This document shows positions 1 through 64,000 of a DNA stretch of 64,000 bases, piece by piece. The DNA lies in assembly GCA_963811685.1 (NCBI GenBank), contig CAWESK010000024.1, forward strand, positions 145,460 to 209,459, read 5' to 3'. Made by a program: the position numbers and the translations under genes. The stretch is from an uncultured beta proteobacterium (GTDB lineage Bacteria; Pseudomonadota; Gammaproteobacteria; Burkholderiales; Casimicrobiaceae). The notes under the pieces were generated by a model that was given only the letters and a program-made list of their open reading frames with translations, was not told where the DNA came from and did not search any database. How positions within the stretch are numbered: the stretch's first letter is position 1; each line of letters starts with the position of its first letter.

Positions 1-384
1 GCGGCGGGCCGCCACGGCGCGCTCGGCGGCCTCGCCGATCTCGTCGTCGATGGAGCCGGCGAGCCACGCAACCTCGCCGTCTACTGGGTGACGGGCTTCC
101 TGTCCGCGTTTCTCGACAACGCGCCGACCTACCTTGTCTTCTTCGACCTCGCAGGGGGCAATGCGGCGGACCTGATGACCACGCACAACGCGACTCTGCG
201 GGCGATCTCGATGGGCGCCGTGTACTTCGGCGCGCTCACTTACATCGGCAACGCGCCCAATTTCATGATCAAGGCAGTCGCCGAGGACCGCGGCCTCGAG
301 ATGCCGAGCTTTTTCGGCTACGTCTTCCACGCAGGAATCGTGATGTTGCCGCTGCTCGCCGCAATCGGCCTCCTTTTTCTATGA
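1..384 (+). CDS. 3' part of an ArsB/NhaD-superfamily (CitMHS-like, putative Na+/H+ antiporter) permease; 5' end lies outside the window
   Basis: Frame 1 is open from base 1 to the stop at 382-384. The hydrophobic C-terminus (...FLDNAPTYLVFF...GNAPNFMIKAVAEDRG...) is typical of this permease superfamily. Confidence 0.55.
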   Translation, partial: AAGRHGALGGLADLVVDGAGEPRNLAVYWVTGFLSAFLDNAPTYLVFFDLAGGNAADLMTTHNATLRAISMGAVYFGALTYIGNAPNFMIKAVAEDRGLEMPSFFGYVFHAGIVMLPLLAAIGLLFL

Positions 385-653
385 CCGTTGTCATGCCGCC
401 GGCATTCGGATAGCATTTGCCGATCGGGGCCAGCAGATCCCCGGCGGCCTCCCGCCCAGACGGTGTCTCGTCCAAATCTGCCTCCCGTCCAGGATCGGAC
501 GGCAAGGCCATGGACACCGTCGCGCATTCACTTTCTTCACGCTCGAACGCAGCCTCCGCCGTGCGCATCGGCGCGGCCGCGTGCGGCTGTCGATCCGGAG
601 GCCTTCGCCATCCCATCCTGACATCCCTAATGCAACGAGAGCAGGAGCGAAAC

Positions 654-1280
654 ATGGACAAGGCAATGATCGGACTTGCGATGGCCGCGCTCGCCGGGAG
701 CGCGCAATGCGAGGTCGTCGGCTTCGATGCGGATCGGCCGGGAACGCTGCCGGCCGGCTGGGTCGCAGGCGTGACCGGCAGGGGCGGGCACCATTGGTCC
801 GTCGAGGCGGATGCCAGCGCGCCGAGCCCGCCGCACGTGCTGCGGCAATCGGGTGTCGGCGATTTTCCGTGGTGCGTGAAAAAGGACGTCGCGCTCGTCG
901 ACGGATTCGTCGAAGTCAAATTCAAGGCGTTGAGCGGCCGCGAGGACCAGGCGGGCGGTGTCGTCTGGCGGTGGAAGGACGGCGACCATTACTACGTCGC
1001 GCGCGCCAACGCGCTGGAGAACAACGTGTCGCTCTACTACACGGAGCACGGGCGCCGGATCACGATCAAGTACGTCGATGCACCGGTGCCGCCGAACGTG
1101 TGGCATACGCTGCGCGCGGAGTTCCAGGGCGCGCGGATCCGCGTCGTGCTGGACGGCAAGGCCTACATCGAGCAGGACGACCGCCACATCGCCGGCGCGG
1201 GCGCAGCAGGTGTATGGACGAAGGCGGACAGCGTCACCGCATTCGACGATTTCTCCTATGGCGCACCGGTTGCTCGATGA
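654..1280 (+). CDS. Secreted hypothetical protein, LamG/concanavalin-like (DUF1080-like) fold
   Basis: ATG at 654 lies 7 nt after AGGAG. Signal peptide MDKAMIGLAMAALAGSAQC. Body shows ...FVEVKFKALSG...VVWRWKDGDHYYVARANALENNVSLYY...WHTLRAEFQG..IRVVLDG. The upstream part of the 417..1280 ORF looks non-coding. Confidence 0.6.
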   Translation: MDKAMIGLAMAALAGSAQCEVVGFDADRPGTLPAGWVAGVTGRGGHHWSVEADASAPSPPHVLRQSGVGDFPWCVKKDVALVDGFVEVKFKALSGREDQAGGVVWRWKDGDHYYVARANALENNVSLYYTEHGRRITIKYVDAPVPPNVWHTLRAEFQGARIRVVLDGKAYIEQDDRHIAGAGAAGVWTKADSVTAFDDFSYGAPVAR

Positions 1281-2491
1281 GCAGGCAAGTCCACCGCATC
1301 CTGCTCGCCAAGGGCTTGCGCGCGTTCGGCGACGGCTTCGTCAGCGTGCTGTTGCCGCTCTATCTGCTCGAGCTCGGGCTCGGTCCGCTCGAAGTCGGGA
1401 TCATCGCGACCGCGACGCTTCTGGGGTCGGGCATCCTGACGCTGGCGGTGGGATTGCGCGCGCATCGCTTCCCCTACCGCACGCTGCTGCTCGCCGCGAC
1501 TGCACTGATGGCGGCGACGGGCCTCGGTTTCGCATTCGTCGGCGCCTTCTGGCCGCTGCTCGTCATCGCCGTCATCGGCACGCTCAATCCCTCGAGCGGC
1601 GACGTGAGCGTCTTCCTGCCGCTCGAGCACGCGGTGCTCTCGCATCTGGTCGGCGACCGGCAGCGAACGGCGGTGTTCGCGCGCTACAGCCTCGTCGGCT
1701 CTCTCGCCGCCGCGGTGGGCTCGCTGGCCGCGGCGGCGCCGACGATGATCGGCGAGCTCACGGGGCTTTCAACGCGCGCCTCGATCCAGGCGATGTTCGT
1801 CGTCTACGCGTTGCTCGGTGTCCTCGCGGCTATCGCGTATCGCGGGTTGCCGAAGACCGCCGAAGCGGGAGGGCCGCGTCCCAACGTTGCGCTCCGCGAA
1901 TCGAAGAAACGCGTCTGGACCCTCGCGGCGCTCTTCAGCCTCGACGCCTTCGGCGGCGGCTTCGTCGTGCAGTCGATGATCGCGCTCTGGCTGTACCAGC
2001 GGTTCGACTTGTCGTTCGCCGCGGCGGGCGCGATCTTCTTCTGGACCGGCCTGTTGACCGCAGCGTCGTATCTGGTCGCCGTGCGGATTGCGGGCCGCTT
2101 CGGCCTCGTCAATACGATGGTGTTCACGCATCTCCCGGCAAACGTGTGCCTGGCGCTGGTGCCGTTCATGCCGGATCTCGGCTGGGCGATCGCGCTCCTT
2201 TTCGTTCGCGCCGCGCTGTCGCAGATGGACGTGCCGACGCGAAGCTCCTACGTGATGGCGATCGTGCCCGTCGCCGAGCGCCCGGCGGCGGCCAGCATCA
2301 CGTCCGTGCCGCGCAGCCTCGCTTCAGCCGCCAGCCCGTTTATCGCGGGTTGGCTGCTCACCCTCTCGTCGTTCGGATGGCCGCTGCTCGCGGCGGGCGG
2401 CCTCAAGATCGTCTACGACCTGCTGTTGCTCGTGTATTTCGGCAAGGTGAAGCCGCCGGAGGAGCGGACGGCGCAGGCCACGGACGATTGA
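1277..2491 (+). CDS. MFS transporter
   Basis: ATG at 1277 overlaps the upstream stop (ATGA). About 12 hydrophobic segments; it is the C-terminal two thirds of the 581..2491 ORF. Confidence 0.75.
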   Translation: MSRQVHRILLAKGLRAFGDGFVSVLLPLYLLELGLGPLEVGIIATATLLGSGILTLAVGLRAHRFPYRTLLLAATALMAATGLGFAFVGAFWPLLVIAVIGTLNPSSGDVSVFLPLEHAVLSHLVGDRQRTAVFARYSLVGSLAAAVGSLAAAAPTMIGELTGLSTRASIQAMFVVYALLGVLAAIAYRGLPKTAEAGGPRPNVALRESKKRVWTLAALFSLDAFGGGFVVQSMIALWLYQRFDLSFAAAGAIFFWTGLLTAASYLVAVRIAGRFGLVNTMVFTHLPANVCLALVPFMPDLGWAIALLFVRAALSQMDVPTRSSYVMAIVPVAERPAAASITSVPRSLASAASPFIAGWLLTLSSFGWPLLAAGGLKIVYDLLLLVYFGKVKPPEERTAQATDD

Positions 2492-2514
2492 GGCGCAGAA
2501 CGGGCGCGTGCACT

Positions 2515-3135
2515 TCACCCCGCGAGTGGCTCACCCCGCAGCCACGCCTTGCCTCGCGCATACAACGCGCCGACTTCCGCTCCCTTGAGCCCCGGCATGT
2601 CCGTCTTGACCTTGTAGCCGATCCGGGTCTGGATGTACGCGAGGTGCCGGTAACCCTCGGGAAACGATTCGAGCAGCGCGTGATCGAGCTTCAGCGTGGC
2701 CGCGGGATCGATGGGATCGATGCGGTCCTTTTCGTAGATCGGCTGCCGCAGCACCACGCCCCATCTGCCGCCACGCTTCTCGATGAAATCGTAGAAGCGG
2801 CCCGTGCACACGATGTCGCAGCGCACGCCGTCGACGTCGCCGCGCTGCGAGATCGTCATCTTCGTCTGCGCGATCGCCCGATCGCCCGCGACATCGATCG
2901 TGGAGCCGCCCAGAAAATGCAGGATGCTGACGCCTTTGTTCCATCCTTCGATCGAGGCGCGAATGAAATCCTCTGCAGGCCCCTGGAACCAGGTCGCCAT
3001 CATGCGGCCGTCGTCGTGCCAGCAGGTCCGGAATCGCTCCCAGTCGCCGGCGTCGCGCCAGAGCGCCCAGTTTTCCACCAGCTCGCGAATCAGGAGCCGG
3101 TCGCGCAGATCGTCGGTCATCGCATCCTCGGTCAC
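2515..3135 (-). CDS. SnoaL-like / NTF2-superfamily protein
   Basis: 206-aa ORF. The GTG start overlaps the kinase stop (GTGA); an alternative ATG is at 3120. Sequence pattern is typical of SnoaL_4-type polyketide-cyclase-like proteins. Confidence 0.65.
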   Translation of the reverse strand: MTEDAMTDDLRDRLLIRELVENWALWRDAGDWERFRTCWHDDGRMMATWFQGPAEDFIRASIEGWNKGVSILHFLGGSTIDVAGDRAIAQTKMTISQRGDVDGVRCDIVCTGRFYDFIEKRGGRWGVVLRQPIYEKDRIDPIDPAATLKLDHALLESFPEGYRHLAYIQTRIGYKVKTDMPGLKGAEVGALYARGKAWLRGEPLAG

Positions 3136-5667
3136 GCCCGCACGGGCAGAGAGTCGATGATCCTGGCGAGCTCGGCCGCCTCCGCCGGCTTCACCAGGTG
3201 ATGATCGAAACCCGCCTCGAGCACGCGCCGGCGATCGTCGTCCTGACCGTAGCCGGTGAAGGCAATGAGCGTCACGCCGGCGAGCTCTGGCGAGTCCCTG
3301 AGCGTTCGGGCGACCTCGTAGCCGCTCATGCCGGGCAATCCGATATCCAGGAACACCGCCTCCGGCAGATAGTCCGCCGCGAGCGAAATCGCAGCCGGTC
3401 CGTCGTAGGCTGTCCGTACGTCGTGGCCCATCAACTCGAGGAGCGCGGTCAACATGCTCGCGAAATCGCGATTGTCGTCGACGACGAGGAGCCGTCGCCC
3501 CGCCGCCGGCGCGTCTTCTGCCGTGCCTTCGCGTGGAAGCTCCCCGGCATCGTGCTCGGTGGCGAGAGGAAGCCGGACGACGAATTCGCTGCCTTTCCCG
3601 CGGCCGCCGCTCGAGGCGTCGATCGAGCCTCCTTGCAGCTCGATCAGCCGTTTCGTCAGCGTGAGGCCGATGCCCAATCCGCCCTCGGTGCGGGCGAGAG
3701 AGCTTTCGCCCTGGACGAAGAGATCGAAGATCTTCGGCAGCAGCTCGGGCGCGATGCCGATGCCGTTGTCGTGCACGCGCAAGACCGCCAAGTCCCCTTC
3801 GCGCTCCACGATGACCTCAATATGACCGCCATGGGGCGTGTATTTCGCCGCGTTGCCGATGAGGTTGATGACGACCTGCGACAGACGCGTCGGGTCGGCG
3901 TGAACGGCCAGCGCTGCGTCGGCGAGCCGCACGTCCAATTCGTGCCGGCGGCGGTCGATCATCGGCCGGCTGGATTCGACGACGCGCGCGACCAGCTCAT
4001 TGAGATCCAGACGTTCTTTCTTCAGCGTGATCTTGCCGCGCGTGATCCTGCTGACATCGAGCAGGTCGTCGACGATGCGCGACAGGTGCTTCACCTGGCG
4101 ATCGAAAATGTCGCTGGCCCGCCCGAGCTGATTTCCGGGATCGTTCCGCAGCACGCCGAGCGCATTGACCATGGCCGCCAGCGGATTGCGCAGCTCGTGG
4201 CTCAGCATCGCCAGGAACTCGTTCATCTGCCGCGCGGATTCCTGCATCGCCTCCATGCGTCGGCGCGTGGTGAGGTCGCGCGTGATCTTGGCAAATCCGT
4301 ACAGCCGCCGGTCGTCGTCATAGAGAGCCGTGATGACGACGTTCGCCCAGAAGCGGCTGCCGTCCTTGCGCACGCGCCAGCCTTCGTCCTCGAAGCGGCC
4401 CTCGACCCGCGCGATCGCCAGCTCGTGCTCGGGCCAGCGCCGCGCGAGGTCCTCGGAGGTGTAGAACGTGGAAAAGTGCTTGCCGATGATCTCGGATGCG
4501 GCGTACCCCTTGATGCTCTGCGCGCCCTTGTTCCAGCTCGCGACGTTGCCGTTGGGATCGAGGCTGAAGATCGCGTAGTCCTTGACGCCGTCGACGAGAA
4601 GGCGAAAACGCTCCTCGCTCAGGCGCAGGACCGCCTCCCGCCGGCTCCGCTCCTCGAGCTCGAGGCGGAGCATCCGGTTCGCCTCCGCGAGCTCCTTCGT
4701 GCGGTCGTCGACGCGCTGGGCGAGGTCATCCTTGACGTCGCGCAACTCCGTCATCGCCCGCTCTCGCCCGCGCGTCACGGCCGCCCAGTGCGATGCCGGT
4801 CACCACCAGCGTGCTCGTGTACGCCAGCAGCAGCAGCATCGCGATGTTGGTCGACCACTGGCCGAACGGGCCGTGGCCGTTCACCGTGAACCAGATGGCC
4901 ATCCCGCACACCATGCGCGACCGCCGTCGTCACCTCGCGCTGCGTGAAGCGAATCGCGGCCCAGACCACGAGCGGAAGCGGCAGAAACGCAAGCGGAAGG
5001 GGCAGGCGTTCGGTCGGCACGCCGCCGAAGACAAGATACGTCACCAGAGCAAGCGTTATCAGCAGCGCGAGCGGCTTCGATGGCCTTCGGCAGCGGCCAT
5101 CGCGGCCATCCGGTCGCGCGCCAGCTCATGATGAGCGGGGTGACGACGATCATGCCGAACGCATCACCCTGCCACCATGTCCACGCATTGATGAAGATCG
5201 CAGGTTGGGAAAGTCCCTGGATAAGCGCAAGCGACGTGACGCCGATGCCGGCCGCAACCGCCGCGCTGACAGCACATGCGATGACGAACTTGAGGACCTG
5301 CTGTCCGCTTCCGAATGGCCCGCTCGCCGCGTGGCGCCGAATCAGCGCGGCCGCAAGGAGGGCTTCGAGAGTGTTGCCGGTGCCGATCAGGAACGCGAGC
5401 AGCGGCAGCCCCTGGATGGAGAGATTGGTCAGACGCGGCCCCGAGCCAGATGCCGGGCCAGATGCGCGGTCCAACGAGCAACACGGCCGTGAGGGCGATG
5501 CCCGATGGCGGCCACACCGCGGTCGCGTAACCCGGTGGAACGGCGAGCAGCAGAGAAAGCTTCGCCGTCGCGAAATACACCGCGGCCAGCAAGCTCATCT
5601 GGCCCAGCTCGGAGAAGCTGCGGGGGAATGCGGTGGTAGCCAAGATGAGGCGGTCCGGAACGGGCAA
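3132..5667 (-). pseudogene. MASE1-PAS hybrid sensor histidine kinase with C-terminal receiver; the N-terminal MASE1 domain is split over four frames
   Basis: 4778->3132 is one clean frame. It holds a coiled coil, PAS, H-box SHELRNPL, HDNGIGI, GGLGIGL and a receiver (LLVVDDN...DIGLPGMSG...LVKP). The MASE1 membrane domain continues upstream in other frames, with frame changes near 4781, 4916, 5071 and 5433; each is explicable by one extra base. Confidence 0.8.
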
Positions 5668-5888
5668 GGGGACGCTACTACGTCGACCTCGGAGGGGTCA
5701 AGAGAGGCCGGAGGAGACGAGGAAGTCTATCGTACTGGTCGATAGGCACGGAAGATGCGAACCAGCCGCGCCGAGATAGTCGAGGTGTCGACCGCACGTG
5801 CAACGCTTCGCGGTTGAGCTCGTTAACCCATTGAACCGGCGAGGGCGACCTCGCGGCGCCGATTCGGCGGCAACGGCTGCCGTTTCAA

Positions 5889-6545
5889 TCAGGCGGCGAT
5901 CGCTCGCTTGCGCAGAAAGACATGTGTCGCGCGCTCGCCCGCCACCGAGCGGGCGCATTCATAGCCGAGCACGCGCATGTCGATGTCGTGCAGGAGATGC
6001 TCGCCGGAGCCGAGCAGGACGGGCCGGATCGCGAGGTGCAGCTCGTCGATCAGCGCGGCGCGCAGATACTGCCGGATGGTGGCTACGCCGCCGCCGAGGC
6101 GGACGTCGCGCCCGCCGGCCGCCGCCTTCGCCTGCTCCAGCGCAGCGTGAATGCCGTCGGTGACGAAGCGGAACTCGGTGCCGCCGGCCATCCTGAGCGG
6201 CGCGCGCGGGTGATGCGTCAGCACGAAGACGGGCGTGTGATACGGCGGCTCGTCGCCCCACCATCCTTTCCAGCTGTCGTCGGGCCAGGGACCGCGGATC
6301 GGACCGAACATGTTGCGTCCCAGGATCCAGGCGCCGATGCCGGCGAAGCCCTGCTCCGCAATCTCGTTGTCGACCCCGCTTTCCCCGTCGTCGTGGCCGT
6401 GCATCTTCCGCCACATGCGCGTGGGGAAGAACCACTCCATCAGCTCGGGACCCCGGACGCCGAGCGGATTCTGCAGGTCCTGGTTCGGCCCGGCGCCATA
6501 GCCGTCGATGGAAATCGCAAAACTCTGGACGCGGAGTTTCGACAC
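5889..6545 (-). CDS. Dihydrofolate-reductase-family protein (RibD C-terminal domain type)
   Basis: GTG at 6545 lies 5 nt after AAGGAA. Sequence VSKLRVQSFAISIDGYGAG...GRNMF...VFVLTHH...GGGVATIRQYL is typical of the YwjB/RibD_C family. The longer 327-aa ORF overlaps lutC and is not supported. Confidence 0.7.
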   Translation of the reverse strand: MSKLRVQSFAISIDGYGAGPNQDLQNPLGVRGPELMEWFFPTRMWRKMHGHDDGESGVDNEIAEQGFAGIGAWILGRNMFGPIRGPWPDDSWKGWWGDEPPYHTPVFVLTHHPRAPLRMAGGTEFRFVTDGIHAALEQAKAAAGGRDVRLGGGVATIRQYLRAALIDELHLAIRPVLLGSGEHLLHDIDMRVLGYECARSVAGERATHVFLRKRAIAA

Positions 6546-6595
6546 TGCGTTCCTTGCTGCCTGGCTCGATGGCGGAGCTGCGCGGTGCGCCGGCG

Positions 6596-7288
6596 TCATC
6601 CAACGACGAGGATGTGCACGCGGAACGGTCCGTGCGCGCCGAGGACGATCGTCTGTTCGACGTCGCCGGTGCGCGACGGCCCCGAGATCATGTTGATCGC
6701 GCGCGGCAATTTGCCGCGTTCCTGGCGAACGAGGGCGAACGCCTCTTCCATCCCGGAGACGACCCGATCGGCGCGCAATATCGCAATGTGCGTGTCCGGC
6801 AGCAGCGTCGTCGCGGTCGGTGAATCCTTGCCCGTCAGCACCATCAGCGTGCCGGTCTCGGCGATCGCGCAAAACGCGCCAGTGATGCCGAGCCGATCGT
6901 TGCCTGAAGTCGGACGCGCCTCGACGACGAGCGACGCGCCCTTCCAGTCGAGATCGGCGAATTCCGGCCAGCAGACCCCCTTGCGCGACTTCTGCGAAGC
7001 GAGCGGCGGCGGCAACACCAGCGAATCGAGATAGCGCGCCACGGCGGCGGGTATCGCCCAGCGGTCCGCGACGCGCTCGATCGTGCTTTCCATGTCGGTG
7101 GCGCGCGTCATGAATTTCGCCAGCAGATCCGCCGGCATCGCGGGGCGCGGTCCCTGCGCGTGCGCCGCCATGTAGCCCTCGGCTTCCGCTCGTGCCGTGG
7201 CGCGATCGCCCGTGACGCCGAGGGCCTTCTTCACGCGGCCGAGGACCCCATCGCGCGCGGTCCTGTTCGAAGCGAGGTCGGTCGCCAT
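6596..7288 (-). CDS. lutC: Lactate utilisation protein C (LUD/YkgG domain)
   Basis: 230-aa ORF with the LUD-domain pattern (...GITGAFCAIAETGTLMV...LPDTHIAIL...GPSRTGDVE). It starts 1 nt after the aminotransferase stop. Confidence 0.8.
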   Translation of the reverse strand: MATDLASNRTARDGVLGRVKKALGVTGDRATARAEAEGYMAAHAQGPRPAMPADLLAKFMTRATDMESTIERVADRWAIPAAVARYLDSLVLPPPLASQKSRKGVCWPEFADLDWKGASLVVEARPTSGNDRLGITGAFCAIAETGTLMVLTGKDSPTATTLLPDTHIAILRADRVVSGMEEAFALVRQERGKLPRAINMISGPSRTGDVEQTIVLGAHGPFRVHILVVG

Positions 7289-7289
7289 C

Positions 7290-8570
7290 TCAGTCGACCG
7301 CGGTCCGCGCCTTGCGCACGGCGGCGCTCCTGCCGGCGTCTTTCATGTGCCGGCGCACGAACGCATCGAGGCGGGACACGCCGTCGCGGATCGCCGCGGG
7401 GGACGCCGCATACGAGAAGCGGATGTGCTGGCCGTCGCCGGGCACGCGCCGGCCGAAATGGATGTCCGCGAGCACAGCCACGCCGGCTTCGGTGAGCAGC
7501 CGCTTGCGAAACGCTTCCGAGTCGGGGCAGGCGGTGATCGAGCACGCCTCGGTCACGTTCGGCCACGCGTAGAACGCGCCGCCCGGCACCTTGCACGAAA
7601 TGCCGGGCACCTGGTTCAGCAGTCCGACGATCAGGTCGCGCCGCTCGAGGAAGCTCGCGCGCATCGCGTTGGCGGCATCCTGCGGTCCGGTGATCGCCTC
7701 GACCGCCGCCCACTGCGAGATCTGCGACGCGCAGGAGTCGGTGTTGGTGATCCAGCGCGTGAACACCGGCGCGAGCACGCGGTTGGCGGTGAAGCCGATC
7801 CGCCAGCCGGTCATCGCCCACGTCTTCGAGGCGCCGTCGCTGATGATCGTGCGCTCCTGCATCCCCGGCCTCCTGGCGAGCGTGTCGAACGCGCCGGCAT
7901 AGGCGAGCCGTGAGTAGATTTCGTCGGCGTACACCCATACCTGCGGATGCTGGCGGAGGATCTCGGCGATCGCGTCGAGATCGGCCGCCTGCAGCATCCC
8001 GCCCGTCGGGTTGTGCGGCGTGTTGAGGATGAGGAGGCGCGTCTTCGCGGTGATCTTCGCCTCGAGCTCGGCGGGATCGAACGCGAAGTCGCGCGATTCG
8101 CGCAGGTAGATCGGGACCGGCACCGCGCCGTTGGCGACGATCTGCGATTCGTAGATCGGGAACCCGGGAACGGGATAGATGACCTCGTCGCCGGCGCCGT
8201 GGTCGGTGACCGACGCAATGGCATACGCGATGAACGGCTTGGCGCCCGCGCCGACGACGACATCCTCGGGCGCAACTTCGATGCCGCGCCGCGCGCCGAT
8301 GTCCTTGGCCGCCGCAGCGCGCAGCTCGTCGATGCCGGCCGACGGCGTGTAGCCATGCTTGCCGCCACGTATGGCCGCGATCGCCGCATCCTGCACGTTG
8401 GTCGGCGTCGGGAAATCCGGCTGGCCGATGCAGAACGAGACGATGTCCTTGCCTTCGCGCACCAGCGCGTTGACTTCCGCCAGCACGACGAACGCATTTT
8501 CGGTGCCGAGCGATTCGGCGCGACGCGAGAGCGGGGGGACGGAAACATGGGCGTTGTGCGCGGCGTTCAT
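7290..8570 (-). CDS. Class I/II PLP-dependent aminotransferase (AspC/AlaA-like)
   Basis: 426 aa from MNAAHNA. Motifs LNTPHNPTGG and ISDGASKTWAMTGWRIGF (PLP lysine). The ATG overlaps the lutB stop (ATGA). The 815-aa track ORF is this frame running on, out of frame, through lutB. Confidence 0.85.
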   Translation of the reverse strand: MNAAHNAHVSVPPLSRRAESLGTENAFVVLAEVNALVREGKDIVSFCIGQPDFPTPTNVQDAAIAAIRGGKHGYTPSAGIDELRAAAAKDIGARRGIEVAPEDVVVGAGAKPFIAYAIASVTDHGAGDEVIYPVPGFPIYESQIVANGAVPVPIYLRESRDFAFDPAELEAKITAKTRLLILNTPHNPTGGMLQAADLDAIAEILRQHPQVWVYADEIYSRLAYAGAFDTLARRPGMQERTIISDGASKTWAMTGWRIGFTANRVLAPVFTRWITNTDSCASQISQWAAVEAITGPQDAANAMRASFLERRDLIVGLLNQVPGISCKVPGGAFYAWPNVTEACSITACPDSEAFRKRLLTEAGVAVLADIHFGRRVPGDGQHIRFSYAASPAAIRDGVSRLDAFVRRHMKDAGRSAAVRKARTAVD

Positions 8571-9985
8571 GCGGCAGTCTCCCGTTGCTTCGCGCGATAG
8601 AGCTCGCGAAACGTCTTGCCCGCCGGCGCCGGCAGGTCGCGGCCGTCGGTCCAGCCCCCGGCCAGGGGCAGCTTGTGAATCATGCCGCCGCTGCCGGCCC
8701 AGCCCTTGAGGACGCGCACGCCGAGCTTCGTTCCCAGCGCGTAGACCGCGGGATGCCGCGCGGCCCACGACCACAGGGCGAGGCCCGCGCGCTCGGTCCA
8801 CGGCCGCAGGCCGGTCGCGAACGCTTTTTCGCGCAGCTTGCGCTGCAAGTCGGGCAGCGGGATCTTCACCGGGCAGACGACGCCGCACTGGTTGCACAGC
8901 GTCGAGGCCGCCGGCAGGTCCTGCGCCTTGTCGAGACCGACGTACATCGGCGTCAGGATGGACCCGATCGGTCCGGGGTACACCCAGCCATACGAGTGAC
9001 CACCGACGTTCTGGTACACCGGGCAGTGATTCATGCAGGCGCCACAGCGGATGCAGCGCAGTGCCTCGCGCACGTCGCTCGCCAGCACGGCGGTGCGGCC
9101 GCTGTCGACGAGGATGAAGTACATGTGCTCGGCGCCGTGGAATTCGCCGACGGTCTTCGTGCCGGTGAGGATGTCCACGTAATTCGAGATCGACTGGCCG
9201 GTCGACGAGCGCGGAAGGAGGCGCATCAGCGTCGCGACATCCTCCAGCGTAGGGACGATCTTTTCGATGCCGGAGATCGCGACATGGACCTTCGGCAGCG
9301 TGGTCGTCAGCGTTGCATTGCCTTCGTTGGTCACGAGCACGACCGACCCCGTCTCGGCGACGAAGAAGTTGCCGCCCGAAATGCCCATGCCGGCCGTCAG
9401 GTAATGCTCGCGCAGCACGCCGCGCGCTTCGAGGCACAGCTCGTCGATGCCGGTCTTGAGCGGGGTTCCGTGCGCCTTGTGAAAGAGATCGGCGACCTCC
9501 TCCTTCGACTTGTGCAGCGCGGGCCCGATGATGTGCGACGGCGGCTCGTAGTCGTTGATCTGCAGGATGTATTCGCCGAGATCGGTCTCGACAACCTTCA
9601 TCCCCGCGCCTTCGATCGCGTGGTCGAGCGCCGATTCTTCCGACACCATCGACTTCGACTTGATGATCTTCTTCACCGCGTGTCTGGCGGCGATTTCCAG
9701 CACCAGCGCGTTGACGTCCGCCGGCGTCTCCGCCCACAGCACGGTCGCGCCGCGCGCCGTCGCGTTGCGCTCGAAGATCTCGAGCCAGACGTCGAGGTTG
9801 TCGAGCGCGCGGTTGCGGATCGCCTTGCCGGCGTCGCGCGTGCCTTCGAAATCGTCGAGCTCGATCAGCGAGGCGCGCCGCTTGGCGACGAACTTGCCCT
9901 GCATTTTCTTGAGGTTGTGCTGGAGTCGCTCGTCGTGCAGCTTGACGTGCGCGCGCTCCTTGAAGTGCATCGACGTGACTTGCAT
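8567..9985 (-). CDS. lutB: Lactate utilisation protein B (4Fe-4S, LUD domain)
   Basis: 472 aa with two ferredoxin-type clusters (CIRCGACMNHCPVY, CNQCGVVCPVKIP) and a LUD domain. Confidence 0.9.
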   Translation of the reverse strand: MQVTSMHFKERAHVKLHDERLQHNLKKMQGKFVAKRRASLIELDDFEGTRDAGKAIRNRALDNLDVWLEIFERNATARGATVLWAETPADVNALVLEIAARHAVKKIIKSKSMVSEESALDHAIEGAGMKVVETDLGEYILQINDYEPPSHIIGPALHKSKEEVADLFHKAHGTPLKTGIDELCLEARGVLREHYLTAGMGISGGNFFVAETGSVVLVTNEGNATLTTTLPKVHVAISGIEKIVPTLEDVATLMRLLPRSSTGQSISNYVDILTGTKTVGEFHGAEHMYFILVDSGRTAVLASDVREALRCIRCGACMNHCPVYQNVGGHSYGWVYPGPIGSILTPMYVGLDKAQDLPAASTLCNQCGVVCPVKIPLPDLQRKLREKAFATGLRPWTERAGLALWSWAARHPAVYALGTKLGVRVLKGWAGSGGMIHKLPLAGGWTDGRDLPAPAGKTFRELYRAKQRETAA

Positions 9986-9987
9986 CG

Positions 9988-10713
9988 CTAGCCCTTATCC
10001 GTCAGCACCTCGGCCACGTGCAGCACCTTGGTCTTCGTGTCGCCGCGGCGTCGCAGGCGTCCCTCGATGTTGAGCATGCAGCCGAGATCGCCCAGCACGA
10101 CGGCGTCGGCATGGGTGGCGACGATCGCCTCGCATTTGTTGTCGGCGAGCCGCGACGATATTTCGCCGAACTTGATGGCGAATGTGCCGCCGAAGCCACA
10201 GCAGACTTCGCATTCCGGCATTTCGTTGAGGGTGACGCCCGGCATCCTGGCGAGCAGCGCGCGCGGCTGCGCCTTCACGCCCATCTCCCGCAGCCCGGCG
10301 CAGCTGTCGTGATACGTGATCGTGCCGGCAAAGCGGCCGGGAACCTTGTCGACCGCGAGCTTCTCGACGAGGAACGACGTGAGCTCCCACGTCTTGGCGG
10401 CGAGCGCGTCGACGCGCTTCGACATCGCCGGATCGTCGGCGAAGAGGTCGGCGTAGTGGGTCTTGATCATGCCGGCGCAGGAGCCGGATGGGGCGACCAG
10501 GTAGTCGCAATCCTCGAATTCGGCCACGACCTTCGCGGCCAGGGCTTTCGCGTCGGCACGATCACCGGAGTTGTAGGCAGGCTGGCCGCAGCACGTCTGC
10601 GCCGGCGGCACGAAGACCTCCGCGCCGCCGCTTTCGAGGAGCTCGATCGCCGCGAAGCCGACCGACGGCCGCATCAGATCGACGAGACAGGTGACGAAGA
10701 AGCCGACGCGCAT
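9988..10713 (-). CDS. lutA: Lactate utilisation protein A (CCG-domain Fe-S oxidoreductase)
   Basis: 241 aa with cysteine-rich CCG repeats (TCCGQPAYNSGD, EVCCGFGGTFAIKF). Confidence 0.9.
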   Translation of the reverse strand: MRVGFFVTCLVDLMRPSVGFAAIELLESGGAEVFVPPAQTCCGQPAYNSGDRADAKALAAKVVAEFEDCDYLVAPSGSCAGMIKTHYADLFADDPAMSKRVDALAAKTWELTSFLVEKLAVDKVPGRFAGTITYHDSCAGLREMGVKAQPRALLARMPGVTLNEMPECEVCCGFGGTFAIKFGEISSRLADNKCEAIVATHADAVVLGDLGCMLNIEGRLRRRGDTKTKVLHVAEVLTDKG

Positions 10714-10803
10714 GAGCGGGAGGGTTCGGGCGTTGCGTGAAGCTCGGGAGCGGCAAATCTTAGCATGCGCCGGCGCGAGGCCCGAGGCTGCCGGCTCGCG
10801 CGC

Positions 10804-12249
10804 CTAGATGAATCCAGACTTGGTCAAGGCAAGCGCGCACCACCCCATCAGCTGCTGCGGGAAGATGCCGAAGAACAGGATCGCGATGCCGTTCGCCGAC
10901 AGCAGCGCGCGGTTGTCCTGCCGCGCGACGATGGGCGCGACGTCGGTCGGCTCGTCGAAATACATCAGCTTGACGATGCGCAGGTAGTAGAACGCGCCGA
11001 CCAGCGACGTCAGGACGGCGATCACCGCGAGCCACGTGAAGCCTGCGCCGACCGCCGCCATGATCACCGCGAACTTCGCGTAAAAGCCGATCGTCGGCGG
11101 AATTCCCGCCAGCGAGAACATCACGAGCAGCATCATGAACGCCCACCACGGCGAGCGCCGGTTGAGGCCCCTGAAATCGTCGAGCTGATCGGCCTCGAAC
11201 CCGGCGCGCGACAGCAGCATCACGATGCCGAACGACACGAGGCTCGTCAGCACGTACGCGACCGCGTAGAACATCGCCGCGGAGAAGCCCTCCAGGTTGC
11301 CGGCCAGGAAGCCCATCAGCAGGAAGCCCATGTTGGCGATCGTCGAGTACGCCAGCATCCGCTTGATGTTGGTCTGCGCGATGGCGATGACGTTGCCCAG
11401 CGTCATCGACAGCAGAGAGAGCACCATCAGCATTCCCTGCCAGTCGAATTCGACGCCGCCCAACGCGATGGCGAGGAGTCGCATCATGAACGCGAACGTC
11501 GCGAGCTTGGGCGCCGTGCCGATCAGCAGCGTCACCGGCGTCGGCGCGCCGTCGTACACGTCCGGCACCCACATGTGGTAAGGCGCCGCGCCGAGCTTGA
11601 AGGCGATCCCCGACACGACGAACACGAGCCCGAAGACGAGAATCCACGGGTTGCTCTGGCCGGAGAGCACGGCGTCGGCCACGCGCACGACGTCGAGCGA
11701 GCCGGTCGCGCCGTAGATCATGGACATCCCGTAGAGCAGCATCCCGGAGGCCAGCGCGCCCAGCACGAAATACTTCATCGCCGCCTCGGACGCCTGCTTC
11801 GACGTCCGGTGCATCGCCACCATCGCGTAAAGCGAGAGCGCCTGCAGCTCGAGCCCCATGTAAAGCGTGATGAAATTGCCGGCGGAGATCATCACCATCA
11901 TCCCGAGCAGCGTGGTCAGCGCCAGCACGAACGTCTCGCCGCGGAAGAGCCCGCGCTCGGCGAGATAGCCGCGCGAATAGAAAAGCGTCAGCGACACCGT
12001 GATGCAGGTGAAGAACCGGAAGACATCGGACAGCATGTCGTCGATGACCATGCCGTTCATCGCCCGCACGGGCTCGTAGGCGGCGGTCCGCAGGATCAGC
12101 CACGCGGCGACGCCCAACGTGATCTGCGTGAGCCAGAAGCTCCAGTGCCGGAGGCGCTCGGGCAGGAAGACATCCAGGACGAGAATCAGGCACGCGGCGC
12201 CGAGCACGACGGCCTCGGGCAGGACGGAAATGAAATTGAGCGTGCTCAT
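10804..12249 (-). CDS. nuoN: NADH-quinone oxidoreductase subunit N
   Basis: 481-aa polytopic antiporter-like subunit; last gene of the nuo series. Confidence 0.95.
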   Translation of the reverse strand: MSTLNFISVLPEAVVLGAACLILVLDVFLPERLRHWSFWLTQITLGVAAWLILRTAAYEPVRAMNGMVIDDMLSDVFRFFTCITVSLTLFYSRGYLAERGLFRGETFVLALTTLLGMMVMISAGNFITLYMGLELQALSLYAMVAMHRTSKQASEAAMKYFVLGALASGMLLYGMSMIYGATGSLDVVRVADAVLSGQSNPWILVFGLVFVVSGIAFKLGAAPYHMWVPDVYDGAPTPVTLLIGTAPKLATFAFMMRLLAIALGGVEFDWQGMLMVLSLLSMTLGNVIAIAQTNIKRMLAYSTIANMGFLLMGFLAGNLEGFSAAMFYAVAYVLTSLVSFGIVMLLSRAGFEADQLDDFRGLNRRSPWWAFMMLLVMFSLAGIPPTIGFYAKFAVIMAAVGAGFTWLAVIAVLTSLVGAFYYLRIVKLMYFDEPTDVAPIVARQDNRALLSANGIAILFFGIFPQQLMGWCALALTKSGFI

Positions 12250-12265
12250 CGGGGGCCTGGGCGCA

Positions 12266-13735
12266 TCACAGCTTGCTACGGGAAACGTGAGTCAGGAGAT
12301 CGGTCACCGACGCGTGCATCACGTCGATGAAGGGTTTCGGCCACACGCCCATCCACAGCACCAGCGCGGCCACGCTCGCGAGCAGCCAGAACTCGCGGCG
12401 GCTCAAATCGATGAGCTTCGCGACCTGCTCGTTCGCGATCGCGCCGTAGATGACACGCTTGTACATCCACAGCGTGTATGCCGCGCCGAGGATCATGATC
12501 GTCGCCGCGGTGAAGCCCAGCCAGAAATTCACCTTGACCGCCGCCAGGATCACCATGAACTCGCCAACGAAGCCGGACGTCGCCGGCAGGCCGGCGTTGG
12601 CCATCGCGAACAGCATCATGAACGCCGCGAATTTGGGCATCGTGTTGACCACACCGCCGTAGTCGGCGATGTCCCGGCTGTGCATCCGGTCGTACATGAC
12701 GCCGACGCAGAGGAACATCGCGGCGGAAACGAAGCCGTGCGAAATCATCTGCACCAGCCCGCCTTCCATCCCCAGCGTATTGAAGAGGAAAAATCCCAGC
12801 GTGACGAACCCCATGTGCGAGATCGACGAGTAGGCGATCAGTTTCTTCATGTCGCTTTGCACCAGCGCGACGAAGCCGATGTAAACGATCGCGATCAGCG
12901 ACAGCGTGATCACGAAGCCGGACAGGTAGCGCGACGCGTCGGGCACGATCGGCAGGATGAAGCGGACGAACCCGTACGCGCCGATCTTCAGCGTGATCGC
13001 CGCCAGGATCACCGACCCGCCGGTCGGCGCCTCGACGTGCGCATCGGGCAGCCACGTGTGGACGGGCCACATCGGCACCTTGACCGAAAAGGACAGGAAG
13101 AATGCGACGAACAGCAGGATCTGCACGCCGAGCGCCAGCGGCACGTCCTTCCATTCGATGATCGAGAACGTGTTGGACACGTTGTAGAGGTAGATCAGCG
13201 CGACCAGCATCAGCAGTGAGCCGAGCAGCGTGTACAGGAAGAACTTGATCGCGGCATAGACCCTGTTCGGTCCGCCCCAGATGCCGATGATCAGGTACAT
13301 CGGAATCAGCATCGACTCGAAGAACGAATAGAACAGGATCCCGTCGAGCGCGCTGAACGCGCCGTTGATGAGGCCTGATTGGATGAGAAAGGCCGCCATG
13401 TACTGGGCGACGCGCGTCTCGATCACCTTCCAGCCGGCCCAGACGACGACCACCGTCATCAGGCTGTTCAGGAGGACGAGCAGCATCGAGAAGCCGTCCA
13501 CGCCCAGGAAATAATGGATGTCGAAGCGCGGGATCCATTCCGCGTGCTCGACGAACTGCATGTCCGACGTGCCGGGCACGAAGTACAGCCAAAGCGGAAT
13601 CGTGACGATGAAGCCCAGCAGCGCGCCGACCAGGGCGATCCACCGCGCGTACCGGGCGTCGGCATCGCTGCGCACCGCCAGCACGGCGACGCCGGCGACG
13701 ATCGGGATCCAGATGGCAAAGGAAAGGAGATGCAT
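12266..13735 (-). CDS. nuoM: NADH-quinone oxidoreductase subunit M
   Basis: 489-aa antiporter-like subunit; operon position. Confidence 0.95.
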   Translation of the reverse strand: MHLLSFAIWIPIVAGVAVLAVRSDADARYARWIALVGALLGFIVTIPLWLYFVPGTSDMQFVEHAEWIPRFDIHYFLGVDGFSMLLVLLNSLMTVVVVWAGWKVIETRVAQYMAAFLIQSGLINGAFSALDGILFYSFFESMLIPMYLIIGIWGGPNRVYAAIKFFLYTLLGSLLMLVALIYLYNVSNTFSIIEWKDVPLALGVQILLFVAFFLSFSVKVPMWPVHTWLPDAHVEAPTGGSVILAAITLKIGAYGFVRFILPIVPDASRYLSGFVITLSLIAIVYIGFVALVQSDMKKLIAYSSISHMGFVTLGFFLFNTLGMEGGLVQMISHGFVSAAMFLCVGVMYDRMHSRDIADYGGVVNTMPKFAAFMMLFAMANAGLPATSGFVGEFMVILAAVKVNFWLGFTAATIMILGAAYTLWMYKRVIYGAIANEQVAKLIDLSRREFWLLASVAALVLWMGVWPKPFIDVMHASVTDLLTHVSRSKL

Positions 13736-13748
13736 CGGCGGCCGGCGG

Positions 13749-15791
13749 CTAGGGCTTGTAGAGCGTCCACCACGACAGCAGCGCGAACAGGCCGACGATC
13801 ATCGTGAAAGCATAATGGTAGACGAACCCCGACTGGATGTGCCGAAGCAGCGCCGAGGCGAACCTGATGGTGCGCGCGGTGCCGTTGACGAAAAAGCCGT
13901 CGATGATCGACTTGTCGCCGACGTTCGACAGGAACGCGCCGATGCGCCGGAAGCCACCCGCGAAGAACCAGTCGTTGAAGCGGTCGAAGTAGTACTTGTT
14001 GTCGAGCAGCGTATAGACCCAGCCCGCCGATTTCCTGATTCGCGCGGGCAACCCCGGATTGACGAGATAGCAGTACCAGGCCGTCGCGATGCCGGCGACG
14101 GCAAGGAGGAACGGCAGGCTCAGGAGCCCGTGCTCGATGAACGGCACGACGCCGCGCCACTCCTCCTTCAGCTGCTCCATCGCGGGGTGCGCCTCGGAAA
14201 TCACGATCGAATCGCCGAAGAAGCCGCCGAAGAGCATCGGCTCGACGTAGGCGAACCCTGCATACACCGAGGGGATCGCAAGCAGGATGAGCGGCACGGT
14301 GACCACCCACGGGCTTTCCTTCGGCGGGCCGCCGTGGTCGGCGTGCGCGTCGGGCTCGGCGCCGGCCTCGTGCGACGCGTCGTGCGCATGCTCGTCGCCG
14401 CTCTCGTGCGCAGTCGCCGCTTCCCGGAAGCGTTCCTTGCCATGGAACGCGAGAAAGAGCATCCGGAACGAGTAGAACGCGGTGACGAAAACGCCCGCCA
14501 TCACCGCGAAGTAGGCAAAGCCATGGCCCGGGACGTTCGAGAAATGGACCGCCTCGATGATCGCGTCCTTGGAGAAGAAGCCCGCGAACGGCGGAATGCC
14601 GGCCAGCGCCAGCGAGCCGATCACCGCCGTCCAGTACGTGATCGGCATGTACTTGCGCAAGCCCCCCATGCGCCGCAGGTCCTGCTCGTGGTGCAGCGCG
14701 ATGATCACCGAGCCCGCGCCGAGGAACAGGAGCGCCTTGAAGAACGCGTGCGTCATCAAGTGGAAGATCGCCGCCGAATACGCCGAAACCCCGAGGGCGA
14801 CTGTCATGTAGCCCAGTTGCGACAGCGTCGAATAGGCGACCACGCGCTTGATGTCGTTCTGCACGATGCCGAGAAATGCCATGAACAATGCCGTCATCGC
14901 GCCGATGATCGTGACGAACCCGAGCGCGGTGTCGGAGAGCTCGAACAGCGGGCTCATCCGGGCGACCATGAAGATGCCGGCCGTCACCATCGTTGCCGCG
15001 TGGATCAGCGCGGAGATCGGCGTCGGGCCTTCCATCGAGTCGGGCAGCCACACGTGCAGCGGCATCTGCGCGCTCTTGCCCATCGCGCCGATGAAAAGAC
15101 AGATGCAGATCACGCTCAGCAGCGACCATTGCGCGTTGCCGAGCAGGTTGACGGTCGTGCCCGCGAGCTCGGGCCCGCGGGCGAACACGCTCCCGTAGTC
15201 GAGCGTGCCGAAGTAGGCGAGCACGAGGCCGATGCCCAGCACGAAGCCGAAATCGCCGACCCGGTTGGCGAGGAACGCCTTCAGGTTCGCGTAGATCGCC
15301 GTGGGCCGCTCGTACCAGAAGCCAATCAGCAGGTACGAGACGAGTCCAACCGCCTCCCAGCCGAAGAAGAGCTGAAGGAAGTTGTTGCTCATCACGAGCA
15401 TCAGCATGCTGAACGTGAAGAGCGAGATGTAGCTGAAAAAACGCGTGTAGCCGGGGTCGTCCGCCATGTAGCCGATCGTGTAGACGTGCACCATCAGCGA
15501 GACGAACGTCACCACCAGCATCATCGTCGCAGTCAGCGGGTCGACCAGGAAGCCGATCGACAGCCGCAGATCGCCCGACTGCAGCCAGGTGTAGATGTCC
15601 GCGTTGAACGTGTTGCCGCCCATCACGTCGCGGAAGATGAAATACGACGCGACCATCGAGACCGCGACGCCGAGGCAACAGAGCCAATGCGAGACGCTGC
15701 GGCCGAGCCGGGGGCCGAACAGGCCGACGACGATCGAGGCAGCGAGCGGCGCCAGCGGAACGAGAAGGTAGAGGGATTGCATCGACGACAC
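13749..15791 (-). CDS. nuoL: NADH-quinone oxidoreductase subunit L
   Basis: 680-aa antiporter-like subunit with a C-terminal lateral-helix extension; operon position. Confidence 0.95.
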   Translation of the reverse strand: MSSMQSLYLLVPLAPLAASIVVGLFGPRLGRSVSHWLCCLGVAVSMVASYFIFRDVMGGNTFNADIYTWLQSGDLRLSIGFLVDPLTATMMLVVTFVSLMVHVYTIGYMADDPGYTRFFSYISLFTFSMLMLVMSNNFLQLFFGWEAVGLVSYLLIGFWYERPTAIYANLKAFLANRVGDFGFVLGIGLVLAYFGTLDYGSVFARGPELAGTTVNLLGNAQWSLLSVICICLFIGAMGKSAQMPLHVWLPDSMEGPTPISALIHAATMVTAGIFMVARMSPLFELSDTALGFVTIIGAMTALFMAFLGIVQNDIKRVVAYSTLSQLGYMTVALGVSAYSAAIFHLMTHAFFKALLFLGAGSVIIALHHEQDLRRMGGLRKYMPITYWTAVIGSLALAGIPPFAGFFSKDAIIEAVHFSNVPGHGFAYFAVMAGVFVTAFYSFRMLFLAFHGKERFREAATAHESGDEHAHDASHEAGAEPDAHADHGGPPKESPWVVTVPLILLAIPSVYAGFAYVEPMLFGGFFGDSIVISEAHPAMEQLKEEWRGVVPFIEHGLLSLPFLLAVAGIATAWYCYLVNPGLPARIRKSAGWVYTLLDNKYYFDRFNDWFFAGGFRRIGAFLSNVGDKSIIDGFFVNGTARTIRFASALLRHIQSGFVYHYAFTMIVGLFALLSWWTLYKP

Positions 15792-15794
15792 GGG

Positions 15795-16118
15795 TCAGCC
15801 CTTCAGCTGGTCGAGATCCTCGACATCGATCGATCCGATGTTGCGGAAGAGGAGCACCAGGATCGCGAGGCCGATCGCCGACTCCGCCGCGGCGACGGTG
15901 AGGATGAAGAACACGAACACCTGCCCCGCCATGTCGTCCATGAAGCTGGAGAATGCGATGAAGTTGAGATTGACGGCGAGCAGCATCAGCTCGATCGCCA
16001 TCAGCAGGATGATCACGTTCCGCCGATTGAGGAAGATGCCCCCCATGCTGATGGCGAACAGCACCGCCCCCAGTACGAGGTAGTGCGACAGCGTGGGCTG
16101 CGAGGAAAGTAGTGCCAC
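15795..16118 (-). CDS. nuoK: NADH-quinone oxidoreductase subunit K
   Basis: GTG at 16118 lies 5 nt after AAGGGAG and gives about 107 aa (..[41 protein letters not shown]..). The 120-aa track ORF start has no SD. Confidence 0.9.
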
Positions 16119-16217
16119 TGCGACTCCCTTGGGGGAAGACTTCGTTGGACCCGTCACCGCGAGCTGTGGCGCGCGCTACGCGCGCACGCCGCCGCCGCGA
16201 CGCCGTTTTTGCTCCGA

Positions 16218-16820
16218 CTATTCTTTTTTCTCGGACTTCATCTCAAGAATGCGCAAACGATCCTGCGGACGGGTTCTCACCTGCTCCGCCGGATCCTGAT
16301 GCTTCGTCTCGCGGCGCTGGCGGTGCGTGAGCGCGATCGCCGCGACGATCGCGACGAGCAGGATCACCGCGGCGATCTCGAAAGGGTAAACGTAGTCGGT
16401 GTAGATGAGCGAGCCCAGCGCCGCCGTGTTGCTGCTGCCCGAAGCCGCCGCCGCGCCGGCGCCCGCCGCGCCGACGGGCTGGTTGCCGAGCAGCACCAGC
16501 GTCATCTCGATCAGCACCAGCAGAAAGACGGTCGCCCCGACCGGCAGGTAGCTCTTGAACTGCGTGCGCAGGTTGTCGAAATTGACGTCGAGCATCATCA
16601 CGACGAACAGGAACAGCACCATCACCGCGCCGACGTAGACCAGCACCAGCGCGATGGCCAGGAACTCGGCGCGCAGCATCAGCCAGTGGGCCGCCGCGGT
16701 GAAGAACGCGAGCACGAGCCACAGCGCCGCATGCACCGGGTTGCGCGCGGTGACGACGCGCAGCGCCGCGAACACGAGGATCGCCGAGAAAAGATAGAAC
16801 AGTGCAGCTTGGGCGTTCAT
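16218..16820 (-). CDS. nuoJ: NADH-quinone oxidoreductase subunit J
   Basis: Start MNAQAALFYLFSAILVF at 16820; the upstream 16 codons of the track ORF run toward nuoI. Confidence 0.9.
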   Translation of the reverse strand: MNAQAALFYLFSAILVFAALRVVTARNPVHAALWLVLAFFTAAAHWLMLRAEFLAIALVLVYVGAVMVLFLFVVMMLDVNFDNLRTQFKSYLPVGATVFLLVLIEMTLVLLGNQPVGAAGAGAAAASGSSNTAALGSLIYTDYVYPFEIAAVILLVAIVAAIALTHRQRRETKHQDPAEQVRTRPQDRLRILEMKSEKKE

Positions 16821-16889
16821 CGCAGGAGAATTGAGCCCGTCGCGACCGCCGGCAAGGCTTCGCCGCACGGCGGGCGCCGCACATTCAAG

Positions 16890-17381
16890 TTAGCGGTACT
16901 TTGCATCTTGTTCTCGGTCACGAGCGATCTGCGCCTCGTAGCGGTCGCCGACGGCAAGCAGCATCTCCTTCGTGTAGTAGAGATCGCCACGCTTCTCGCC
17001 GTGATACTCGAGGATGCGCGTCTCGACGATCGAGTCGACGGGGCAGCTCTCCTCGCAGAAACCGCAGAAGATGCACTTGGTCAGATCGATGTCGTAGCGG
17101 GTCGTCCGCCGCGTGCCGTCGGCGCGTTCCTCCGATTCGATCGTGATCGCGAGCGCGGGACAGACCGCCTCGCAGAGCTTGCAGGCGATGCAGCGCTCCT
17201 CGCCGTTCGGGTACCGGCGCAGCGCATGCAGCCCCCGAAAGCGCGGGCTCTGCGGCGTTTTCTCCTCGGGGAACTGCACGGTGATCTTGCGCGCGAACAT
17301 GTGCCGGCCCGTCAGCATGAGGCCGCGCCAGAGCTCGCCCAGGAGCCAGGTGTTGAGGAAACTGCGCGCGCGCCGGAGCAT
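16890..17381 (-). CDS. nuoI: NADH-quinone oxidoreductase subunit I
   Basis: 163 aa from MLRRARSF. Two 4Fe-4S motifs ([24 protein letters not shown]). It starts just after the nuoH stop (17393). Confidence 0.93.
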
Positions 17382-17392
17382 CGTTGCCGCCG

Positions 17393-18475
17393 TCAGTGGA
17401 AGAGTCCGGCCCAGGGCGTTTGCATCATCACGCCGAGGAACACGATCCACACGAGCGTTACGGGGATGAACACCTTCCAGCCGAGACGCATGATCTGATC
17501 ATAGCGATAGCGCGGAAACGTCGCCCGTATCCACAGGAAGAAGAACAGGATGAAGGCCATCTTCCCGAACAGCCACGCCGGCCCGTCACCGAGCGGCGCC
17601 GTCCCGCCGATGAGCGGCAGCCACGCCGGAAGCGTCTCGTGGTTGAGCGCGGGCCACATCGACAGCCAGCCGCCGAGGAACATGACGGAGCACAGCGCCG
17701 AGATCAGGATCATGTTCATGTACTCGGCGAGGAAGAACACCGCGAACGCGACACCCGAATACTCGACGTGGAACCCGGCGACGATCTCGGACTCGCCTTC
17801 CGCGACGTCGAACGGATGGCGGTTCGTCTCGGCCACGCCGGAGACGAGATAGACGACGAAGAGCGGGAACAGGGGCCAGATGTACCAGTAGGCCGCGCCG
17901 CCCTCCTGTCCGCGCACGATGCCGGACAGGTTCAGCGTGTTCGCCGCCATGAGCACGCCGACGAGCGCGAAGCCCATCGCGATCTCGTAGGACACGATCT
18001 GCGCCGCCGACCGCAGGCAGCCGAGAAACGCATATTTCGAATTCGACGCCCAGCCGGCGAGGATGATGCCGTACACGCCGATCGACGTCATCGCGAGCAC
18101 GTAGAGAAGCCCCGCGTTGATGTCGGCCAGCACGAAGCCATCGGCGAACGGCACCACCGCCCACGCCGCCAGCGCCGGCGCGATCGCGAGGATGGGCGCT
18201 GCGAAGAAGAGATACCGATTGGCGCCGGTCGGGAGCACGATCTCCTTGAAGACCAGCTTGAAGACATCGGCGAAGGGTTGCAGCAATCCAAGCGGGCCCA
18301 CGCGGTTCGGCCCGATGCGCACCTGCATCCAGCCGATCACCTTGCGCTCGGCGAGCGTCAGATACGCGACGGCGAGGATCAGCGGAATCGTGATCGCGAC
18401 GATCTTGGCGATCGTCCACACGGCGGGCCACGCGGCACCGAAGAATCCTGCGACGGGGGCGAGCATCGAGTCCAT
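17393..18475 (-). CDS. nuoH: NADH-quinone oxidoreductase subunit H
   Basis: 360 aa from [12 protein letters not shown], with the conserved ...[20 protein letters not shown].... It starts after the nuoG stop (18486). Confidence 0.93.
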
Positions 18476-18485
18476 TAGCAGGCTG

Positions 18486-20816
18486 CTAGGCGCGCTCGAC
18501 GGTGATCGGCCCGGACAGGCCTTCGAGGCCGCAGGTCGACGCATGCGCCGCGGCGATGCGGACGACACCCGCCGGCACCGCGCCGTCGACCATCGCGGTC
18601 AGCACCGCCTCGCCGCGTCCCTGACGCACCTTGATCGCGGCGCCGTCGGCGACGCCGATCTGCTGCAGCGTGAGCGCATTCATCCGGGCGCGCGGCGCCC
18701 GGGCGTCGGCGGTCTGCTGCAGCGACCGCGCGCGGCGCGCGAGGGGATCCGCGAAATAGATGGGCACGTCCGCGACGCGTTCGAATCCGTGGCGGGCAGC
18801 GGAAGGCGTCGTGATCGCCACGCGCGTGCCGTTCGCGAGCTTCGCGGCGAGCGCGGACTCGGCGGGAACGAGCTGCGCGCGCACGTCGTCGATCGACTCG
18901 AAATCGAACCCGGGCAGGTCGAGCATCGATCCCAGCACGCGCAGCACCTTCCACGCGGGGCGCGCTTCGCCGTACGGCTTGACGACGCCGTTGAAGCGCT
19001 GGACCCGGCCTTCGCAGCTCACGAAGGTTCCCGCCGTCTCCGTGAACGGCGAGATCGGCAGCAGCACGTCCGCGTAGGGCGTTCCGTGCCGGAAGGGCGA
19101 CATGACGACGACGAGCTCGGCCTTTTCGAGCGCTGCGCGCGCCGCCACGGGATTCGCGCAGTCGAATTCGGGCTCGGCGCCGACGACGAGGTACGCCTTG
19201 CGCGGGTCGGCCAGCATCGCCTGCGCATCGAGGCCGCCGGATTGGGGCAACGCGGCGGCCGCGTAGCCGCCCACGCTGTTCGCCGCTTCCATCAGGCAGC
19301 CGAGCTTCGCGCCGGTCAGCTCGGCGAGCGCCTGCGCAAGCGCCAGCAGCTGCGAAGCGTCGGGATGCTGCTCCGCGCTGTTGCCGAGCAGCACCGCCTT
19401 GCGCTCGCCTGAAAGGAGCGACGCGGCAATGACGTTCGCCGCCGCGGTCGGCTCGATGCCCGCGAGCGTCGGTGGCACGGGCTTGTCCGCGCCGATCGCC
19501 GCCGCCACGACGATCTCGGCAAGCGCCTGCGGGAGCAGCGACGGCGCGGCGACGAACGAGTGGGTCGCGTGAATCGAAGAATCGTCGTTGACCGAATGGA
19601 GGAACGAGATCTGCGCGCCCTTTCGCGCAGCCTGCCGCAGCCGCTGCGCGATCAGCGGGTGGTCCTTCCGGAGGAAACTGCCGACGACGAGCACGCGGTC
19701 GAGCGCGTTGAGGCTCGCCACCGGCATGCCGAGCCAGGGAATGCCCGTTCCCTGGCCGTCGCCGCGGAAATCGGTCTGCCGCAGCCGGAAGTCGATGTTG
19801 TCCGAACCGAGCCCGCGCGCAAGCTGTGCCGCAAGCGCCATTTCCTCGAGCGTCGAGTGCGGCGACACGAGCGTGCCGAGTTGCGCGCCGCCATGCTTCG
19901 CGACGGTGCGGCGGAGGCCGTCGGCGACACGCGTCAGCGCCGTCTGCCAGTCGACGGGCTTCCACTCGCCGCCTTCCTGGATCATCGGCGTATCGAGGCG
20001 GTCCTCGCTGCCGAGCGCCTCGTAGGAGAACCGGTCCTTGTCGGAGATCCAGCATTCGTTGACCGCTTCGTTCTCGAGCGGCAGCACGCGCATCACGCTG
20101 TCGCCCTTGACCTGGACGACGAGATTGCTGCCGAGCGCGTCGTGCGGCGAGATCGACTTGCGGCGCGAGAGCTCCCATGTGCGGGCCGCGTAGCGGAACG
20201 GCTTCGACGTCAGCGCGCCCACGGGGCAGATGTCGATCATGTTGCCGGAAAGCTCCGAATCGACGGTCTTGCCGACAAAGGAGACGATCTCGGCGTGCTC
20301 GCTGCGTCCGATCATCCCGAGCTCCATCACGCCGGCGATCTCCTGTCCGAAGCGCACGCAGCGGGTGCACTGGATGCAGCGCGCCATCTCCTCGGCGGCG
20401 ACGAGCGGCCCGAGATTCTTGTGAAACACGACGCGCTTCTCTTCCGTGTACCGCGAGGACGACGGCCCATAGCCGACGGCGAGATCCTGCAGCTGGCACT
20501 CGCCGCCCTGGTCGCAGATCGGGCAGTCGAGCGGATGGTTGATCAACAGGAACTCCATCACCGACTTCTGCGCGGTGACGGCGAGCTCCGAGGCCGTCCA
20601 CACCTTCATTCCCTCGGCCGCGGGCGTGGCGCACGCGGGCATCGGCTTCGGGGCCTTCTCGACCTGCACGAGGCACATCCGGCAGTTGGCGGCGATCGAG
20701 AGCTTCTTGTGATAGCAGAAATGCGGGACGTAAATGCCGAGCGCGTGCGCGGCATCCATCACCGTGCTTCCCGGGGCGACCTCCACCTTGCGACCGTCGA
20801 TTTCCAGATTGAGCAT
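18486..20816 (-). CDS. nuoG: NADH-quinone oxidoreductase subunit G
   Basis: 776 aa from [14 protein letters not shown]-terminal 2Fe-2S/4Fe-4S cysteine motifs and a molybdopterin-like domain. The 83-codon upstream extension overlaps nuoF and is rejected. Confidence 0.95.
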
Positions 20817-20821
20817 GACGT

Positions 20822-22126
20822 TTAGCTGTACGGCGCGACGACGCAGCGCCCGTGATCGATGTGGTGCTGGAATTCGTCGCGGAAGTGCTTGATGAAGCTT
20901 TTCACCGGCAGCGCGGCGGCGTCCCCGAGCGCACAGATCGTGCGGCCGGCGATGTTGTCGGCAACCGAGGTCAGCAGGTCGAGGTCCTCGTTGCGGCCCT
21001 TGCCGTGCTCGATTCGGTCGACGACGCGCCACAGCCAGCCCGTCCCCTCGCGGCAGGGCGTGCACTGGCCGCAGGATTCCTCATAGTAGAAATAGGAAAG
21101 GCGCAGCAGCGACTTCACCATGCAGCGCGTATCGTCCATCACGATGACCGCCCCCGAGCCCAGCATCGATCCCGCCTTGGCGATCGAGTCGTAATCCATG
21201 TCGGTCGCCATCATCACGTCGGCGGGGAGGACCGGCATCGAGGAGCCCCCCGGTATCACGGCCTTCAACGTGCGGCCTTCGCGCAGGCCGCCCGCCATTT
21301 CCAGCAGCGTGGCGAACGGCGTGCCCAGCTTCACTTCGAAGTTGCCGGGGCGGCGCACGTCGCCGGACACCGAGAATATCTTGGTGCCGCCGTTGTTGGG
21401 GCGACCGAGATTGAGAAAGGCTTCGCCGCCGTTGCGGACGATCCACGGCACCGCCGCGAAGGTTTCCGTGTTGTTGATCGTCGTCGGCTTGCCGTAGAGA
21501 CCGAAGCTCGCCGGAAACGGCGGCTTGAACCGCGGCTGGCCCTTCTTGCCTTCGAGCGATTCGAGGAGCGCCGTCTCCTCGCCGCAGATGTAGGCGCCGT
21601 AGCCGTGGTGGTTCTGCAGGTTGAACGAAAAGCCCGAGCCAAGGATGTCGTCGCCGAGGAACCCGGCGTCGTACGCTTCGGCCAGTGCCTCCTCGCAACG
21701 CTCGTAGGTGTCCCAGATTTCGCCGTGGACGTAGTTGAAGCCGCGCCGGCAGCCCATCGCGTACGCGGCGATCGCCATGCCCTCGATCAGCGCATGCGGG
21801 TTGTAGCGCAGAAGATCGCGATCCTTGAACGTGCCGGGCTCGCCTTCGTCCGAATTGCAGACGAGGTATTTCTCGCCGGCATACTGCTGCGGCATGAAGC
21901 TCCACTTGAGCCCGGTCGGAAAGCCCGCGCCGCCACGCCCGCGGAGCGCCGACTTCTTCACCTCGGCGATGATGTTCGTCGGCGGAGTCTTTTCCGTCAG
22001 TATCTTGCGCAGCGCCTCGTAGCCTCCGCGCGCGACGTAATCGGCGAGACGCCAGTTGGTGCCCGTGAGGCCCGCCATCAGGATGGCGTCGGGACCGTAG
22101 TCGAGGAATTCGCCGGGCGCGTTCAA
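20822..22126 (-). CDS. nuoF: NADH-quinone oxidoreductase subunit F
   Basis: The TTG start at 22126 overlaps the nuoE stop (TTGA), with GGGAG 7 nt upstream, giving 434 aa. Motifs [10 protein letters not shown] (FMN/NADH site) and [12 protein letters not shown] (N3 cluster). An alternative ATG (MAGLTG) lies about 50 nt downstream. Confidence 0.9.
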
Positions 22127-22620
22127 TCCGCGCTCCCGCTTGCGGCCGCACCGAGCTCGGCGAGCAGCGCGTCCAGCTGTTCGCGGCGCATGAAGCTGCA
22201 CATCCGCTTGTTGTTGACGAGAAGCACCGGCGCATCGCCGCAGGCGCCGAAGCATTCGCCTTCGAGCAGCGTGATCCGGCCGTCGGGGGTCGTTTCGCCG
22301 AATCCGATGCCGAGGCGCTGCTTGAGATAGTCGGCGGAGGTCACCGCGTCCTGCAGCGCGCACGGCAGGTTCGTGCAGATCGTGATCTTGTGCTTGCCGG
22401 TCGGCTTCACGTTGTACATCGTGTAGAACGTGGCCACCTCGTACACGGCGACCGGCGGCATGCCGAGGTAGTGCGCGACGAAATCCATCGTCTCGGTCGA
22501 GAGCCAGCCATGCTCATCCTGCGCGATCGCGAGCGCCGACATTACCGCCGACTGCTTCTGGCCGGGGGGATACTTGGCGATCTCGCGATCGATTTTCGAA
22601 AGGGCTTCGGCGGAAAGCAT
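22123..22620 (-). CDS. nuoE: NADH-quinone oxidoreductase subunit E
   Basis: 165 aa with 2Fe-2S ligands (ICTNLPC...[10 protein letters not shown]). Confidence 0.95.
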
Positions 22621-22634
22621 GGCGCGTCTCTAGG

Positions 22635-23138
22635 TCAGCGGTAGAAATAGCCGGCGACGCGCCAGACGTCGCCCGCTTCGATTGTCCAGATGACCTGCTC
22701 GCTCAAGTGCTTGCCTTTGGGATACTTGGCCTCGAACTCGATGATCGCGTAGTCGCCGGCGGGTGCGCCGGGCAGCTCGTGCGCGCGCGCGAACTTGATC
22801 GCGGTGCGCGATTCGAGCTTGCCGAGCGGCTTCCGCGCGGCGCGCACGTCGGCGATGAAAGCCTCGCGCTTCACGACTGACTGAAGCTGCTTCGACGCCG
22901 AATCCCACGCGACGCCCGGTTTGTCGGCGTCCAGAAGCTCCAGCCATTTCTTTCCCGCCTCGATGGCCTCCTTGTCGTCGCCGAGCGTGGGCTGCGTCGG
23001 AGGCGGCTCGGTGGGAGGCGGCTGCGTCGCCGGCGGTGCGGTTGACGGGGCGGGGGTTGCCGGCGCCTGCGCGAAGGCCGCTCCCGCAAGCGAGAGCAGC
23101 GCGAGGATTCCGATCGACAAGGCGACGCGGCGCATCAT
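22635..23138 (-). CDS. Secreted DUF4019-like protein encoded inside the nuo operon
   Basis: ATGATG at 23138 overlaps the nuoD TGA (ATGA). Signal peptide [23 protein letters not shown], then a Pro/Thr-rich linker. The following domain matches the DUF4019 pattern as I recall it (W..L.D....W........V....F......R..LG....R.......LPGAP.G.Y.I..F...........E.V......G.W.V.GY). It ends 14 nt before the nuoE ATG. Confidence 0.8.
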
Positions 23139-24388
23139 CGGTCGATGCTTCCGAACACGATGTCCTGCGTGCCGATGATCGCGACGATATCGGCGATCAT
23201 GTGGCCGCGCGACATCTCGTCCAGCGCCGCCAGGTGCACGTAATCGGGCGGCCGCAGCTTGACGCGATACGGCTTGTTGGCGCCGTCGGAAATGATGTAG
23301 ACGCCGAACTCGCCTTTCGGATGCTCGATCGCCGCATAGGCTTCGCCGGGCGGCACGTGCATGCCCTCGCTGAAGAGCTTGAAGTGGTGGATCAGCTCTT
23401 CCATGTTGGTCTTCATCGCCTCCCGGGAGGGCGGCGCGACCTTGTGGTTGCCGGTGATCACCGGACCCGGATTGGCGCGCAGCCAATCGACGCACTGGCG
23501 GACGATGCGGTTCGATTGCCGCATCTCCGCGACCCGCACGAGATACCGGTCGTAGCAGTCGCCGTTGGTGCCGACCGGAATGTCGAAATCCATCCGGTCA
23601 TAGACCGCGTAAGGCTGCTTCTTGCGCAGGTCCCACGGCACGCCCGAGCCGCGCAGCATCGCGCCCGTGAACCCCAGCGCGATCGCGCGCTCGCCCGTCA
23701 CGACGCCGATGCCCACCGTCCGCTGCTTCCAGATCCGGTTTTCCGTCAGCAGCGTCTCGTAGTCGTCGACGTAGCCGGGGAAGCGGTTGGTGAAATCCTC
23801 GATGAAATCGAGCAGCGAGCCTTGCCGGTTCGCGTTCATCGCCGTCATTGCGCGCGCGCTGCGCGAGGACTGCGCTGCGTACTGCGGCATGCGGTCGGGC
23901 AGGTCGCGATAGACGCCGCCAGGGCGGTAATACGCGGCGTGCATCCGCGCGCCCGACACCGCCTCGTACATGTCGAGCAGATCCTCGCGCTCGCGGAAGC
24001 AATAGAGAAACGTGGTCATCCCGCCGATGTCGAGCGAGTGGGCGCCGAGCCACAGAAGGTGATTCAGGATCCGCGTGATCTCGTCGAACATCACGCGGAT
24101 GTACAGCGCGCGCTCGGGCACGTCGACGCCGAGCAGCCGCTCGATCGCAAGGCAATAGGCATGCTCGTTGCACATCATCGACACGTAGTCGAGCCGGTCC
24201 ATGTACGGCAGCGACTGCAGGTAGGTCTTGTTCTCGGCCAGCTTCTCCGTGGCACGGTGGAGCAGCCCGATGTGCGGGTCCGCGCGCGCGATGACTTCGC
24301 CGTCGAGCTCGAGCACGAGCCGCAGCACGCCGTGCGCCGCCGGATGTTGAGGTCCGAAATTCATGGTGTAGTTACGGATTTCAGCCAT
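23135..24388 (-). CDS. nuoD: NADH-quinone oxidoreductase subunit D
   Basis: 417 aa, [31 protein letters not shown]...; a full-length 49-kDa-subunit homologue. Confidence 0.95.
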
Positions 24389-24405
24389 GGATTTCGGACC
24401 TCAAC
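24346..24405 (-). promoter_or_regulatory. RNA hairpin enclosing the nuoD ribosome-binding site and start codon
   Basis: Perfect 15-nt inverted repeat: GTTGAGGTCCGAAAT (24405->24391) and ATTTCGGACCTCAAC (24360->24346). It is extended by CAUGG (24389->24385) pairing with CCAUG (24366->24362). The loop is 18 nt. Confidence 0.65.
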
Positions 24406-24535
24406 GAGCCTTTCTCAGGGCCCACAACACGCCGCAAGCGCACGCGCAGCGGCTTGTTGCGGCGGACACTAACATCGGCGAAGGCGATGTTATGTGGACG
24501 GCAAAATTCATGGTGTAGTTGCGAATTTCCGCCAT
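24401..24535 (-). other. 44-codon leader mini-ORF between nuoC and nuoD that duplicates the NuoD N-terminus
   Basis: ATG at 24535 encodes [44 protein letters not shown], with the stop TGA at 24403-24401. It is too short for the ORF track; I translated it by hand. See findings. Confidence 0.5.
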
Positions 24536-24566
24536 GGACTGGTTCCGAGATCTCGGTCGCGATGCC

Positions 24567-25166
24567 CTACTTGCTGCTCGCGTACTGATCTTCGCGGATG
24601 ACCCGCGGCGTGATCTCGCGGGGCTCGATCGACACGGGCTGGTAGATCACGCGGCCCTGTTCGGGGTCGTAGCGCACCTCGACGTGACCCGACAGCGGGA
24701 AATCCTTGCGGAACGGATGCCCGATGAAGCCGTAGTCGGTCAAGAGGCGCCGCAGGTCGGGATGCCCATTGAAGATGATCCCGTAGAGGTCGAACGCCTC
24801 GCGCTCGAACCAGTTCGCCACCGGCCAGATATCGATCGCGGTCGCGATCACGGGAAACGCATCGTCGGGAACGAACGCGCGCACGCGCACGCGCCAGTTG
24901 TTCGCGAGCGAGAGCAGGTGGTAGACGACGGCGAACCGGGGGCCCTCGCGCGCGCCGTCGCCGTAGGTCGAGTAATCGACGCCGCAAAGATCGACCAGCA
25001 TCTCGAAACGAAGCTCGGGACGGTCGCGCAGGAGCCGCAGCGCGCCATCGATCCCGGCGGCCACGACAACGGCGGTGACCTCGCCGTTGGCTACGGTCAC
25101 GCCCGCGAGCTTGTCGCCGAGCACTGCCGGCAGCGTCGCGGCAAGGGTTTCGATGCGGGTGGCCAT
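24567..25166 (-). CDS. nuoC: NADH-quinone oxidoreductase subunit C
   Basis: 199 aa from [13 protein letters not shown]. The ATG shares one base with the nuoB TGA. The upstream part of the 337-aa track ORF overlaps nuoB. Confidence 0.93.
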
Positions 25167-25642
25167 CAGCGGGCGATCGTGTTGGTGCGCCAGATCTTGT
25201 TCTGGAGCTGCAGCACGCCGTAGAGAAGCGCCTCGGCGGTGGGCGGACAGCCGGGCACGTAGATATCGACCGGCACGATCCGGTCGCAGCCGCGCACGAC
25301 CGAATAGGAATAGTGGTAATAGCCGCCGCCGTTGGCGCACGAGCCCATCGAGATCACCCACCGCGGCTCGGCCATCTGGTCGTAAACGCGGCGCAGCGCC
25401 GGCGCGAGCTTGTTGCACAGCGTGCCGGCCACGATCATCACGTCCGACTGCCGCGGGCTCGGACGGAACACGACGCCGAAGCGGTCGAGGTCGTAGCGCG
25501 CCGCCCCCGCGTGCATCATCTCGACCGCGCAGCACGCGAGGCCGAAGCTCATCGGCCACATCGACCCGTTGCGCGCCCAATTGATGAGCGCGTCGGCCGA
25601 CGTCGTGACGAAGCCTTTTTCGAGCACGCCTTCAATGGTCAT
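25166..25642 (-). CDS. nuoB: NADH-quinone oxidoreductase subunit B
   Basis: 158 aa from [11 protein letters not shown], with TGGAG 8 nt upstream. Motifs CCAVEMM and [14 protein letters not shown]. Confidence 0.95.
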
Positions 25643-25796
25643 TGCAAACTCCAGGGATCCGCTTGGCTCGCGTCGCGGCCTCCGCGCAGCCACGGTGACT
25701 CGTCGCGCCGAATTGTCGGCCGCCAGCGGCGACTCGCGATCGCTCGCTCCCCCTTGGCGCTTCGCGCCTCAAGGCCCCGGCTCGCCGCTCGCACCG

Positions 25797-26153
25797 CTAC
25801 TCCCATTCCAGCGCGCCTTTCTTCCACTCGTAGACGAAGCCGACGACGAGGATGGCGAGGAAGACCATCATCGCGGCGAAGCCGAAAAAGCCGATGCCGG
25901 GGAGGACGACCGCCCAGGGAAACAGGAACGCGATCTCGAGGTCGAACAGGATGAAGAGGATCGCGATGAGGTAATAGCGGACGTCGAATTTCATCCGCGC
26001 GTCCTCGAACGCCTCGAAGCCGCATTCGTAGGGCGAATCCTTGGCCGGGTCGGGGCGATTCGGCGACAGCACCGCGCCGACGGTGAGAAGAACGCCCCCG
26101 ACAAGCAGGCCGACCAGGATGAAGAGCAGGATCGGTAGGTACTGTTCCAGCAT
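25797..26153 (-). CDS. nuoA: NADH-quinone oxidoreductase subunit A
   Basis: 118 aa with the conserved [22 protein letters not shown]. Confidence 0.95.
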
Positions 26154-26242
26154 TTCCGTTGCGCCGCGAATCCGGATTGATTCCCCGATTGTTGACGCTT
26201 CCTCGTTGCACTGCTTCGGCGGATGGCGCCGCCCCCAGATCC

Positions 26243-26327
26243 TGGTGCCGACGGGGAGACTCGAACTCCCACGGGTTACCCCACTGCCCCCTCAAGACAG
26301 CGTGTCTACCAATTTCACCACGTCGGC
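26243..26327 (-). tRNA. tRNA-Leu (anticodon GAG)
   Basis: Hand-folded 85-nt class II tRNA: acceptor GCCGACG/CGTCGGC, D arm GTG..CAC, anticodon stem CTGTC/GGCAG with loop TTGAGGG, long variable arm, T arm GGGAG-TTCGAGT-CTCCC, and an encoded CCA. Confidence 0.9.
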
Positions 26328-26378
26328 TTCAACTGCATTCGACAAGCGACGCGGCAGCAACGTGCCGCGCCGCATCGA

Positions 26379-26780
26379 TTATTTCGGCACTTCGCTCGAC
26401 TTCGATCCCGCCGGCTCGCCGGCTGGCGCCGATTTCGCGGGCTCGCCCGCGGGCGGCGTCCCCGGGACTGCCGGCGCTTCGCCGGCCTTGGCCGCGGGCT
26501 TTTCGACGGTACCCTGCTGCATCAGGCTCGATCCGGTGCCGTGCGACGTCGCGAACCACGTGAGCCCGAGGCTCGACGCGAAAAACAGCGCGGCGAGAAC
26601 AGCGGTGGAGCGCGACAGGAAATTGGCCGATCCCGCGGCGCCGAACACCGACCCCGACGAGCCGCTCCCGAACGCGGCTCCCATGTCGGCGCCCTTGCCG
26701 TGCTGGAGGAGCACGAGACCGCAGATTGCGGCGGCCACGATCAGGTGGACCACCAGCAACAATGTTTCCAGCATGTTCAT
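26379..26780 (-). CDS. secG: Preprotein translocase subunit SecG
   Basis: 133 aa, MNMLETLLLVVHLIVAAAICGLVLLQHGKGADMGAAFGSGSSGSVFGA...; conserved position between tpiA and tRNA-Leu/nuoA. Confidence 0.9.
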   Translation of the reverse strand: MNMLETLLLVVHLIVAAAICGLVLLQHGKGADMGAAFGSGSSGSVFGAAGSANFLSRSTAVLAALFFASSLGLTWFATSHGTGSSLMQQGTVEKPAAKAGEAPAVPGTPPAGEPAKSAPAGEPAGSKSSEVPK

Positions 26781-26824
26781 CCGTTACTCCCGCTTCCGCT
26801 CACCGCGCTTGGCGCCCTGTATCT

Positions 26825-27559
26825 TCAGGCATGCGCAATCGCCAGAAATTCCGTGGACTTGAGCGACGCGCCGCCGATCAGGCCGCCGTCGATGTCCGCC
26901 ATTCCGAACAGCGCCTTCGCGTTGTCCGCCTTCACGCTGCCGCCATAGAGCAGCAGCACCTCCGCCGCGCCGGACTGCGCGAGGCGCGCCCGCAATGTCG
27001 CGTGCACCGCCTGCGCCTCCGCCGGGGCTGCGGTGCGCCCGGTGCCGATCGCCCATACGGGCTCATACGCGACCACCATCCGCGCCGCATCCTCGCCTAC
27101 AACCCCCAGAACCGCGTCGATCTGGCGCAGGACGACGTCTTCCGTCGATTGCGCCTCGCGCTCGGCGAGCGTTTCGCCGACACACACGATCGGCACGATC
27201 CCGGCGGCCAGCGCTGTCTTCGCCTTCGCCGCGACAACCGCATCGGTTTCGCCGAATTGCTGCCGGCGCTCCGAATGGCCGACGATCGCATAACGGCATC
27301 CGTATTCCACCAGCATTGCCGCCGACACTTCGCCTGTAAAGGCCCCCGCAGCATGCTCGCTCACGTTCTGCGCGCCCCAATTAATCGGGGTTGCCGACAG
27401 CGCTGCCTGGGCCTGTGCGAGGTAAGGGTACGGCACGCAGACCGCAAGCTCCCGTCCGCGCACGCGCGTCCACCCCGCCGTGATTTCACCCAGAAGCGCC
27501 GCGTTGGAGGCGAGCCCGCCGTTCATCTTCCAGTTGCCGACGACGAGTTTGCCGCGCAT
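26825..27559 (-). CDS. tpiA: Triosephosphate isomerase
   Basis: 244 aa from MRGKLVVGNWKMNG, with motifs ...VGHSERR... and ...YEPVWAIGTG.... The 12 extra N-terminal codons in the track are unlikely. Confidence 0.93.
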   Translation of the reverse strand: MRGKLVVGNWKMNGGLASNAALLGEITAGWTRVRGRELAVCVPYPYLAQAQAALSATPINWGAQNVSEHAAGAFTGEVSAAMLVEYGCRYAIVGHSERRQQFGETDAVVAAKAKTALAAGIVPIVCVGETLAEREAQSTEDVVLRQIDAVLGVVGEDAARMVVAYEPVWAIGTGRTAAPAEAQAVHATLRARLAQSGAAEVLLLYGGSVKADNAKALFGMADIDGGLIGGASLKSTEFLAIAHA

Positions 27560-27740
27560 CGCGTTTTTGCCCGTATTCGTGCCCAAACGCGCCAATCCGC
27601 CCGAAAATGGGCAGCGCGAGCCAAAACCGGAGGATTATACCGCAGTGCGACATGCGGCGGCAACGCGGGCGGGGCGTCCGCGCGCGACTGCGTCCTGTCG
27701 GGAGCGAATCAGGCGGCCGCAAGCCGCCGCAACCGGCGCA

Positions 27741-28598
27741 TCAGGAACCGAGCCGTTGACGCACGAACGCAGCGATCTCGACCAGCAAATGTTCGAGATC
27801 GCGCTCGAGCTTCGCGTAGCCGTCGTTGGCCTCGAGCGTGGTCTCGTCCATGTACAGGCGGCGATTGACCTCGATCTGCAGGCTGTGCCGGTTTTCCGCC
27901 GGGCGCCCGTGCTTGCGCACGATCTCCACGCCTTTGTAGGGATCGTTGATCGCAACGTCGTAGCCGAGACCGCGCAACCGTTCGGCAACGGCGCGCGTGA
28001 ACGCGGGTTCGCAGGTGGTGCCGTCGCGGTCCCCCAGCACGAAGTCGGCGCGCACGCGTCCCGGGTCATCGGCGTTCGCATCTCCGACGGCCGGCATCGA
28101 ATGACAGTTGATATGCCAGACGGCGCCGAAGGCTTCGTGACGCGCGTCGAGGAGCTGCTCCAGCGCCTCGTGGTAGGGCCGCCAGCAGCGGTCGATCCGC
28201 GCCCGCACTTCGGCTGAGCGCAGCTTGCGGTCGTACATCGGCACGCCGCTGCGCGCAACGCGCCAGACGAGTCCGATGCCCTGTTGCGTCTTGCGCGACG
28301 GCGCGAGCGGTTCGCCCCACGCATCGGCGAGGAGGTCCGGATCCACGTCCGCGAGGCTCCGGTTCGGATCGATGTAGCTCCGCGGGAACGTGGCCTCGAG
28401 CAGCGACGCACCGTGTCGCGGCGCGCTGCGGTAGAGGCGCGCGACGTGCGTATCCTCGGCTCGGCGCACCTCGAGCCGCGGCGGCGCGTGGTCGAAATCG
28501 GCAGGGTAGTCCTCGCCGCTGTGGGGCGAATCGAGCACCAGCGGCAGCGGGGCGGCCGGCGGCAAATGACGAACGAAGGGCGCGGCACTCACGGGCAA
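27741..28598 (-). CDS. N-formylglutamate amidohydrolase family protein (FGase, PF05013-like)
   Basis: 285 aa with LDSPHSGEDYP...RSYIDPNR...WHINCHSM...VLGDRDGT. It starts 7 nt after the upstream ABC ATPase gene ends. Confidence 0.8.
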   Translation of the reverse strand: MPVSAAPFVRHLPPAAPLPLVLDSPHSGEDYPADFDHAPPRLEVRRAEDTHVARLYRSAPRHGASLLEATFPRSYIDPNRSLADVDPDLLADAWGEPLAPSRKTQQGIGLVWRVARSGVPMYDRKLRSAEVRARIDRCWRPYHEALEQLLDARHEAFGAVWHINCHSMPAVGDANADDPGRVRADFVLGDRDGTTCEPAFTRAVAERLRGLGYDVAINDPYKGVEIVRKHGRPAENRHSLQIEVNRRLYMDETTLEANDGYAKLERDLEHLLVEIAAFVRQRLGS

Positions 28599-28605
28599 TC
28601 CGGAT

Positions 28606-29640
28606 TCACAGGTCGTTCAAATGACACGCGGACAGGCGGCCGGGCGCGATTTCGCGCAGCGCCGGCACGATCTCGCGGCACTTCGGCATCGCGTGCGGGC
28701 AACGCGGATGGAAATGGCAGCCCGGCGGCGGGTCGAGCGGTGACGGGATCTCCCCCTTGACCGGCACGAACGTGCGCTTCCTGGGCTCGACCTTGCCGAC
28801 CTCGGCGAGCAGCGCCTGCGTGTACGGATGGTTCGGCGCGGCGAAGAGATCCGCGGTGGTGCCCGATTCGACGACGCGACCGAGGTACATGATCACCACC
28901 CGGTCGCTCAGGTGCTCGACCACGCCGAGGTCATGGCTGATGAAGAGGTAGGTGAGGTTGAGCGCGGATCGCAGGTCCATGAACAGGTTCAGCACCTGGG
29001 CCTGGATCGACACGTCGAGCGCCGCCACCGACTCGTCGCAGACCAGGAACTCGGGCTTCACGGCGAGCGCGCGCGCGATGCCGATGCGCGCCCGCTGTCC
29101 GCCCGAGAACTGATGCGGAAAGCGCCGCATCAGCGTCGGGTCGAGACCGACGCGGTTCAGCTGCAGGCCGACGTATTCGACTTTCGCCTTGGCCCCGATG
29201 ACCTTGTGCGCCACCGGCGCCTCGCCGACGATGTCGACGACGCGCATCCGCGGGTTGAGCGATGCGTAAGGGTCCTGAAAGATCATCTGCATCTTGAGCT
29301 GCTGGCGCCGCGCGGCATCTCCGGTGAGATGCGACAGCGGCGTGCCGCGCCAGTAGCGCTCGCCTTCCGACAGCGGAAGCAGCCCGACCGCGAGGCGACC
29401 CAGGGTCGACTTGCCGCATCCGGATTCGCCGACGAGGCCGACCACTTCGCCGGGAACGATTGCAAGCTCGACGCCATCGACCGCGCGCACGATCTCCTCC
29501 CTCATGTGCGCGCCCAGCAGATTGCCGATCTTCGCGGCGGTGTCGAGCGATCTGACGAAGCGCTTCGAGACGCCGCGAAGCTCGACCAGCGCAGCGCCCG
29601 CCGGCGGCGGCGAGACCGTCTTGCGCACGATGGCGCTCAC
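28606..29640 (-). CDS. Peptide (Dpp/Opp-type) ABC transporter ATP-binding protein
   Basis: Walker A GESGCGKST, signature FSGGQRARIGIARAL, Walker B LVCDESVAALD, and the C-terminal oligopeptide-transporter Cys/His tail. GTG start overlaps the upstream stop. Confidence 0.9.
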   Translation of the reverse strand: MSAIVRKTVSPPPAGAALVELRGVSKRFVRSLDTAAKIGNLLGAHMREEIVRAVDGVELAIVPGEVVGLVGESGCGKSTLGRLAVGLLPLSEGERYWRGTPLSHLTGDAARRQQLKMQMIFQDPYASLNPRMRVVDIVGEAPVAHKVIGAKAKVEYVGLQLNRVGLDPTLMRRFPHQFSGGQRARIGIARALAVKPEFLVCDESVAALDVSIQAQVLNLFMDLRSALNLTYLFISHDLGVVEHLSDRVVIMYLGRVVESGTTADLFAAPNHPYTQALLAEVGKVEPRKRTFVPVKGEIPSPLDPPPGCHFHPRCPHAMPKCREIVPALREIAPGRLSACHLNDL

Positions 29641-30626
29641 GATCGCTGCTTCACTTTGAGCGGATGGTAGCAGCGGACCGTCTGCCCCTTCGCCGCGTCG
29701 CCGATCGGCTCCATCTCCGGCATTGCCCGGCAGACCTCGGTGGCGTAGGCGCAGCGATCGCGGAACGCGCAGCCCGCGGGCACGGCGAGCGGCGACGGCG
29801 CCATTCCGGGAATCTGGGCGAGACGCGTGCCGCGTGCGCTCATCGACGGCACGGAATCGAGGAGTCCCCGGGTATACGGATGGCGCGGCTGCGACAACAC
29901 GTCGAACACCGATCCCTGCTCGACGATCCGCCCCGCGTACATGACGCAGACACGATCGGCGAGACCCGCGATCACCGACAGGTCGTGCGTGATCCAGATC
30001 ATCGCCGCCGCGGTCTCGCGGGTGAGCTTCTGCATCTCGAACAGGATCTGGCCCTGGATCGTCACGTCGAGCGCCGTCGTCGGCTCGTCGGCGATGATGA
30101 GCACGGGGTCGTTCAGGAGCGCGATGGCGATCGCGACGCGCTGGCGCATGCCGCCGGAGAATTGATGGGGATACGCGACGAGACGTTCATCGGGCGACGG
30201 GATGCCGACCTTCGCGAGCGCCGCGCGCGCCTCCTCGCGCGCCGCCGCGCGGGCGACCCGCCGATGCGCGAGAATCGCCTCGATCATCTGGACGTCGATC
30301 CGCAGCACCGGATTCAGCGTCATCATCGGGTCCTGGAAGATCATCGCGATGCGGTTGCCGCGGAGCTGCCGCAGATCCTCGTCGCTCATCTTGCGGAGGT
30401 CGCGCCCTTCCAGACGCAGGTGCCCGGCGACGATGCGGCCGGGAGGATCGACGAGTCCCATGATCGAATAGCCGGTCATCGACTTGCCGGATCCGGACTC
30501 GCCGACGAGCCCGAGCACCTCGCCGCGCGCCACGGTGAAGGATACGTCGTCGACCGCCTTCACCACGCCCACCTTCGCGAAGAAGTGGGTCTTCAGGCCG
30601 TCGACTTCGAGGACGTCGGACTTCAT
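29637..30626 (-). CDS. Peptide (Dpp/Opp-type) ABC transporter ATP-binding protein
   Basis: Walker A GESGSGKSMT, signature FSGGMRQRVAIAIAL, Walker B IIADEPTTALD. Confidence 0.9.
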   Translation of the reverse strand: MKSDVLEVDGLKTHFFAKVGVVKAVDDVSFTVARGEVLGLVGESGSGKSMTGYSIMGLVDPPGRIVAGHLRLEGRDLRKMSDEDLRQLRGNRIAMIFQDPMMTLNPVLRIDVQMIEAILAHRRVARAAAREEARAALAKVGIPSPDERLVAYPHQFSGGMRQRVAIAIALLNDPVLIIADEPTTALDVTIQGQILFEMQKLTRETAAAMIWITHDLSVIAGLADRVCVMYAGRIVEQGSVFDVLSQPRHPYTRGLLDSVPSMSARGTRLAQIPGMAPSPLAVPAGCAFRDRCAYATEVCRAMPEMEPIGDAAKGQTVRCYHPLKVKQRS

Positions 30627-30636
30627 GCGCCGCGCG

Positions 30637-31548
30637 TCACTTCTGCAGCCGCGGGTTCAGCACGTCGCGCAGCTGGTCGGCGACGAGATTGATGCTGACG
30701 ATCGTCAGCAGGAGCGCGATCCCCGGAAAGAAGCTGATCCAGTATTTGCCCGAGAGCAGGTACTGATAGCCGTTCGCGATGAGCAGGCCGAGCGACGGCT
30801 CCGTGATCGGCAGTCCGAGACCGAGGAAGGATAGGGTCGCTTCGAGCGTGATCGCGGCCGCGACCTGCACCGTGGCGACGACGATCATCGGCGGCAGGCA
30901 ATTGGGCAGCAGGTGGTGGAACACGATGCGCCCGGGGGACAGCGCGAGACAGCGCGCGGCCTCGACGTATTCCTTGCGCTTCTCCACCAGCGCGGCGCTG
31001 CGCACCGTGCGCGCGTAATACGCCCACTGGACGGTGATGAGCGCGATGATGACCTTGCTCGTGCCCTGACCCAGCACCGCGATCAGGATCAGCGCGATCA
31101 GGATCGCCGGGAACGACAGCTGGATGTCGACGATCCGCATGACGAGCGCTTCCGTCCGGCCGCCGAAATACGCGGCCGGCAGCCCGGCGGCGAGGCCGAT
31201 GACGAGCGCCAGCGCGGTCGCGATGACGCCGACTGCGAGACTGATCCGCAAGCCGTAGAGAATCGCCGACCACATGTCGCGGCCCTGATCGTCGGTGCCG
31301 AGCCAGAACGTTCCTCCGGCTGGCGTCTTCGATCCTGGCGGCAAGCGGCTGTCCATCACGTCGAGCTGCGCGAGGTCGTACGGATTCTGCGGCGACAGCC
31401 ACGGCGCGAAGAGCGCAAGGAAGAGGATGACCCCGAGCAGCGCCAGCCCGAACACCGCCACCGGGTTCGCGCAGAAATCGGAAACGATGCGCCGGAACGG
31501 CGTCTCGACGGCACGGACCGCAGGCGTCGCGACGGGGAGGCTCGCCAC
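30637..31548 (-). CDS. Peptide ABC transporter permease (DppC-like)
   Basis: 303-aa polytopic protein with the BPD_transp_1 pattern and an N-terminal OppC-like segment. Confidence 0.88.
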   Translation of the reverse strand: MASLPVATPAVRAVETPFRRIVSDFCANPVAVFGLALLGVILFLALFAPWLSPQNPYDLAQLDVMDSRLPPGSKTPAGGTFWLGTDDQGRDMWSAILYGLRISLAVGVIATALALVIGLAAGLPAAYFGGRTEALVMRIVDIQLSFPAILIALILIAVLGQGTSKVIIALITVQWAYYARTVRSAALVEKRKEYVEAARCLALSPGRIVFHHLLPNCLPPMIVVATVQVAAAITLEATLSFLGLGLPITEPSLGLLIANGYQYLLSGKYWISFFPGIALLLTIVSINLVADQLRDVLNPRLQK

Positions 31549-31551
31549 GCG

Positions 31552-32532
31552 TCACCCCCTGCTCTCGGTCAACCGGACGCGCGGGTCGAGCGCCGAGTAG
31601 AGCACGTCGACGGCCAGGTTGATCGCGATGAAAAAGGTCACGATGACGAGCAGGTAGGCGACGATCACCGGCCGGTCGAGGACGCCGATCGAATCGATCA
31701 GCAGCTTGCCCATCCCGGGCCACGCGAACACGCTCTCGGTGACGATCGCGAACGCGATCAGCGCGCCGAACTGCAGCCCGATGACGGTGACGATCGGGAT
31801 CAGGATGTTGCGCAGCACGTGGACGCCGATCACGCGTGCGTTGGTGAGGCCCTTGGCGCGCGCGAACTTGACGTAGTCCTGCAGCAGCGCCTCGTGCGCG
31901 CCCGAGCGGGTCAGCCGGATCAGCAGCGCGATGTTGAAGAGCGCGAGGTTGGTGGCCGGCATGACGAGATGCTTCAGGCCGTCGATCGAAAGGAACGACA
32001 CCGGGATCACCCCGAAGAGCAGCGTCGTCGGGCCGCGGCCGTTGGAAGGCAGCCAGCCCAGCATTACCGAGAACACCATGATCATCATCAGGCCGACCCA
32101 GAACGTGGGCAGCGAGAAGCCGAGGATCGAGCCCGTCATGATCGCGCGCCCGGCCACGCCGTTCGGCTTGAGACCTGCCCACAGGCCGAGCGGGATCCCG
32201 AGGACGACCGCGATCAGCATCGCGCTGAACGCGAGCTCCATCGTCGCCGGCATGCGCTCGAGAATCAGCCCGAGCGCGGACGTGCTGTGCACGAACGACC
32301 GGCCGAGGTCGCCGTGCATCACGCCGGACAGAAACGTGAAATATTGCTCCCACAGCGGCTTGTCGAGGCCGAGCGCCGCGATCGCGTGCTCGCGCTCGAT
32401 CTGGTCGGCCTGCGGGTTGATGAGGATGTCGATCGGATTGCCGATCGCATAGACGCCGGCGAACACGAGCAGCGACATCACGAACAGCACGACGACGCTC
32501 TGCAGGCTGCGGCGGATGATGTAGACGAGCAT
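31552..32532 (-). CDS. Peptide ABC transporter permease (DppB-like)
   Basis: 326 aa, starting MLVYIIRRSLQSVVVLFVMSLLVF..., the typical DppB/OppB N-terminus. Confidence 0.88.
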   Translation of the reverse strand: MLVYIIRRSLQSVVVLFVMSLLVFAGVYAIGNPIDILINPQADQIEREHAIAALGLDKPLWEQYFTFLSGVMHGDLGRSFVHSTSALGLILERMPATMELAFSAMLIAVVLGIPLGLWAGLKPNGVAGRAIMTGSILGFSLPTFWVGLMMIMVFSVMLGWLPSNGRGPTTLLFGVIPVSFLSIDGLKHLVMPATNLALFNIALLIRLTRSGAHEALLQDYVKFARAKGLTNARVIGVHVLRNILIPIVTVIGLQFGALIAFAIVTESVFAWPGMGKLLIDSIGVLDRPVIVAYLLVIVTFFIAINLAVDVLYSALDPRVRLTESRG

Positions 32533-32607
32533 CGGCGTGGCGGCGGATTCCTAAACGTCAACGGCGGCCGGGATCACCCGACCGCCGCCATTGACGACGC
32601 ACGGGAG

Positions 32608-34194
32608 TCAGCCCTTGACCGGCCGGAACTGGAACGCGAGCGTGTATTCGTCGGTGCGCGGCGTGTACGCGACGTTTTTCGTCGTTGCCCAGACCGTGAA
32701 CTGGAAATGGATCGGCATGATGCCGAGGTCCTCCATCGCAAGCTTGGTCGCGTTCTGCAGCATCGCGCTGCGGTTCTCGTCGTCGACCTGCTGCAGCGCC
32801 TGCTCGATCAGGTAGTCGACCTTGACGTTGCTGTAGCGGCCCCAGTTCACCGCGCCCAGGCCCTTGTCGCGGTTGAACGTCGCGATCAGCGAGCGCAGCG
32901 GGCTCGACGCCTCGCCGGTCGACGCGCCCCAGCCCACCATGTGGAAGCTGAATTCCTGCTTCGACGCGCGCGCCGAGTACGGGGCCATCGGCGCCGTCTC
33001 GACCTTCGAGACGATGCCCACGCGCGTCAGCATCTGCGCCACGGCCTGGACGATCTTCTCGTCGTTCACGTAGCGCCCGGACGGACCGTGGATCGTGATG
33101 TTGAAGCCGTCCGGATAGCCCGCTTCGGCGAGGAGCTTCTTCGCCCCTTCGGGGTCATACGCATCGGCCTTGAGGCCCGGCACGTGGCCGAACAGCTTGT
33201 CGGAGACGAGCTGGCCGGACGGGACTGCCTGCCCCTCCATCACGCGCTCGGCGATCGCCTGCCGGTTGATCGCCTTGGAGATCGCGCGGCGCACCCGGAC
33301 GTCGAGCAGCGGATTCTTGTCCATCGGCTTGCCGGCCTTGTCGGTGATGAACGGGCTGACGCGCGCGAGGTGGTCGAAATTGAAATAGATCACGCGATGC
33401 GAGATCTTCGAGCTCACCTTGAACTTGGGATCGGCCTTGATGCGCGCGAGATCGGCGGTAGGCGTCTGCTCGATCGCGTCGACGTCGCCCGAAAGAAGCG
33501 CCGCCACCCGCGCCGACTCGTTCTTGATGATCTTGAACGTGACGTGCTCCCACGGCGACTTCTCGCCCCAGTAATTGTCGTTGCGGACGAGATCGATGCG
33601 GTCGCCGGAGGTGTACTTGACGAGCTTGTAGCGTCCGCTGCCGATCGCTGCCTTGCCGCTGTTGAAGTCCTCGGTGGAGGCGCCCGTCGCCACCTTTTTC
33701 GACACGATGTAGATCGTCGACAGGTCCGTCGGGGCGAGCGGATACGGCGCCGCGTACTTGAACCGGATCGTGTAGGGATCGACGATCTCCTTCGCGATGA
33801 TGGCCTTCGTGTACGCGGAGAAGGGGCCGGGGCTGTTCGGCACGTTGGGCACGCGGTCGATGGAGAACACGACATCCTCGGCGGTCAGCTCCGAGCCGTC
33901 GGTGAACTTGACCCCTTTGCGCAGCTTGAATTCCCACGTCTTGTCGTCGATCGCCTTCCATGACGTCGCAAGCCCCGGAATCAGCTTCGAATCGGCGTCC
34001 ATCTGCACGAGCTTGTCGAAGACGTGCTCGGCGACGTTGTTGTTCGGGAACAGGTTGAAGAAATGCGGATCCATCGACGTGACGTCGGCGGCGACGGCGA
34101 TCTTGAGGTCCGCCGCCGGGACCAGCGGCGACAGCGCGAAGGCCGCCGCGGCGGCGGCAATGGACAGTGCTCGGCGTAGCGGCGAATGGCGCAT
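32608..34194 (-). CDS. ABC transporter substrate-binding protein, family 5 (DppA/OppA-like)
   Basis: 528 aa with a signal peptide (..AAAAAFALSPLVPAADL) and the SBP_bac_5 pattern. Confidence 0.88.
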   Translation of the reverse strand: MRHSPLRRALSIAAAAAAFALSPLVPAADLKIAVAADVTSMDPHFFNLFPNNNVAEHVFDKLVQMDADSKLIPGLATSWKAIDDKTWEFKLRKGVKFTDGSELTAEDVVFSIDRVPNVPNSPGPFSAYTKAIIAKEIVDPYTIRFKYAAPYPLAPTDLSTIYIVSKKVATGASTEDFNSGKAAIGSGRYKLVKYTSGDRIDLVRNDNYWGEKSPWEHVTFKIIKNESARVAALLSGDVDAIEQTPTADLARIKADPKFKVSSKISHRVIYFNFDHLARVSPFITDKAGKPMDKNPLLDVRVRRAISKAINRQAIAERVMEGQAVPSGQLVSDKLFGHVPGLKADAYDPEGAKKLLAEAGYPDGFNITIHGPSGRYVNDEKIVQAVAQMLTRVGIVSKVETAPMAPYSARASKQEFSFHMVGWGASTGEASSPLRSLIATFNRDKGLGAVNWGRYSNVKVDYLIEQALQQVDDENRSAMLQNATKLAMEDLGIMPIHFQFTVWATTKNVAYTPRTDEYTLAFQFRPVKG

Positions 34195-34301
34195 CGAATA
34201 ACCTCGGCTTCAAAAAGGGAAAGGGCGATGCGCCGCGCCGACGGCCGGCTGCGCGCGGTGGGAATCGTGACGCAATCTATCGCGAAAGGCCCGGCAGCGT
34301 C

Positions 34302-34327
34302 AAAACGAGCGCGCTCCCCGCGCTCGG
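34302..34327 (-). terminator. Rho-independent terminator after the Tat-FAH gene
   Basis: On the minus strand: CGAGCGCG-GGGAG-CGCGCTCG followed by TTTT, immediately 3' of the stop at 34331. Confidence 0.6.
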
Positions 34328-34330
34328 GGA

Positions 34331-35125
34331 TCAGACGACCTTGACGCGAAGGTCCGGGAGACCGTCGATATGCGCGTCCATGATGTCGCCCTTGACCACC
34401 GGACCGACATTCTCGGGGGTGCCGCTGTAGATGATGTCGCCCGGCATCAGCTCGAATGCCTTCGAGAGATTGCTCACCTGCTCGGCGACGCTCCAGATCA
34501 TCTGCTTGAGATTGGCGTCCTGCTTGGTCGCGCCGTTGACCTTGAGCCAGATCGACCCCTGCGTGAAATGGCCGGTCTTCGCCGCGGGCTGCAGCAGTCC
34601 CAGCACCGCCGAATGATCGAAGCTCTTGCCGATTTCCCAGGGTTTCTTCTCGTCCCCCATCGCCCGCTGCAGGTCGCGGCGCGTCATGTCGAGCCCGACC
34701 GTGTAGGCCATCACCATGTCGAGCGCCCGCTCGATGGGAACGTCGCGGCCGCCCTTGCCCAGCGCGGCGACGAGCTCCACTTCGTAGTGGTAATTCTTCG
34801 TCAGTGTCGGATAGGGATGGTCGATCGTCTCGCCGGGCGGCGCGAGCTGTATCGCATCGGTCGGCTTCTGGAAGAAGAACGGCGGCTCGCGATTCGGATC
34901 CGACCCCATCTCGCGCGCATGCGCGGCATAGTTGCGGCCGATGCAGTAGATCCGCCGGACCGGGAACATCTCGCCCGTGCCCGCGATGGGAATGTAGGTC
35001 TGCGCGATGGCGAACGGCGTGCGCGGCTGTGCCTGTGCCGCCGCCGTCCCTGCTCCCCCCGCGGCGGTCCCGGCCATGAGCATCGCCGCCGATTTCAGCA
35101 ATTGACGACGCTGGTTTCGCTTCAT
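34331..35125 (-). CDS. Fumarylacetoacetate hydrolase (FAH) family protein with a twin-arginine signal peptide
   Basis: ATG at 35125 lies 5 nt after GGAGGAGG. N-terminus MKRNQRRQLLKSAAMLMAGTAAGGAGTAAAQA. The FAH domain follows (IYCIGRNYAAHAREMG...FFFQKP...YHYEVELV...IIYSGTPENVGPV). Confidence 0.85.
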   Translation of the reverse strand: MKRNQRRQLLKSAAMLMAGTAAGGAGTAAAQAQPRTPFAIAQTYIPIAGTGEMFPVRRIYCIGRNYAAHAREMGSDPNREPPFFFQKPTDAIQLAPPGETIDHPYPTLTKNYHYEVELVAALGKGGRDVPIERALDMVMAYTVGLDMTRRDLQRAMGDEKKPWEIGKSFDHSAVLGLLQPAAKTGHFTQGSIWLKVNGATKQDANLKQMIWSVAEQVSNLSKAFELMPGDIIYSGTPENVGPVVKGDIMDAHIDGLPDLRVKVV

Positions 35126-35159
35126 GTTGCCTCCTCCAAATGACGCATTGCCGACCGGG

Positions 35160-35705
35160 TCACTCGCACTTCGGGAGGTGGCCGGCGACGAGCGCTTCAA
35201 GCGTACCGTAAAACTGCTCGTCCGTGACGACATCGCGTGCCGCCATTGCGCGCGCCTCGTCGTCGGACAACGGAGCGCCCGCCGGCGCCCAGGCGCGTGC
35301 CGTCACGAGCTCGCCCCGCTCGTAGCGAAGGTCGGTGCGCGGCTTGCCGTTCGAATGCCACGACCGCTTTTCGCCGTGCAGCCGATCGTCGACGTACGCC
35401 GCCTCCGACTTGCGCGGCGCGTCGGCCCCCCGCGCCGGCGGGGCGTACCAGAGCGCGATGGTTCCGGCCTTGCGATCGGTGTCGTAGGGGACGACGGCGA
35501 TGCGCGCGCCGCGCTCCGACCAGAAGAGGAAGGTGCCGGTGCGCCGGCCCTTGGCAAAGGCGCCCGCCACGCGCAGCCGCCCGTCGGCGGAGCGCAGCGT
35601 GTAGGCGCCGTTCGGTTCGCCGTCGCGGCAGGCGCCTTCGACGACGAGACTTTGCGCCATCGCTGCAGGGGCGAGTGCTGCGAGCGCGAAAGCGAGCCGC
35701 CGCAA
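35160..35705 (-). CDS. Secreted MORN-variant-repeat protein (YwqK-like)
   Basis: The proposed TTG start at 35705 gives the signal peptide (M)RRLAFALAALAPAAMA. G..G....W...G repeats follow. The start codon choice is uncertain. Confidence 0.55.
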   Translation of the reverse strand: MRRLAFALAALAPAAMAQSLVVEGACRDGEPNGAYTLRSADGRLRVAGAFAKGRRTGTFLFWSERGARIAVVPYDTDRKAGTIALWYAPPARGADAPRKSEAAYVDDRLHGEKRSWHSNGKPRTDLRYERGELVTARAWAPAGAPLSDDEARAMAARDVVTDEQFYGTLEALVAGHLPKCE

Positions 35706-35722
35706 CCATGTGCACGCCGTGC

Positions 35723-36696
35723 TCAGCTGCGCTTCGCCCACCACGCGCCGAGCTCGCCGACGATCCCGCGCCGGAACGCGAGCACGCAGACGACGAAGAT
35801 GACTCCCGTGATGATCGTCACCCATTCGCCGAAGGGCGCCGAGGTAGACTTTCGAGCGCGACGACGACGATCGCGCCGGCGACCGGGCCGAAGATCGTTC
35901 CCATTCCGCCGAGGAGCACCATCAGCACGACTTCGCCCGAGGTGCCCCAGTAGACGTCGGTGAGGGAAGCCAGCTGGAACACGATGGCCTTGGTCGCACC
36001 GGCGAGCCCGGCGAGCGTCGCCGACAGGACGAACGCCAGGAACTTGTAGCGATCGGCGTCGTAGCCCAGCGACACTGCGCGCGGCTCGTTCTCCTTGATG
36101 GCCTTCAGCACGTTGCCGAAGGGCGAGTGGATCACGCGATAGATGAGGAGGAAGCCGAGCAGGAAGATCGCGAGCACGACGTAGTAGATGACGAGCGGCC
36201 GCGACAGGTCGAGGACGCCGAGCAGCATGCCGCGCGGGACGGCCTGGATGCCGTCCTCGCCGTGCGTGAACGGCGCCTGGATGTAGAAGAAATACACCAT
36301 CTGGGCGATCGCGAGGGTGATCATCGCAAAGTAGATGCCCTGACGGCGGATCGCGAGCGCACCGACGACCGTGCCGAGCAGCGCCGCCGCGAGGGTCCCG
36401 AGCAGGATCGCGAGCTCGGGCGGCGCGCCCCACACCTTCGCGGCGTACGCGCACGCGTAGCCGGCGGTGCCGAGGAACATCGCGTGGCCGAAGGAGAGGA
36501 GTCCGCCGAAGCCCAGCAGCAGGTTGAAGGCACACGCGAAGAGCGCGAAGCACATCGCCTTCATCGCGAAACACCGGGTACACGCCGACGAACGGCGCGA
36601 GGGCGAAGGCCGCCGCCATCACCGCGCGTTCCGACGGCGAAGCCGCGCGCAGCGCGGGGCGTCGCGGCAACGGCGGCGATCGGGAGTCGCCGCCAT
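35723..36696 (-). pseudogene. livM: Branched-chain amino-acid ABC transporter permease (LivM-like), frame-disrupted
   Basis: The core (MKAMCFALFACAFNLLLGFGGLLSFGHAMF...) is in one frame. The N-terminus (..AAAFALAPFVGVYPVF) and C-terminus (FGEWVTIITGVIFVVCVLAFRRGIVGELG) are in another. Frame changes lie near 36566 and 35840. The N-terminal boundary is uncertain. Confidence 0.75.
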
Positions 36697-36697
36697 G

Positions 36698-37585
36698 TCA
36701 GCGCTCGCGGCCGAACAGGCCGGCCGGCTTGATCAGGAGCACGACGACCATGATGACGAAGATCACCGTGCTCGACGCCTCGGGATAGAAAACTTTCGTG
36801 AGGCCCTTCGACCACTCCGAGCCCGAATCCGGTGAGGATCGAGCCCATGATCGAGCCCATGCCGCCGATGACGACGACCGCGAACACGACGATGATCATG
36901 TCGGCGCCCATGAGCGGGTTCACCTGGTAGATCGGCGCGGCCATCACGCCTCCCAGCGCGGCGAGCCCGACGCCGAAGCCGTAGGTCAGCGTGATCATCC
37001 GGGGCACGTTGACGCCGAATGCCCGGACGAGCGACGGATTCTCGGTCGCCGCACGCAGGTACGAGCCCAGCTTCGTGCGCTCGATCACGTACCACGTCGA
37101 GAGGCAGACGGCGAGCGAGGCCACGATCACCCAGGCGCGGTACTTGGGCAGGAACATGAAACCGAGATCGATGCCGCCCGACAGCTCCGGCGGGATCTGG
37201 TACGGCAGCCCGGAGGAGCCGAATTCGTTGCGGAACAGCCCCTGGATGATCAGCGCGAGACCGAAGGTGAGCAGCAGACCGTAGAGGTGGTCGAGCTTGT
37301 AGAGGCGCGAGAGCATCGTGCGCTCGATGATCATGCCGAAGATTCCCATCGACGAGCGGCGTGATCGCGAGCGCCCACCAGTAGCCGATGCCGAGCTTGG
37401 TGCAGCAGGAACCACGCGCAGAACGCGCCCATCATGTATTGCGCGCCGTGCGTGAAGTTGATGATGTTGAGGAGGCCGAAGATCACCGCGAGCCCGAGCG
37501 ACAGCAGCGCGTAGAACGAGCCGTTGATGAGCCCGATCAGCAACTGGCCGAACAGCGCCTGCGTCGAGATGCCGAAGATTTCCAT
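36698..37585 (-). pseudogene. livH: Branched-chain amino-acid ABC transporter permease (LivH-like), frame-disrupted
   Basis: The conserved LivH sequence can be followed through four frames, with changes near 37402, 37350 and 36805. The restored C-terminus reads LTKVFYPEASSTVIFVIMVVVLLIKPAGLFGRER and ends at TGA 36700-36698. Confidence 0.8.
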
Positions 37586-37622
37586 GGAAGACTTCTGATG
37601 TAGCCCCGTCCCGATGCCCCTG

Positions 37623-37644
37623 CCCTCTCCGCGGCGGGAGAGGG
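37623..37644 (-). promoter_or_regulatory. Intercistronic hairpin after the Liv binding-protein gene
   Basis: CCCTCTCC-GCGGCG-GGAGAGGG, an 8-bp stem between the binding-protein stop (37661) and the livH start (37585). Confidence 0.4.
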
Positions 37645-37660
37645 CGGAGGCCGGGCCGAG

Positions 37661-38884
37661 TCTACTTAACCAAGGGACATTCGCCGTCCTTCAGCGGCCG
37701 GAATGCCTGGTCGGCCGGGAATCGTCGCGACGATCTTGTAATAGTCCCACGGGTACTTCGATTCCGCCGGCGTCTTGACCTGCACGAGATAGGCCGGGTG
37801 GATCTTGCGGCCGTCGACGCGCACGCTGCCCTTGCCGAACAGCGGATCGTCGGTCGGCATTTCCTTCATCTTGGCGATCACCTTCGTGCCGTCGTCGCTC
37901 TTCAGCGCTTCCACCGCCTTGAGATAGTGCAGCAGCGACGAGTAGACGCCGGCGTGGACCATCGTCGGGTAGATGCCCTTGTCCAGCGCCTGGAAGCGCT
38001 TCGCGAACGCCCGCGTCTGGTCGTTCATGTCCCAGTAGAACGTCTCGGTGAACGTGAGACCCTGCGCGGTCGGCAGGCCCAGCGAGTGGATGTCGGTCAG
38101 GAACACGAGCAAGCCCGGCGAGCTTCTGGCCGCCCTTCGTGATGCCGAACTCGGACGCCTGCTTGATCGAGTTCGTCGTGTCGCCGCCCGCGTTGGCGAG
38201 GCCGATGACCTTGGCCTTCGACGCCTGCGCCTGCAGCAGGAACGAGCTGAAGTCCTGCGTAGTTGAGGGGCGCCTTCACGCCGCTCCGACGACCTTGCCG
38301 CCGTTCTTGACCACCGCCGCGCTGGTGTCGCGCTCGAGCGCGGCGCCGAACGCGTAGTCCGCGGTGATGAAGAACCAGGTGTCGCCGCCCGTCTTGGTGA
38401 TCGCCGTGCCCGTGCCGTTCGCGAGCATCCAGGTGTCGTAGGCCCAGTGGATCGTGTTCGGCGAGCACGCCTTGCCGGTCAGATCCGAGCTGCCCGGCCC
38501 GGATGCGAGGAACGCCTTGCCCTTGTCCTTGGTGATCTGGCTCACGGCCAGCGCGACGCCCGAGTTCGGCGTGTCGACGATCACGTCCACCTTGTCGGCG
38601 TCGTACCACTGCCGCGCGACGGCCGAGCCGACGTCGGGCTTGTTCTGGTGGTCGGCCGAGACGATCTCGACCTTGTAGCCGCGCTTTTCGATGCCGGAAT
38701 CCTCGACCGCCATGCTTCGCGGCGACGACCGAACCGGCGCCGGCCAGGTCGGTGTAGAGGCTCGACATGTCGGACAGCACGCCGATCTTGATGACGTTGT
38801 CGGAGATCTGCGCGCTGCGCGGCGCCGGTGCCGAGCGCCGCCGCGACGGCGAAGCGCGACCAGGTTGCGTTGCATTGCTTTCAT
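37661..38884 (-). pseudogene. Branched-chain amino-acid ABC transporter substrate-binding protein (LivK/J-like), heavily frame-disrupted
   Basis: ATG at 38884 follows AGGAG. The Peripla_BP_6-like sequence is recoverable only by hopping frames near 38854, 38814, 38715, 38282, 38261, 38110 and 37715. The restored C-terminus is ..IPADQAFRPLKDGECPLVK. Confidence 0.8.
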
Positions 38885-38956
38885 CGTTGCTCCTTCAAAG
38901 GATCATCTGTCGCCCGCCCTGAGCCGGCGCGCGGATATCAATCGGTGGGTGTGGCG

Positions 38957-39710
38957 TCAGACACCGAGATAGTCGTGGAGCTTCTCCATGTTGGCATCGA
39001 GCTCCGCGTTGGGAATCATGTCGACCACGCGCCCGTGGTCCATCACGTAATGCCGGTCGGCGACGGTTGCCGCGAAGCGGAAGTTCTGCTCGACCAGCAG
39101 GATCGTGAAGCCCTGCGCCTTGAGCTTCGCGATCGTGCGCCCGATCTGCTGGACGATCACCGGCGCCAGGCCCTCGGTGGGCTCGTCGAGCAGCAGGAGG
39201 CGCGCGCCGGTGCGCAGGATCCGGCCGATCGCGAGCATCTGCTGCTCGCCGCCCGAGAGCTTCGTGCCCTGGCTCCGCAAGCCGCTCGCGCAGGTTCGGG
39301 AACAGCTCGAAGATCTGGTCGACGGAGAGCCCGCCCTCGCGCACCGCGGGCGGCAGCAGCAGGTTCTCCTCGACGTCGAGCGACGCGAAGATGCCGCGCT
39401 CCTCAGGGCACCAGGCGATGCCGAGACGCGCGATCCGGTTCGACGCGAGCTTCACCGTTTCCGTTCCTTCGAACAGGATCGAGCCTTCGCGGCGCGGCAC
39501 CACGCCCATGATCGACTTCAGCGTCGTGGTCTTGCCGGCGCCGTTGCGTCCGAGGAGCGTCACGACCTCGCCCGCCGTCACGTCGAAGTCGACGCCGTGC
39601 AGCACGTGCGACTCGCCGTACCACGCGTTGAGATTGCGCACGGCGAGGAGCGGCGCTCCCGCCGGTGCGGCGGCGCCCGGAACCGCGGCCGCGGCACGCT
39701 CGTCAGGCAT
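38957..39710 (-). pseudogene. livF: Branched-chain amino-acid ABC transporter ATP-binding protein (LivF-like), one frame change
   Basis: Walker A GRNGAGKTT in the upstream frame. LSGGEQQMLAIGR and LLLLDEPTEGLAP are in the downstream frame. The change is near 39281. Confidence 0.8.
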
Positions 39711-40459
39711 GGGCGGTTCCGAGATAGGCCTCGACCACGCTGGGATGCTTCGAGACGTGCGCGTAGTCGCCTTCGGCCAGCACCTCGCCGCGCGCGAGCA
39801 CGGTGATGTGGTCGGAGAGCGTGGAGACGACCGAAAGATTGTGCTCGACCATGAGCACCGTGCGATCGACCGCGACTCGCTTGATCAGCGCGGCGATCCG
39901 CTCGACGTCCTCATGCGTCATGCCGGCCGTCGGCTCGTCGAGCAGCAGCATCTCGGGCTCGAGTGCGAGCGTGGTCGCGATCTCGAGCGCACGCTTGCGA
40001 CCGTAGGCGAGCTCGCCGGCGTGCGTGTGCGCGAACTCGGACAGGCCGACCGCCTCGAGCAGGTCGCGTGCCTTGTCGTCGAGCCGCGCGAGTGTGCGCA
40101 GCCGAGCGCCAGAAGTCGAACGAGTGCCCGCCCTTGCGCTGCAGCGCGATACGCACGTTCTCGAGCGCGGTGAGGTTCGGGAACACCGCCGAGATCTGGA
40201 ACGAGCGCACGAGCCCCATCCGGGCGATTGCCGCCGGCCGGGACCCGGTAATTTCGCGCCCGTTGTAGAAAATCTGCCCCCGTGTGGGCGTGAGGAAATG
40301 GGTGAGCAGGTTGAAGCAGGTCGTCTTGCCGGCGCCGTTCGGTCCGATCAGCGCATGGATCGCCCCGCGGCGGATCGAGAGCGACACGTCCTTGACGGCG
40401 ACGAAGCCCTTGAACTCCTTGGTGAGCCCCTTCGTCTCGAGTATCGTGTCGGCAGCCAT
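39703..40459 (-). pseudogene. livG: Branched-chain amino-acid ABC transporter ATP-binding protein (LivG-like), one frame change
   Basis: Walker A GPNGAGKTT in the upstream frame. YGRKRALEIATTLALEPEMLLLDEPTAGM is in the downstream frame. The change is near 40102. Confidence 0.8.
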
Positions 40460-40554
40460 TCTGCGCCGGCGCTTCCGGCGCCCGGCCTCCTCATCGCCGT
40501 AGGGAGGCCATTATGCGAAAGCCCCGCCCCGATGGCAATGGCAACGTCCTTCGC

Positions 40555-42742
40555 TCAATACTGGATGCGCGCGAAATAGGTCTTCTGCGCGGCCTCGCGC
40601 GCTTCGCCCAGCGTCCGGATGCCCTGCTCCGCGAGCAGCGGAATCATGCGCAGGAACACTTCCCCCGTCATGATCGCGTCCCCGAGCGCGGTATGGCGGC
40701 CGATTGGATTGACGCCCAGCCGCTCGGCAATCGCCTCGAGCCCGTGCGCCTCGAAATCCGGATGTATCACGGCCGACAGCAGCAGCGTGTCCAGGACGGG
40801 CTGCGCGAAGCGGACGCCGGCGACTCCTTCCTTGAGGCGCAGGAAACGCAGATCGAACGCGGCATTGTGCGCGATCAGCACGGTATCCATGCAGAACTCG
40901 TGGAACGACGGGAGCACCCTTTCGATCGTCGGCTGGTTCGCGAGCATCGGCGTCTCGATGCCCGTGATGCGGCTCGCCTCCGGCGACATCGGACGCCGGG
41001 GGTCGACGAGCTGCTCGAAGACCTCGTTCTCGAGCAGCCGGCCGTTGACGATGCGGACGGCGCCAATCGACACGATTTCGTCGCCCGCGGATGGCGCGAG
41101 CCCGGTCGTCTCCGTATCGAAGACGGTGTAGCTCAGCGACGTGAGCGGCCGATCGTCCTGCTCCGGCGACTGGCCCGGCTGATGGAAGAGGTCGAAATCG
41201 TAGAACTCGGGGCGGCTCCCGCCGGCGCGCGGGGCGCTAAAGCCCGGCTCCTCCGGCTTCGCGACGGGGATCGCAATCCGGAAGAATTCGCGTTGCGAAG
41301 GCTTGTGAATCTGATACCAGATCTCGGCATTGTGGCGCTCGACGATTTGCTTCAGCGTCAACGGCGACGCCTCGCCGCCCAGTTCCATTGCATCGGTCTG
41401 CCACGCCATCGTAGTCTCGGTTCCGAGCGGCGCACCGGTCCAGACGAGGTCGAGGTGCGCAAGCGCGCCGGCCGCTTCGAGCCCGAAGCGCAGTTCGCGG
41501 ATGCCAAACTCGTCTGACAGGCGGCTCGCGAGATAGCTGATCGCCTGCATCAGCGAGTAGCTGTCGACCTTGACCCAGATGCGTCTCGTCGATCGTCTCG
41601 AGCTTCGTCGGCAGCCCGACGTTCGTCTCGATCCGCCGCCGCGCCGCCGCGATCAGGTCGGCGCCGCGCATGTCTTCCAGCGGCCACTCGGTCCGCAGTG
41701 CGTCCGCGAACTCGCCGACGGTCGCGTCGAGCCGCGCCGTCAGCTGCCGCGCTTCGTCGCCGATGACGCCGATGAAACGGTTGCGCTCGTCGTCCGTCAT
41801 GCCCGGAAATGCGGCGATCGTCTCGACCGCGGCGCGGACGCTTCCGAGCGAGGCGCGCGTGCCTTGCGTCAGCGTCTGCACCAGCAGGTCGCGTCGACGG
41901 CCACTCTCGATCCGCCGCGTGATGTCGTCCAGCACGAGGACGAAACCGGTGACGCCGCCGGGGCCGGAAGCGTCCTGCGTCAACGCCGGGCTCCGCGCCG
42001 AAGACAGGCGCCATCTGCACGCGCACGAGCTGCCCCGCGGGTGCGGTGGTGACGAAGCTCGCCACCGGCGCTTGCGTCCCCTGCCGGAGGCGTTCGCGGA
42101 CGTTCTCCAAGGCATGGATGATGAGGTTGCGGTCGAAGACGGCGAAGATCGAGCGGCCGAGGCCGACGAGGCTCGGTCCCTTGCCGGTCGCGGCCGCGCC
42201 GTCCCGCGGTTTCTTCAGCAGCTGCATCGCGCGTGCGTTGTAGAGCAGGACGCGCCCCTCGACGTTGCACACGATCACGCTCTGCGCGAGCTCCGACATG
42301 AGCGCGGCGAGCCGGTTCTTTTCCTGCTCGAGACGAGCGTTGGCGTCGCGCACGCGGCGCTCGACGTCCTTCCGGAGCGCCTCGTGCGCGTCGGCGAAAC
42401 CATTGATGCTCGCGGCCAGTTGCCGGATCTCGGCCGCGCCGATGCGCGGCGCCCGATGCGCCGGGTTCGCGGACAGCATGATGCGGGCGTCCTCCGCGAG
42501 CCGCCGGGGCGGCGTCACGTAGCGCCGAAACAGCGCCCGGACGAGCAGCAACAACGGCACGAGCAGCAGCAGCGAAACGACGACGACGCTGGCGGCATGC
42601 TGGCGCAGCGCCAAGAAGAGCGGCGCGCGCTCCTGCTCGGCTCATGTCGGCCCCGACGAGGACGACGATCGCCGCCATCGCGGCGAGGACGAATCCCCCA
42701 TGCCGCCAGCAGCGTCAGCGCAACGCGGGTTCGCTCCGGCAC
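40555..42742 (-). pseudogene. TM-HAMP-PAS-(degenerate HisKA/HATPase)-DEDDh 3'-5' exonuclease fusion protein, frame-disrupted
   Basis: GTG at 42742 lies 3 nt after the receiver-gene stop. Two TM segments, then a PAS-like region. An H-box-like stretch has Gln in place of His (LTQGTRASL). Exonuclease motifs are FDTETTGL, AHNAAFDLRFL and HTALGDAIMTGEVF. Frame changes lie near 42694, 42639, 41984 and 41581. Confidence 0.75.
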
Positions 42743-42745
42743 CCG

Positions 42746-43114
42746 CTACTCCCCGAGCATCTCGCCGACCTTCGCGATGAGGTCGCGCGTGGAGAACGGC
42801 TTCGTGACGTAGGCATCGGCGCCGATCGCCAGGCCCTTCGTCACCTCGACGTCGCGCCCCTTGGCCGAAAGCATGACGATCTTGATGTCCTTCCATTCCG
42901 GGTTCTCGCGCACCTTCTGGCAGACGTCGTATCCGCTGACGCGCGGCATCATCACGTCGAGCAGGATCAGATCGGGATGAAACTCATCTACGGCCTTGAG
43001 CGCCTCGGCGCCGTCGCTCACGACGCGGATGTCGTAGCCGCGCTGCTTCATCAGGAATTCCAGCGAGACGACGATGTTGGGCTCGTCGTCCGCGATCAGG
43101 ATTCTTCTTGCCAT
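42746..43114 (-). CDS. Stand-alone response-regulator receiver (CheY-like), intact
   Basis: 122 aa, MARRILIADDEPNIVVSLEF...DLILLDVMMPRVSGYDV...IVMLSAKG...GADAYVTKPF. There is no output domain. The RBS is GGGGAAGG. Confidence 0.9.
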   Translation of the reverse strand: MARRILIADDEPNIVVSLEFLMKQRGYDIRVVSDGAEALKAVDEFHPDLILLDVMMPRVSGYDVCQKVRENPEWKDIKIVMLSAKGRDVEVTKGLAIGADAYVTKPFSTRDLIAKVGEMLGE

Positions 43115-43158
43115 GGCAACCTTCCCCTCTCCCATGCACGCTTTTCGTTCCGCCGGCA

Positions 43159-45936
43159 TCACACTTTCGCCTTGGACGTGTGCCCGCCCGCAAGGCGGTC
43201 GGGCGTCCCCGCTTCGGGAAGCTCGAAAACGAACGTCGCGCCCTCGCCCGCTGCGCTCTCTACCCAAAGGCGGCCGCCGAAATGCTCGATGATCTGTCGG
43301 CTGATGGGCAGTCCGAGCCCGGTTCCCTTCGGTTTTTCCGTCATCGTGTCGTCCGCCCTGGCGAAATTTCTCGAAGATCATCGTCCGCTCGTCGGCGCGC
43401 ACTCCGGGCCCGTTGTCGGCTCACGGATACGCGCACGAGTCCGGCGAGCGCGGCGAGCGCGACGACGACCCGTCCCTCCTCGGGTGGCGCGAACTTGGCG
43501 GCATTCGAAAGAAGATTGATGAGCACCTGCAACAGCCGGTCGCGATCGGCGCGCACCGGAGTCGCGCCGGGCGCGACCCGCACTTCGAGAGCTACGCCGC
43601 GCGACCGGAAGAGCTGTCCCGTCGCGGCGATCGAATCGTCGATGACGCTCGCAAGATCGACGCGCGACACCTGCCACTCGGCCCGCCCCGACTCCAGCTT
43701 GGCGAGGTCGAGGACCTGGTTGATGAGGCGCGTCAGGCGCTCGCTCTCCTGGATGACGATGCCGAGAAAGCGCTGCCGCTCCGCCGCGTCGAGATCCGGG
43801 TTGTCGCGCAGGATCTCGGAGAACGCGCGAATCGACGTGAGCGGCGTGCGCAATTCGTGGGTGACGGTGGAAACGAAGTCGTCCTTCAACCGGTCGAGCT
43901 CCTTCAGCCGCTCGTTGGCCGCGCGCAATTCGGTGGTGACGGTCATCAGCGCCTGCGACTTCTGCCTGAGCTCGTGGCTGTAGGCAATCACCTGCGACGC
44001 CTCGTCCAGCATCGAGCGCACCTCGTCCAGCGTGAGCGTGTCTTCCTTGACCGTCGAGGCCACCATGATCCGCGCCGAGGCGCCGCCGATGGCGCCGGCA
44101 AGCGCCGTCTCGGCGAAGCGGACGAGCAGCGCGTCGGCCGGCAGCTCCGCCGGCGACGCGTATCCGCGGCGCCGCGCATAGTCGACGAAGGCGGCAGCGG
44201 CACGCTCCGCGGCCCAGAAAACGCGCGAGCAGAGTCCGCAAGTCGGGCAGCGAGGCCGTCCCTTTCCATGACGTCGATGGCCTCGCCCTCGCCTGAATGC
44301 CGGAACACGTCGACGAAGCGCGCCGCCTGCGCCTCGTCCGCCACCGACTGCTTCGTCGACAGCGAGACCAGGATGTAGGCGCCGACATTGGCGATCATGC
44401 TCCACAGCATCGCGTGCGTGATGTCGTCGAGGCCGTCGAGCCCGAACAGCGCGTACGGCTTCAGGAGCGCGATGCCGAACGGCCCATCCTGCAGGAAGCT
44501 CGGGGCAGCCATCCCGACTTCGCGAAGGAAGGCAGCAGCAGCGTGTAGAGCCAGAGCGCAAATCCGGCGCAGAGCCCGGCCAGCGCCCCTGCGCGCGTTG
44601 CGCCCTTCCAGTAGATGCCGCCCAGTGTGGCCGGCGCGAACTGCGCGACGGCGGCGAAGGAGATGAGGCCGATCGCCACCAGCGCGTAGGCCTCTCCCGC
44701 AAGGCGGAAATAGAGATAGCCGAGCAGGATGACCGCGACGATCGCGCCACGGCGAATTCCGAGCAGGAGTCCCGTCAGGTTCTGGCGCTCGGCAAGCCGC
44801 ATCGAGCGCATCCGCAGCAGCACGGGCATCACGAGGTCGTTGCACACCATCGTCGACAGCGCGATCGTCTCGACGATCACCATGCCGGTCGCCGCCGACA
44901 ACCCGCCGATGAAGACGAGCAGCGCGAGCGTCTCCTGTTCTCGGCCATCGGCAGTGTCAGCACGAACGTGTCGGGATCGACGGTGGCGCCGAGAAATGCA
45001 GCACGCCGCCGAACGCCACCGGCACCACGAACACGTTCATCGCCAGCATGTAGAGGGGGAACAGCCAGATCGCCTTTCCGAGGTGTTTCTCGTTGACGTT
45101 CTCGACCACGGCGACTGGAACTGCCGCGGCAGGAACATGATCGCTAGCATCGACAGCACCGTGAGCCACGCCCAGCTCGCGTAGCTCCCGGCGGCGACGC
45201 CGATCGGCGCGAATAGCGCGCGAGACGCGGATGGGTGCCCGCCCTGGGCGAAAATGTCCGCGAAACCCGGTGGATGCCCCACGTCGACGAAGATGCCGAC
45301 GGCGACGAAAGCAACCATCTTGACCAGCGATTCGAACGCGATCGCGGCGACGAGACCCTCATGACGCTCGGAGGCGTCAAGATGCCGCGTGCCGAACAGG
45401 ATCGTGAACGTCGCGAGCAGCAGCCGCCATCCGAACGCGGTGTCGGCATGGATCGGAACAGTTGCCGGGGAGGTCGCCACGCATCCGGGTACTGGCGACC
45501 AGGATCGTGAAGCTGCTGGAAATGGCCTTTAGCTGGAGCGCGATGTACGGCACGATGCCGATCACCGCGATTACGGTGACAAGCCCGGCGACGAGCGCGC
45601 TCTTGCCGTAGCGCGACGAGATGAAATCGGCAAGCGACGTGATGCGGTTCGTCTTGCTGATGCGAATGATCTTTCGCATGACAAGCCACCAGAGCGCCAT
45701 CATCAGCGTCGGACCGATGTAGATCGGGCAGGAAGCCGACGCCGTTCCGCCGCCCGCCCGACGCTGCCGTAGAACGTCCACGCGGTCGCGTAGACGCCGA
45801 GCGATAGCGAGTAGACGTACGGATTCGCGATGATCGAGCGGCGCTCGTCCGCGCGCCGGTCGCCGTAGCTGGCGATCGCGAAGAGGATGCCGATGTAGCC
45901 GAGCGCGACGGGGATGATTACCCAGGTCTGGAGCAT
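43159..45936 (-). pseudogene. Sensor histidine kinase with an N-terminal sodium/solute-symporter (SSF) domain (CbrA/CrbS-like architecture), heavily frame-disrupted
   Basis: SSF-type TM segments from MLQTWVIIPVALGYIGILF. H-box VSTVTHELRTPLTSIRAFSEIL, N-box LLQVLINLLSNAAKF, G-box GTGLGLPISRQIIEHFGG. The sequence is recoverable only across about 11 frame changes (near 45747, 45725, 45485, 45115, 44990, 44937, 44503, 44269, 44211, 43418 and 43357). Confidence 0.8.
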
Positions 45937-45957
45937 GTTCGCGGCCGCCCGGCGTCG

Positions 45958-46190
45958 CTACCGGGGTCGCTCGATCACGAGCGCGAGCAATCCGATCAGC
46001 ACCGCCCACGCGCCGAAGATGTAGGCGTAGAGCACCGGTATTCCGATACGTCTGCCGCACGATTGAACAGCGCGAGCAGCGGATAGTTGAACAGCGACAC
46101 GCCGAGTAGGAATACCGCCACCAGACGCCGGCTCTTCAAGGTCGACGTAACATCGGTCGTCTTCTGCCCGCGTTTCGGCGGGATACGCAT
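45958..46190 (-). pseudogene. Small membrane protein preceding the SSF-kinase (DUF3311-like), one frame change
   Basis: ..KSRRLVAVFLLGVSLFNYPLLALFNRAAD, then after a shift near 46048, IGIPVLYAYIFGAWAVLIGLLALVIERPR, with the stop at 45960-45958. The start (ATG near 46190 or 46211) is uncertain. The first part is in frame with the DUF294 ORF. Confidence 0.4.
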
Positions 46191-48122
46191 TCGGCCAACT
46201 ACTACCATCTGATCAGCGCAGCGCGCAGGCTGATCAAGCCGGTAGAAAGGGCGTAGCCGCTCCTGCAGTGCTTCGCCTACGGAGCGATCCTCCCTCAGCA
46301 TCCGCTGATCGATTTCGTTCAGTGAGGTAGGGATCGATGCGGTTCGGATCGTCCTCGTTACGGTCGGTCCGTGGCTGACGTACAGGCGCAGAAGCTGCAG
46401 GTACGAGAACGCCTCGACGGTCGCGTCGATGTGCCGCGGCTCGACCTCGAGGCGCTGCGCCGGCAAGCCGCAGCCGCGCACGGTCCCCGAGTCCGCAATG
46501 CCGTGCGCGAGTGCGAATACTCGTGCGCAGTCCACGAACAGGCGCGTGCCGCGGGTCTTGAGGTCGATGGTGCCCTTGACCTTGGGATCGTCGTCGACGG
46601 TGAAAGTGCGGATGAGCCCGAGCGGCGGCTCGACATCGAGCGCGTTCTGCACCATGAGGCGAAGGAACAGATGGCTTTCCTTCGTGTGGACGAAAAGCCA
46701 ATTGCGCAATTCGTCACAGAGCTTCGGGTCGCCGTAGAGCGGCCGAAAATCGAACATGATGTTCGCCCCGAGCAGTGCCTGCGGGGAAGGCGAGCGGATC
46801 CAGCCCAGGAACCTCTGCCTCCATTCCTCGGTCGAGAGGCAATATTCCGGGTTGCCTGCCATCACGTTCCCGGTGCACAGAGGGAATCCCAGCGTGTCGA
46901 GGCAGGTGTTGACCTCGCGCGCGAAGCCAATCAGCCGCTCGCGCCGCTCCGTCGCCTGCCGAGACTCTCCGGCCGTGAACAGGAGCGCGTTGTCCTGGTC
47001 CGTGGCGAAGGTCTGCTCGCCCCGGCCCTCGCTCCCCAGCGCGAGCCAGCACCAGTCGATATCAGAGAGGTCGTGCCGTGGGAGTACCAGCTCGATCGCG
47101 CGACGCGAAAGCGCGTCATTGAGTGCCGCAATCGTGCGCGTCACGGGCTCGGCGCCGACGCCCTGCGCCAGCAGATTCCGCGTCAGCAGGCGGATGTCGT
47201 CCGCGGCGCGCCCCAGCGCGTCGACGCTCTCGGCAGATCGGAGGACCTCGTTGACCGTTTGCATCGACACGCGCTGTAGCGCGAACAGATCGCGCTCGTT
47301 GACCACGCCGCAGACCCGGCCGTTCTCCACGACCACAACCTGCCGGATGCCGCGCTCGGCCATCACGTGCATTGCCTCATACGCGGTCGCAGACGCCGGC
47401 AGGGAGAATACGGGGGAGGACATCGTCTCGGCGACCGCCACATCGAGCGAGAGCCCGGGCAGCACGACACGCTCCAGCAGGTCGACGAGCGTGAACATCC
47501 CGACGGGCATTTCGCCAGGGTCGAGCACGATGATCGTGCGCACGTTCGCATCCGCCATTCTTTGCGCGGCTTCGCGCAGGCTGGCCGTCGCAGAACAGGT
47601 GACCGGTCGATTTCGCACGAGCTCGCCAAGCGAGCGAGCCAGGGTCTGCTGCTCGGCAACACGCTGGCTGTACTCGCTGTGCAGGCTCTCCAGCGATTGC
47701 TTCAGCGTCTCGGTGATCGCCTGGGTGCAGTAGCGCTCGAATTCGGGCGAGGCTTTTCGCAGTTCCAGGAAGTCAGCGCGTGCAAGCTGGTAGCAGTAGG
47801 TGTCCTTGATCGCAGTAAATATTTTTGTGGTCGTGCCGCCTGCCGACAAGGCGCCCACCGGAAACAGCTCGCCCGGGCCGAGCGTGCGGTCCGGTTCCGC
47901 CTTGGCATTATTGGAGCGGCTGCCGACGAGTCCGCGCTGGACGATGTGCAGGTGCGTGACGGTTCCGCTGTGGGTTGCAAGAATAGTCTCGTCCTTTGCA
48001 AAGTGGGCGAGCTGCAGCCGCGGCACCAGGAATGCGAGTGCCTCGTCCGTCATTCGGTTGAATGGGGCATGGCGGCAAAGGAATTCCTTCGTCGCGTCGG
48101 CGCTCTGGGTTCTTGCCGGCAT
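45996..48122 (-). CDS. cNMP-binding / tandem-CBS / DUF294 putative nucleotidyltransferase; the 3' boundary is unclear because the ORF runs on into the next small gene
   Basis: Starts MPARTQSADATKEFL. Contains a cNMP-binding domain and two CBS domains. NTase motif WLALGSEGRGEQTFATDQDNALLF, then a DUF294_C-like tail ending around ..LQERLRPFYRLDQ (near 46230). No stop codon occurs there, so the frame continues to 45996. Confidence 0.75.
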   Translation of the reverse strand: MPARTQSADATKEFLCRHAPFNRMTDEALAFLVPRLQLAHFAKDETILATHSGTVTHLHIVQRGLVGSRSNNAKAEPDRTLGPGELFPVGALSAGGTTTKIFTAIKDTYCYQLARADFLELRKASPEFERYCTQAITETLKQSLESLHSEYSQRVAEQQTLARSLGELVRNRPVTCSATASLREAAQRMADANVRTIIVLDPGEMPVGMFTLVDLLERVVLPGLSLDVAVAETMSSPVFSLPASATAYEAMHVMAERGIRQVVVVENGRVCGVVNERDLFALQRVSMQTVNEVLRSAESVDALGRAADDIRLLTRNLLAQGVGAEPVTRTIAALNDALSRRAIELVLPRHDLSDIDWCWLALGSEGRGEQTFATDQDNALLFTAGESRQATERRERLIGFAREVNTCLDTLGFPLCTGNVMAGNPEYCLSTEEWRQRFLGWIRSPSPQALLGANIMFDFRPLYGDPKLCDELRNWLFVHTKESHLFLRLMVQNALDVEPPLGLIRTFTVDDDPKVKGTIDLKTRGTRLFVDCARVFALAHGIADSGTVRGCGLPAQRLEVEPRHIDATVEAFSYLQLLRLYVSHGPTVTRTIRTASIPTSLNEIDQRMLREDRSVGEALQERLRPFYRLDQPARCADQMVVVGRMRIPPKRGQKTTDVTSTLKSRRLVAVFLLGVSLFNYPLLALFNRAADVSEYRCSTPTSSARGRC

Positions 48123-48416
48123 GGCGCGAAACGATCGACCCGATAATTTCGCATGATGCGGCACGCCCGATGTCGCGCGCAAGCAACGACCCCAGAGCGC
48201 GGGGAAATCGCCGGGTCAAACGAGGCGCGCAGACCGGCCGATCCGCTTGAGAGCCTTGTGCGATTTCCGGCGAAGTGGCTCGCGCCCCGCCCGACGAGGG
48301 TGCGGTTGCTTCAACGGGGAGCACCGAGCCCGCTCAGCACGAGTGCGTTGCACGCTGCGGTACCTATGCGAGGTGGATTCGCGCCGCGCATGGCATTGCG
48401 CGCCATGGCGCGGCCC

Positions 48417-48453
48417 CCAAAAGAAGGGCCGCCGGGGTTGCCCCGGCGGCCCT
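48417..48453 (-). terminator. Rho-independent terminator after actP
   Basis: On the minus strand: AGGGCCGCCGGGG-CAA-CCCCGGCGGCCCT followed by TCTTTTGG, 25 nt after the actP stop. Confidence 0.8.
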
Positions 48454-48477
48454 GCTCCTCGAAGGTGAGCCGACTAC

Positions 48478-50172
48478 TCAGTGCGCCGACGCAAGCTCGG
48501 CGCCCAGACCTGTCTCGGAGCGGACCTCCTGCGCGGCGAATGCTGCGCGCTCCTTGTCCGCGCGGGCACTCCTGTCGGTCACCGACGCAACGTAGGCGAC
48601 GATCAATGCCGCCGGCAGCACGACGAAGGTCGGGAAGTCGTACGGGAAGATTGCCGGCCCCATGTCGAGCACCTTGGTCCAGACGGTCGGACCGATGATC
48701 AACAGGCCGATCGACCCGAGAATCCCCGTATATCCGCCGAGTACCGCCCCGCGCGTCGTCAGCCCTTTCCAGAACACCGCCAGGACCAGGATCGGGAAGT
48801 TCGCACAGGCGGCGATCGAGAACGTCAGCGCGACGATGTATGCAACGTTCTGCTTCTCGAAGGCGATACCAAGGAGCACGGCAAGAATCCCCAGGCCGAT
48901 CACGCAGACCTTCGACACCCAGACTTCCTGCGCCTCGGTGGCCTTGCCCTTCATGATCACATTCGCATAGATGTCGTGCGACAGTGCCGAGGCGCCCGCA
49001 AGCGTGAGCCCCGACACCACCGCCAGGATCGTGGCGAAGGCGACCGCGGCGATGAAGCCGAGGAAGAAATCCCCGCCAATCGCGTGTGACAGGTAGACCG
49101 CCGGCATGCTGCTGCCGCCCTTGAGGTTGAGCACGTTCTTGGTGACGTCGACGACATATTCGGCGTTGCCGGCGACGAGCACGATAGCGCCGAACCCGAT
49201 GATGAAGGTCAGGATGTAGAAGTAGCCGATGAAACACGTGCCGTAGAGCACCGACTTGCGTGCCGCCTTGGCGTCCCCGACGGTGAAGAAGCGCATCAGA
49301 ATGTGTGGCAGGCCGGCGGTCCCGAACATCAGCGTCAGGCCGAGCGAGATCGATTCGATTGGATTGGCCTTCGCCCCGATGGGCACCACCGACTGCATGA
49401 TTTCAAGGTGCTTGGGATGGGCTGCGACGGCGTCGGAGAAGAGCTTGTTGAAGCTCCAGCCTTCGTGCGCCATGACCCCCAGCGCCATCAATGTCGCGCC
49501 ACCGAGCAGCAGGGCCGCCTTGATGATCTGCACCCACGTCGTAGCCTTCATCCCGCCGAAGGTGACGTAGATGATGATCAGCGCACCGATGATGACGATG
49601 GAAAAGCGGTAGGAAATCTGCGGGACGAGCGTGTGCAGCAACTGCCCGGCGCCCACCGCCTGCCCGATCAGGTACCAGATCACGACGATCAGCGACCCGA
49701 TCGCGGCCATCGTGCGGACCGGTCCCTGCTGGAGCCGGAACGAGACGACGTCGGCATAGGTGAACTTGCCGAGGTTGCGCAGCCGTTCGGCGATGAGGAA
49801 CAGGATGATCGGCCAGCCGACCAGCCAGCCCACCGAAAAGATCAGCCCGTAGAAGCCATTGAAATAAACGAGCGCGGCAATGCCCAGGAATGACGCCGCT
49901 GACATGTAGTCGCCGGCGATGGCCATCCCGTTCTGGAGGCCGGTGATGCCGCGGCCGGCCGCATAGAAATCGGTCGCGGTCTTAGTCCGCATCGCCGCCC
50001 AGTACGTGATGACCAGGGTAATCGCGACGAAGATGATGAACATGATGACCGCGTGCCAATTGACCGGGACCTCCGCCGCGGGCGATGCGACATCCGCCGC
50101 CAGCGCCAGTTGCGATGCCAGCAGCGCGACCAAGCCCGCGAAGGCGCTGAAGACCGTCTTGATCGTTGTCAT
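48478..50172 (-). CDS. actP: Cation/acetate symporter ActP (SSF family)
   Basis: 564 aa, full length. N-terminal signal-like segment and the conserved ...[30 protein letters not shown].... The ATG overlaps the yjcH stop (ATGA). Confidence 0.9.
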
Positions 50173-50483
50173 TTGGCGGACTCCTGAATGATTTCGCGAA
50201 TCAGCGGGTCGAACGTGCTGTTGGCGCGGTACACGTAGATGCCCGTCAGCACGATCGACCCCAGGATCACGCCGACACCGACGAGCATGCCGACCGGGAT
50301 CACGCTGGTGGCCGAAATGGGCTGCGTGAGGAACCCAGGGGCAAAGGCAACCAAAAGGATGAAACCGAAATAGAGAATCAGAACCATTACAGTCAGCGTC
50401 CAGGCGAGCGTATCCCGCGCCCTGACAAGTTCGTGGTACTTGGGGTTGGTCTGGATCCTGCCGGATGACAGCTGTTCAGACAT
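50169..50483 (-). CDS. yjcH: DUF485 inner-membrane protein (YjcH-like)
   Basis: 104 aa from [24 protein letters not shown], with two TM segments; the canonical partner upstream of actP. Confidence 0.85.
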
Positions 50484-50707
50484 GATGGTCCCCCATTCGG
50501 CCAATGACCAGCACGTCGATCCGGGCGCCGGCGGCACTCCTCGGCCGGCTCGGAAGGGTCGGGTTTCTCATGCATCCTCCTCTCGTCGTGACGTTCAAAC
50601 TTGTTTGGTGCAGTTCGCGCGCTTCGGCGGACGGTGGTCTGCTCTTGTTCTCCGGATCACCGCCCGGTCACTTCACCCGGATTTCCGCATCCCACCGATA
50701 CCCCGCC

Positions 50708-50723
50708 GTTGATCTAGATCAAC
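50708..50723. promoter_or_regulatory. Perfect 16-bp palindrome GTTGATCTAGATCAAC upstream of yjcH-actP (candidate operator)
   Basis: Read directly from the sequence. It is AT-rich relative to its surroundings and lies about 225 nt upstream of the yjcH ATG. Confidence 0.4.
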
Positions 50724-50867
50724 TCGGGACCGGACGAGCCGGAAACACGCTGCCGCCGAATCCCGGACACGTTATCCGACTTTCGCCGGCAGGACAAATC
50801 CGGTTGTCCGGACCGCACCGATGGCGACAAATCGAGCGAGGCTATGAATCGGCGCAACCGCACCAAG

Positions 50868-51663
50868 TCAATCTCTCCATTTGGGCTCGCGCTTCCCGAC
50901 AAACGCGTCGATCCCTTCGCCGGCGTCCGGCTCCAGCAGGTTGCAGGCCATCGCCTCGCTTGCCTGCTCATAGGCAGCGGCGAGCCCCCGCTCGATCTGG
51001 TCGTAAAACGTCCGCTTACCGAGCGCGATCACGCGGCGACTGCGGGCGCGGACGATGTCGGCGAAATGCTGCACCGCAATGTCGAGCTCCGTCGGCGGAA
51101 CAACACGGTTGACGAGACCCCACGCGAGCGCCGTCGGCGCGTCGATGAATTCCCCGGTCATCAGCATCTCGAACGCGCGCTTCTGCGATACGTTGCGCGA
51201 CGCCGACGCCCGGCGTGGCGCAGAACAATCCGAAGTTGATGCCCGATGTCGCGAAGCGCGCGTCGTCGGCACAGACGGCGAGATCGCAGGCGGCGACCAG
51301 CTGGCAGCCCGCCGCCGTGGCGATGCCGTGGACCTTGCCGATGACGGGTTGCGGCAGCCGCTGGAGCGAGAGCATCACGTCGCAGCAGCGCCGGAAAAGG
51401 TCGCCGATGAACGCCGCATTCGAGTTGGCGAGCATCTCCTTGAGATCGTGACCCGGGCAGAACGCGCGGCCCGCCCCGGCGAGGACGACGACGCGCACCG
51501 CGGCGTCGCCCGCGATCGCGTCGAGCGCCGATTGCAGCGCGGTCAGCATTGCGCCGTTGATCGCGTTGAACTGCGCCGGGCGGTTCAGCGTCAGCGTCGC
51601 CACGCCGCCCGCGTCCTCGCGCAGGATGAGCGGCTGGACGGTAGTCTCGAGCGGGGCGGCCAT
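50868..51663 (-). pseudogene. Enoyl-CoA hydratase/isomerase (crotonase) family, one frame change
   Basis: N-terminal frame: VVLAGAGRAFCPGHDLKEM...GIATAAGCQLVAACDLAV..GINFGLFCATPGV. C-terminal frame: SRNVSQKRAFEMLMTGEFIDAPTALAWGLVNRVV.... The change is near 51203 (GTCG-G-CGTCG). Confidence 0.8.
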
Positions 51664-51672
51664 CGCGGCGTC

Positions 51673-53313
51673 CTATTCGATCGCGCTCGTCGACTTCGCC
51701 TTGTCGCGAAGCACGAATTTCTGGATCTTGCCGGTCGACGTCTTCGGCAGCTCGCAGAAAACCACCTTCTTCGGCGCCTTGAAGCGAGCGAGATACTGCT
51801 GGCAATGCGCGATGAGCTCGGCCTCCGTGACCGCCGCACCGGGCTTCGTCTCGACGAACGCGCACGCGGTCTCGCCCCACTTGGGATCGGGCTGCGCGAC
51901 GACGGCGGCGGCGAGCACGGCCGGGTGGCGGTAGAGAACGTCCTCGACTTCGAGCGAGCTGATGTTCTCGCCGCCCGAAATGATCACGTCCTTCGACCGG
52001 TCCTTGATCTTCACGTACCCGTCGGGCTGCATCACCGCGAGGTCACCGGAATGGAACCAGCCGCCGGCGAAGGCTTCCTCCGTGGCGGCGGGATTCTTGA
52101 GGTAGCCTTTCATCGTGATGTTGCCGCGGAACATGATCTCGCCCATCGTCTCGCCGTCCCACGGCACGGGATGCATCGTCTGCGGGTCGAGCACGGTCAT
52201 CCCCTCCTCGACCGTGTAGCGCACGCCCTGGCGGCCGTTGCGCTCGGTGCGCGCGCCGATGTCGAGCGCGTCCCATTCGGCATGCTTCGCGCACACCGCC
52301 GCCGGGCCGTAGGTCTCCGTCAGCCCGTAGACGTGCGTGATGTCGAAGCCCATCCGCTCCATGCCCTCGATCACCGCCGCCGGCGGCGCCGCCGCCGCGA
52401 CGAGGCCGCTCACCTTGTGCGCGATGCCTTCCTTCAGCTCGTCCGGCGCGTTGATCAGCATCCCGTGGACGATCGGCGCACCGCAATAGTGGGTGACCTT
52501 GTGCGCGCGGATGGCGTCCAGCACCGCCTTCGCCTCGACGCGCCGCAAGCAAACGTTGACGCCGGCGTTGGCGGCCATCGTCCAGGCGAAGCACCAGCCG
52601 TTGCAATGGAACATCGGCAGCGTCCACAGGTAGACCGCGTGGCGCGGCATCCCCCAGTCGATGATGTTCGACAGCGCATTGAGATACGCGCCGCGATGGT
52701 GATAGACGACCCCCTTGGGATTGCCGGTCGTGCCCGACGTGTAGTTGAGCGAGATCGCGTCCCACTCGTCGGCCGGGTGCCGCCATTCGAATTCCGGATC
52801 GCCGGCAGCGATGAACGCCTCGTAGTCCAGCTTGCCGAGCCGCTTGCCGCCCGGACCGAGCGGATCGACGATGTCGATCACGAGCGGCCTCTCGTCCGTC
52901 TGCGCGAGCGCCGCCTCGACAATCCCGGCGAACTCGGTGTCGGTCACCAGCACCTTCGCCTCGGCATGTTTCAGCATGAACGCAATCGTCTCGGCATCGA
53001 GGCGCGTGTTGAGCGTATTGAGCACGCCGCCCGTCATCGGAACGCCGAAATGCAGCTCGACCATTTCCGGCGTGTTGGAAGCCATGACGGCAACGGTGTC
53101 GCCCTTGCCGATGCCGGCGCGGACGAGGGCGGACGCGAGGCGACGGCTTCGCGCATAGGTTTCCGCCCAGGTGTAGCGGCGATCGCCGTGAATGACCGAC
53201 AGCCGATTCGGATAGGTGTACGCGGTGCGGGCGATGAGCGACAGCGGCGTCAGCGGCGTGTAGTTCGCGGCATTGCGGTCGAGGTCGCGATCGTAGGGTC
53301 CGGAGCGGGGCAT
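51673..53313 (-). CDS. AMP-forming acyl-CoA synthetase (medium/short-chain type)
   Basis: 546 aa from MPRSGPYDRDLDRNAANYTPL. Motifs LNYTSGTTGNPKGV, VYGLTETYGP, WFHSGDL, PKTSTGKIQK. Confidence 0.9.
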   Translation of the reverse strand: MPRSGPYDRDLDRNAANYTPLTPLSLIARTAYTYPNRLSVIHGDRRYTWAETYARSRRLASALVRAGIGKGDTVAVMASNTPEMVELHFGVPMTGGVLNTLNTRLDAETIAFMLKHAEAKVLVTDTEFAGIVEAALAQTDERPLVIDIVDPLGPGGKRLGKLDYEAFIAAGDPEFEWRHPADEWDAISLNYTSGTTGNPKGVVYHHRGAYLNALSNIIDWGMPRHAVYLWTLPMFHCNGWCFAWTMAANAGVNVCLRRVEAKAVLDAIRAHKVTHYCGAPIVHGMLINAPDELKEGIAHKVSGLVAAAAPPAAVIEGMERMGFDITHVYGLTETYGPAAVCAKHAEWDALDIGARTERNGRQGVRYTVEEGMTVLDPQTMHPVPWDGETMGEIMFRGNITMKGYLKNPAATEEAFAGGWFHSGDLAVMQPDGYVKIKDRSKDVIISGGENISSLEVEDVLYRHPAVLAAAVVAQPDPKWGETACAFVETKPGAAVTEAELIAHCQQYLARFKAPKKVVFCELPKTSTGKIQKFVLRDKAKSTSAIE

Positions 53314-53389
53314 GAGGATCCAGAAGGACGTTGACGGGCAAGGGATGAACTTCTCCATGATACTGCGGAGCATCGCTGCTGCCGCTTGC

Positions 53390-53418
53390 TTGCCGCGTCG
53401 ACCCGCATCTCGTATGCT
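53390..53418 (+). promoter_or_regulatory. Sigma70-like promoter candidate for the adenosyltransferase gene
   Basis: TTGCCG, a 17-nt spacer, then TATGCT, about 43 nt upstream of the ATG at 53461. Pattern match only. Confidence 0.25.
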
Positions 53419-53460
53419 GCCCGGCCACCCCTCGACGCATCGAAAACGCGCGCGCACCCC

Positions 53461-54018
53461 ATGGGCCACCGGCTGTCACGCATCGTCACCAAGACCGGGG
53501 ATGCCGGGACCACCGGCTTGGGCGACGGATCCCGCGTGGCCAAGGACGCGCCGCGGATCGCATCGATCGGCGACGTCGACGAGCTCAATTCGACGCTGGG
53601 GCTGCTGCTCGCCGAAGATCTTCCCGCCTCGGTCCGCGACCTCTTGACCACCGTCCAGCACGATCTCTTCGACTTGGGGGGCGAGCTCTCCATCCCGGGT
53701 TTCGCGGCCGTCACCGATGCGCACGTGGAGCGCCTCGAAGCCGCCATCGAAACGTTCAATTCGGATCTTCCGCCGCTGAAGGAATTCATCCTGCCGGGCG
53801 GGACCCGCGGCGCGGCGCTTGCGCATGTCGCGCGCACCGTATGCCGGCGCGCCGAGCGCTCGCTCGTCCATCTCGCCGGGAGCTCTCCCGTCGGCGAGCC
53901 CAGCCGCCGTTACCTCAACCGCCTTTCGGATCTGCTGTTCGTGCTCGCACGCATATTGAATCGCACGGCGGGCGCAAGCGACGTGCTTTGGCAGAAGGGC
54001 CGCCGGTCCGGCGCCTGA
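53461..54018 (+). CDS. PduO-type ATP:cob(I)alamin adenosyltransferase
   Basis: 185 aa, MGHRLSRIVTKTGDAGTTGLGDGSRV...IGDVDELNS...QHDLFDLGGEL...ILPGG...AHVARTVCRRAER. Confidence 0.88.
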   Translation: MGHRLSRIVTKTGDAGTTGLGDGSRVAKDAPRIASIGDVDELNSTLGLLLAEDLPASVRDLLTTVQHDLFDLGGELSIPGFAAVTDAHVERLEAAIETFNSDLPPLKEFILPGGTRGAALAHVARTVCRRAERSLVHLAGSSPVGEPSRRYLNRLSDLLFVLARILNRTAGASDVLWQKGRRSGA

Positions 54019-54050
54019 CGCGCCCGTCATTGGTCACCGCGACCTGATCC

Positions 54051-54641
54051 GTGGCACCCTCCTCGCCCGACCGCAACGCCACTCTCGCGGCCCTGCTGGC
54101 GCGGACCGCGCTTGCCGATCAGCGGGCGTTTGCCGAGCTCTACCGGCATACGTCCTCGCATCTGTACGCAGTCGCGCTGCGTATCTTGAGGGAACCCGCC
54201 GCCGCCGAGGAGGTGCTGCAGGAGGCGTTCGTCAGCGTCTGGCATCACGCGGGAGGCTATACCGCCGCAAAGAGCCAACCGCAGACCTGGCTCACGAGCA
54301 TCGTCCGCAACCGCTGCCTTGACCGGCTGCGCCGGCGCGATCTCGACACGGTGACGCTGACCCGCGACAACGACGAGGAGACGGAGATCGACCTGCCTGC
54401 CGAAGGGCCCTCCGCGGTCGATCTCATGATCGCCGGAGCGGACGCGCAGTCCGTCCGCGACTGCGTGCAGGCGCTCGAGGGCGGGCAGAAGCAGGCGATC
54501 GCGCTGGCCTTCTTCCAGGGCCTTACTCACGCTGAGCTTGCGCGCCAGCTCGGGGAGCCGCTCGGGACGGTCAAGTCGTGGGTGCGGCGCGGTCTCGACC
54601 GCCTGAAGCAGTGCCTCGAGCGCGGAGGCTACGTCCGATGA
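54051..54641 (+). CDS. ECF-type RNA polymerase sigma factor
   Basis: 196 aa with a GTG start. Region 2 (FAELYRHTSSHLYAVALRILREPAAAEEVLQEAFVSVW) and region 4 (QKQAIALAFFQGLTHAELARQLGEPLGTVKSWVRRGL). Confidence 0.9.
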   Translation: MAPSSPDRNATLAALLARTALADQRAFAELYRHTSSHLYAVALRILREPAAAEEVLQEAFVSVWHHAGGYTAAKSQPQTWLTSIVRNRCLDRLRRRDLDTVTLTRDNDEETEIDLPAEGPSAVDLMIAGADAQSVRDCVQALEGGQKQAIALAFFQGLTHAELARQLGEPLGTVKSWVRRGLDRLKQCLERGGYVR

Positions 54642-55357
54642 ATCTGTCGCGCCCCGACCGTTCGGCGCGCCTCGACGCGCTCGCGGCGCAATACGCGCTC
54701 GGCACGCTGCCGGCTCTCGCGCGGCGGCGGCTTGCCGCCATCGCACGAAGAGACGCGACGGTCGCAGCCGCAATGCACGAATGGGAATGGCGGCTCGCCT
54801 CGCTGGCGGAAGCCGTTCCGGGGATCGCTCCCGCACCGCGCGTGTGGGCCCGCATTGCGCTCCGCCTGGGGCTCGAGACGGCTGCGGCGGGCCAGACTCC
54901 ACCGACGTCGTGGTGGGCGAGCGTGTCGCTCTGGCGGGGCCTCGCGCTCGCCGGCTTCGCGCTGGCGTTCGCGCTGGGAGTCACGTTGCTGGCCCCGGCG
55001 CCCGAGCGCCCGGACGAGCGAATCGTCGTGCTGCTCGCCGGCCAGGATGCGAAGCCGGTCGTTCTCGTGTCGGCCGACCGCGGCGGGCGGTTCCTGACGG
55101 TCAAGGCCGTCGGACCGATGAACGTCCCCGCGGATCGCTCGCTCGAGCTGTGGGCGTTGCCCGAAGGCCGAAACCCCCGGTCGCTGGGGCTCGTGCCGGC
55201 AGCGGGCGTTGCCCGCCTCCCCCTCGCGGCGCCGGCCGATGCCGCATTGCAGGACACCCCCGCGCTCGCGGTCAGCCTCGAGCCGGTGGGAGGCTCGCCC
55301 ACCGGCGCGCCGACGGGGCCCGTGCTCTACACCGGCGGCGTCCAGCGCCTGTACTGA
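54638..55357 (+). CDS. Anti-sigma factor with a C-terminal RskA (anti-sigma-K) domain
   Basis: The ATG overlaps the sigma-gene stop (ATGA). N-terminal anti-sigma helices, one TM (WRGLALAGFALAFALGVTLLA) and an RskA-type C-terminus (LELWALPEG..PRSLGLV...LAVSLEPVGGSPTGAPTGPVL). Confidence 0.85.
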   Translation: MNLSRPDRSARLDALAAQYALGTLPALARRRLAAIARRDATVAAAMHEWEWRLASLAEAVPGIAPAPRVWARIALRLGLETAAAGQTPPTSWWASVSLWRGLALAGFALAFALGVTLLAPAPERPDERIVVLLAGQDAKPVVLVSADRGGRFLTVKAVGPMNVPADRSLELWALPEGRNPRSLGLVPAAGVARLPLAAPADAALQDTPALAVSLEPVGGSPTGAPTGPVLYTGGVQRLY

Positions 55358-55377
55358 CGATTCACCTCAACAAAAGC

Positions 55378-55404
55378 GAAGGGCCGGGACGAACCCGGCC
55401 CTTC
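55378..55404. terminator. Hairpin terminator between the convergent anti-sigma gene and small-protein gene 1
   Basis: GAAGGGCCGGG-ACGAA-CCCGGCCCTTC, a perfect 11-bp stem. On the minus strand it is followed by GCTTTTG. Confidence 0.7.
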
Positions 55405-55454
55405 TCGCGGCACCGTCGGGGGAGCGACGGCGACCGCGGGGGGACGAAATCGAG

Positions 55455-55724
55455 TCAGCCTGCCTGCGAGCGGCGGCCGACGACGTTGACCGGCTCGAGG
55501 CTCACCGTGCGGACCGGCGTTGCCATGACATCGAGGTGCGCCGGGACGATCGAGACGGTAACGGCGGAGGGTGACATCGCAATCGTGGCGTCGTCAGGAC
55601 AGGCCGGGCAGCCCGTCGCGAGACCCATCGGCAGGATCACCGATACGGCGAGCGTGACGGCGGACAGCGCGGCGGCGGCGACCCCGAAGGCCGGCCGGAA
55701 CGTCGAAGGTTGGTAGCGGTTCAT
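55455..55724 (-). CDS. Small membrane-anchored protein, MNRYQP paralogue 1 (89 aa, contains CPAC)
   Basis: ATG at 55724 lies 7 nt after AGGAG. Sequence: MNRYQPSTFRPAFGVAAAALSAVTLAVSVILPMGLATGCPACPDD...VSLEPVNVVGRR... Third codon positions are GC-rich. Confidence 0.7.
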   Translation of the reverse strand: MNRYQPSTFRPAFGVAAAALSAVTLAVSVILPMGLATGCPACPDDATIAMSPSAVTVSIVPAHLDVMATPVRTVSLEPVNVVGRRSQAG

Positions 55725-55757
55725 CGTGTCACTCCTGTGTTGTCGTGTCTCAACCCT

Positions 55758-55786
55758 TGGATGCGGCAACGGCGGATTCCGGATTC
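55758..55786 (-). promoter_or_regulatory. Promoter-like box GAATCC-N17-CATCCA upstream of paralogue 1
   Basis: GAATCC at 55786->55781 and CATCCA at 55763->55758, about 34 nt before the ATG. Confidence 0.45.
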
Positions 55787-55902
55787 AGTCGCCGTTGGGT
55801 CGCGCAGGATTCGATCCGGCCTGTTGAAGCGAATCCTAGGCGGCGCCTTGGCTCCCCTCAATGGGCAAGCGACGAACCTCCCGAATAGCGGCGCAAAGCA
55901 AC

Positions 55903-55931
55903 CTGATGCGCGACAAGCCGTTCCCGGATTC
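55903..55931 (-). promoter_or_regulatory. Fourth copy of the box (GAATCC-N17-CATCAG) with no ORF of its own
   Basis: GAATCC at 55931->55926 and CATCAG at 55908->55903, located between the paralogue 2 terminator and the paralogue 1 box. Confidence 0.3.
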
Positions 55932-55944
55932 GATACCCGGTACC

Positions 55945-55984
55945 CAAAAAGGCGAAGGGCCGAACGGTTGCCGTCCGGCCCTTC
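55945..55984 (-). terminator. Rho-independent terminator after paralogue 2
   Basis: On the minus strand: GAAGGGCCGGACGG-CAA-CCGTTCGGCCCTTC (14-bp stem with one mismatch), followed by GCCTTTTTGGG. Confidence 0.75.
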
Positions 55985-56041
55985 GGGTCCTCCGCGCCGG
56001 CCGCCTGGGGAGAGCGCCGGTCGCGGGAGGTTCGACTCGCG

Positions 56042-56272
56042 CTAGCCGCGCGGATTGCGGGTGGGCGACGCGGCGACGTCCGTTTCACGTACGCCGACGA
56101 TCTCGATCGGCATGAGCTCGACTGCGCTGGCGTGCGCGCCGGTGAGCGGCGTGGTGTCGCCGGTCGCCATCCGCGCCGGGACGCCGACGGCGACTGCCAT
56201 CGTGAGCATCGCCAGGGCAAGTGCGGCGGCGGCAAACGCGGTGCGGAATTCGAGCGGCTGGTAGCGGTTCAT
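56042..56272 (-). CDS. Small membrane-anchored protein, MNRYQP paralogue 2 (76 aa)
   Basis: ATG at 56272 lies 6 nt after GGAG. Sequence: MNRYQPLEFRTAFAAAALALAMLTMAVAVGVPARMATGD...VELMPIEIVGVRE... Confidence 0.7.
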   Translation of the reverse strand: MNRYQPLEFRTAFAAAALALAMLTMAVAVGVPARMATGDTTPLTGAHASAVELMPIEIVGVRETDVAASPTRNPRG

Positions 56273-56301
56273 GAGGGCTCCGTGGGAGTGGCGATGATGA
56301 T

Positions 56302-56330
56302 GAGATGTGGCGGCGGCGGGATTCGGATTC
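56302..56330 (-). promoter_or_regulatory. Promoter-like box GAATCC-N17-CATCTC upstream of paralogue 2
   Basis: GAATCC at 56330->56325 and CATCTC at 56307->56302. A second GAATCCGAATCC copy lies at 56346->56335. Confidence 0.4.
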
Positions 56331-56382
56331 ATCGGGATTCGGATTCGCGGCCGGCGCCCGACTTGCCGGGTACCGCACGATT

Positions 56383-56628
56383 TCAGACGCGCGGCTTGTT
56401 CTGCCGTCCGGCGACTGTGGTGTCGCGCATGCCGATCACGTCGATCGGCGCGAGAATGATCGCCACGTCAATCGCCCTCGTCTTCGCCGCGGCCGCAAGC
56501 GCGGTATCGTCGCCGGCCGGCGCGAGGCTCGACGGCACGCCCACCGCAAGGATGAACGTGAGCGCTGTCATCGCCGCCGCCGCGAACGCGACGAACGGGT
56601 GAAACCGGCGTGGCTGGTAACGGTTCAT
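56383..56628 (-). CDS. Small membrane-anchored protein, MNRYQP paralogue 3 (81 aa)
   Basis: ATG at 56628 lies 7 nt after AGGAG. Sequence: MNRYQPRRFHPFVAFAAAAMTALTFILAVGVPSSLAPAGDD...IILAPIDVIGMRD... Confidence 0.7.
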   Translation of the reverse strand: MNRYQPRRFHPFVAFAAAAMTALTFILAVGVPSSLAPAGDDTALAAAAKTRAIDVAIILAPIDVIGMRDTTVAGRQNKPRV

Positions 56629-56663
56629 GGTCGGACTCCTGTTTCCTCGAGCATTGCAGTCGT

Positions 56664-56692
56664 TGGATGCGGCATCCCGGGATTGCGGATTC
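56664..56692 (-). promoter_or_regulatory. Promoter-like box GAATCC-N17-CATCCA upstream of paralogue 3
   Basis: GAATCC at 56692->56687 and CATCCA at 56669->56664, about 35 nt before the ATG. Confidence 0.45.
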
Positions 56693-56916
56693 GGCTTTCC
56701 GCGATTTGTTTCGTGGCGGTTGCCCGTTGCCGTCAGGATGCATCGTAGGCAGCCGCAATGACACGCTCAAGACACAAGCGACGAAGCGTCCGATTGACGG
56801 GGTGAAGCCGAGCGCTGCGCGATGAAACGCACGGGCCGCATGGTCGACTGGGGTCGCAGGCGGCCGTAACACGACCGCCGATGCGCGCGACCTGCGGCGT
56901 GATGTCGGCGCGGAAT

Positions 56917-57930
56917 TCAGCCGGACTTGCGAACGGCCTGGTCGATCGCGCCGAAAATCGTGCGTCCGGCGCCGTCGAACATCTCGATGCGGACGGAATC
57001 TCCAAAACGCATGAACGGCGTGTGGGCTTTGCCTTCGAGAATCGTCTCGACGGTGCGCTGCTCGGCAATGCACGAGTAACCGATGCCGCCGGCGGCTGCG
57101 GGACGTCCGGGTCCCCCTGCTTCCTTGTTCGACACCGTGCCGGAGCCGACGATGCTGCCCGCGCGGAGCTCGCGGGTCTTCGCGACATGCGCGATCAGCG
57201 CGGGGAACGAAAACGTCATGTCGACACCGGCATTGGGGCGACCGAACAGTGCGCCGTTGAGATGCGTGACGAGCGGCAGGTGCACCTTGCCGCCGCGCCA
57301 GGCGTCCCCGAGCTCGTCCGGCGTGACCGCGACCGGAGAGAACGCACTGGCCGGTTTCGACTGGAGAAAGCCGAAGCCTTTCGCGAGCTCCGCCGGGATG
57401 AGGTTGCGCAGGCTGACGTCGTTGACGAGCATCAGGAGCCGGATGTGCCGCGCGGCTTCCGCTTCGTCCGCACCCATCGGCACATCGCCGGTGACGACGG
57501 CGACTTCGGCCTCGAAGTCGATGCCCCATGACTCGTCGGCGTGCACGATGTCGTCGCCCGGACCCAGCATGGCGTCCGACCCCCCTTGGTACATCAGCGG
57601 ATCGGTCCAGAATTCCGGGGGCATCGCCGCGCCGCGCGCCCGGCGCACGAGCTCGACGTGGTTTACATACGCGGAGCCGTCGACCCATTGGTATGCGCGC
57701 GGCAGCGGCGCCAGCGCGCGCTGCGGCTCGAACGTGGTCGCATCCGGCAGCCGTCCCGCGTCGAGCTCGGTCGCGATCGCAGCCAGCGAAGGCGCCGCCA
57801 GGTTCCAGTCGTCGAGCGCGCCCTGCAGCGTGCGGGCGATCTCGGGAACCGCGACGCAATGCGCGAGATCGCGCGAGACCACGACGAGCTCGCCATCGCG
57901 AGTGCCGTCGCGACGGGTCGCGAGCTTCAT
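56917..57930 (-). CDS. Fumarylacetoacetate hydrolase (FAH) family protein
   Basis: 337 aa from [21 protein letters not shown]. The ATG overlaps the cysS TGA (ATGA). FAH-type C-terminal domain (..[13 protein letters not shown]...[10 protein letters not shown]...). Confidence 0.85.
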
Positions 57931-59337
57931 CGCGAGGCCACCGACGACGCGCGCCGCTTCAGCACATAGCCGTCGGCCCGGTCCTCCATCTCCCATCCGC
58001 TGCCGGCGAGCTCGCCGCGCAGCCGATCGGCCTCGGCCCAGTTCTTCGCCTTGCGCGCCGCCGATCGGGCGTCGGCCAGCGCGCGCACCGCATCGGGGAC
58101 CGCTTCGACCTTCGGTTCCCACGCGGCAAGCTCGAGCCCGAAGACACGGTCGAACAAGAGGAGCGTGGCACGCTTCACCGCCGCCGGCAGATCGCCGCGC
58201 AGCGCCTCCCACGCCACGGCGAGCGCGCGCGGGACATTGAGGTCGTCGTTGATGTCGTTGGTGAAGCGCAGGACGAGCGCGGCATCGGGCTCCGCCGCTC
58301 CGGCGTCGCGCAGCGCATGGACGCCGTTGCGCATCCGATCGAGTGCGATCGCGGCCGCATCGAGGGCGTCCCAGGTGAAATTGAGCTGCCCGCGGTAATG
58401 GGCGGTGAGGCAGAGGTAACGGAACGCGAGCGGATCGTAGCCGCGCTCGATCAGCGAGTCGACGCGCAGGAACTCGCCTGCCGACTTCGCCATCTTGGCG
58501 TCGTTCTGGAGCAGGAAATACCCGTGCATCCAGAAATTGGCGAGGCGCGTGCCGACCCGCGCCTCGGTCTGCGCGATCTCGTTCGTGTGGTGGACCGGGA
58601 TATGGTCCTCGCCGCCGCAGTGGATGTCGAAGATAGTCGCCGAGGTATTTCTGCGCCATCGCCGAGCACTCGATGTGCCAGCCGGGAAAGCCCTTGCCCC
58701 AGGGGCTGTCCCACTCCATCTGCCGCTTCTCGCCGGCGGGCGAGAACTTCCACAGCGCGAAGTCGGTGACGTGGCGCTTTTCGCCGAGCTCGACGCGCTT
58801 GCCCGCTTCCAGTCCCTTGATGTCGAGCCGCGCGAGGTAGCCGTAGTCGTTCTGCTTCGCGGTGTCGAAATAGATGCCGTCGGAGGTCCGGTACGTGTAG
58901 CCGTTCTTCTCGAGGTCGACGATGAACTCGATCTGCTCGCGCAGGTGGTCGGTCGCCTTGCACAGCACCGTCGGCGCCTCGATGTCGAGGCGCTCCATGT
59001 CGACCAGGAACGCGTCGGTGTAGAGCTGCGCGATCTCCCAGGCGGACTTGCCGGTACGCCGGCTGCCCTTCTCCATCTTGTCCTCGCCGGTGTCGGCGTC
59101 GGACGTGAGATGGCCGACGTCGGTGATGTTCATCACGTGCTTCACCGAAAAGCCGTTCCACTCGAGCACGCGACGCAGCGTGTCGACGAACATGAACGTC
59201 CGGAAGTTGCCGATGTGCTGATAGTCGTAGACGGTCGGGCCGCACGCATAGAGGCCCACATCGCCATCGGGGTGCAGCGGCACGAAGGGGCGCAGCGAGC
59301 GCGTGTAGTTGTCGTAGAGCGTCAGCGGGTTGGGCAT
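57927..59337 (-). pseudogene. cysS: Cysteine--tRNA ligase with a single +1 frame disruption
   Basis: N-terminal frame: [12 protein letters not shown]...[12 protein letters not shown]...[17 protein letters not shown]-terminal frame: [24 protein letters not shown]...[15 protein letters not shown]... The span is 1411 nt (3n+1). The change is at about 58631 (GAC TAT c TTC GAC). Confidence 0.85.
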
Positions 59338-59357
59338 GGGCTTCTAAGGAACGCCGA

Positions 59358-59867
59358 TCAGATCGGCTTCGCCATTACGTAGTCATCCATCACGAAGCCG
59401 CCGCCGATGTCGACGACGACCGCTTCGCGAATCGCGAATCCGTGCCTCTCGTAGGCGCGGATCGCCTGCGTGTTGTTCTTGTTGACGTTGAGCATCAGCG
59501 TGCGCGCGCCGGCGGCACGGGCATGACCTTCGACGCACGCGATCAGCCGGCCGCCGATGCCGCCCCGCTGCCGTGACTGCAGCACGTAGAGCTTGTCGAG
59601 CTTCGCCTCCGCCGGGCGCTCGGTGACGTACCACGCCGCGAAGCCCGCGATTTCGCCGTCGACCGACGCGAGCTCGAGCCCGCGGTCGGGAGCCTCGAGA
59701 AAGCCCCCGAGCGTGGCGAGCGCGTAGCCGCGTTCCAGCATGTAGTCGATCTGCTCGTGCGTGATGATGCTGGAGTAGTGGGCGCGCCAGATGACCGCCG
59801 CCAGCCGCTGGACTTCCGGCAGCTCATCGTGCCGCGCACGGTTGATGGCGATCTCGGGTTCGGGCAC
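59358..59867 (-). CDS. GNAT-family N-acetyltransferase
   Basis: The proposed GTG start at 59867 gives 169 aa. Acetyl-CoA motif LYVLQSRQRGGIGGRLI and ..AYERHGF. Confidence 0.7.
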   Translation of the reverse strand: MPEPEIAINRARHDELPEVQRLAAVIWRAHYSSIITHEQIDYMLERGYALATLGGFLEAPDRGLELASVDGEIAGFAAWYVTERPAEAKLDKLYVLQSRQRGGIGGRLIACVEGHARAAGARTLMLNVNKNNTQAIRAYERHGFAIREAVVVDIGGGFVMDDYVMAKPI

Positions 59868-60028
59868 GGACGCGATACGAGGTAGCGGTGGCCGTCGAGG
59901 ATAGCATGTGCCGCGAGTGGCGAGCCGGGGCCCGACGGCGCGAAGCGACGCGGTAGAATTACGCCCGCGTCGGCCGGGGAATTCGGCGCGCGGCGCTCCG
60001 TCCACTCCCCGCTCAATCCCGCACTCCG

Positions 60029-61729
60029 ATGTCCTGGCCCTCGACCCTGCCCTCGCGCGCCGTGCTCTGCGCCGTGTTCGCCGCGGTTGCGGTGCTCTGG
60101 TTCGCGAACCTCGGCAGCCGCGACCTCCTTCATCCGGACGAAGGGCGCTACGCCGAGATCGCGCGTGAAATGTCGGTGACGGGCGACTGGGTGACGCCGC
60201 GCCTCAACGGCCTCAAGTATTTCGAAAAGCCGCCGCTGCAATACTGGATCACCGCGGGCGCCTATCGGCTGTTCGGCATCCACGAATGGACCGCGCGGCT
60301 GTGGCCGGCGGCGGCCGGGCTGCTCGCGGTCCTCGCGATCGGCATCGCCGGTCACGCACTTGGCGGCGTCGCGCTCGGCACGTTCGCCGCGCTCGCGCTC
60401 GCGGGCACGCTGTGGCATGCGGGAATGGCGCAGATCGTCTCGCTCGACTCGGGGCTCGCGTTCTTCCTGACACTTGCATTTGCCGGACTCGTGATCGCGC
60501 AACGCCCGGGGACCGGCGCCGACACGCGGCGCCGATGGATGCTGATCGCCTGGGCGGCGATGGCGGGCGCCACGTTGTCCAAGGGCCCCATCGGCATCGT
60601 GCTGCCGCTGGGTGCGCTCGTCGTCTACTCGCTCATCAACCGCGATTTCGAGGTCTGGCAACGACTGCACCTCACGTCCGGACTGCTGCTCTTTCTCGTC
60701 CTGACCGCGCCGTGGTTCATCGCGGTGACGCGCGCCAACGGCGAGTTCCTGCGGTTCTTCTTCGTGCACGAGCACTTCGAGCGATTTCTCACCGAGGAGC
60801 ACCAGCGCACGGGATCGTGGTGGTACTTCATCCCGCTGGCCGCCGCCGGCAGCCTGCCGTGGCTCGTCGTGCTCGCCTTCGGCGTGCGCCGGCTGTGGCG
60901 CGACGGCGGCGCCGCGAAGGGCACTTTCTCGTGGCGGCGCCTGGCGCTCGTGTGGGCGGCGTTCGTCTTCGTGTTCTTCAGCCTCTCCGGGTCGAAGCTT
61001 CCCTCGTACATCCTGCCGATGTTCGCGCCGCTCGCCCTCGTGGCCGCTGACCTGCTGCTGCGGCAGGACCCGCGCGCGCTCGCCCGGCAGGCGCTCCCCG
61101 GCGCCGTCGTCATCGGCATCGTCGCGCTGGGATTGCTCGTCGGCTACGGCCGCATCGTCGCGCGCCTGGCCGAGGGTCCCCAACCCGTGGAAATCCTCGA
61201 AGCCTACGGGCCCTGGCTCAAGGCCGCGGCCGTCGTCGCTGCGGTGGGCGCGGGTGCTGCCGTCGTCGCCTTTCGCCGCGCTGCGACGGCGCCGGCCCCG
61301 CTGGGCCGATTCATCGGCGCCGCGTCGCTCGCGCTCTCCACGTTCGCCGCCGTTGTGATCGCCGTGGCCGGGTTCGACGCGTTCAGCCCGACGCGCTCGA
61401 CATCGGCTATCCTGCGCACGGCGCAAGCCGCGGCGCCGTTCGCGCCCGGCGTCCCCTTCTATCAGATCGCGATGTACGACCAGACGCTCCCCTTCTACCT
61501 CGGCCGCACGACGACGCTCGTCGGCTACCGGGACGAGCTCGCCCTCGGGATCGACGCCGAGCCCGATCGCCAGATCCCGAAGATCGCGACATGGATCGAC
61601 CAGTGGCGGCAGCTCGACGCGGGGTACGCCGTTTTGCTCCCGACCGACTACGAGCGGCTTGCGGCCGACGGCGTCCCGATGCGCGTTCTCGCGCGCGATT
61701 CGCGCCGCGTGATCGTGAGCAGGAAATAA
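60029..61729 (+). CDS. arnT: ArnT-like glycosyltransferase family 39 (4-amino-4-deoxy-L-arabinose / dolichyl-phosphate-mannose-type transferase)
   Basis: 566 aa, polytopic, with the N-terminal motif LLHPDEGRYAEIAREM...LKYFEKPPLQYW. Confidence 0.8.
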   Translation: MSWPSTLPSRAVLCAVFAAVAVLWFANLGSRDLLHPDEGRYAEIAREMSVTGDWVTPRLNGLKYFEKPPLQYWITAGAYRLFGIHEWTARLWPAAAGLLAVLAIGIAGHALGGVALGTFAALALAGTLWHAGMAQIVSLDSGLAFFLTLAFAGLVIAQRPGTGADTRRRWMLIAWAAMAGATLSKGPIGIVLPLGALVVYSLINRDFEVWQRLHLTSGLLLFLVLTAPWFIAVTRANGEFLRFFFVHEHFERFLTEEHQRTGSWWYFIPLAAAGSLPWLVVLAFGVRRLWRDGGAAKGTFSWRRLALVWAAFVFVFFSLSGSKLPSYILPMFAPLALVAADLLLRQDPRALARQALPGAVVIGIVALGLLVGYGRIVARLAEGPQPVEILEAYGPWLKAAAVVAAVGAGAAVVAFRRAATAPAPLGRFIGAASLALSTFAAVVIAVAGFDAFSPTRSTSAILRTAQAAAPFAPGVPFYQIAMYDQTLPFYLGRTTTLVGYRDELALGIDAEPDRQIPKIATWIDQWRQLDAGYAVLLPTDYERLAADGVPMRVLARDSRRVIVSRK

Positions 61730-61730
61730 G

Positions 61731-62102
61731 ATGAGCGCGACGGCCTTCGCGTTGCTGCTGACGGGTGTCCTGCTGAACGCCGGCGCCCAGCTGCTGTTGA
61801 AGGCGGGCACCAATGCGCTCGGCGTCCTGACGCTGTCGCGCGACACGTGGCCCGACACGCTGATGCGAATGGCGACGCAAGGCCACTTCGTCCTCGGCGC
61901 CGCGTGCTACGTGCTGTCGCTCTTCGTCTGGATCCTGGGCCTGTCGCGGGTGCCGGTCTCGGTCGCCTATCCGCTGCTGTCGATCGGCTACATCGTCAAT
62001 GCGATCGCTGCGCATTACCTCTTCGGCGAGGATGTCACGACGACGCGGTGGCTCGGCATCGGCTTCATCGTCGTGGGCGTATGGCTGGTCGCCAAGAACT
62101 GA
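61731..62102 (+). CDS. Small EamA/SMR-like membrane protein (ArnE/ArnF-like flippase subunit)
   Basis: 123 aa with four TM segments, located between arnT and arnB. Confidence 0.65.
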   Translation: MSATAFALLLTGVLLNAGAQLLLKAGTNALGVLTLSRDTWPDTLMRMATQGHFVLGAACYVLSLFVWILGLSRVPVSVAYPLLSIGYIVNAIAAHYLFGEDVTTTRWLGIGFIVVGVWLVAKN

Positions 62103-62109
62103 CGCCGCG

Positions 62110-63250
62110 ATGAGCGCGCTTCCCTATCTCAAGTTCGCCGGCCCGGTGCTCGACGAGGCGACGATCGCCGGCGTCGGCGACGTGCTGCGCTCCGGCCACA
62201 TCGCCAGCGGTCCCTGGGTGCGCCGGTTCGAGGAATCCCTTTCGCAATTCTGCGATGGCCGGCCGGTGCGCGTGCTGACGTCGGCGACTGCGGCCGTGGA
62301 AGTCGCGCTGCAGGTCGCCGGCATCGGCCCCGGAGACGAGGTGATCACCTGCGCCCAGAGCTTCTTCACCGTCCTCAACATGATCGTCAAGGTCGGCGCA
62401 ACACCGGTGTTCGTCGACTGCGACCTCGTGACGCGCAACCTCGACCTCGCCGCGGTCGAGGCCGCGATCACCCCGCGGACGAAGGCGATCATGCCGACGT
62501 ACTGGCCCGGATCGCTGCCCGACCTCGAGGCCCTCCACGCGCTCGCCCGGACGCGCGGCCTGCGGGTGATCGAGGACGCCGCGCTGGTGATGGGCTCGCA
62601 GTGGCGGGGCCGCAACGTCGGCGCCGTCGGCGACCTCGTCACCTTCAGCTTTCATCCGAACAAGAACATCACGTCGATCGAAGGCGGGGCGCTCGTGCTG
62701 AAGGACGACGCCGAAGCGGCGCGCGTCGAGGCGCTGCGCTTCCACGGCATCGTCTACCTCGCCGACCGGACGCGCGACGTCGCGTTTCCCGGCGGCAAAT
62801 TCAACATGCCCGACGTCAACGCGCGCATCGGATTTGCGCAGTTGCAGCAGCTGCCGGAATTCCTGCGCGTTCGGCGGGCGCTGGCCGAGCGGTATTTCGA
62901 GGCGCTTCGCCACCGATCCGGCGTGCGTGCTGCCGCCGCACCCGCACTCCGGGGACGGCCAATCGTGGAACATGTGGAGCGTGCTGCTGCCGCTGCCGCA
63001 ACTCGCGCGCGACCGCCGGCAATTGCGCGACGCGCTCGAGGCGCGCGGCGTGGGCACCGGTGTATCGTACGAGGCGCTGCACCTGTCGACGCTGGGGCGC
63101 GCGCACGGCGGCAGGGAGGGCCAGTTTCCCAACGCGGAACGCATCGCGCGCGAGACCGTGACGCTGCCGCTGCATGCGGCGATGAGCGCCGCAGACGTCG
63201 ACCGCGTCTGCGGCGCCGTCGCGGATATCATCGCGGGAGCCCGGGCCTGA
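62110..63250 (+). pseudogene. arnB: DegT/DnrJ/EryC1-type aminotransferase (ArnB-like) with one frame change
   Basis: N-terminal frame up to ..RRALAERYFEAL, including FSFHPNKNITSIEGGA (PLP lysine). C-terminal frame from ATDPACVLPPHPH...VTLPLHAAMSAADVDRV. The change is at about 62908. Confidence 0.8.
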
Positions 63251-63278
63251 CAGCCGTTCCGGCGTGACAGCCATCACA

Positions 63279-64000
63279 ATGACAACTGGCTTGCAGCTTT
63301 CGGTCGTGATCCCGGTCTACAACGAGGAGGCCGGGCTGCCGGCGCTATTCGCGCGCCTCTATCCGGCGCTCGACGCGCTGGATCTCGCCTACGAGGTCAT
63401 TTTCGTCAACGACGGCAGCCGCGATCGCTCGGCGGCGCTCCTGCGCGAGCAATGGCAGCGTCGCCGCGACGTCACGCGAGTGGTGCTCTTCAATGCGAAC
63501 TACGGCCAGCACACGGCGATCGTCGCCGGCTTCGAGCGCTGCCGCGGCGAGCGGGTGGTGACGCTCGACGCCGACCTGCAAAATCCACCCGAGGAGATCG
63601 CGAAGCTCTTGGCCGCGATGGACGCCGGACACGATTACGTCGGCGGCGTGCGGCGCACGCGCGAGGATTCGCTGTGGCGCCGCATGGCGTCGCGCGCGAT
63701 GAACCGGCTGCGCGAGCGCATCACGCGAATCAGGATGACCGACCAGGGCTGCATGCTGCGCGCGTACAGCCGCGAGATCGCCGTCGCCGTCGCGGCGAGC
63801 CGCGAGGTCAGCACGTACATTCCGGCGCTTGCCTACACGTTTGCCTCGAATCCGACCGAGGTCGAGGTCGCGCACGAGGAGCGCGCGGCGGGCGAATCGA
63901 AATATTCGGTCTACAAGCTGATCCGCCTCAACTTCGACCTCATCACCGGCTTTTCGCTGGTCCCGCTGCAGGCGTTCTCGATGTTCGGAATGCTGGTGTC
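63279..64000 (+). CDS. arnC: Undecaprenyl-phosphate 4-deoxy-4-formamido-L-arabinose transferase-like GT2 (ArnC-like); 3' end lies outside the window
   Basis: Hand-translated; it is absent from the ORF track because it has no stop inside the window. Sequence: MTTGLQLSVVIPVYNEEAGLP...VNDGSRDRS...LDADLQNPPEEI... Confidence 0.8.
   Translation, partial: MTTGLQLSVVIPVYNEEAGLPALFARLYPALDALDLAYEVIFVNDGSRDRSAALLREQWQRRRDVTRVVLFNANYGQHTAIVAGFERCRGERVVTLDADLQNPPEEIAKLLAAMDAGHDYVGGVRRTREDSLWRRMASRAMNRLRERITRIRMTDQGCMLRAYSREIAVAVAASREVSTYIPALAYTFASNPTEVEVAHEERAAGESKYSVYKLIRLNFDLITGFSLVPLQAFSMFGMLV

Follow-up and report, generated by a model that had tools for sequence, protein, structure and literature searches.

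The nuoC–nuoD junction studied here raises a simple question: how can nuoD, an essential complex I gene, be reached by ribosomes when the DNA in front of it is an insert that repeats the beginning of nuoD itself? A preliminary description of the window (the whole 64-kb stretch of DNA analysed) had reported that the 33 nt with which nuoD begins have a second copy upstream, the two starts lying 147 nt apart (24388–24356 and 24535–24503), with four differences that are all synonymous and at third codon positions, and that the upstream copy opens a 44-aa mini-ORF ending at UGA 24403–24401, 12 nt upstream of the AUG at 24388. These observations hold, and a degenerate 33-nt pattern had two matches in the window compared with none in 100 shuffles. 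The features of the junction are as follows.

24567–25166, minus strand: nuoC (Complex1_30kDa), from the ORF list, gene calls on contig L001 and the NuoC C-terminal motif
24569–24567, minus strand: nuoC stop codon, TAG
24536–24566, minus strand: 31-nt spacer from the nuoC stop to the mini-ORF AUG
24556–24545, minus strand: perfect 12-nt palindrome CCGAGATCTCGG within the 31-nt spacer
24401–24535, minus strand: mini-ORF (putative relay uORF) of 44 codons plus UGA, from the ORF list, the peptide family and 26 junctions
24503–24535, minus strand: copy 1 of the nuoD 5′ end (putative ancestral nuoD start)
24456–24507, minus strand: repeat element E, unit 1, from the covariance-model match and alignments
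24425–24459, minus strand: accessory hairpin H (CAACAAGCCGC ... GCGGCGTGTTG), also found 3′ of E in non-nuo copies
24385–24429, minus strand: remnant of a second E unit (TGTTGTGGGCC ... GGTCCGAAA)
24405–24385, minus strand: anti-nuoD arm GTTGAGGTCCGAAATCCATGG, which ends the second-E remnant and contains the uORF stop UGA (24403–24401), GAGG (24402–24399) and the nuoD AUG (24388–24386)
24388–24356, minus strand: copy 2 of the nuoD 5′ end
24346–24366, minus strand: target arm in nuoD codons 8–15, CCATGAATTTCGGACCTCAAC, which pairs with the anti-nuoD arm
23135–24388, minus strand: nuoD (Complex1_49kDa, 417 aa), from the ORF list, gene calls and relatives

NuoD itself is intact and unextended in the window, with 417 aa and 80–93% identity to its relatives.

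The window was taken from a metagenome assembly, where direct tandem repeats can be put together wrongly, which raises the question of an artefact. However, an independent ENA metagenome contig of the same species (L001), 98.4–99.0% identical to the window and with an identical NuoD, has the same structure, including a nuoC–nuoD spacer that is also 178 nt long and carries six substitutions; homologous structures occur in dozens of unrelated assemblies. Because the arrangement is present in this second, 99%-identical assembly, we consider the chance of an artefact negligible. On L001, copy 1 has Leu9 and copy 2 has Met9.

The insert belongs to a dispersed family of palindromic repeats

Betaproteobacteria carry a dispersed palindromic repeat with a Y-shaped fold, which we call E; the insert is one copy of it. 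The E consensus is a three-helix unit of 60–75 nt. In an alignment of 57 E sequences, 93.7% of cells were paired in a three-way-junction (Y-shaped) fold, compared with 25–52% in slid controls, and 15 pairs showed compensatory change; the observed values were reached by none of 500 shuffles. The outer stem TTTTGGC/GCCGAAA covaries (GGC:GCC, AGT:ACT, GTC:GAC and TTGT:GCAA), and a G·T wobble is conserved. Unit 1 of the window has the P1 strands TTTTGCC and GCCGCAA and is missing the P2 hairpin; its P3 hairpin (TAACATCG/CGATGTTA, 24492–24485 / 24477–24470) carries compensatory changes relative to the family consensus (TAACTTGC/GCAAGTTA). The covariance model scored this unit at 30.8 bits (E-value = 3.4e-6), the window sequence having been in the training alignment.

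The E core, CTTAACTTGC-N3-12-GCAAGTTAGCC, gave at least 131 matches at no fewer than 120 metagenome loci. About 110 of the 131 matches listed lie outside nuoC–nuoD, at sites that are intergenic, between ftsW and murG, next to tRNA-Phe or in arrays with a period of 73–105 nt. Neither the rest of the 64-kb window nor the 7-kb regions flanking 81 genome loci contained a further copy. Hairpin H also follows E in other copies (L119, L138, L159, L171, L186, L192 and L149), and the anti-nuoD arm of the window is the counterpart of GCCGAAATTCATGGTG in canonical copies. Rfam searches of 24200–24700 of the window yielded no family, the best matches being miRNA-like hairpin models (15–18 bits, E-value about 1), and those of canonical copies in L018, L102, L145, L122 and L097 recovered flanking tRNAs only; a full-text literature search with E core sequences and topic terms returned no relevant paper. 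With no Rfam family and a core absent from the searched papers, E is apparently an unrecorded repeat family.

Duplication of flanking sequence accompanies E. Its copies often carry direct repeats of the 5′ flank, about 15–45 nt long and at variable distance, together with an inverted copy of the flank, and a significant direct flank repeat was present in 36 of 66 non-nuo copies. At ftsW–murG, E is reversed, and a uORF begins at a duplicated murG AUG and ends with a duplicated FtsW C terminus and the native ATGA overlap. A single simple insertion model (target copy, E, inverted copy, target copy) would fit nuoD, ftsW–murG and L162/L201 and fails for tRNA-Phe, where E and H are located within the partial copy.

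This identity accounts for several peculiarities of the insert. The codons ATA and TTA, previously singled out as atypical, derive from the AT-rich conserved core of E, and the peptide segment CGVLWAL is encoded by the 3′ arm of hairpin H (GCGGCGTGTTG); as H also follows E beside tRNA genes, CGVLWAL is no echo of NuoD HGVLRL. We also considered that the insert might derive from nuoD codons 9–47 by inversion and decay (‘ADTNIG’ versus ‘ADPHIG’), but the segment concerned turned out to be the P3 hairpin of E, and this reading was dropped. Nor do we retain the idea of a dedicated leader that repeats the NuoD N terminus by design, since the insert is a dispersed repeat and 5′-end duplication accompanies E at other genes.

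The mini-ORF stays open across nuoC–nuoD junctions

Checking the junctions of relatives, as the preliminary description had advised, showed the insert and the duplicated nuoD start at 26 nuoC–nuoD junctions, which are phylogenetically related, so that counts made on them overstate independence. The arrangement occurs in 9 of the 80 nearest species genomes and on about 21 metagenome contigs, all carriers being uncultured (MAGs or metagenome contigs). A profile search with the mini-ORF peptide retrieved at least 266 homologous small predicted proteins, all annotated ‘hypothetical protein’; an exact look-up of the 44-aa window peptide found no called gene on record. In most of the 80 relatives the nuoC–nuoD spacer measures −8 to +24 nt, and copy 1 in relatives of the window occupies the position of the nuoD start in element-free genomes, −8 to +11 nt from the nuoC stop. 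From this position, copy 1 is most probably the old nuoD start. To look for a longer duplication into the nuoC 3′ end, we aligned, at 12 loci, the 60 nt that precede copy 1 and the 45 nt that precede copy 2; similarity did not exceed that of shuffles, apart from a weak signal in L107. Compared with the −8 to +11 nt of most other element-bearing junctions, the 31-nt spacer of the window is unusually long and no Shine–Dalgarno (SD) sequence was found in it; a first hand-over of ribosomes from nuoC should therefore be less efficient here than in relatives.

The mini-ORF was open at all 26 junctions and always stopped no more than 12 nt before or 13 nt past the nuoD start. Stop-to-start gaps were 12, 9, 8, 7, 6, 5, 4, 0, −1, −8 and −13 nt, with TAAATG- or TGAATG-type abutment at four junctions and a ATGGCTGA overlap at five. 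The frame remained open to the nuoD start even where the N-terminal copy had decayed (L114, L054 and L002), and through the non-conserved 20–50 nt downstream of E. Measured from the GGC codon to the GAA codon, E was 51, 57 or 60 nt long in the nuo copies, a multiple of three in 14 of 14 of them compared with 8 of 62 copies elsewhere (Fisher test, p = 4.7e-10, a value that likewise overstates independence). The P3 loop had 4 or 7 nt in 21 of 21 nuo copies; elsewhere 3 nt was commonest. These regularities point to selection on the mini-ORF frame at nuo junctions.

Could the repeat and the duplicated start instead be an inert scar, with nuoD initiated independently and the frame, like the hairpin described below, a by-product of repeat composition and palindrome dynamics? 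E does look like a selfish dispersed repeat, at several loci one of the two alternative core frames is also stop-free, and some close relatives have lost E or hold a reduced form of it (L003, with a 6-nt spacer, and L005, with only an arm-like 24-nt spacer). Inertness would, however, leave unaccounted for the lengths in multiples of three, the frame that stays open beyond E, the stop that always falls a few nucleotides from the start and the presence of a stop in all in-frame cases. Furthermore, most carriers lack an SD in front of nuoD (20 of 26 element-bearing junctions, compared with 55 of 61 element-free relatives), so a route for independent initiation is not apparent. We regard a neutral scar as unlikely.

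The conserved stop also bears on recoding. If ribosomes read through the UGA or hopped from the first copy to the second, NuoD would have the upstream-copy N terminus or a 49-residue extension; the 147-nt spacing of the window is in frame, the two copies offer matching take-off and landing codons, and hopping would explain why the amino acids of copy 1 are conserved. Yet start-to-start spacings fall in all three phases, with about 11 of 26 junctions in frame, and because a stop is present in every in-frame junction, the read-through extension that had been proposed is not the conserved feature. An ATG, GTG or TTG start and the conserved codons are always retained in copy 2 itself, the open relay frame extends far past copy 1, which hopping would not need, and the distance of 117–171 nt far exceeds the 50-nt gap of phage T4 gene 60. 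Recoding therefore has very little probability.

A hairpin covers the nuoD start in one sub-clade

The hairpin at the nuoD start was borne out in the window. Its arms (24405–24385, GUUGAGGUCCGAAAUCCAUGG, and 24366–24346) are 21 nt each and 95% complementary around an 18-nt loop, and the fold reaches −34.2 kcal/mol for 81 nt (z = −6.2), with none of 200 shuffles folding as well. It covers the uORF stop, the only GAGG and the nuoD AUG. Hairpins of this type are retained in five distinct sequences (WIN, L002, L004, L202 and L204), 92% paired, with four compensatory pairs at the synonymous nuoD sites of Asn10, Phe11, Gly12 and Gln15. The claim that the hairpin buries the SD and AUG thus stands for the sub-clade of the window; elsewhere, the commoner form has the anti-nuoD arm 20–50 nt upstream of the start. 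In the predicted minimum-energy fold of that form, the anti-arm pairs with the upstream copy and the nuoD start is only moderately structured, so hairpin masking is not general.

At sites where the two copies differ, the anti-nuoD arm is complementary to real nuoD alone in 38 cases and to the upstream copy alone in 14. Among the peptides, Met9 occurs together with His (CAT) 76 times and Leu9 with Glu or Gln (SAG) 22 times. The arm thus tracks real nuoD. Such arm-to-arm covariation may also come from templated (quasi-palindrome) mutation of a DNA palindrome, without selection on the RNA; that template switching can homogenise palindrome arms is a further point in favour of the neutral scar.

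The upstream NuoD-like residues are conserved

Across 22 distinct loci, copies 1 and 2 differed at 80 nt, 70 of them at third codon positions, giving 67 synonymous and 9 non-synonymous codon differences, and 105 of 120 relay-family members had a perfect 11-residue N terminus. Neutral decay of an unconstrained or untranslated copy would be expected to hit all codon positions. The pattern argues for purifying selection on the 11 NuoD-like residues encoded upstream, which the relay model presented below leaves unexplained. It would be explained if the mini-ORF encoded a functional micro-protein whose NuoD-like N terminus acts on complex I assembly or on NuoC, as a decoy or tether, with coupling to nuoD secondary. 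The rest of the peptide, however, is set by the nucleotides of the repeat and then varies freely: between the window and L001, strains that are 99% identical, 4 of the 44 relay-peptide residues have changed, whereas NuoD is the same in both. In L114, L054 and L002 the N-terminal copy has decayed and the frame is open regardless. The mini-ORFs match no Pfam or NCBIfam family and have no predicted domain. As the primary role of the mini-ORF, a micro-protein therefore seems improbable to us.

A proposed translational relay to nuoD

We favour as the probable explanation that a selfish insertion was tolerated and its leftover start kept as a translational relay by termination–reinitiation. A short, by now decayed, E array would have entered within the first dozen codons of nuoD, duplicating the 5′ end of the gene as at other genes with E; because of this duplication an intact nuoD would lie downstream of the insert and the ancestral start would be stranded upstream. 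That start would open a frame of 35–52 codons, translated across the repeat and ending near the real nuoD start. Ribosomes would stop at the end of nuoC, re-start at the old AUG, unwind the repeat, stop, and re-start at nuoD. As nuoD normally has no SD and would be reliant on ribosomes from nuoC, selection would keep the relay frame open. In the sub-clade of the window, where an inverted copy of nuoD codons 8–15 abuts the nuoD AUG and forms a 21-bp hairpin, initiation at nuoD should need a relay-borne ribosome even more strictly. Both the translation of the relay and the dependence of nuoD on it are what we infer from comparing sequences. Termination–reinitiation coupling had been suggested from the window alone; it now gains comparative support from open frames with a stop near the nuoD start at 26 of 26 junctions, a length kept at a multiple of three in the nuo context only and a covarying hairpin.

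A broader version goes further and is, in our judgement, possible but doubtful. E would be an undescribed small mobile palindromic element whose insertion duplicates the 5′ side of its target (30–45 nt) and adds an inverted copy, colonising essential gene starts and junctions (nuoD, murG and tRNA-Phe) without inactivation; the stranded start would become a relay ORF, and the NuoD-like N terminus of the relay would itself have a function, either that of a micro-protein or a nascent-chain effect. Such a function would account for the conservation at the amino-acid level.

If the relay operates as proposed, it shows how a structured selfish insert can be tolerated in an essential operon with stoichiometric coupling: with the old start retained and the repeat translated, ribosomes still reach the next gene. 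The relay-ORF family, with at least 266 protein clusters, would be a model for relay coupling that occurs naturally, is widespread and lends itself to simple reporter tests. E itself combines a well-supported Y-shaped fold with an unusual flank duplication and recurs at the 5′ ends of essential genes; ORFs of 35–50 codons and long nuoC–nuoD, ftsW–murG and tRNA-Phe-proximal spacers are now explicable.

Comparison with known systems

Like the leader peptides of attenuators (trpL, ermCL and pheL), the mini-ORF is short and precedes a structure in which the next start is occluded. Unlike them, the relay peptide is variable after residue 12 and set by the repeat, and the structure recurs at many unrelated loci. 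No conserved sensing codons were found in the relay peptide, and no promoter, terminator or anti-terminator-like alternative in 23900–25100 of the window.

REP/BIME and Correia (CREE/NEMIS) elements are high-copy palindromic units that lie, alone or as arrays, between co-transcribed genes and can alter mRNA structure and downstream expression. Intergenic palindromic repeats of these types within operons are treated in a review of MITEs (PMC10969869). E resembles them in being palindromic, present in many copies and located singly or in arrays between operon genes. It differs in its Y shape, its conserved G·T wobble and the 15–35-nt direct repeat of the 5′ flank, with an inverted flank copy, that it often carries; its consensus lacks the 5′-GTAG REP signature, and no Correia-type TA duplication was seen at its copies.

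Rickettsia palindromic elements (RPEs) and intragenic MITE-like repeats (ERIC, BOX and QMITE1) are short, structured, dispersed palindromes that can sit in translated sequence and survive by keeping the frame (PMC10969869). E shares all of these properties, being likewise a short, structured, dispersed palindrome inside translated sequence with the frame kept. RPEs are fused in frame into the host protein, whereas E lies in a separate upstream ORF, leaving NuoD untouched, and the gene start is duplicated; E also belongs to another taxon and has another sequence and a three-way-junction fold.

A mechanistic parallel to the proposed relay is coupling by termination–reinitiation or unmasking, as at the trpE–trpD and trpB–trpA overlaps and between the coat and replicase genes of phage MS2. 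In such systems the upstream stop lies a few nucleotides from the next start or overlaps it, and the downstream start either has no usable SD or is hidden in a structure until the upstream ribosome melts it. The nuo junctions are similar in that the relay stop lies within +12 to −13 nt of the nuoD start and nuoD mostly lacks an SD. What differs is the upstream partner, which here would be not a neighbouring gene but a relic start and a translated mobile repeat, placed between two genes that are normally coupled directly.

Structure of the nuoC–nuoD junction

The first 33 nt of nuoD are present twice in the window, 147 nt apart and with four differences, all synonymous, as the preliminary description had it; a two-fold match to the nuoD-start pattern arose in 0 of 100 shuffles. 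The duplication is real. An ENA metagenome contig retrieved by exact NuoD protein look-up (L001) has an equal 178-nt spacer with six substitutions within it, and because L001 is only 98.4–99.0% identical to the window it represents an independent assembly. The junction contains the following features.

24569-24567, minus strand: nuoC stop codon (TAG)
24535..24503, minus strand: copy 1, the upstream recurrence of the first 33 nt of nuoD (ancestral start)
24405..24385, minus strand: anti-nuoD arm; its complementarity to nuoD codons 8-15 (24366..24346) is 95%, and the loop is 18 nt
24388..24356, minus strand: copy 2, the first 33 nt of the real nuoD
23135..24388, minus strand: nuoD

Copy 1 opens a 44-codon ORF (the mini-ORF) that ends at UGA 24403-24401, 12 nt ahead of the nuoD AUG, and this UGA, the GAGG motif and the nuoD AUG all lie inside the 21-nt anti-nuoD arm; both claims had been made before and held. 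Predicted energies were −34.2 kcal/mol (z = −6.2) for the arm–nuoD hairpin and −100.2 kcal/mol (z = −4.7) for the fold of the complete 241-nt junction; across 23900-25100, no promoter-like or terminator-like sites were found. A perfect 12-nt palindrome, CCGAGATCTCGG (24545..24556, minus strand), confined to the window and L001, lies in the 31 nt that separate the nuoC stop from the mini-ORF AUG. According to the gene calls from L001, a 167-aa DUF4019 (PF13211) gene (22635..23138, minus strand) stands between nuoD and nuoE, with a 4-nt overlap at the nuoD stop.

The junction in relatives

Among the 80 nearest loci from a NuoD-based scan, taking one genome per species, the nuoC stop and nuoD start are mostly separated by anything from an 8-nt overlap to a 24-nt gap. 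The spacer exceeds 40 nt in 16 of the 80, nine of which carry a window-like insert (L004, L008, L010, L013, L018, L048 and L054) or its remnants (L002 and L009), always in the order nuoC stop, adjoining copy of the nuoD 5′ end, hairpin-rich insert and real nuoD. A profile built from nine mini-ORF peptides matched 266 small predicted proteins of 35–82 aa, all unnamed and none with a Pfam domain, with the consensus MAEI[RK]NYT[ML]NF[GSA]xGRPAxPxLTCxxRKLAxAE[IMV]H... The insert can also shrink or disappear, since an arm-like 24-nt spacer is all that remains of it in L005 and the spacer is 6 nt in L003. A full-text literature search found no nuoC–nuoD insert of this kind.

At some junctions the unit is doubled or tripled, in tandem or nested (L149, with a 271-nt spacer, P0001, P0004, P0036, P0067 and P0068), and there is still one open ORF of 60–85 codons, which in L149 ends 7 nt ahead of nuoD. 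Unrelated inserts occur at nuoC–nuoD in other Betaproteobacteria (L069, with a 107-nt spacer, L024, L025, L079 and L007), and the insert of a Methylophilaceae MAG is a near-perfect long palindrome with arms ATTCCAGC...GCTGGAAT. The nuoC–nuoD junction seems to be a repeatedly used landing site.

The insert derives from a dispersed repeat

Scanning metagenome contigs with the hairpin core CTTAACTTGC-N3-12-GCAAGTTAGCC returned at least 120 loci of a palindromic repeat, here called E. Of the 131 matches listed, nuoC–nuoD junctions account for only about 21; the rest are intergenic, adjoin tRNA genes, occupy junctions of other genes or belong to tandem arrays, and the insert is thus a copy of a dispersed repeat. 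The periods of these arrays are 73–105 nt, or 73–137 nt across L102 4270-4560, L186 2640-2850, L145, L101 and L126, where a short hairpin or spacer specific to the locus stands between units. A very small membrane-protein gene (..RFWIITMMLVLFGLSTLKLR*) is repeated in L122, L136, L153, L161 and L112; E lies within or between its copies and can apparently be read in frame. With a covariance model, no second copy was found in the 64-kb window, and across 531 kb of genome loci E was present at nuoC–nuoD only. No Rfam family matched, and a full-text literature search with the core sequence gave nothing relevant.

In consensus, one unit of E reads TTTTGGCTNCGGCCG-[variable hairpin]-CTTAACTTGC-loop-GCAAGTTAGCCTNCRCCGAAA, and its modelled fold, a three-way junction of helices P1, P1b (3 bp), P2 and P3, is well supported. 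In 57 sequences the paired fraction of cells is 93.7%, compared with 25–52% with slid partners; both-sided changes occur at 15 pairs, the observed values were reached in 0 of 500 shuffles, and 56 of the 57 keep a G·T wobble in P1.

The window insert is a short, decayed E array.

24507..24456, minus strand: E unit 1, without P2
24459..24425, minus strand: accessory hairpin H
after H, minus strand: remnant of a second E unit, whose 3′ strand and flank form the anti-nuoD arm

P3 of unit 1 has changed from TAACTTGC/GCAAGTTA to TAACATCG/CGATGTTA through compensatory substitutions, and H is also found behind E beside tRNA-Phe genes and within arrays. Two earlier remarks find their explanation here: the AT-rich P3 core of E accounts for the ATA and TTA codons, and the 'GVLWAL' motif, once read as an echo of NuoD, is the 3′ arm of H.

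Flank duplication accompanies E

Duplication of a gene start is a trait of E, not of nuoD. A significant direct repeat of the 5′ flank lies at most 110 nt downstream in 36 of 66 evaluable non-nuo copies, arrays included, and P1 is often lengthened by an inverted flank copy. At five ftsW–murG loci (L098, L131, L179, L180 and L188) E lies reversed just inside murG, and the end of ftsW and the start of murG each occur twice; a uORF opens at the old murG AUG and closes with the duplicated FtsW C terminus (..NRRVARGLPI*), its stop and the real murG start forming the native ATGA overlap. Nucleotides 1–34 of tRNA-Phe(GAA) are duplicated upstream in L138 (1-360, minus strand), L090, L159 and L171, where E and H are inserted in the partial copy at its anticodon loop, and the intact tRNA follows about 35 nt further on. 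At nuoD, codons 10–12 (AAY TTY GGN) overlap in position with the 5′ end of E itself (TTTTGGC). No single insertion model covering all cases was found. In L162 and L201, E is reversed between two membrane-protein genes, possibly ABC-type permeases; the final codons of the upstream one (..KIIDRV*) occur twice, and an inverted copy of them makes a hairpin.

The anti-nuoD arm

In its common form the arm, GCCGAAATTCATGGTG, stands directly behind E. Of the positions that distinguish the two nuoD copies, the arm is complementary to the real nuoD alone at 38 and to the upstream copy alone at 14. Among 120 peptides listed, Met9 (ATG) is paired with His (CAT) 76 times and Leu9 with Glu or Gln (GAG/CAG) 22 times, with two exceptions to this rule. 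In the window sub-clade the arm adjoins the nuoD AUG through a palindromic CCATGG; five distinct window-type sequences (window/L001, L002, L004, L202 and L204) have 92% of cells paired, with compensatory change at four pairs, all synonymous in nuoD (Asn10, Phe11, Gly12 and Gln15). Templated correction of palindromes at the DNA level is an alternative source of this covariation. The proposed burial of the Shine–Dalgarno motif and AUG stands for the window sub-clade but is specific to it: L018 has another form, in whose minimum-energy fold the arm pairs with the upstream copy.

The mini-ORF as a probable relay to nuoD

nuoD lacks a Shine–Dalgarno motif in 55 of 61 element-free relatives and 20 of 26 carriers of E, and judged from sequence it appears normally to be initiated by direct hand-over from the preceding ORF. 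In relatives the mini-ORF starts at the nuoD start position of element-free genomes, at −8 to +11 nt relative to the nuoC stop; with a distance of 31 nt and no Shine–Dalgarno motif, the window is an outlier. At all 26 E-bearing junctions the frame has no internal stop and ends somewhere from 12 nt ahead of the nuoD start to 13 nt past it, staying open through the non-conserved 20–50 nt behind E. Both properties are kept in L114, L054 and L002 despite a decayed N-terminal copy. Twelve junctions are in a phase that would otherwise reach 27 nt into nuoD, and all 12 stop earlier, either 4–9 nt short of the nuoD start or with a 1-nt overlap; every in-frame junction also has a stop. From the GGC to the GAA codon, E measures 51, 57 or 60 nt in 14 of 14 distinct nuo copies, a multiple of three, compared with 8 of 62 elsewhere (Fisher p = 4.7e-10; the copies are related), and the P3 loop is 4 or 7 nt in 21 of 21 nuo copies and mostly 3 nt elsewhere. 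The best-supported reading of these sequence patterns is that the mini-ORF would couple nuoD to nuoC, with the translating ribosome melting the hairpin; what falls from the original proposal is its framing as a dedicated leader.

Copy 1 is conserved beyond this. In 22 distinct loci the copies differ at 80 nucleotides, 70 of them at third codon positions, giving 67 synonymous and nine non-synonymous codon differences, with all nine of the latter in copy 1; the 11-residue N terminus is perfect in 105 of 120 peptides listed. An unconstrained relic should show changes at every codon position, and a relay requires an open frame alone, so the conserved residues fall outside its explanation. A micro-protein or nascent-chain role is possible, but a functional whole peptide sits poorly with two 99%-identical strains that differ at four of 44 relay residues while their NuoD is identical. 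Early-elongation constraints are likewise possible. Ribosome hopping between the copies is possible but disfavoured, as phase varies across junctions and the copy 2 start is intact.

Comparison with known systems

Intragenic palindromic repeats, RPEs and others, persist by keeping the reading frame (PMC10969869). RPEs and similar elements are among the closest known and likewise frame-keeping, but E is in this case not fused into the host protein. REP/BIME and Correia elements, as intergenic operon repeats, and classical termination–reinitiation or unmasking coupling are also among the closest. The nuoC–nuoD case is set apart from known systems by a relic-start ORF that contains E and bridges two normally contiguous, coupled genes, and E from known repeats as a family that duplicates its flank in an unusual, long form where essential genes begin.

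Follow-up and report, generated by a model that had tools for sequence, protein, structure and literature searches.

A frameshift-rich block at a Liv transporter locus of a Casimicrobiaceae genome: very probably a consensus artefact

Residual indels in long-read genomes and metagenomes are a known problem, and the locus described here resembles it closely. In both cases one-base indels break open reading frames without creating stops, they occur in contiguous assemblies and are absent from fragmented ones, marker-gene completeness is lowered (82% in the present genome), and independent contigs of the short-read type correct them. PMC9262707 ties the problem to coverage: bins below 40-fold need polishing. 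Indel errors that fragment gene calls are also a topic of the proovframe preprint (10.1101/2021.08.23.457338) and of Kastor (PMC12007338). There are differences, however. About 80% of the present indels are extra bases, and the indels gather in patches of 1-12 kb with sharp bounds.

Two other phenomena come into consideration. Reductive evolution of bacteria also leaves several adjoining genes frameshifted. In bacterial pseudogenes, though, deletions predominate and stops accumulate, whereas here we see neither stops nor large deletions nor eroded motifs; insertions prevail at a dN/dS of about 0.2, and essential genes elsewhere in the genome bear the same lesions. Chimeric or strain-mosaic metagenome contigs share with this genome the redundant locus copies and, at the block, a mismatch to outside contigs that exceeds that of the flank; a strain switch at the block edges, in contrast, is here no more than a possibility.

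The window, i.e., the whole stretch of DNA analysed, comprises 64,000 nucleotides. A preliminary description had noticed in it a block dense in frame changes beside a clean stretch, and this contrast is real: in nine minus-strand genes between 35,840 and 46,150 frameshift-aware protein alignment reveals 32-35 one-base frame disruptions, as opposed to zero candidates of the codon-usage frame HMM in 5.9-35.7 kb. The events were called with the proteins of five clean same-genus loci as references, aligned to the window, and supported by tblastn, DNA multiple alignment and the frame HMM. The block and its genes are the following.

35,840-46,481, no strand: error-rich stretch with 32-35 one-base indels that break the frame as far as 46,150 and, beyond this, 4 compensating ones reaching to 46,481
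35,726-36,625, minus strand: LivM-type branched-chain amino-acid permease (BPD_transp_2 in the clean orthologue); 2-3 events, extra bases at ~35,840 and ~35,847 and a third event at ~36,570, at the likely start codon
36,701-37,585, minus strand: LivH-type permease; 3 extra bases at ~36,806, ~37,350 and ~37,393 (5/5 references)
37,665-38,884, minus strand: periplasmic binding protein (Peripla_BP_6); 5 extra bases at ~37,719, ~38,116, ~38,714, ~38,814 and ~38,851, two of the five supported by one reference and the DNA alignment
38,960-39,737, minus strand: LivF-type ABC ATPase; one extra base at ~39,277-39,281 (5/5 references)
39,706-40,459, minus strand: LivG-type ABC ATPase with BCA_ABC_TP_C tail; one extra base at ~40,096-40,100 (5/5 references)
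40,558-42,742, minus strand: 726-aa protein with C-terminal RNase_T exonuclease domain; 4 events, extra bases at ~41,581, ~41,975, ~42,640 and ~42,697
42,749-43,120, minus strand: intact response-regulator receiver gene (Response_reg, E=4e-29); 0 events (5/5 references)
43,146-45,936, minus strand: sensor histidine kinase of ~930 aa with HisKA and HATPase_c; 13-15 events, with extra bases as far as 44,269 and missing bases predominating in 44,502-45,496
45,961-46,153, minus strand: small membrane ORF of 65 aa; 1-2 missing bases (~46,050, ~46,144)
46,236-48,182, minus strand: gene of a cNMP-binding/CBS/DUF294 nucleotidyltransferase; ORF open, with two compensating indel pairs in the last ~80 codons (46,326 with ~46,365; 46,458 with 46,481; 5/5 references)

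The earlier estimate of about 30 frame changes needs revision. It stands for LivH (3), the two ABC ATPases (1 each) and the exonuclease-domain protein (4), while the binding protein goes down from 7 to 5 and the others go up, the sensor kinase from 11 to 13-15, LivM from 2 to 2-3 and the small ORF from 1 to 1-2. That the receiver gene alone is intact was seen correctly. The right edge, formerly placed at 46,190, moves to about 46,481 with the four compensating events in the C-terminal part of the DUF294 protein. Events are spaced at one per ~310 bp; the block edges are therefore fixed only to ~300 bp, and their nearness to gene borders, to which attention had been drawn, carries no weight.

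In about 25 of the events a base has been added and in about 9 one is missing, the latter all lying to the right of 44.5 kb. The share of extra bases is thus 74% (~25/34) instead of the five in six first read. Inserted bases are G or C in 17/25 cases. Since this equals the GC content of the block (67%), it reflects composition rather than a preference. The impression that insertions often fall outside homopolymers holds: the inserted base is identical to a neighbour in 6/25 cases compared to 38% for all block bases, and the insertions are therefore not homopolymer-linked. In this they differ from the usual Nanopore consensus error, as characterised in PMC9262707. In-frame stops, of which the first reading had noticed no obvious case, number zero in the corrected frames of the block genes; a second alignment round gave one stop in 1/57 alignments, with a read-through ORF of G009.

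The remainder of the window outside 5.9-35.7 kb is not clean either. Pfam domains reveal true frame breaks in several further genes, among them an enoyl-CoA hydratase (~51,186) and a DegT aminotransferase (~62,905). Two others outside the block are listed here.

4,765-5,655, minus strand: N-terminal part of a MASE1 sensor, consecutive domain parts in three frames; 3 breaks at ~4,915, ~5,078 and ~5,433 (Pfam)
57,957-59,343, minus strand: cysS (cysteinyl-tRNA synthetase), a single locus in the assembly, in two frames split at ~58,635

The same picture is seen throughout the genome (G000). In 4.25 Mb on 26 contigs the codon-usage frame detector found 1,455 frame-break candidates (0.342/kb), 1,200 of the extra-base and 255 of the missing-base type. 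They cluster strongly: counted over bins of 5 kb, they give a variance-to-mean ratio of 3.15, 299 bins are empty where 151 are expected, and 53 hold at least 6 candidates where 7 are expected. The patches are sharply bounded and 1-12 kb in size, the block being the third longest of 56. Heterogeneity of indel direction across 101 clusters is marginal (P ~0.04). Uniform error, as had been argued, cannot yield such a contrast; the error is simply non-uniform. Housekeeping functions are not spared. Apart from cysS, coaBC/DFP is likewise broken, and both are essential genes; PTS enzyme I, gshB, transaldolase, G6PD, asparagine synthase, DctM and others are also affected. For rpoC the search recovered no more than the C-terminal third, which lies in a messy part of contig C12, and the gene was left out of this comparison.

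Six fragmented assemblies of the same genus contain 7 candidates in 193 kb (0.036/kb; 2 extra-base, 5 missing-base), which makes the lesion type about nine times commoner in G000. The few-contig sister genome G006 shows 123 candidates in 414 kb (0.297/kb; 101 extra-base, 22 missing-base), again patchy, and is clean at the orthologous locus. It had first been chosen as a clean control; as it carries patches at other loci, the fragmented assemblies were used as the baseline. Relatives differ in gene content at the locus, with an additional 0.8 kb in G006 and G010 and one additional plus-strand gene in G015.

Independent contigs were available from four soil or rhizosphere metagenomes (runs X1-X4), which contain just 0.28-0.35 of the sampled words and whose listed records disagree with the window at 1-6% of letters; the comparison rests on 32 listed of ~25,300 records and on 12 of 50 indel rows, and block parts that no listed record covers count neither for nor against. 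Among the records listed, the indels are absent wherever they are covered, i.e., for ~15/34 events, 9 of which were deduced from gap counts per record and not from positions. Within the block, 15/16 listed records have exactly as many gaps as events were predicted for their interval, the remaining one having one gap more, while 14/16 listed flank records have none. The reading frame is regained at 35,841, 35,848, 38,114, 44,986, 45,726 and 45,745 in the indel rows listed. In the LivM-type permease one metagenome contig lacks 35,841 and 35,848; in the binding protein contigs of two runs leave out 38,114; in the sensor kinase contigs insert T at 44,986, omit 45,726 and insert TC at 45,745. What these contigs demonstrate is an intact locus in close relatives, not in the window's own strain. 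Mismatch to them, again among the records listed, is 242/7,662 letters (3.2%) in the block versus 146/7,220 (2.0%) in the flank, which fits a strain switch but would also be compatible with faster real divergence.

Selection does not appear to be relaxed. The frame-corrected liv operon has a dN/dS of 0.17-0.20 over ~1,505 codons, compared to 0.125-0.142 for clean pairs, and the block proteins are 68-86% identical to their orthologues. With the error-rich relative G001 the window gives a dN/dS of 0.19. Two livH events (~37,347 and ~37,394) coincide in site with extra bases of G001, once with the same base, which purely random error does not predict. Of four columns apparently shared with G001, two turned out to be different bases at different places. 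Ancestral frameshifts common to the window and G001 were considered and rejected, given this dN/dS and the clean close relative G002, which has neither livH extra base. Overall, the lesions are absent from G002 and, where covered, from the X1-X4 contigs, and only 2 sites coincide with G001.

Redundant strain-variant copies of loci exist within the assembly at 3-9% mismatch. Where the two copies of a pair differ in candidate count, the more broken one also has more one-base extras in 5/6 pairs; C18 versus C2, for instance, shows 75 versus 18 extras and 37 versus 4 candidates. Repeats found by self-BLAST amount to 11.3% in patches against a comparison value of 4.3%. The block has 0 repeated bases, and paralogy or repeats as its cause were rejected.

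Judged from these sequence comparisons, the block is very probably a consensus or polishing artefact, probably one that arose where the assembly followed a strain variant at low coverage, rather than something biological. Of the three origins proposed at the outset without a choice between them, a locally unpolished or low-coverage stretch draws support from the genome-wide patches, the broken essential genes and the indel-free independent contigs. A different strain or population probably contributes, as the redundant copies, one of them with one-base extras, suggest. The third proposal, an accessory transporter and signalling block recently silenced in this strain and now gathering frameshifts, we consider highly improbable. 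Of course, the lesions stand in the deposited sequence, the genes are of an accessory type at a locus of variable gene content, and the metagenome contigs mismatch the block somewhat more than the flank. Yet the same lesion type pervades the genome at nine times the control rate and strikes the single-copy genes cysS and coaBC, the contiguous sister genome is patched at other loci, stops are lacking and dN/dS is 0.17-0.20, the predominance of extra bases is opposite to the deletion bias of bacterial pseudogenes, and ~15/15 covered events are absent from close natural relatives among the records listed.

Instead of low coverage, the context of certain bases, e.g., modified ones, might have been systematically misread by the basecaller or the consensus step. 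The two livH sites common to G000 and G001, and absent from G002, speak for such miscalls, as does the strong extra-base bias that G000 shares with G006. At the insertion density of G001 (one per ~135 bp), however, chance alone would give about one coincidence, and most events of identical local context, such as ~36,802, ~38,110, ~38,714 and ~39,277, are not shared by G001. Nor did visual inspection of the 25 insertion contexts reveal a common motif, and patches with sharp bounds would not follow from a context effect alone. This explanation, too, is very unlikely. Barely credible is the idea that the indels are real, that is, that the assembly captured a low-abundance soil strain with recent localised bursts of +1 insertions ("mutation showers") in kilobase patches; such bursts would have to be too recent for stops or a signal of relaxed selection.

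The consensus artefact would have come about as follows. The genome appears to be a contiguous, strain-mixed metagenome-assembled genome that is accurate over most of its length but interrupted by about a hundred patches with residual single-base consensus errors, ~3 per kb and mostly spurious extra bases. These would break each gene they cross without making stops or eroding motifs. The patches may be sites where few reads backed the consensus, possibly because the contig path followed a low-abundance strain variant or because correcting reads failed to map. The block at 35.8-46.5 kb would be among the largest of them, its consensus never having been properly corrected.

The finding is of interest solely for quality control. 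Some 1,300 spurious frameshifts in patches would distort gene calls, pseudogene counts, completeness and the inference of gene loss for this genome, and the same holds for several contiguous sister genomes of the genus (G001, G006, G016 and G017). Most likely, the Liv-type ABC transporter, the exonuclease-domain protein, the receiver and the sensor kinase are intact in the organism, and the transporter and signalling genes of the block should be treated accordingly.

The frame-broken stretch of minus-strand genes that begins at about 35,840 is, with little room for doubt, an artefact of assembly. It lies in a genome of 4.25 Mb (26 contigs, 67% GC, reported completeness 82%), where the window occupies positions 145,460-209,459 of contig C24. 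A codon-usage frame HMM, trained on the long ORFs of this genome itself, returned a series of same-strand frame switches across 35.7-46 kb. Events, meaning one-base frame-breaking indels, were counted by frameshift-aware alignment between the window and proteins from five relatives, supported by tblastn and DNA alignment. They total 32-35 (about 25 extra and about 9 missing bases), versus 0 HMM switches in 5.9-35.7 kb, and the preliminary description was right to see a broken block beside a clean stretch. Its right edge at 46,190, however, has to be moved to about 46,481, because the last ~80 codons of the DUF294 gene contain four more events, two compensating pairs seen with 5/5 references. 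Uninterrupted orthologous loci exist in eight genomes of the same genus (G005, G006, G010, G014, G015, G012, G007 and G002).

Genes of the block (minus strand), in the order of the clean orthologues, with events
LivM-type permease, BPD_transp_2: 2-3
LivH-type permease, BPD_transp_2: 3
Binding protein, Peripla_BP_6: 5
ABC ATPase, LivF-type: 1
ABC ATPase, LivG-type: 1
726-aa protein with C-terminal RNase_T exonuclease domain: 4
Receiver: 0
Sensor kinase of ~930 aa, HisKA/HATPase_c: 13-15
Small ORF of 65 aa: 1-2
cNMP/CBS/DUF294 protein: the two compensating pairs

PAS and SSF domains, also named at the outset, were not reported by Pfam at E up to 1e-4. Between the genes of the second ABC ATPase and the exonuclease-domain protein, G006 and G010 have about 0.8 kb extra (L009 5855-6760 and L012 5419-6325 of the orthologous loci), including a 229-aa ORF without Pfam match; the window lacks it at ~40460-40557, and G015 has a 649-aa plus-strand ORF instead.

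The events are not uniform in kind. Events 1-22 (35,840-44,269) are all extra bases, and among the 38 events all 11 missing-base ones come within the final 16 (P = 3.6e-6). Directly after the 22 successive extra-base events, 7 of the 8 events at 44502-45496 are missing bases; this sub-block is among just four clusters of the genome with an extra-base share of at most 40%. Of 25 single-base insertions placed by DNA alignment, 17 (68%) are G or C, the GC content of the block being 66.8%, and the inserted base equals a neighbour in 6/25, against a background of 38% over all block bases. That indels left over in long-read assemblies cause frameshifts is well described; the problem grows at low coverage and polishing cures it (PMC9262707). 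The proovframe preprint and Kastor are further sources on the subject. In contrast to those described, the errors here are insertion-biased and not linked to homopolymers. Repeats were rejected as a cause of the block, which contains 0 repeated bases.

Genes that decay naturally acquire stops and show a deletion bias. The block has neither: frameshift-aware protein alignment found 0 in-frame stops in the frame-corrected genes, and the proteins retain 68-86% amino-acid identity to their G010 orthologues. The dN/dS check proposed in the preliminary description was run on the five liv genes (~1,505 codons, projected onto the orthologue's frame). It gave 0.17-0.20 against relatives and 0.188 against the closest one, G001, compared with 0.125-0.142 for clean pairs. 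The liv genes are under purifying selection, and a small surplus over the clean pairs is as expected from scattered errors.

Independent metagenome sequence points the same way. Of the words sampled from window 30,001-40,000, soil and rhizosphere metagenome runs (n=20) contain a fraction of 0.18-0.35, and contigs of the four best runs were compared with window 31,001-51,000; the counts refer to 32 listed records of ~25,300 and 12 listed indel rows of 50. Within the block, the gap number equals the predicted event number in 15/16 listed records, with one surplus gap in the other, while 14/16 flank records have no gap. Among the indel rows listed, contigs omit the bases at 35,841, 35,848, 38,114 and 45,726 and add bases at 44,986 and 45,745, all predicted events. 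In these records about 15/34 events are covered, nine of them matched by gap count rather than position, and the contigs did not confirm any of the covered events. Mismatch between the listed records and the window is 1-6% of letters (block 242/7,662, 3.2%; flank 146/7,220, 2.0%), so that the contigs represent close relatives, strain identity not being assured.

Frame breakage goes with assembly type rather than with the locus: G001 has 27 candidate frame breaks here, G016 has 11, G017 has 6 and G009 has 5, and the four many-contig assemblies have 0. G001 (L005; its 27 candidates lie within 8.4 kb), G016 (L004) and G017 (L007) are contiguous, with reported completeness of 55-79% and even heavier breakage at the locus. 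Six fragmented same-genus assemblies (340-560 contigs) yielded 7 candidates in 193 kb (0.036/kb), without an extra-base bias (2 extra, 5 missing). G006 (20 contigs, 96% completeness) is clean at the locus, yet was dropped as a clean control, since it has similar patches elsewhere (123 candidates in 414 kb, 0.297/kb; 101 extra, 22 missing). Two livH events (~37,347 and ~37,394) coincide with extra bases in G001, the same base in one case; the clean close relative G002 has neither. With one G001 insertion per ~135 bp, about one coincidence is expected by chance. Sequence context may partly govern the errors, the shared sites then being context-dependent miscalls.

Across the genome the HMM called 1,455 candidates (0.342/kb; 1,200 extra-base, 255 missing-base); it recovers only 17 of the 32-35 block events, and dense patches are thus undercounted. 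Candidates cluster in 5-kb bins (variance-to-mean ratio 3.15), with 299 empty bins versus 151 expected (Poisson) and 53 bins with at least 6 candidates versus 7. They form 101 tight clusters, or 56 patches by a looser rule, among which the block is third longest. All four candidate sites of the window beyond the block were borne out by Pfam, adjacent frames holding successive domain parts.

Broken genes of the window outside the block
MASE1 sensor: three breaks
Enoyl-CoA hydratase: frame break
cysS: frame break
DegT aminotransferase: frame break

The MASE1 mini-patch, 4765-5655 (-), lies in the N-terminal region of a hybrid kinase (PAS/HisKA/HATPase/receiver), the rest of which is at 3132-4778. 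The 806-aa open frame at 56917-59337 (-) is no gene: cysS (tRNA-synt_1e positions 7-206) is read through out of frame into the next gene, an FAA hydrolase, and true cysS goes on at 57,957-58,634 in another frame. cysS has one locus only in this assembly. In 12 other patches Pfam found split coaBC (single locus), PTS enzyme I, glutathione synthetase, transaldolase, G6PD, phosphoglucomutase, asparagine synthase, DctM, sulfate permease and others. Of rpoC, the C-terminal third alone was found (profile positions 908-1146, C12:6700-12600); upstream of it strands and frames are mixed, which suggests misassembly or very heavy errors.

Redundant copies hint at how patches could arise. The locus at C18:110,223-130,996 recurs as contig C2 with 7.3% mismatch; the copy on C18 forms a large patch of its own, with 75 one-base extras versus 18 in C2 and 37 candidates versus 4. 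Candidate counts are unequal in 6/7 further redundant pairs or contig-end overlaps, and the more broken copy has more one-base extras in four of these six (about equal in one, reversed in one). Probably, the patches would be stretches where the contig path has low read support, e.g., along a minor strain variant, so that insertion errors of the raw-read type would stay in the consensus there. Redundant versions with 3-9% mismatch (C2/C18:110223-130996, C11/C6:117795-131494, contig ends C23/C1 and C14/C18) mean that the bin is strain-mixed and overstated in both size and copy numbers.
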